Both the position numbers and the translations under genes were made by a program. The notes beneath the pieces are model-generated. The model was given only the letters and a program-made list of their open reading frames with translations, had not been told where the DNA came from and did not search any database. A stretch of 20,000 nucleotides of DNA from an uncultured virus (IMG/VR IMGVR_UViG_3300029955_000846) (Duplodnaviria; Heunggongvirae; Uroviricota; Caudoviricetes). How positions within the stretch are numbered: the stretch's first letter is position 1; each line of letters opens with the position of its first letter. Location: IMG/VR virus record IMGVR_UViG_3300029955_000846. One strand, written 5' to 3'. Below, piece by piece: positions 1-20,000 of the stretch.

Positions 1-3000
1 CTTCGACTGGGTCTGGGCCTGCTCGGCGGGGGTGGGAGCACGACGGAAGCCCAGCACAGCGCTGGCGGGGAAACTCTCTTCAGATACCTTGCCGCCAGCC
101 TGATTGCCCCCAAGCACTCGCACCCGGTCGCCCTGATAGCCGTCAAAAAAGCCGACGTGCCCGTGTGCGCCAGCCCCCTTCAGCACCACGATGTCGCCAG
201 GCTCCGCATCTTTCGGTGTGACGTTGGATCCGTATGTCAGAAAATCGCGCGCAGCGAGGCTGCCCGTGCCCGGCGCACCATTCTGATGCAGGATCGCATT
301 CACGAATGCCGCGCACCACGCGACCTTTTCCGGATCGAGGGACTGACCGGACGACGCAAAGAGCGACTCAAGCCCGCGCCGGTCTTTGTGCTCGTCATCG
401 CCGACATACCGTCGCGCGGAAGCGAGGTATTGCGCGCGGTTGCCGTCCTGTGCCTGCTGCACCGCCGAGGCGCCATTGATGTCTGAAACAGCCCGATCAT
501 GGAGCGCCTGGGCCTGTGCGAGTGCTGCGGCTTTCGCTTTGGGATCTGTGATCGCGCCGGCCTTCTGCTGGGCCTGCTCAAGGTCTTGGTCGGCCTGAAA
601 TACAGCCTGAGCGCGCTCAGCCTCAGCGCGCAGTTCGGGGATGTCCTTCTTCAGGTTGTTCAGCGCCTTGCTGAACTCGTTCACCTTGTCCGTCGGGATT
701 GACCCGCCGAATTTATCGAAGCTGTCGGTCAATCCGAGTACCGCCCGATCGGCATCCGTCATCGTCCCGCGCGCGGCGTCCATCAGCGCCTTGTTCTGCC
801 GCAGCTTGTCGTTGGCATCGCCGATGTTGCGACCCCAGGCAATGAAACTTGCGCCGACGTTCTGCGGCAGGCCGGCATGCTGCACGAGGTTGTCGATCGA
901 ATGGGTGTACTCGTCGGCCGACAGCTTGCCGCTCTTGAGTTGCTCCGTCAGTCGTTGGACCTGGTTGATCGTCGCGGTCGGCGCGTATGCAAAATCCTCT
1001 CTATCCGAGTGGTTGATGATCGGCCGACTTACGAGTTCGTTGCGGGCATCCTGCAGCTTGACCTGCTGGCTGACCAGTTCGGTCTGCGTGAGGTCGCCGA
1101 GCTTCTGGCGGAACACGTCGGCCTTGCCGCCGGCATCCGCCCAGGCCTGCTGCACCTTGTCGAGTTGACGGTTATGCTCGTCAAACGCCTGCGTCATGTC
1201 GCTGACGCCAGAGACCACTTTGCCGGCAGCCGACATGGCGACGAACGCGATGGCGCCGAACAGGAGCGGGATACCGCCGAGCGCCACGCTCAGAGCCGTC
1301 GATGCGCTGGCCGCCGCCATCAGGGCTTCGCCAAGTTCGACGATCTGCGGGATGAGGGCATAGAAGAATGCGCCGATCCGGATCGCGACGAACGCCTTGA
1401 ACAACTCGAACAAGGTGCCGAAATGATCGAGGCACCAGACAAGGATATTCGTCAGGTTGCCCAGCGCGCGGCCAAGGTTCTGGAAAAACTGCTGCCCCTC
1501 ATCCGAACGGAAATAGGCGTTCAATCGCTCGAGCCCTGCGGCCAGCGCGTCCATGAATCCGGATTTGGCTACGGTCTCTTCGGACTCCTGCAAGGTGGTC
1601 TGAAAGCGGCCCCACTCTGCGTTGAAGGTCCGCAGCGCAGCAGGTAACCGGTCCTGAAAATGCTCGCGCAGCTTGTTCGCGAACTCGTTCATCACCTTTT
1701 CGTTGGCGGCGATACCTTCCGGACTCCGCTGCATCTTGCGGAATTCGTCGTTGGACAAACCAAGCGCTTCGGCCATCGATCGCGCGGCGAACGGGATCTG
1801 CCGCAACACGCCATTGAAATCGCGGGCATCAACCTTGCCCAGTTCGACCATCTTGTTGAAATCGAACAGCACCCGCTCAAACTGTGCGGTCGTCAAGCCG
1901 GCGACGCGGCCAGACTCAGCCAGCGCGGTGAACAGGTTGCGCGTCGTGCCAACGGAGATATTACTCGCGCTGGCGGCAAGAGCGAGCTTTGCATATTCCG
2001 AGGACAGAGAGGTAAGCTCGTAGCCCAGGCGCTCGGCCTCGCCACGCACATAGGTCATTTCCTGCTTGGCGGCGCCCTCGTTGCCATTGAAAGCCGCGAC
2101 GAGTTGCCCTTGGGCCTGCTGCAAGTTTGCTGCGGTCTGGATCACCGCACGCAAGCCCCCCAGCGCGCCCTGCAACCCGACATATGCCGCAGCCAGGCCG
2201 AGCACTTCGCCACGAAGGCGCTGGAACAGGCTCAGCGATTCCCTGCTCGAATTGGCTGCCGACCGAGACGCCCCGGCCGCCTCAACTTCAGCGGCCATTT
2301 TGGCGCGGATCGCTGCGGCCAGCGCCACATACGACTCCCGGGCGCGCGCCGCGAACGTCATTTCGACCTGATGCGATTCCCAATCCAGCGCGGCCATCGC
2401 GGCGCTGGCGCGGGAGGCTTCCGCAGTGGCCCGCAAGGCTGCGGCGACTTCTCGCTCTTTCTCCGCGAGGACGCCCAGACGATTGGGGATTTCGGTAACC
2501 GAATTGCGCAGCGCGTCGTAAGCCGCCTTGGTCTCGATCACGCGGGCGCGGGCCAACTCGAACGCGCCAGACTGCTCCACAGTCGCCGTTCCGGCCTCGC
2601 GCATGGCGACTGCCAAGGCCCGCATTTCGTCCTGCGCCTGGCGATAAACGAGGTACTTTTCCTTGGCCTCAGCAGCCCCCGTGAGGACAGGTGATGAGAC
2701 CCCCTGCACAGGGCCCTGACGTTCCATGATCGACCGCAGTTCGGTCGCCGTCTTTGCGGCGGTCTGCATCGCCGTCGCGACGGCGTCAGCGTTGAGCGCG
2801 ACACCGCCGAGCATATGCGATGCTGCGTCGCCTGCGCCCCGCAACTCGTCGAACACCGTGCGCGCCTTGGCCAGGTTTTCAACCATGGCTTCCTGCGCGA
2901 TGGCCGCCTTGCGGCTTGCGTTCTCCGCATTCAGGGCCGCCCGGGCATTCGATCCGATTTCGGCGGTAAGCCCGGCGTATTGCCGCTCAAGCCCGGTAAC

Positions 3001-3606
3001 CGCCGACGCGCGCGATGCTTGCTGGCGCTCGAGGACGGCCTGCTGTTCGACCAACGGCAAGATCGCCTGAAGCTGCTCGCGATAGCTTTGGCGTTGCTTC
3101 TCAGACGCATTGTCTGCCCGGTTCATCTGGCCGACGAGTCGATTGAACCCCTTGGCGGCTGCGTCGATCTGGATCTGCAAGCCGAGGTGCTGACGCTCCA
3201 ACTGGGCGGCGGCGGCCCGCTCACTTTCAAGCGCAACCTTGACCCGCTCGGACTCAGCGACCAGTCGGCTACCGGCTTGGGCCAATTCCTGTTGCTTGGC
3301 GCCGGCGTCGGCAACGCGGTCATTCGCAGACGCGACGGAGCTTTCGAGGCGCTCCATCGCCCCCGATGCCCGGTCGATCTGGCCAACGACGGTTTCGAGC
3401 GCCTTGAGCCCCTCGATCTCACGCGACAGTTTGTTGTAGGCTTCGCCGAGGCGCCCGAGTTGACCATCCGATTGCTGCGCGCTGTTCCCGACGTCTTGCT
3501 GGACGCCCGACAGGATTTTGAGCGCCTCGGCAACGGCGTTCACCGCCTTGGTTGCCTCGTCCCGCGCCCGGATGACCAGTTCAATATCGCGCTGGGACGA
3601 GGCCAT
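1..3606 (-). CDS. Tail tape measure protein with embedded CHAP/TIGR02594-like peptidoglycan amidase domain (3' end beyond the window)
   Basis: ATG at 3606 (MASSQRDIELVIRARDEATKAV...) directly after the tail chaperone ORFs. Ala/Gln-rich helical sequence with a tape-measure-like segment at ~1660-2040 (YELTSLSSEYAKLALAA...LFTALAESGRVAGL). The same frame near 40-430 reads WCAAFV...GDIVVL...GHVGFF...LGGNQ. I translated the ends and one internal stretch; full openness is inferred from the ORF track reporting no stop-terminated ORF in this frame. Confidence 0.9.
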   Translation of the reverse strand, partial: MASSQRDIELVIRARDEATKAVNAVAEALKILSGVQQDVGNSAQQSDGQLGRLGEAYNKLSREIEGLKALETVVGQIDRASGAMERLESSVASANDRVADAGAKQQELAQAGSRLVAESERVKVALESERAAAAQLERQHLGLQIQIDAAAKGFNRLVGQMNRADNASEKQRQSYREQLQAILPLVEQQAVLERQQASRASAVTGLERQYAGLTAEIGSNARAALNAENASRKAAIAQEAMVENLAKARTVFDELRGAGDAASHMLGGVALNADAVATAMQTAAKTATELRSIMERQGPVQGVSSPVLTGAAEAKEKYLVYRQAQDEMRALAVAMREAGTATVEQSGAFELARARVIETKAAYDALRNSVTEIPNRLGVLAEKEREVAAALRATAEASRASAAMAALDWESHQVEMTFAARARESYVALAAAIRAKMAAEVEAAGASRSAANSSRESLSLFQRLRGEVLGLAAAYVGLQGALGGLRAVIQTAANLQQAQGQLVAAFNGNEGAAKQEMTYVRGEAERLGYELTSLSSEYAKLALAASASNISVGTTRNLFTALAESGRVAGLTTAQFERVLFDFNKMVELGKVDARDFNGVLRQIPFAARSMAEALGLSNDEFRKMQRSPEGIAANEKVMNEFANKLREHFQDRLPAALRTFNAEWGRFQTTLQESEETVAKSGFMDALAAGLERLNAYFRSDEGQQFFQNLGRALGNLTNILVWCLDHFGTLFELFKAFVAIRIGAFFYALIPQIVELGEALMAAASASTALSVALGGIPLLFGAIAFVAMSAAGKVVSGVSDMTQAFDEHNRQLDKVQQAWADAGGKADVFRQKLGDLTQTELVSQQVKLQDARNELVSRPIINHSDREDFAYAPTATINQVQRLTEQLKSGKLSADEYTHSIDNLVQHAGLPQNVGASFIAWGRNIGDANDKLRQNKALMDAARGTMTDADRAVLGLTDSFDKFGGSIPTDKVNEFSKALNNLKKDIPELRAEAERAQAVFQADQDLEQAQQKAGAITDPKAKAAALAQAQALHDRAVSDINGASAVQQAQDGNRAQYLASARRYVGDDEHKDRRGLESLFASSGQSLDPEKVAWCAAFVNAILHQNGAPGTGSLAARDFLTYGSNVTPKDAEPGDIVVLKGAGAHGHVGFFDGYQGDRVRVLGGNQAGGKVSEESFPASAVLGFRRAPTPAEQAQTQSK

Positions 3607-3609
3607 AGT

Positions 3610-3912
3610 TCAGTCCTTCATCAACTTGCTGATTTGCTTACTAAATACGTCCCCACCCTCGGAAGAAAACAACGACGAGACGGCCATTTGCAGAAGGATT
3701 GCCTCGGTCACCGTCTGGCGGTTCAGCCTTTGGACGACGAGGTCACATTCTTCATTCAGCAAACCGAGGGGGTACGTGGCGGCGGCAGGGTGGCCGTTGG
3801 CCAGCAACAGGCTGACTTGGCGGCGAAAACCCCACAACCAGGTGTCGAGGGTTAGAAGCTCCCCATCGTCACCCTGAGACTGTCCAGTACCCGAATGACC
3901 ATCTCGCCCACT
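3610..3912 (-). CDS. Tail assembly chaperone C-terminal (gpT-like) frame, reached by -1 frameshift
   Basis: The -1 frame is open from the A7 slippery site (3912-3918) to the stop at 3610 (SGRDGHSGTGQSQGDDGELLTLDTWLWGFRRQVSLLLANGHP...). Position between chaperone and tape measure matches lambda G-T. Confidence 0.8.
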   Translation of the reverse strand, partial: SGRDGHSGTGQSQGDDGELLTLDTWLWGFRRQVSLLLANGHPAAATYPLGLLNEECDLVVQRLNRQTVTEAILLQMAVSSLFSSEGGDVFSKQISKLMKD

Positions 3913-4271
3913 TTTTTTACGCCGCCGTGCCCTTCGAACGTGAGCATCGCGATCTTTTCGAGCGCCTCCAACTGCGCAGGCATCGGCAGAAGGTCGACCA
4001 GATTGACGTCCGGCTCATCGGCGCCAGCGGCAACGATCTGTCGAAAAGCTGCGGGAGCCACCTGGGCAATGGCTGTGATCATCACGGCGGTATCGGTCAG
4101 CAGACCCGGCACACCGCCTTTCGAGAACCTGTCGAACAACAGGGCGAGAGGCTCGAAATTTGCTTGGACAATGGGTTGAATGTCGAGGAAGCCGAGCCCC
4201 CGAACGGAGAATGATTCCCCGTTCAGGAGTTCGACCTTGTCGGTGCGGCTTGTCAGGTGCGCAAGTCCCAC
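3852..4271 (-). CDS. Tail assembly chaperone (gpG-like), ~139 aa
   Basis: GTG at 4271 preceded by GGAG just after the tail tube stop. Lies between tail tube and tape measure and contains GTA AAA AAA near its 3' end. Confidence 0.8.
   Translation of the reverse strand: MGLAHLTSRTDKVELLNGESFSVRGLGFLDIQPIVQANFEPLALLFDRFSKGGVPGLLTDTAVMITAIAQVAPAAFRQIVAAGADEPDVNLVDLLPMPAQLEALEKIAMLTFEGHGGVKKVGEMVIRVLDSLRVTMGSF
3912..3918 (-). other. -1 programmed ribosomal frameshift slippery heptamer A AAA AAA
   Basis: X XXY YYZ pattern in the correct phase (GTA AAA AAA GTG). A -1 slip joins the downstream ORF, giving a ~220-aa fusion. Confidence 0.8.
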
Positions 4272-4284
4272 GAGCCCGCTCCGA

Positions 4285-5094
4285 TCAGACGCCGATACCA
4301 TCGACAAACATGAAGGTGCTAGCGCTGCTGAGCAGCAAGACCTTCAAGTCGAAGGTGATCTCGGCGAACTTGTCACCAATCGCGTCATAGGTGCCGTTGG
4401 GGACCAGCTTGACCCACGGCAGATACCAGACGTCGTTCGAGCCGGTGCTGTTGTCCGAGATATAGCGCACGGCGCCCTCCATCGGCTTGGTGCCGGCGGT
4501 GACCCGCGTCTTGGAAACTGCCAGGAGCGAATAGCCGACACTGAGCGTTTCCCCAGACGTGATCGAGCCGCCAGGAAGGGGCTGAATGCGGGCCATCGTA
4601 TAGTCGACCAGGTAATCCACGCCTTCGACATACGTCGTCGTCCCGGCCCCGTTCTTCACCACGGGTTTGGTCGCGGTGCTGAGCGACTGGACGCCCACCG
4701 GGTTGGCGCCGCCGGCCCGGCCGAGTTGATAGTAGGCACCGAGAAGCACCGGGCCGATCTGCTCCGGGGCGATAGCGCCGGCCGCCTGCGTGATCGTCTG
4801 GGGACCACCAGAAGCGAAAAGGAAGCGCGAAAGCTGGTTCGCGTCCACGTTCTCGCTCTGGATCTGGCCCGATGCGTCCGCCTGGATCGCAGCAGATTCA
4901 TCCATCACCTTCACGCCACCGGTCGACTGGTAGTGATCGGTCTGGGTCGTCTTGATCGCGACGTTGAAGCCCTTGCAGTCGCCGAGGAACATTTCGCCTG
5001 TGAGGCTCTGCGTTCCGGGGGCGAAGGCATCAAAGAAGACCGCACCGCGGCCAGTCCGATAGTTGTTGACAACGGGAGTCAGAATGGAAGGCAT
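4285..5094 (-). CDS. Major tail tube protein, ~269 aa
   Basis: AAGGAG precedes ATG at 5094. Beta-rich Gly/Thr sequence (NYRTGRGAVFF...FLGDCKGFNV...WYLPWVKLVPNG); position before the chaperone and tape measure. Confidence 0.8.
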   Translation of the reverse strand: MPSILTPVVNNYRTGRGAVFFDAFAPGTQSLTGEMFLGDCKGFNVAIKTTQTDHYQSTGGVKVMDESAAIQADASGQIQSENVDANQLSRFLFASGGPQTITQAAGAIAPEQIGPVLLGAYYQLGRAGGANPVGVQSLSTATKPVVKNGAGTTTYVEGVDYLVDYTMARIQPLPGGSITSGETLSVGYSLLAVSKTRVTAGTKPMEGAVRYISDNSTGSNDVWYLPWVKLVPNGTYDAIGDKFAEITFDLKVLLLSSASTFMFVDGIGV

Positions 5095-5135
5095 AACGGT
5101 CACTCCTTGATAGTGAAATCACCCATAACGTGATT

Positions 5136-5669
5136 TCAGGGGTAGGCAAAGGGGCTCGTCATATCCTCGAAAAACTCGAGGGTGAGCGGCAGGAAGAAGT
5201 TGGCCATGGCCGATACATCGTCCGGCGGCCGCACGACGCCGGTAGCGATTTTGTAGGAGCGAACCGCGCGGCCGACCCCGAAGATATTCCCCGATCCCAA
5301 GGCCGCTTTGAGATGGAGCGCGAGGCACTTCTTCACATCGGCCATCAGGTAGTGGGCGGGATCGGTCGGATTTGTCGGATCATCCTGGACGAATCCCTGA
5401 ACGAACAATGGCCATGGGCCAGCACCCAACCCGGAAAACTCGGGAGCAAACCCCCACTCTGGGCGCGGTTCCTCAAGGATCGAAAGCATCGGCAGCGGGT
5501 CGTCCATGCCGAACACATTTCGGCCGCGGAACACTCTGGGGCGCGTGTCGCCGTTGGTATCCACATAGTCCGAGAGATCGTGCTGATAGCCGGCGGCCGG
5601 CGTGATGCCTTGCAGCAACGCCGTCAGACCCATCAGCGTGGCCAGCTTGATTGGAATCAGCATGCTCAT
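5136..5669 (-). CDS. Putative tail terminator/completion protein, 177 aa
   Basis: LQGITPAAGYQHDL...RVFRGR...LPMLSILE pattern, position immediately before the tail tube gene, ATGA overlap with the upstream gene. Confidence 0.65.
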   Translation of the reverse strand: MSMLIPIKLATLMGLTALLQGITPAAGYQHDLSDYVDTNGDTRPRVFRGRNVFGMDDPLPMLSILEEPRPEWGFAPEFSGLGAGPWPLFVQGFVQDDPTNPTDPAHYLMADVKKCLALHLKAALGSGNIFGVGRAVRSYKIATGVVRPPDDVSAMANFFLPLTLEFFEDMTSPFAYP

Positions 5670-6274
5670 TGCTTCAGATCCATCTGTCGATTGTATTCCT
5701 GCTCGAGGAACTCAGCCGCAGCCGGCGCAACCTCGGCGCGTGTCCCATCGAACACCTGACTGATGCTGGGGCCGTAGAGCAGCCACAACCCGTTGCTGAA
5801 CGCCTTCGGCAGGTATGCGCCAGCGGGCGGCCCCTTGCTCCGGACAGCGAGGCCCATGTTCGCGTTCGCCAGTCTGACGAGAAAGGCCTTCGGCATAACG
5901 ACAGCGCGACCCGGCTTGATCTCGACGGTGACACCCCCGGGGGCCCCCGGCTTGGGATTGCCCTTGACGAACCGCGCGAGTGAGGTGGGGTCCACACGCG
6001 CGCCGATCCGGCCGCTCAGCGATGCCGTCGAGGCGTAGGCCTTGACGATCAGTCGTCCTTCCGCCGGATTCAAGTAGCTGGCGGGAAAGGCGACCTGGCT
6101 TCGGATGGCCTCGGCGCTGCGCGTGCGGGTCCAGTCCAGAGCCTTGTTCACCGCTCTCTGCGCGCTCACAAGATGATGCTGCGCCACGTCATCGATCGCG
6201 TCGAAGGCCTCGATCCCAGAGATTGATATGCCGTAGCGCGAGCCCGCCGTATTGAAGATGGTGATTTTCGCCAT
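5666..6274 (-). CDS. Tail completion/neck protein (lambda gpZ-like), ~202 aa
   Basis: Start ATG 6274 overlaps the upstream stop (TGATG). RAVNKALDWTRT...KAFLVRL...LLYGPSISQVF resembles gpZ-like proteins. The ORF-track extension to 6562 overlaps the upstream gene. Confidence 0.7.
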   Translation of the reverse strand: MAKITIFNTAGSRYGISISGIEAFDAIDDVAQHHLVSAQRAVNKALDWTRTRSAEAIRSQVAFPASYLNPAEGRLIVKAYASTASLSGRIGARVDPTSLARFVKGNPKPGAPGGVTVEIKPGRAVVMPKAFLVRLANANMGLAVRSKGPPAGAYLPKAFSNGLWLLYGPSISQVFDGTRAEVAPAAAEFLEQEYNRQMDLKQ

Positions 6275-6690
6275 CAGACACCGTTTCCGGGATAGACGAT
6301 CTGGTCGCCATCTTCCGAGGGATAGGGCAGCCCATTGGCTGCGCCATTGATCATCGGGGCGATCTGCACATGCTGGAACCGGTCGTCCGGCGGCAGCGTA
6401 TGATCGATGGTATAGGCTTCGCCCTGTTCGAATGACAGGATTGCCCCTTTGGTGATTTGGGCTGTCGGGATCGCATCCAGATCGAACACCGCCCGGGGCG
6501 CCAGATTCTCCATCTCGGCAGGGTAGAGGCGCGAGCCTTTTACGTCGCCCATGCGATCCCACCGGTTGTGCAAGCGCACGCGCAATAGGACAGGGGCGGC
6601 GGAAAGGGTTCGCAGGTACACAACCGGGATCGCCATACGATGATGGAGATCCCGGCGTGCGTTCCGCTTAATGGTGCGGATTGGCACCAT
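6274..6690 (-). CDS. Putative head-tail joining (head closure) protein, 138 aa
   Basis: TGATG coupling at both ends; position between capsid region and gpZ-like gene. Function is from synteny only. Confidence 0.6.
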   Translation of the reverse strand: MVPIRTIKRNARRDLHHRMAIPVVYLRTLSAAPVLLRVRLHNRWDRMGDVKGSRLYPAEMENLAPRAVFDLDAIPTAQITKGAILSFEQGEAYTIDHTLPPDDRFQHVQIAPMINGAANGLPYPSEDGDQIVYPGNGV

Positions 6691-6989
6691 CAGACGAGGT
6701 CGTCGTGTTCCGCCGGGGTGCCAGGCGCCGCAGGAGCAGCGGGGGCATCGGTGGAGGTGGGCTTCAAGTCCGCCGCAGCGGCCAGCGCCGGATCAAGCGT
6801 CTTCTCCGGATGGGTCGCCCGGTAGATCAGCACTTCTTCATCGGTCGGCTCGCGCACAGCACCGGCTTTCGTCAGATGACTGACGTGATCGGCCGCGACC
6901 AGATGGACCGCGCCGGGCTGCAGGATCTTCAGTTCCTTGGTCTCCGGATCCGAATGGTAGACCACATGCTTGATGAACAAAAGGGGCAT
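6690..6989 (-). CDS. Hypothetical head-associated protein (lambda FI position), 99 aa
   Basis: GAGGTG before ATG; follows the capsid gene; Ala/Pro-rich tail ending EHDDLV. Confidence 0.65.
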   Translation of the reverse strand: MPLLFIKHVVYHSDPETKELKILQPGAVHLVAADHVSHLTKAGAVREPTDEEVLIYRATHPEKTLDPALAAAADLKPTSTDAPAAPAAPGTPAEHDDLV

Positions 6990-7005
6990 AAGTCACCTCA
7001 AAGTT

Positions 7006-7037
7006 GACTCAGTCAGCAAGTCAATGCTGACCGAGTT
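7006..7037 (-). terminator. Hairpin downstream of capsid gene (weak terminator or mRNA-stabilising stem)
   Basis: Minus strand AACTCGGTCAGCA-TTGACT-TGCTGACTGAGTC, ~12-bp stem, followed only by AACTTT (poor U-tract). Confidence 0.45.
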
Positions 7038-7046
7038 GGGTTGCAA

Positions 7047-8198
7047 TTACGAAGCGGTCACCGTCGCGCGGAACGTCGCGTTCGGGTTGACCGGCACGAA
7101 CAGCGGGGCCGACTGGTGCAACAGGTATTCGACGGCGGGGTCGCCCGGCTCGTACCAATTGCGCGGGAAGATATCGAGCGCCTGCCAGTTGGCATAGGGA
7201 TCGACGATCGCCCCGAAGCAGCGATGGCCCGAGATCGCATCCGGATGGCCGGTAAGCACGATATCGGTGGGGGCAAGGAACGGCTGCTCCACACCGGTAT
7301 CGTCAACATAGCTGTCCCGATACAGCCAGATTTCGACCACCGCGCCGGTGGGCCCACCAAAAGGCAGATCGCCAACCTTCGTGACGAACTCGCCCGACAC
7401 CAGCGCACGCTGGACGTCGATCCCGGTATTCGGGTAGAACTTGTTCATCATCGACAGGATTTCGGGATCGCTGCGCATGGCCTGCCACGCCGAGGTGCCG
7501 ACGGTCAGCCGGATCGGGAAGCCGCCGAAACCGCCGGTGCCATCCGAATTGTAGGTCGGCTTCATCATCTGGTCAGCCCAGGTCTGCAGCATCGACAGGA
7601 TGCTGATACCCGAAGTCCCCCAAAACGAGCCAGCGGTGAGGGCGACGCTCTGATTGGCGTTCCGGCCGAAGTTCACCGTGGTCAGCGGATATTCCTCGGT
7701 GCCGCCAATGGTCACCTGACCGTAGATGATCGCTTGCGCGGCCATCCACTCCCAACGGCGCTGGATGGTGATCAAGTGCTGGGCGGTCATGCCCGCCTTG
7801 AGCGCATCGCGCCGCTGGGCGGGCGTCAGCGGCGTATCCGTGCCGAGGATCGCGTCGATGCCGGGGATCTTGGACATGACGCGCGCCGGATCAACGGCGT
7901 CCTTGACCTTGATATAGGCCGGCTTGAAGCGGTAGCCGTTCGCCCGATCGGTATAGACCGGCTTGCCGCTGCCGCTGGGCAGCACGAACGGCGCCAGCTT
8001 GCGATTCTGATAGGGCAGCTTCTCGAAATCGATCCACTCGTCGATGCTGTTCACCTGGCGGTTGAACATGTCCAGCCAGTAGGTGAAGCGCGGCAGGACG
8101 TCGCGCATGACGCCGATCGACTTGCGCAGCGACCAGAGATTGAACGGGTTGGTGGCGGAATAGGGGGCGATCGTCACGCCCGTGGCACCAGTGGTCAT
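7047..8198 (-). CDS. Major capsid protein, lambda gpE family, 383 aa
   Basis: GAGGAG SD. RKLAPFV, FKPAYIKVKDAVDP, RRWEWMAAQAI and HQSAPL motifs typical of capsid E; follows the decoration gene. Confidence 0.92.
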   Translation of the reverse strand: MTTGATGVTIAPYSATNPFNLWSLRKSIGVMRDVLPRFTYWLDMFNRQVNSIDEWIDFEKLPYQNRKLAPFVLPSGSGKPVYTDRANGYRFKPAYIKVKDAVDPARVMSKIPGIDAILGTDTPLTPAQRRDALKAGMTAQHLITIQRRWEWMAAQAIIYGQVTIGGTEEYPLTTVNFGRNANQSVALTAGSFWGTSGISILSMLQTWADQMMKPTYNSDGTGGFGGFPIRLTVGTSAWQAMRSDPEILSMMNKFYPNTGIDVQRALVSGEFVTKVGDLPFGGPTGAVVEIWLYRDSYVDDTGVEQPFLAPTDIVLTGHPDAISGHRCFGAIVDPYANWQALDIFPRNWYEPGDPAVEYLLHQSAPLFVPVNPNATFRATVTAS

Positions 8199-8232
8199 TT
8201 TATAGACTCCTCACGAAAAGAGTGATTGTCGA

Positions 8233-8655
8233 TCAGGGCTGCGGCTGAATCGGGCGCCAGCGCACCGTGATGGTGGTGGGCGTCGGCGCACCGGCGAAGG
8301 CTGCCTGCTGGAACGCCTGCGTGTTGTACGAAGCGTCGTAGACAAGGGCGTTCCCGTTGAAGCATCCCGAGAAGTAGACCGGAATGGATTCGCTCGAATC
8401 GCCAGCGGCCGTGACGATCGGCACCGAGGCGACGCCGATCGCCTGGGTGACGCCCTTCACCGCCGGAATAAGCTGGCCGCCCGCATTCAGGCCAACGACC
8501 TGAAACTGAGCGATCGTGGTGTTCGGGGCCACGGGGTAGGGATACGACTTGAGCGGGAGGTCCGACCCGGCGAGCAGAAACGACTGCAGCCAGGTATCGG
8601 TCTGCTGGAAGCTCGCCTGACCGAGAACCGGATAGGGAATGGTAACCTGTGCCAT
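8233..8655 (-). CDS. Head decoration protein (gpD-like), ~140 aa
   Basis: Between protease and capsid; QAIGV...VYFSGCFNGNALVY motif. ATG 8655 chosen for SD spacing (8664 is the alternative). Confidence 0.8.
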   Translation of the reverse strand: MAQVTIPYPVLGQASFQQTDTWLQSFLLAGSDLPLKSYPYPVAPNTTIAQFQVVGLNAGGQLIPAVKGVTQAIGVASVPIVTAAGDSSESIPVYFSGCFNGNALVYDASYNTQAFQQAAFAGAPTPTTITVRWRPIQPQP

Positions 8656-8699
8656 TTGGCTCATCCTTCACGAAAAGAGTGACTCGACTGCCCAGTTGG

Positions 8700-9191
8700 T
8701 CAGCGGGTGGGGCCGTCCTTCAGCTTTTGGGTGCTGCGGAGGCCGGGGATACCCATTGCGGCGGCGGCGCTCAGCGCGCTCCCGGCGTCATCGGGATCTT
8801 CAACCCGCGCTTCGGGGCCGCCAGGCGTGACGCCTGCGCCGCCGGTGGCGCCCATGGCCGCGGCGAAGTTGGAATTGGCGTGCGCGCTGACCGGCGGATC
8901 GGCAGCCGGGACCGCCGCAACCGGCGCGGCTGCCGACGGGGCAGGGGTTTCCGCAGGCAGATCGGCCATAAAGGACGCAGCATCCGCAGCGCTCATCGTC
9001 TGCTTGAATGCGATCTTGCGGGCGAGTGCGGGATGCGTCTGGGCTTCCGGGCTGTTCAGGATCGCGTCGATGCGGGTGCGTTCGGCGGTGGTGCCTTCGG
9101 CGACGCCGGCGGCGTGACCTTCGGCGCGCGCGGACGCGACGGCGGTATCATGGGCGGCCTGATCGACCGTCCCACTGCTCTGATTGGACAT
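8700..9191 (-). CDS. Nested in-frame scaffolding protein (Nu3-like), 163 aa
   Basis: Internal GGAG-N8-ATG (MSNQSSGT...) in frame with the protease; Ala-rich with AERTRIDAIL. Confidence 0.6.
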   Translation of the reverse strand: MSNQSSGTVDQAAHDTAVASARAEGHAAGVAEGTTAERTRIDAILNSPEAQTHPALARKIAFKQTMSAADAASFMADLPAETPAPSAAAPVAAVPAADPPVSAHANSNFAAAMGATGGAGVTPGGPEARVEDPDDAGSALSAAAAMGIPGLRSTQKLKDGPTR

Positions 9192-10073
9192 TTCGGTTTC
9201 TCCATCGTCAGATGCGAGGTGATCGGCCAGAAATTTGGCCATGGCATCGCCCGGCGCGCCGCTGGTGTCAGCGAGACCGTTCGACAGGGCTTGCGCAGCA
9301 GTGAAAGTCCTACCCTTCGTGTCCCGAACGGTCGTCTCGTCCATGCTGCGATTCCGGGACACGAGGCCCACGAAATGCTGATAAAGTTCGTCGACGCTGG
9401 CTTGCATCCGATCCCGATGATCGTCGCCGAGCGGGGCATAAGGGCTGCCTGCGGTCTTATCGCCACCCTCGGGAGCCGAGATCAGGGTCATCTTGACCCC
9501 AGCCTTGTCCATCGCCTTGGACACATCCATGTGTCCGGTAACGACACCCACCGAACCCGCCCCGCCGGTGCGCGATACCGAAATGCAATCGGCCGGGGTC
9601 GCCAGGCTGTACGCTGCGGAATAGGCCGGCTCCGCGCTGGCGAGTACGGGCTTCGTTTTGGTCGCGACCATGTGGTCGACGAGATCGAAATTGCCGGCGG
9701 CGTGACCACCACTAGATGAGATTGAAAGATGCACAGCCTTCACATTGGGATCGGCCATGCCGCGGTCCCATGCGCGCGAAAGGTACTGGTAACCCGTGGC
9801 CCAGGGGGTCGAATAACTGAAGCCGTTCAGAAGTGTGCCAGTCACCGGAATGGTGAGCACACCATCCTGCACATTATACGGACGGTACTGCGCGCGCCAA
9901 TCATCGGCCGCAGGCCAAAACCCATCATCGGTACTGCCACCAGCGGCGAGCATCTCAAGTCCATGGTCCATAATCGCCAGCTTTTGCGAGCAATCGGCGA
10001 GCCACGAGGCTTGGTCTGCGGCAACCAATGCGACCGAGCCAGAGAAGGACGAGAGGAAAGCATCAACGCCCAC
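8700..10073 (-). CDS. S49-family prohead protease with C-terminal scaffold (lambda gpC/Nu3-like), ~457 aa
   Basis: ISSSGG, AYSAAYSLA (catalytic Ser), GSVGV, GGDK motifs. GGAGG precedes GTG at 10073 (the track start 10124 lacks an obvious SD). Confidence 0.9.
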   Translation of the reverse strand: MGVDAFLSSFSGSVALVAADQASWLADCSQKLAIMDHGLEMLAAGGSTDDGFWPAADDWRAQYRPYNVQDGVLTIPVTGTLLNGFSYSTPWATGYQYLSRAWDRGMADPNVKAVHLSISSSGGHAAGNFDLVDHMVATKTKPVLASAEPAYSAAYSLATPADCISVSRTGGAGSVGVVTGHMDVSKAMDKAGVKMTLISAPEGGDKTAGSPYAPLGDDHRDRMQASVDELYQHFVGLVSRNRSMDETTVRDTKGRTFTAAQALSNGLADTSGAPGDAMAKFLADHLASDDGETEMSNQSSGTVDQAAHDTAVASARAEGHAAGVAEGTTAERTRIDAILNSPEAQTHPALARKIAFKQTMSAADAASFMADLPAETPAPSAAAPVAAVPAADPPVSAHANSNFAAAMGATGGAGVTPGGPEARVEDPDDAGSALSAAAAMGIPGLRSTQKLKDGPTR

Positions 10074-10207
10074 GGGCACCTCCCGCGGCTTGCTTTGAAA
10101 TGCAATCTTTGTGGCGAGTGTCACGCAAAAGTTGACTTACGTCCAAAACTTGGCGACAAGGATCGCGCTTGAGAACCAACGGCGAGTCGTGACCCATGAG
10201 ACGGAAG

Positions 10208-11926
10208 TCATCCATTGCTCTTGCCTTTCGCCTTCCCACCCTGGAAACCGCTGGCGCTCTGCCCGCTGTCTTGCTGGCCAAGTGTGCCGGTGGTGGCGTT
10301 CATCATGTCGGACGACACGTTTTGCAGGATGCCCAACTTGTCCATCATCTCGCGCTCGCGCTGGATCTGGGCGAACAGCTTGCGCCAATCCATACCGAGG
10401 CGGGCCGCCTCTCGCTGATAGCTCGAGATGCCGAAAATAATGCGCTGGATCGCGGCCTGCGTTTCCTTAAGCTCATCTACCTGGCCACGGCTCGCACCAA
10501 TCCATTCGGCCTGCGTGTATGCGTCGAAGAACAGGCCGAGCCGCCCGTTGGCATCATAAATCGACGGGCACTTGCGGGTCAGCGACGTGATCTGGCCTGC
10601 GTTGACGGCTTCCTCGAACCACAGGCGGTATATCTGGTTGGCGAAAGCGTCGGTGCCCCGCCGCTTCTTGGACTGCATGCCCTTCCACGTCTCGACCGCT
10701 CCCGCGCGGAACGAGGCATAATTGACATGGCTATAGTCCCGCGAAAGCTGCTCATAGCTGACGCCGAGGTTGGCCGAGAGATAGCGCAGCAGGGACGCTT
10801 CAAAGTTCGTCCCCATCGCATCGCTGCCGCCGGCCGGACGAAGTTGCAGCTTCGTCCCAGGGAACAGATGGGGGATTTTCACCCCGTCGATCGCGATGTT
10901 CTTGGCGCCCTTCGCGTAGGCCCCCACCGCCGCGAGATAACCTTGCGCGTACTGGGTGATCATCTTCTCAAACGCGACTTCCGAGACGTTGCCGCCCCCA
11001 AGCTGTGTCATCACCGTTTCACTCGGCAAATCGGATTCAATCGTGGCCGCATACGTCGCGTTGACCACGGCATTCTGCAGCACGACGTCCCGATATCGCT
11101 TCGTCATCCGCATCTCTTTGAGTGCGGAAACCATGGTGGAAACGCCGCGCGATTGATCGACGCGCCAGCGATCGACAATGTGGATGACCTTCGGGCGCCC
11201 CCAGGGCTCACGGGCAGGCACCCGCTGCCAAGTGTAGGCGTCGATGCTGGCGATCGAGGAAAAGTCAACGGGATGGGCCTTGCGGATATGGTATCCGATC
11301 GGCACCCCATCATTGTTCTTCTCGACCCCGCCGCGCAGGTTCGGGTTATCCCACTGGCCGTAAGGGTTCGACAGCCGGTCAGTATCGATCATCTGGATCG
11401 CCGTGCCGAACGGACGCCCATCGCTCATCCACTCGGACGAGGCGAGGATCTCGCTGCCCGACACCATCAGGCCGGCAGCCATGCGGACCATCGACGTGAA
11501 GTCGTGGGCCATGGTTTTATCGATCCAATGGCTGGGGCTATCGGCCCAAACCTGGAACTTCGATTCAACCTCGCGCTGGAATTCCTCGGCCCATGTGGAA
11601 TCCAGCCCCAGCACCTCGAGATTGGGGTGGCAGTTCAGCAGGTAATGCGATCCGACAATGTTGTCTTTGTGGATCTCGGAACCAGCGAACACGTAGGAGT
11701 CGTTGCGGATGCTGTCGCGCACGCGGGCGTCCAGCAACGGTTTATCGTTCAGGATATCGAAATCGGCCGAGGTCAGCGATGGCTGCCACAAGGCCAGGGT
11801 CTCGTCGAAACGCTGGGCGCCCTCATAGGCACCGCCGACCATCATGTCGGGCCCATCCTGCCGGGGGGTCACGAAAGAAGTGACTTGCGGGGGGCCGATC
11901 AGGTCATGATCTTCCTGGGTGAGCAT
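10208..11926 (-). CDS. Portal protein, lambda family, 572 aa
   Basis: ARVRDSIRND, IDTDRLSNP, GVPIGYHI, QSRGVS, LGVSYEQLSRDYSHVNYAS and VDELKE motifs; follows gpW. Confidence 0.93.
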   Translation of the reverse strand: MLTQEDHDLIGPPQVTSFVTPRQDGPDMMVGGAYEGAQRFDETLALWQPSLTSADFDILNDKPLLDARVRDSIRNDSYVFAGSEIHKDNIVGSHYLLNCHPNLEVLGLDSTWAEEFQREVESKFQVWADSPSHWIDKTMAHDFTSMVRMAAGLMVSGSEILASSEWMSDGRPFGTAIQMIDTDRLSNPYGQWDNPNLRGGVEKNNDGVPIGYHIRKAHPVDFSSIASIDAYTWQRVPAREPWGRPKVIHIVDRWRVDQSRGVSTMVSALKEMRMTKRYRDVVLQNAVVNATYAATIESDLPSETVMTQLGGGNVSEVAFEKMITQYAQGYLAAVGAYAKGAKNIAIDGVKIPHLFPGTKLQLRPAGGSDAMGTNFEASLLRYLSANLGVSYEQLSRDYSHVNYASFRAGAVETWKGMQSKKRRGTDAFANQIYRLWFEEAVNAGQITSLTRKCPSIYDANGRLGLFFDAYTQAEWIGASRGQVDELKETQAAIQRIIFGISSYQREAARLGMDWRKLFAQIQREREMMDKLGILQNVSSDMMNATTGTLGQQDSGQSASGFQGGKAKGKSNG

Positions 11927-11929
11927 CGC

Positions 11930-12145
11930 TTAGAACCAGGGCCGCATGGGACGATTGACCCGGCTATGCGGGTTCAATTTGTCCTCAAGGGACGTAATGT
12001 AGTCTTGCAGCTTATTGGCGTTAACCTGCGTATATTGCACGGTTTCGCCGTTCTGGTCCTTGACCATAACCACCGAGCGGCCGGTCATCAACAGATGATA
12101 GGCCTCACGCGCTTCCGACAGCAATTGGGCAATCGTGCTCTGCAC
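11930..12145 (-). CDS. Head-to-tail joining protein gpW, 71 aa
   Basis: AREAYHLLMTGRSVV..DQNGETVQYT matches the gpW pattern; AAGGAG SD; lies between terminase and portal. Confidence 0.88.
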   Translation of the reverse strand: MQSTIAQLLSEAREAYHLLMTGRSVVMVKDQNGETVQYTQVNANKLQDYITSLEDKLNPHSRVNRPMRPWF

Positions 12146-12157
12146 GCGGCGTGCTCC

Positions 12158-14245
12158 TTACGCCAATTGGGAAGCGAGACTTTCTAGGCTAATATCACTC
12201 TTTTGGTGACTGTCAAACGGCTTGGCCGCATTTTCGGCGAACACAAGATCATTCTGCTCCCAGCCATCGGCCCAGCCAGGGGGATATTCCCAATTGATAT
12301 GATCGAGGTTGGGGGAGACCTGGCGCCCGTTCAACGCGACGGAATAAGCGTAATAGAGCAGATCCCATGCCTCGTTGCGCCGCGACCCGATTTTTATCCA
12401 GCCCTTGTCCGTTCGCGTTTCGGCGCAAAGCTGGGAATACAGCCAGTCGGGCATCCAGTGCGGAAAGTTCACCATGCCACCGCCGGGTGTCTCGCGGCCA
12501 AGCCGATTTGCCGCGACGTCCTTCATCAGGTTCGAGTTGATGAACAGCACTGGGATATCGCCGCGGGCGAGCGCCATGCGATCCTTCTTCTGAGAGTCCG
12601 GGTATCCGACGTGGACGCGCGGCGCGGATTTGCTCGGCTCACCCTTGAGCAGTTGGAACCGGATCGAAGCCTGATCCTCGCGGGTGTCCCGCAGCTTGCG
12701 CCAGAACTGGTATGCGTTCGCGGTGACGCCGGCCTTGCCGCCCGAGTCACAACCGATCGCCTTGACCGACATGCGCCGGCCCGACCCATCCGCGAGTGGA
12801 TAGGAGCGCTCGATCACTTTTTCTATCAGGACATCCCAATCTTCCAGATAGGCCCCCGGGTCGAGCAACTCGCGTTCTCCGCGATCGTTGATGCGGGTCT
12901 CTGACCGGGTGATGCGATCGGAATCGACGATCCAGACATCGCCCCCTTCGCCAAAACCATGCACTTGGTAGACGAATGCGCTTTTCTGGATATCGACGGT
13001 GGTGATCAGAAAGCGCACGCCCAGCGGCACGGCGGGGTCGTCTGCGGTGCCACCCCAATCTTTCGCGCGCGCCTTGAGATGCTCTGGCAGACGCTCGAGC
13101 CGAGACGCTTGGGGAATATAGGCATCACCCTGATCGGTGTTGGTGGTGACCTTGAGCGATTCTTCAGACCCAGTGTTCTCGAAATCCTGCTTGGCTTGCA
13201 GGTATTTGAGGACCAGCGATGTCCAATCCTGGAATGCTGCCGCCGGCCCCTTCAACCAGAAGCTCGAGATATCCGTGCGGCGCGGGCGCCCGACGATCTC
13301 GCCATCGGGTTGCCAGATCATACCATCCTTGATCCACCGGCCAGCGTTGTTCAGTTCACGCTTCAGCGCCGGGGGAATTGGGTAACCGCAATGGGGGCAG
13401 GGGAGGGTGACCTGCTCAGCGATTTCCAGCAGGTCGATAGTGTCGATGTCGGGGTAATCGAACATCGAAAAATTGGCCTCGAACTTCTCGTTGCACTGCG
13501 GGCATGGCCAATACCAGCGGCGGCGATCACCGCGGTTATAGAGGGCGAGAATTCCGTCAACAGGGGGTGCCTCATGCGCGGATTTGGCCAGCCAGTTGGG
13601 GTCCTTGATCTCGAACCCGGGCGAGGACTCCGCGACGCACATTCCGAACCGCTTGAAGGTCGTGGCGCGCTTTCGGGCCAGATCGTAAGGGTTACCTTCG
13701 CCGTCGACGTCCTGCGTCATGCGGTCGTAATCCATCAACCACAGGCGCGGGACAGTCTTGCCCGATAGCTCATTGATGGTCGGCCACTTGATCAGCAGCC
13801 GCATTCCCGACTTGAACCACTTGTCGAACACGTTGTCGTTTTGCCGGCCGGGGACCAGCAATTCGCCCAAGGCCTTGGAATGGCGGAAAGCGCGTGCAAG
13901 ATCGCCGAGAGACCAGTCGCGGGCCGTCGCTTGCGTCATGTGCAGCAGCATCATATCTGCCGGATCGCACTTGGCAGTGTGCAGCAAGTAATTGAAAAAC
14001 ATATCAGACTTGCCGGTACGCGCCGGCCCGGCAAAGATCATGCCGGTGAAGTCCAACGAGGTGGTCTCGTTCATCGGTTCGACGAGATATGGGGCAAACG
14101 TATTGTCCCAGTAGCCGACGAACGACCCTTGGTTGTTCAGGAAGCGATAACGCTCCGCGCACTCAGCCACGGTGACGCGCTCAGGCGGCCGAAGCATGCT
14201 CGCCGCCTGAGCGATCAGATGCTCAAGGGAGACATATGCCCCCAT
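12158..14245 (-). CDS. Terminase large subunit, GpA family, 695 aa
   Basis: APYLVEPM, Walker A GPARTGKS, EGNPYDLARKRATTF, GDRRRWYWPCPQC/CPHC, TVDIQ, CDSGG and RNEAWDLLYY motifs. Confidence 0.95.
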   Translation of the reverse strand: MGAYVSLEHLIAQAASMLRPPERVTVAECAERYRFLNNQGSFVGYWDNTFAPYLVEPMNETTSLDFTGMIFAGPARTGKSDMFFNYLLHTAKCDPADMMLLHMTQATARDWSLGDLARAFRHSKALGELLVPGRQNDNVFDKWFKSGMRLLIKWPTINELSGKTVPRLWLMDYDRMTQDVDGEGNPYDLARKRATTFKRFGMCVAESSPGFEIKDPNWLAKSAHEAPPVDGILALYNRGDRRRWYWPCPQCNEKFEANFSMFDYPDIDTIDLLEIAEQVTLPCPHCGYPIPPALKRELNNAGRWIKDGMIWQPDGEIVGRPRRTDISSFWLKGPAAAFQDWTSLVLKYLQAKQDFENTGSEESLKVTTNTDQGDAYIPQASRLERLPEHLKARAKDWGGTADDPAVPLGVRFLITTVDIQKSAFVYQVHGFGEGGDVWIVDSDRITRSETRINDRGERELLDPGAYLEDWDVLIEKVIERSYPLADGSGRRMSVKAIGCDSGGKAGVTANAYQFWRKLRDTREDQASIRFQLLKGEPSKSAPRVHVGYPDSQKKDRMALARGDIPVLFINSNLMKDVAANRLGRETPGGGMVNFPHWMPDWLYSQLCAETRTDKGWIKIGSRRNEAWDLLYYAYSVALNGRQVSPNLDHINWEYPPGWADGWEQNDLVFAENAAKPFDSHQKSDISLESLASQLA

Positions 14246-14259
14246 CAGATCAGATCCTC
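14242..14259. repeat. 18-bp direct repeat copy 1 (CCATCAGATCAGATCCTC) at methyltransferase/terL junction
   Basis: Identical to 15312-15329; extends to 21 bp with one mismatch. On the minus strand it holds the GAGGA SD and the TGATG stop/start. Confidence 0.9.
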
Positions 14260-15315
14260 GTCGCTTACAAGCTCAAGGCGAGCAAGATCGCCAATCGCCT
14301 CAACTGCGGAGAGGATGAACGCCATTGCTGCGGGCGCGACGATCGCGTTGCCGGCACCTTTGAGGAGCCCTTGGCGCGATTTGCCTTCAAAGGTGCCGCC
14401 GCTATCCAATCGGAAGGCAGCCCCATCAACCAGAGGGAATGTGCCGGGTTCAACTGGCCGCCACTTTCCATCCCGGCATCCGAGCCAGTCAACATCTCGC
14501 CAGAAACCGTTAGTCGGGCCGGGGTCGCCAGATGCGTCGCTACCGAAGTCAACGTGTCGAACTTGCCCCTCGACCACCGGGCCCCCGAGGACTCCGAGTC
14601 CTCGCTGCGTGTGGTCGGCCGGCCTGCCAATACCACCAATTCGTTCAATGGTGGCCCCTTCGCTCCCCGATCGTGCGGCCCCGCATTCGGTCGGCCCTTC
14701 CAATCCCTGGCCTGTGGACATGGCCAACCGGCCAATGGCACCGTCTCTGGGAGCGCCATCGCGTTTTTCCGCGGCGACACCAGACCGCCCTTGATTGAAT
14801 CGCTCACCAATGGAGTAGGCCACCCAGTAGTTCCGGTCTCGGATGTGCGGCGCGCCGATGCCCGCAGCCGGAAACGGGACACACCCGAAGGCGTAGTCCA
14901 AGGTTTCCAAGTCAGCGTGTACAAGGTCGACCCAAACTTCTGCGTTCTTGCTCGCAACCTGCTCTCCAGCAACGATTGCAGGACGGCACTGTTGGATGAG
15001 CCAATACCAGGTCGGCCACAAATGCCGCTCGTCAGCAAACCCATCTCCCTTGCCTGCCGCGCTGAAAGGCTGGCAGGGACAGGATCCTGTCCAGATGGGA
15101 GCGCTGTCTGGCCAACCAACGGATCGGAGAGCAAAAGACCAGACGCCGATCCCGGCAAAGAAATGGCATTGGGTGAATTCTCGCAGGTCATCAGGGCTGA
15201 CGTCCTCAATTGATCTGTTGTCAACATAGCCGGGCGCAATCAACCCACGCGTGATTAGACCGCGAAGCCACTCGGCCGCATGGGGATCGAACTCATTATA
15301 ATAGGCCCACGCCAT
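14245..15315 (-). CDS. C5 cytosine DNA methyltransferase, alpha subunit, 356 aa
   Basis: FFAGIG (motif I), GSCPCQPFS (IV), GEQV (VI), GAPHIRDR (VIII), GNAI (X). No recognisable motif IX in this frame. Confidence 0.9.
14265..15191 (-). CDS. Putative methyltransferase beta subunit encoded in an alternative frame wholly inside the alpha gene (~308 aa; start uncertain)
   Basis: Long same-strand overlapping ORF with [18 protein letters not shown] (motif IX-like, 14406-14462) and repeated WPTP/WPCP/RPTT units. Confidence 0.75.
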
Positions 15316-15329
15316 CAGATCAGATCCTC
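15312..15329. repeat. 18-bp direct repeat copy 2 at terS/methyltransferase junction
   Basis: Identical to 14242-14259. Confidence 0.9.
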
Positions 15330-16103
15330 ATCTTCCGGCAAAAGAACTGGGTCCGGGGCAATCTGATTAATGATGACTTCGGGGTCTTTGATGGAACTCG
15401 GAGTCTGCTTACGTCCCGGCAGCGAGACCATTTGCTGATAGATTTCGTCCATCAGCCCATCGACCATTACCTGGAATTTGGCCCGGGCTTCCGATGGCAT
15501 TTCGCCATCTGGATCAAGATTATCGACCCATAGTTGCATGGATCCCTTGATCGTCTTGAACATTTCGGAAAGTACCGCGAACACCGCATCGGTTTTCCAG
15601 AGTTCGCCAGCGTTCTCTTCCCAGATTTGCCGTTTGCGCATTGCTGACCAGTAGGTGTCCTGCAATTGGACCGGCATGTCGCTGGTACGCAGACCGCGCA
15701 TCCAGCGCGCAAATTTGTCGGGATCCGGGGGTGCCAACAGCGTGGTCGCCTGGACGAAGTCGAACAACTCGCGGTTGCCCTTGCTGATCGCGAGTGGCTT
15801 CAGGCCCGCCAGGCGCTTCCGAACGGTGCGACTGTCCACGCGAAAGGCTGAAGCGAGCCAAGCGATATTGACGCCCGACGACAACGACTCCGCGCGCACT
15901 GCGAATGTGCGGACCTGTTCCTCATCAACGTCGTCGCCCATGCGCGCGAGGATGCGCTCCATGCGATCGGGGCGCTTCGACGGCGCGGGCATGCCGTCAA
16001 TATCTACTTCCGGGAGGGAATTTTTGCGCGGGCGGCCGCGACCTCTTTTGGGGAGAGGATTCGCAACAGCCCAGTCGACGGCCTCGTCATCCGGTGACGG
16101 CAT
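15315..16103 (-). CDS. Terminase small subunit (DUF1441-like) with N-terminal AT-hook-like motif, ~262 aa
   Basis: HTH-like IAWLASAFRVDSRTVRKRL, YWSAMRKRQIWEENAGELW and KRGRGRPRK; upstream of terL. Start is tentative (ATG 16103). Confidence 0.78.
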   Translation of the reverse strand: MPSPDDEAVDWAVANPLPKRGRGRPRKNSLPEVDIDGMPAPSKRPDRMERILARMGDDVDEEQVRTFAVRAESLSSGVNIAWLASAFRVDSRTVRKRLAGLKPLAISKGNRELFDFVQATTLLAPPDPDKFARWMRGLRTSDMPVQLQDTYWSAMRKRQIWEENAGELWKTDAVFAVLSEMFKTIKGSMQLWVDNLDPDGEMPSEARAKFQVMVDGLMDEIYQQMVSLPGRKQTPSSIKDPEVIINQIAPDPVLLPEDEDLI

Positions 16104-16278
16104 CGGCGATCCGATCGCTGATCCACCGTTCGATCTCAGTTTTCCGCCAGACGGAAACACGGCCGAGTTTCAGCGGTTTGGGGAAGCGCTTTTCATCGAT
16201 CAGGCGATAAATCATGCTGCGTCGGTATCCGACACACCGGGACACGTCCGGCAAACGCATGAGGGTTTCGGCCAACAT
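16087..16278 (-). CDS. alpA: AlpA-family DNA-binding protein (probable excisionase/recombination directionality factor), 63 aa
   Basis: LMRLPDVSRCVGYRRSMIYRLIDEKRFPKPLKLGRVSVWRKTEIERWI is a typical AlpA pattern; near a P4-type integrase. Confidence 0.9.
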   Translation of the reverse strand: MLAETLMRLPDVSRCVGYRRSMIYRLIDEKRFPKPLKLGRVSVWRKTEIERWISDRIADAVTG

Positions 16279-16285
16279 GTTTTTG

Positions 16286-16314
16286 ACCATAGTCACCAAA
16301 AAAGTGACACGCAA
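16286..16314 (-). promoter_or_regulatory. Sigma70-like promoter for alpA-terS operon with palindromic operator as spacer
   Basis: TTGCGT (16314-16309), 17-bp spacer GTCACTTTTTTGGTGAC, TATGGT (16291-16286). Predicted start falls at or next to the alpA ATG. Confidence 0.65.
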
Positions 16315-16354
16315 CCTATTTATCTACGCTCAAAAATGGGCTATAGACTGATTC

Positions 16355-16425
16355 GCGCTAGCAGCGCATCCTCTCCCGAACTAGGCCACCAGAGCATGCC
16401 CCCGCTCTGGTGGCCTTTCTTTTTT
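16355..16425 (+). ncRNA. Candidate ~70-nt small RNA with CU-rich anti-SD-like seed
   Basis: -10-like TAGACT at 16344-16349, small hairpin GCGCT/AGCGC, single-stranded ATCCTCTCCC, then a strong terminator. No + strand gene upstream explains the terminator. Confidence 0.5.
16383..16425 (+). terminator. Rho-independent terminator
   Basis: Perfect 13-bp stem AGGCCACCAGAGC/GCTCTGGTGGCCT, 8-nt loop, followed by TTCTTTTTT. Confidence 0.85.
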
Positions 16426-16466
16426 ATCACCTTTTAGTTGACATAAATCTTATTGGTTGGCATAAA
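16426..16466 (+). promoter_or_regulatory. Sigma70-like promoter overlapped by operator-like palindrome
   Basis: TTGACA 16438-16443, 17-bp spacer, CATAAA 16461-16466. ATCAC-N7-TTGAC at 16426-16442 overlaps the -35. Confidence 0.6.
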
Positions 16467-16509
16467 ACTCAAATCGCGAACGGCTGTTGGCCACCCTGCG
16501 ATGGGTGGA

Positions 16510-16714
16510 GGATGTAGGAGCGATGGCGAGGAAAGGCGGGCACGATGCCAAGGGTCTTCGCCGACAGATCTGGGATAAGACCGTAAAACCCGGATCAACC
16601 AGTTTCAGAGGTGAGCCTCCCCACTAGACAGGGCTTACGGCACCCCACGGGGACAAGGTGTCGGCCAGTCGGCAGGTATCCAGGGGAGCGCCCGGCTTCC
16701 CATCGCCGGCATCC
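16510..16714 (+). ncRNA. Candidate structured RNA of unknown class (~205 nt)
   Basis: Nine mutually compatible nested helices plus two potential pseudoknots found by eye (see findings); no ORF of 60 aa or more. Confidence 0.55.
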
Positions 16715-16727
16715 GGGCATATAGGTT

Positions 16728-16822
16728 TCTAGCGACCCGCAGGTAATTCAGCGGGAGAAGTTGAACCAACCAACGGTGTTCATCGTGCCGGGGTTCAATT
16801 CCCCGGACTGCGGGTCGCTAGA
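16728..16822 (+). ncRNA. tRNA-like element (non-canonical)
   Basis: 15-bp perfect closing stem, D-like arm TTC-AGCGGGA-GAA, TGAAC/GTTCA arm with 11-nt loop, T arm CCGGGG-TTCAATT-CCCCGG; no CCA. Confidence 0.65.
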
Positions 16823-16912
16823 TCTGATCGGGTGATGGTAGAAATCCAGAACAGGAATGCTAGACCAGCACTGCGCCGAGGATTCCGGCAGCTACCGTCA
16901 CCCGATCAGATC
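16821..16912. repeat. 21-bp inverted repeat spanning the integrase stop codon
   Basis: GATCTGATCGGGTGATGGTAG (16821-16841) vs CTACCGTCACCCGATCAGATC (16892-16912); one mismatch, which is a U-G pair on the + strand. Confidence 0.85.
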
Positions 16913-18079
16913 GTCGTTCTCGAACTGGTCCAACATATCCGCCCAGGCCTGCATCATCTGCGTGCGCCCCTCGAGATATTCGGCGGCGTTGTAAGCCCCG
17001 CGAACCTTGTTTTCCTCGACGTGAGCAAGCTGGCGCTCCACCCAGTCGAAATTCCAACCAGCCTCATTCAGAACGGTTGATGCCATGCGGCGAAAGCCGT
17101 GGTGCGTCGCCTGCTCTTTGGAAAAGCCCAGATTGCGCAGCGCTGCGTTGACGGTGTTCTCGCTGATCGGGCGCTGGTCAGATCGCAGCGACGGAAACAG
17201 CAAACCCTTCGGCTCGTAGAACGTCTTGAGGCGTTCTAGGCATGAGACGGCCTGGCGGCTGAGTGGCACGTAATGCAGCCGCTTCATTTTCATGCGCTCG
17301 GCGGGGATCGTCCACAAGGCTTGGTCGAGATCGATTTCCGACCAGGTGGCCATCCGCAGTTCGCCAGGCCGCACGAACGTGATCGCACCGAACCTCATGG
17401 CGACCCCGACGGCGGGATGCCCCTTGTACTCGCCTATAGCGCGCATAAGAGCGCCTATCGCACTGGGGGTGAGGGGTGCAGCGCGGTGCTTCTCTTTTGG
17501 GGCTACCATGAGCGCGCCGGCGATATCGGCGCATGGATCGCGCAGGGCCACCCCACTGGCGATCCCGAAGCGGAAGACCCGAGAGCAAACGGTGCGTAGG
17601 CGGCGGGCTGAATGATGGCGCCCTTGAGCCTCCACACGGCGAATCAGTTCGAGCACCTCGGGCGCCTCGATCGTGGTGATGTCGCGATCATTGAGGCTTA
17701 CCACGAACCGAAGCAGCCATTCGGTCTTCTCGATCGTTGCTTGCGCGGATTCCGGGATCACGCGCGTCACAAGCCACTGCTCGGCAACCGTCCCAAAGGT
17801 GGTTACCGATTTCCGCTCCGGTTCGGCTTGGCCCTTCGGATCGCCCGAGGATCGCAAATTATCGCGCGCTTCATCGCGAAGGGTGCGCGCCTGCTTCAAG
17901 GTCACCTCGGGAAAGGTGCCGAGCGCCATCGTCTTCCGCTTGCCGCCAGCATCGTAATCAAGCCGCCAGCAGCGCGTGCCGTTTGCCTTCACCAGCAGAT
18001 AGAGGCGTTGTTCGTCGAACATTTTGTAGTCGCGCTCGCGCGGTTTTGCGTTGCGCACGACGAGATCGCTAAGTGGCAT
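16898..18079 (-). CDS. int: P4-family tyrosine integrase, 393 aa
   Basis: N-terminal arm-binding domain (MPLSDLVVRNAKPRERDYKMFD...LGTFPEVTLKQAR); catalytic R (FVRPGE), HGFR, LAH and GAYN; adjacent to the tRNA 3' end. Confidence 0.95.
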   Translation of the reverse strand: MPLSDLVVRNAKPRERDYKMFDEQRLYLLVKANGTRCWRLDYDAGGKRKTMALGTFPEVTLKQARTLRDEARDNLRSSGDPKGQAEPERKSVTTFGTVAEQWLVTRVIPESAQATIEKTEWLLRFVVSLNDRDITTIEAPEVLELIRRVEAQGRHHSARRLRTVCSRVFRFGIASGVALRDPCADIAGALMVAPKEKHRAAPLTPSAIGALMRAIGEYKGHPAVGVAMRFGAITFVRPGELRMATWSEIDLDQALWTIPAERMKMKRLHYVPLSRQAVSCLERLKTFYEPKGLLFPSLRSDQRPISENTVNAALRNLGFSKEQATHHGFRRMASTVLNEAGWNFDWVERQLAHVEENKVRGAYNAAEYLEGRTQMMQAWADMLDQFENDDLIG

Positions 18080-18082
18080 GTC

Positions 18083-18184
18083 GATACCCCGTAGGTTCCC
18101 GATACCCCGTCTGGATACCCCGAAATGGGTTGGACGTAGGTGGTTTTTGGTGGATTTATATGTGATGCCCAAACTCGGGGTATC
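18083..18184. repeat. Putative integrase arm-type binding sites (GATACCCCG x3 direct, x1 inverted)
   Basis: Copies at 18083-18091, 18101-18109 and 18114-18122; inverted CGGGGTATC at 18176-18184; between tRNA and int start. Confidence 0.7.
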
Positions 18185-18244
18185 ACAGGAAACTCCTGAT
18201 TTTCAGGGGTTTCTAGCGCCATTTTCGTTGATTTGGAAGGCCAA

Positions 18245-18320
18245 TGGTGCCCGGGGACGGAGTCGAACCGCCGACACTGCGATTTTCAGTCGCATGCTCT
18301 ACCAACTGAGCTACCCGGGC
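18245..18320 (-). tRNA. tRNA-Phe (GAA), probable attB/att core
   Basis: GCCCGGGTAGCTCAGTTGGTAGAGCATGCGACTGAAAATCGCAGTGTCGGCGGTTCGACTCCGTCCCCGGGCACCA; 76 nt, full cloverleaf, encoded CCA. Confidence 0.98.
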
Positions 18321-18418
18321 ATCGCGTCCGCGGCCAGTCCGGAAAGGTTCCGAAAGGGGGCCGTCTGCGTTTGGTCGGGCGCCTATGGCGAAGCGCGCCG
18401 CGCTTGGCAAGCCCTCAA

Positions 18419-18616
18419 TTACACATCGCTGTCATCATCGCGCTGGTGGGTGCGGGGCATGGCCTCGGGATCGGCGGGCGGGCCGGGGATGGCATAGCCG
18501 TCGCCCAGCCATTGGAGCAGATCGCGGTCGCGGCAACGCGCCGAACAGAACGGGGCATAGGCTTCGGCGCGCGCGCGGCGGCAGACCGGGCAGGGTTTGG
18601 TGGGGGCTTTGGTCAC
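18419..18616 (-). CDS. yacG: DNA gyrase inhibitor YacG, 65 aa
   Basis: CPVC...[29 protein letters not shown] start overlapping the upstream stop. Confidence 0.9.
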
Positions 18617-19599
18617 GGGGCGATCGCCTGCGCGAAAGCGCCCTCCGGCGCAAGTGCCGGATCGATGCGCCAGCCGATTCGCCGCCCGGTCCGTCGCGCG
18701 AGAGCCGCCTCCCATGCCGGGCGCACGGCCGCACGCACTGCCGGCGGCGCGGTCAGTTCGAGGTCGCCGGGCGTCTCCACGCCCTCGGCGCGGCGCAGCA
18801 GCATCCGTGCCGCCGCCCCATAGCGATCGGCCGCCAGCATCGCCGGCAGCGAGGGCCGCTCTGCGCGGGCGACGATCTGCACGAAGCCAAAGCCGTTCAT
18901 TGCCGTCCGCTCGTGCGGCCAATCGGCCAAAGCATCTTCCAGCGCCGCGTCCACCGCGCGGCGGTCGGCTTTTTCGGACAACGTGGGGAAATCGATGCCG
19001 ATCGAACCGGCAATGTCCATTCGCGCCAAAGCCTGCGCCGCGTGCCCCGCCGCCGCCAGCGCCAAAGCGCGCAAGGGCAGATCACCGTCGACATCGATCA
19101 GCGTCATCGCCGGGGTGGGGCAGATCAGCAAGGTGCCGCCGGGGAAGGCCACTGTGCCCCCCCAGGCCTCGCCCCACACATCCTCCCACAGCCCCGCCGG
19201 GAAGCGCCGCACCGGGCGGACCCGCCCCGGCAGGGCCTTGGCCAAAGGCGGCGCGGGGGCAGGGGCAGCGGTCGAAAGCCGGCACCGGGCGGATTTACGC
19301 CGCGCGGCGGCGCCGTCGATCGCGGTTTCGGGCATGGCGGCGCGGGTCACTTCGACGCGGATCGTCGCGCCCTCGGCGGCATCGGCGGGCAGGCGGTCGA
19401 TCAGGCCCTCGCTGCCATCGGCAAAGCGCACCACGCCGCGCGGCGATCCCTTGGGGCGCAGGATCAACGGCACATCGGCCACCAGCCCCGCCGCCACGCC
19501 GCCCCAATCGAGCCTTGCCGCCACGACTTCACCGCCACGGAGGCCAAGCGCGCGGCTCTCGCCGATCCCCTGTTCGACGAGCCATTCCTCCACGATCAT
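18613..19599 (-). CDS. Ribonuclease E/G-like protein (short alphaproteobacterial form), 328 aa
   Basis: [20 protein letters not shown] and MNGFGFVQI motifs; lies between maf and yacG. Confidence 0.8.
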
Positions 19600-19605
19600 G
19601 CGGGG

Positions 19606-20000
19606 TCAGCCGAGCCGGAGGCCGGCGCTGCGCAACAAGGCGCGCGTCTCGAACAGCGGCAGGCCCATCACGCCCGAATGGCTGCCCGAGATGAACCGCA
19701 CCAACGCCTCGGCGCGGCCCTGGATGGCATAGCCGCCCGCCTTGCCCAGCCCTTCGCCGCTGGCGACATAGGCGGCGATCTCGGCTTCGGACAGGCGGGT
19801 GAAGGCAACGACGGTGTCGGCCACACGGTGCCGCGCCACGCCACGGGCGTCGATCACGCAGACCGCCGAAATACAATGATGCCGCCGCCCGGAGAGCCGC
19901 CGCAGCATCGCCGCGACCTGTTCGGGCGTCTCGGCCTTGTCGAGGATGCGGGCCCCCAGCGCCACCGTCGTGTCACCGGCGAGCACGACCTCGCCCTCTG
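19606..20000 (-). CDS. maf: Maf-family nucleoside triphosphate pyrophosphatase (5' end beyond the window)
   Basis: VLAGDTTV, ILDK, LSGRRH, GKAGGYAIQG and GSHSGVMGLPL motifs. Confidence 0.93.
   Translation of the reverse strand, partial: EGEVVLAGDTTVALGARILDKAETPEQVAAMLRRLSGRRHHCISAVCVIDARGVARHRVADTVVAFTRLSEAEIAAYVASGEGLGKAGGYAIQGRAEALVRFISGSHSGVMGLPLFETRALLRSAGLRLG

Follow-up and report, generated by a model that had tools for sequence, protein, structure and literature searches.

The window analysed here is a 20,000-nt stretch of DNA from an uncultured virus of the class Caudoviricetes (IMG/VR record IMGVR_UViG_3300029955_000846), and it represents a lambda-like prophage integrated at a tRNA-Phe gene. 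On the minus strand, the gene order is tRNA-Phe, int, a gap of ~580 nt, an alpA-like gene, terS, a methylase gene, terL and the portal gene. The tRNA-Phe(GAA) gene (18245–18320, minus strand) is the integration site and is followed by the gene encoding a P4-type tyrosine integrase with an arm-binding domain (16898–18079, minus strand). Beyond the gap, an AlpA-like HTH gene (16087–16314, minus strand; Pfam PF05930, E 6.6e-13) overlaps the start of terS, which encodes the small terminase subunit (15315–16103, minus strand; DUF1441/phrog_141). The packaging machine is of the lambda type and comprises this phrog_141/DUF1441 TerS, a gpA TerL (ATPase and nuclease) and a lambda-family portal. Within the int-alpA gap lies a 205-nt stretch (16510–16714) that the original prediction had read as a tertiary-folded RNA next to the terminase genes. 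Its placement there holds only roughly, since the AlpA-like gene and a conserved promoter/operator at 16427–16441 intervene; the stretch is on the integrase side of that operator and 400–600 nt away from the terS start. The 47.6-kb provirus G405 contains the stretch only once. A repeated MITE was considered and rejected, no second copy being present in this provirus or in 802 genomes.

The terS relatives (P0002–P0011) share 46–55% identity with the terS of the window. Integrase relatives in IMG/VR occupy 12 loci, with a best non-self identity of 46%, and these lie in other islands and are uninformative. The alpA-like gene is translationally coupled to terS in the window and in four relatives. 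Locus L006 (Bosea vestrisii) contains tRNA-Phe, an int 45% identical to that of the window, a 626-nt gap, an alpA-like gene and terS, and the alpA-like gene is followed by terS in L005 and L010 as well. A dyad, TCACCTTTTAGTTGA (TCAMC-N5-RKTGA; 16427–16441), is kept upstream of alpA in all four loci that have upstream DNA, and the motif aligns at five sites in four loci (the window and three relatives). In the copy at 16427 the T-rich spacer is on the plus strand; the other intergenic copies likewise have it on the sense strand of the gene that follows them. This dyad is probably an operator common to divergent promoters. A plus-strand promoter may be represented by TTGACA and CATAAA separated by 17 nt (16438–16466), a pair read by eye. 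The consensus scan called promoters on neither strand and no plus-strand terminator past 16416; the pair at 16438–16466 escaped it because its -10 element lacks the final T. At 16383–16416 (plus strand), in the alpA leader region and outside the 205-nt stretch, a strong hairpin resembling an intrinsic terminator precedes a T run. The segment 16348–16430 scored 16.7 bits (threshold 41, E 0.92) against the mmgR/suhB sRNA family (RF00519), with which it shares the architecture alone, namely a hairpin, a CU-rich stretch and a terminator.

The slot between this operator and int has a variable content. In L006 it is occupied by an opposite-strand ORF of 79 aa with a hydrophobic helix, which a minus-strand terminator-like site separates from int. 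In L010 it contains an opposite-strand ORF with a signal-peptide-like N-terminus. Both are small membrane-protein genes oriented away from alpA and toward int. In L005, a real tRNA-Tyr gene is present in the same intergenic neighbourhood, and only ~100 nt lie between the int stop codon and the operator.

No credible ORF was identified in the slot of the window (~16470–16912). GC by codon position is flat in all six small slot ORFs (GC2 0.53–0.69), while the reference genes int, terS and alpA have GC2 of 0.43–0.45 and GC3 of 0.69–0.74. None of nine window ORFs belongs to a Pfam family, and only two PHROGs matches were obtained (E 0.22 and 0.24). A 34-aa ORF, from an ATG at 16523 to a stop codon at 16625–16627, does exist as the original prediction had noted. 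This ORF, or its 46-aa form (16487–16627), or a 41-aa ORF (16453–16578) that starts 11 nt past the dyad, could in principle encode a small protein: GGAGG lies 11 nt ahead of the ATG at 16523, the slot codes for protein in relatives, and the spacing from dyad to start resembles that of the other dyad copies. Such a protein is nevertheless very improbable. The 34/46-aa and 41-aa ORFs (ORF46 and ORF41) have neither a homologue nor a self entry among 5.8 billion proteins and match no Pfam or PHROGs family, their codon-position GC is flat or wrong, and a 13-nt insertion in a related sequence (run X23, below), not a multiple of three, falls at the ORF end. A hok-type toxin mRNA was likewise rejected, the small ORFs not being hydrophobic. 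The 205-nt stretch is very probably non-coding and lies inside an unusually structured intergenic region.

The nested fold proposed for the stretch, here placed tentatively on the plus strand, was examined by script. All 12 complementarities were checked at their coordinates, and 11 of them are perfect, counting Watson-Crick pairs and five G.U pairs. An alternative pairing of CTCCC (16617–16621) with GGGGA (16649–16653) mispairs at one end and holds only as TCCCC (16618–16622). The minimum free energy (MFE) of 16510–16714 is -86.7 kcal/mol, compared with -75.9 ± 4.6 kcal/mol for 200 dinucleotide shuffles (z -2.36), one of which folded as well; the reverse strand gave -86.8 kcal/mol (z -2.22). 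As a background control, 146 windows of 205 nt from positions 1–14,501 of the same DNA, mostly coding, were folded with 25 shuffles each. Their mean z is -0.69 (sd 1.23, lowest -4.7), and 14 of the 146 (9.6%) reach z ≤ -2.36. Thus the stretch folds below its own shuffles yet stays within the local background; statistically it is nothing special, and a fold better than chance is not shown.

The details of the proposed fold fared unevenly. The exact nested structure has an energy of -67.8 kcal/mol and is 19 kcal/mol less stable than the MFE fold. In the partition function of 16474–16912, the helix 16544–16549/16675–16680 has a pair probability of 0.00 and the helix 16530–16533/16697–16700 one of 0.15, while the rest of the nine helices range from 0.52 to 1.00. 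Hairpin A (GATCTGGG/CCCGGATC; 16567–16596, plus strand) has a probability of 0.99 and, together with the P4 and P6 helices (0.99–1.00), is thermodynamically robust. The values are 0.52 for hairpin B (GTGAGCCT/GGGCTTAC; 16611–16638, plus strand) and 0.78 for hairpin C (GGCACC/GGTGTC; 16639–16662, plus strand). The two pseudoknots or kissing loops that had been suggested did not stand out. For the first (GGTCTT/AAGACC), the unpaired letters were shuffled 1000 times, and 6% of these shuffles also gave a perfect 6-nt complement between unpaired segments, which is chance level. The second competes with helix B: it takes two bases of the helix at 16611–16618, and therefore only CCCC/GGGG is left free. 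The specific outer helices and the pseudoknots of the 205-nt model are thus not established. By itself, nested complementarity says little in GC-rich DNA, and the informative features of this locus, namely the conserved operator, two long hairpins and the variable slot, lie outside the coordinates first proposed.

The structural signal is clear at the scale of the slot. A fold below both shuffles and background was obtained for 16470–16920 (z -6.59 on the plus strand and -6.44 on the minus strand) and for hairpin 2 (z -6.55). The slot consists of three stem-closed domains, namely 16510–16714, a tRNA-like rod at 16728–16822 and a hairpin at 16821–16912. In addition, a small GC-rich inverted repeat, CCACCC-TGCGAT-GGGTGG (16491–16508), directly precedes the 205-nt stretch and forms a hairpin in the MFE structure. 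Hairpin 2 (16728–16822, plus strand) is a perfect 15-bp stem that closes the rod-like fold. It contains a canonical T-arm-like motif, CGGGG-TTCAATT-CCCCG, which the mascRNA model matched at 16.5 bits in its T arm. ARAGORN at its default threshold called no tRNA in hairpin 2, and the Rfam tRNA model did not match it. At the 90% threshold, a setting that yields 51 calls instead of 7 in 625,044 bases, ARAGORN reported a tRNA-Trp(CCA)-like cloverleaf at 16737–16814, in which the acceptor and T arms are good, the D and anticodon arms are weak, and position 33 is an A. In hairpin 3 (16821–16912), two 21-nt arms with 95% complementarity form an inverted repeat, the right arm being made up of the last int codons and the stop codon. 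This hairpin is a candidate 3'-end or terminator structure common to converging transcripts.

Both strands fold equally, with similar energies and z-scores for every domain; therefore thermodynamics assigns no strand, and the data fit DNA-level inverted repeats equally well. The slot might be read on the minus strand, as the 3' UTR of the int message, in which long stems would control integrase levels through RNase III or message stability, as in lambda sib retroregulation. Hairpin 3 starts within the last int codons, the three domains directly follow on the int strand, and the minus-strand fold of 16470–16920 is as strong as that of the plus strand. We regard this as quite unlikely. All five G.U pairs of the proposed helices are G.U on the plus strand and turn into A.C mismatches on the minus strand, and the T-arm-like motif and the tRNA-like reading exist on the plus strand only, both of which hint at a plus-strand RNA, as does the orientation of the dyad at 16427. 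Moreover, the slot is not a conserved int tail, because L006 and L010 have opposite-strand genes there.

Part of the 205-nt stretch recurs elsewhere. A core at 16607–16717 has matches in assemblies from two root RNA libraries, runs X23 and X24: 16607–16678 (72 nt) was found in a 14.5-kb contig of X23 and 16631–16717 (87 nt) in a 162-nt contig of X24, with 90–95% identity. These are contigs from RNA libraries that may include DNA, and transcription is not implied. The share of words is 0.05 in both runs; the small word shares of runs X16–X22 and the gaps in contig depth are evidence of nothing. The block 16641–16678 (38 nt) appears to be unchanged in both X23 and X24. Among the differences in X23, a change at 16628 and a 13-nt self-complementary insertion both fall in the loop of hairpin B, and 16640 G>T converts a G.U pair of hairpin C into U.U; a change in X24 at 16687 sits in a bulge. 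X23 shows no similarity to 16679–16717 or to the left of 16607, and X24 none to the left of 16631. Because the similarity stops there, no conservation is visible for the outer helices or, in X24, for the 5' strand of hairpin B.

Other searches recovered no further copy. The 'distant' blastn search with 16300–16900 gave no match among 50,697 phage and 72,556 plasmid records, and blastn and nhmmer searches of the int-alpA gap against 111 loci returned self copies and chance matches of 14–37 nt only. A covariance model of the predicted structure (R1), built from one sequence, was run over 93 sources (572,914 bases); it scored 282.6 bits on itself and 15.1 bits on the next match, inside a coding gene, and reached at most 10.2 bits on L119. 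Apart from a chance match of 18 nt within a coding region (L119), exact-pattern scans of IMG/VR and the JGI metagenomes retrieved only the source contigs. Among 401 genomes from the class of G001, matches occurred in two (22 and 37 nt), and among 401 from its phylum they occurred in 11 (all 22–37 nt, ≤40 bits); the element was found in neither set.

A sequence block kept without visibly kept pairing partners would fit a protein-binding site. The cos sites of lambda-like phages are located just upstream of the small-subunit gene. The slot could contain a DNA-level packaging site, a cos upstream of alpA-terS with terminase-binding repeats and a nicking site such as the GC-rich dyad at 16491–16508. 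The repeats GCGATGG and GCCGAC/GTCGGC, each present in three copies, would then bind protein instead of forming RNA helices. The lambda-type terminase with its gpA TerL, the AlpA-like winged-helix gene coupled to terS in the window and four relatives, and the repetition of short motifs in direct and inverted copies are consistent with such a site. On the other hand, the stretch is 400–600 nt from the terS start, and cos cannot generally occupy the slot because L006 and L010 have a protein-coding gene at the homologous position; in the runs, all of them contigs, no molecule ends are visible. A cos site here thus seems improbable.

The recurrence also bears on another explanation, in which no dedicated RNA exists and the nesting within the 205 nt reflects chance pairing in a GC-rich spacer. 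Function would then rest with hairpins 2 and 3 only, which would terminate transcription in both directions or insulate int from the late (alpA-terS) operon and may derive from a decayed phage tRNA gene. Many observations agree with this: 14 of 146 ordinary windows lie as far below their shuffles, the strands fold equally, two of the proposed helices have probabilities of 0.00 and 0.15, the first pseudoknot is at the 6% chance level, no Rfam family matches, the outer helices are not visibly kept in X23, the int stop codon lies within hairpin 3, and L005 has its tRNA-Tyr in the same neighbourhood. However, a 38-nt block that appears unchanged in two other contexts, within 72–87 nt at 90–95% identity, is unexpected for neutral spacer. 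In addition, a T run follows neither hairpin 2 nor hairpin 3 on either strand, and at 430 nt the spacer would be long for a terminator, given that L005 has ~100 nt from int stop to operator. We consider a chance spacer less likely than not, but only slightly behind the reading favoured below.

The comparison with known RNA families yielded little. Across the whole window, tRNA-Phe alone reached the Rfam gathering score. A search of 16250–16950 on both strands at E ≤ 10 gave no match to pRNA, ribozyme, int-alpA, GOLLD or ROOL models; the five weak matches there, to miRNA, snoRNA, mmgR and mascRNA models, each fell far short of the gathering score. Two-piece tmRNA, Y-RNA-like RNA and retron msr-msd were rejected, as ARAGORN and Rfam gave no support and no RT or Rsr gene is nearby. 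The original prediction had proposed an autonomous tertiary-folded RNA with two pseudoknots or kissing loops, such as a ribozyme, a protein sponge or a ring-forming, phi29-pRNA-like packaging RNA. The stretch is indeed very probably non-coding and set in a structured intergenic region, the listed complementarities are present, hairpin A and the P4 and P6 helices are robust, and part of the stretch (16607–16717) recurs. The functional proposals found no support: no ribozyme class, pRNA or other Rfam model matched at E ≤ 10, the pseudoknot complementarity is at chance and its second instance rivals helix B, the fold is no better than the local background, and the outer architecture is not visibly kept in the only relatives found (X23 and X24). 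The pRNA analogy in particular is at odds with the lambda-type TerS, gpA TerL and portal. A tertiary-folded RNA of this kind is therefore highly unlikely.

The gene order, the conservation of the operator, the variable slot, the lack of a coding signal, the strong regional structure and the partial retention of a 72–87-nt core are established. Tentatively, and well short of even confidence, we favour a non-coding 'cargo' (moron-type) transcript from the plus strand, longer than the 205-nt stretch that would form its body and convergent with int. We infer the strand, promoter, transcript ends and any function of such an RNA. Transcription would start near 16473, with one half of the operator providing the -35 element (TTGACA); the transcript would pass through the 205-nt domain and end at hairpin 2 or 3, and these hairpins may also close the converging int message. 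Its likeliest role would be regulatory, as an RNA converging on or antisense to the int 3' end in the style of lambda OOP/sib, with long double-stranded stems; it might alternatively act in trans as a small RNA. Several observations speak against a cargo RNA: the 205-nt fold alone is within background, the strands fold alike, hairpin C loses a pair through 16640 G>T, no retention of the outer helices is visible, the consensus scan found neither a promoter nor a plus-strand terminator past 16416, and the tRNA-like call requires a lowered ARAGORN threshold.

A bolder and unlikely version would make ~16473–16912 one multi-domain phage RNA of ~440 nt, in which the junction domain with its conserved core is joined by the tRNA-like rod and, at the stop codon of int, by a terminal stem of 21 bp. 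Transcribed from an operator-controlled divergent promoter and replacing the membrane-protein morons of relatives, it would belong to a class of phage RNA not described before, with a regulatory or anti-defence role and a core that is in circulation among root-associated microbes as well. If a plus-strand RNA is real, a non-coding RNA occupies a moron slot that is filled by membrane proteins in related phages. Its location, where integration (int) and packaging (alpA-terS) are switched, would also offer a handle on the timing of excision and late expression.

Among comparable systems, pRNA is, to our knowledge, known from phi29-like phages only. Phages of the phi29 type lack a small terminase, and their packaging ATPase and connector work with a ring of RNA. 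The 205-nt stretch resembles pRNA in being phage-encoded, of similar size and endowed with internal loop complementarities, but the phage of the window has TerS, a gpA-type TerL and a lambda-family portal, and the loop complementarity is intramolecular. The int-alpA RNA motif reportedly originates from Weinberg et al. 2017 (PMC5737381), the main text of which does not name it. Table 3 of PMC12370729 gives this motif as a named small-RNA family. The 205-nt stretch likewise lies between integrase and alpA genes in an element integrated beside a tRNA; however, no model matched at E ≤ 10, and it is not a member provided that the family is in Rfam release 15. GOLLD and ROOL are described in PMC5737381 as large, structured RNAs that occur in prophages and close to tRNAs. 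Measured against that description, the region in the window is similarly multi-domain, structured, non-coding, prophage-borne and near a tRNA, but it is much smaller (~440 nt at most) and matches neither Rfam model.

The lambda OOP antisense RNA and the sib retroregulator are transcripts or structures that overlap the 3' end of a lysogeny gene, sib being located beyond attP. The near-perfect stems of the window (21 bp and 15 bp) would similarly suit RNase III and lie directly at the int stop codon, although there is no sequence relation and the element is placed between int and the late operon. Accessory transcription units inserted between core phage genes include morons and prophage-borne small RNAs. 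The slot of the window resembles them in being variable and flanked by conserved genes and an operator, and in two relatives it holds small genes for unrelated membrane proteins, both of them on the opposite strand; unlike the morons of those relatives, it is filled by ORF-free structured DNA.

The window represents the integrase end of a prophage. A tRNA-Phe gene (18245-18320), a P4-type integrase gene (int; 18079 to 16898), an AlpA-like HTH gene (alpA; 16314 to 16087; PF05930, E 6.6e-13) and a TerS gene (terS; 16103 to 15315; DUF1441, phrog_141) are all encoded on the minus strand, followed downstream of TerS by a C5 methylase, a gpA-type TerL, a lambda-family portal, an S49 protease, capsid E and a tape-measure protein. 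The non-coding gap proper covers 16315-16897. An IMG/VR provirus of 47.6 kb contains the same DNA; its completeness is estimated by CheckV at 75%. The tape-measure gene occupies 1-3606 (minus strand) and runs off the window edge; its product, longer than 1202 aa, has a CHAP peptidase domain at the C-terminus. The integrase, TerS and methylase C-termini (16898-16920, 15315-15335 and 14245-14265, minus strand) all read ...(D/E)DLI(G), and the TerS family consensus C-terminus is DDxEDLIG. At the TerS/methylase and methylase/TerL junctions, the end of the upstream gene and the start of the next share one coordinate.

Only 20 TerS relatives were identified among 5.8 billion proteins, and the TerS alignment led to four genome loci and 80 IMG/VR loci. 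DNA resembling the gap was absent from all 84. That the stretch is a cos site is among the less probable readings. Synteny provided the best clue. The DNA upstream of terS was inspected in 45 of the 84 loci, picked by hand after near-duplicates and loci without upstream DNA were dropped. An AlpA-type winged-helix gene lies over the terS start in the window (16087-16314, minus strand) and in four related loci, L006 (3166-3372), L005 (about 3256-3463), L010 (784-975) and L009 (1-183), with Pfam confirming all four. This overlap occurs with or without an integrase nearby. Instead of an excisionase, the AlpA-type protein may be a DNA-binding TerS partner or a regulator of late genes. Most of the remaining loci, judged by eye, have a large helicase-like ORF upstream of terS. 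L006, from Bosea vestrisii, also contains a tRNA-Phe, and its integrase shares 45% identity with that of the window; L005 contains an integrase and, between the operator and alpA, a genuine tRNA-Tyr (3131-3216).

In all four loci with upstream DNA, the window and three relatives, alignment revealed a dyad, TCAMC-N5-RKTGA, directly upstream of alpA and followed by a -10-like hexamer. The copy in the window is at 16427-16441. One half-site yields TTGACA on the plus strand with CATAAA 17 nt later, which looks like a divergent promoter, although a consensus promoter scan did not call this pair. The window contains 30 dyad strand-matches (about 18 sites, ≤1 mismatch) versus 5.4 ± 2.9 in 200 shuffles, none of which reached 30. 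Starts of the 15-mer include 5119, 6993, 8211, 8668, 10121, 11869, 16293 and 16427 in the window, the copies at 8211 and 8668 being identical, and 1889, 3641, 4591, 5527, 12127 and 18095 in the provirus record, which has 38 sites. Between genes, the usual form on the sense strand is TCACTCTTTTCGTGA, lying 1-25 nt ahead of the start codons of genes such as capsid, portal and alpA. Such a set of sites might be 'stoperator'-type binding sites for a repressor, promoters specific to the phage, or a small hairpin acting as a translational operator. At 18095-18109 of the provirus (locus L134, outside the window), the dyad is the core of a hairpin, GCGGAG-TCACTAAAAACGTGA-CTCCGC, between converging genes, suggesting that the motif can also belong to a terminator.

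The slot between the dyad and the int stop is variable among these loci. It encodes an opposite-strand protein of 79 aa with a hydrophobic helix in L006, where a terminator-like site lies beyond, and one with a signal-peptide-like start in L010; in L005 it is almost empty. The 430-nt slot of the window contains no ORF of coding character. Codon-position GC is flat in all six of its small ORFs, unlike in int, terS and alpA. For ORF46 (16487-16627) and ORF41 (16453-16578), neither a homologue nor a self entry was found, and the slot ORFs match no Pfam family and give only two PHROGs matches (E 0.22-0.24). That the stretch encodes a small protein, as the L006 and L010 slots do, is a minor alternative.

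The original prediction placed a 205-nt RNA with nested helices and two possible pseudoknots or kissing loops at 16510-16714. A scripted check of 16200-17100 recovered each of the nine nested helices, and likewise the GGTCTT/AAGACC complement, exactly where they were described, with G.U pairs on the plus strand making up 5 of the 54 nested pairs. CTCCCC and GGGGAG are complementary as proposed, but this pairing occupies two bases of helix 16611-18, and the alternative partner GGGGA pairs only with a one-base shift. Taken as letters, the observation is correct. The fold itself did not stand out from controls. The plus strand folds at -86.7 kcal/mol, versus -75.9 ± 4.6 for shuffles (z -2.36; equalled by 1 of 200), and the minus strand at -86.8 (z -2.22); energy indicates no strand preference in any domain. 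Among 146 background windows of 205 nt (positions 1-14,501, step 100 nt, 25 shuffles each), mostly phage structural genes, z averaged -0.69 (sd 1.23, best -4.7) and was ≤ -2.36 in 14; therefore, the fold energy is ordinary for this DNA. Taken exactly as drawn, the predicted structure comes to -67.8 kcal/mol. Pair probabilities over the 16474-16912 ensemble are near 1.0 for helices 16537-41/16690-94 and 16560-65/16668-73 and for hairpin A (16567-16596), 0.78 for hairpin C (16639-16662), 0.52 for hairpin B (16611-16638), 0.15 for helix 16530-33/16697-700 and 0.00 for helix 16544-49/16675-80. A perfect 6-nt match between unpaired segments, as in the proposed pseudoknot, arises in 6% of 1000 shuffles. 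The pseudoknotted 205-nt RNA is unproven and statistically unremarkable, and a tertiary-folded RNA ranks among the lesser explanations.

Stronger structure lies beyond these coordinates. Hairpin 2 (16728-16822) is a 95-nt rod with a 15-bp perfect closing stem (z -6.55), and hairpin 3 (16821-16912) is an inverted repeat with 21-nt arms, the right arm comprising the last int codons and the stop codon. An inverted copy of the int C-terminal codons 50 nt downstream forms hairpin 3. The whole of 16470-16920 has z -6.59 on the plus and -6.44 on the minus strand; the strong structure of this non-coding region is real. Hairpin 2 (16737-16814) has, on the plus strand only, a perfect T-arm. On that strand ARAGORN also calls a tRNA-Trp(CCA)-like cloverleaf, with A33 and an acceptor stem lengthened to 15 bp, but only at a threshold lowered to 90%, at which false calls are frequent. 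Hairpin 2 may represent the remnant of a phage tRNA or, alternatively, a tRNA-like processing signal. The main competing explanation, only slightly less probable than our preferred reading, is that the two hairpins alone are of consequence, forming a stop in both directions that separates int from the late operon, the 205-nt nesting being chance. A much less probable one is that the stretch, read from the minus strand, forms the 3' tail of int.

No full-length relative was retrieved. Nothing matched in the phage and plasmid collections, the predicted structure used as a covariance model found none, and scans of 802 genomes and for exact patterns returned only the stretch itself plus one chance match. 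Among public runs, the stretch is present in 22 peat DNA runs (three possibly the source), and two root RNA-library runs, X23 and X24, contain 5% of its words. With reads placed at 80% likeness, a 14.5-kb X23 contig matches 16607-16678 with four differences (those listed include 16628 A>T as well as 16640 G>T) and has a 13-letter insertion at 16623-16626, and a 162-nt X24 contig matches 16631-16717 with four differences (16687 A>G listed). Their flanks, which are loose ends, are unlike the window. We read the core, about 16631-16678, as constrained in at least three contexts. The X23 insertion, able to form its own GCCGG/CCGGC stem, and the 16628 change both fall within the loop of hairpin B, a pattern that in our reading resembles the variation of real hairpins. 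The 16687 change is located in a bulge, and 16640 G>T turns a G.U pair of hairpin C into U.U. No counterpart is visible in X23 for the outer helices, or in X24 for the 5' strand of hairpin B. These are contigs, which show presence and not transcription.

Our preferred reading, held tentatively, is that the stretch would lie within a putative plus-strand non-coding cargo transcript, with regulation around int as its likeliest function. Three hints favor the plus strand: G.U pairs occur on it only; the T-arm and the cloverleaf, the latter from the error-prone threshold, are likewise confined to it; and the T-rich orientation of the dyad matches it. Transcription would start near 16473 under control of the shared dyad and terminate at either hairpin 2 or hairpin 3, both overlapping the end of the converging int message. 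The RNA might then regulate in trans, or as a converging or antisense RNA whose stems are of the RNase III type.

At gathering thresholds, Rfam identified tRNA-Phe alone. At E ≤ 10 over 16250-16950, five weak matches were obtained: two to models of plant miRNA precursors, falling on the two rods, one to the T-arm portion of mascRNA (16789-16805), one to a snoRNA model and one mmgR/suhB-like match (16348-16430). The pRNA, ribozyme, int-alpA, GOLLD/ROOL, tmRNA and Y-RNA models gave no match in this search. The suggested analogy with phi29 pRNA is not supported, and the region is very unlikely to be a pRNA. On the plus strand, 16348-16430 consists of a hairpin, CU-rich UCCUCUCCC and a very strong intrinsic terminator (13-bp stem and T run), the same architecture as in alphaproteobacterial mmgR-type sRNAs, but the match scores 16.7 bits versus a threshold of 41. 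Its minus strand is the alpA leader, with GGGAGAGGATG and a 3-codon mini-ORF. The int-alpA motif reportedly originates from Weinberg et al. 2017. It is named among small-RNA families in table 3 of PMC12370729, and the name is absent from the main text of the Weinberg paper (PMC5737381). The region resembles this motif in position and differs in that the family's model, assumed to be in the searched Rfam copy, is unmatched here. In its way of working the region would be most like morons, accessory cargo units, and perhaps like lambda OOP or sib.
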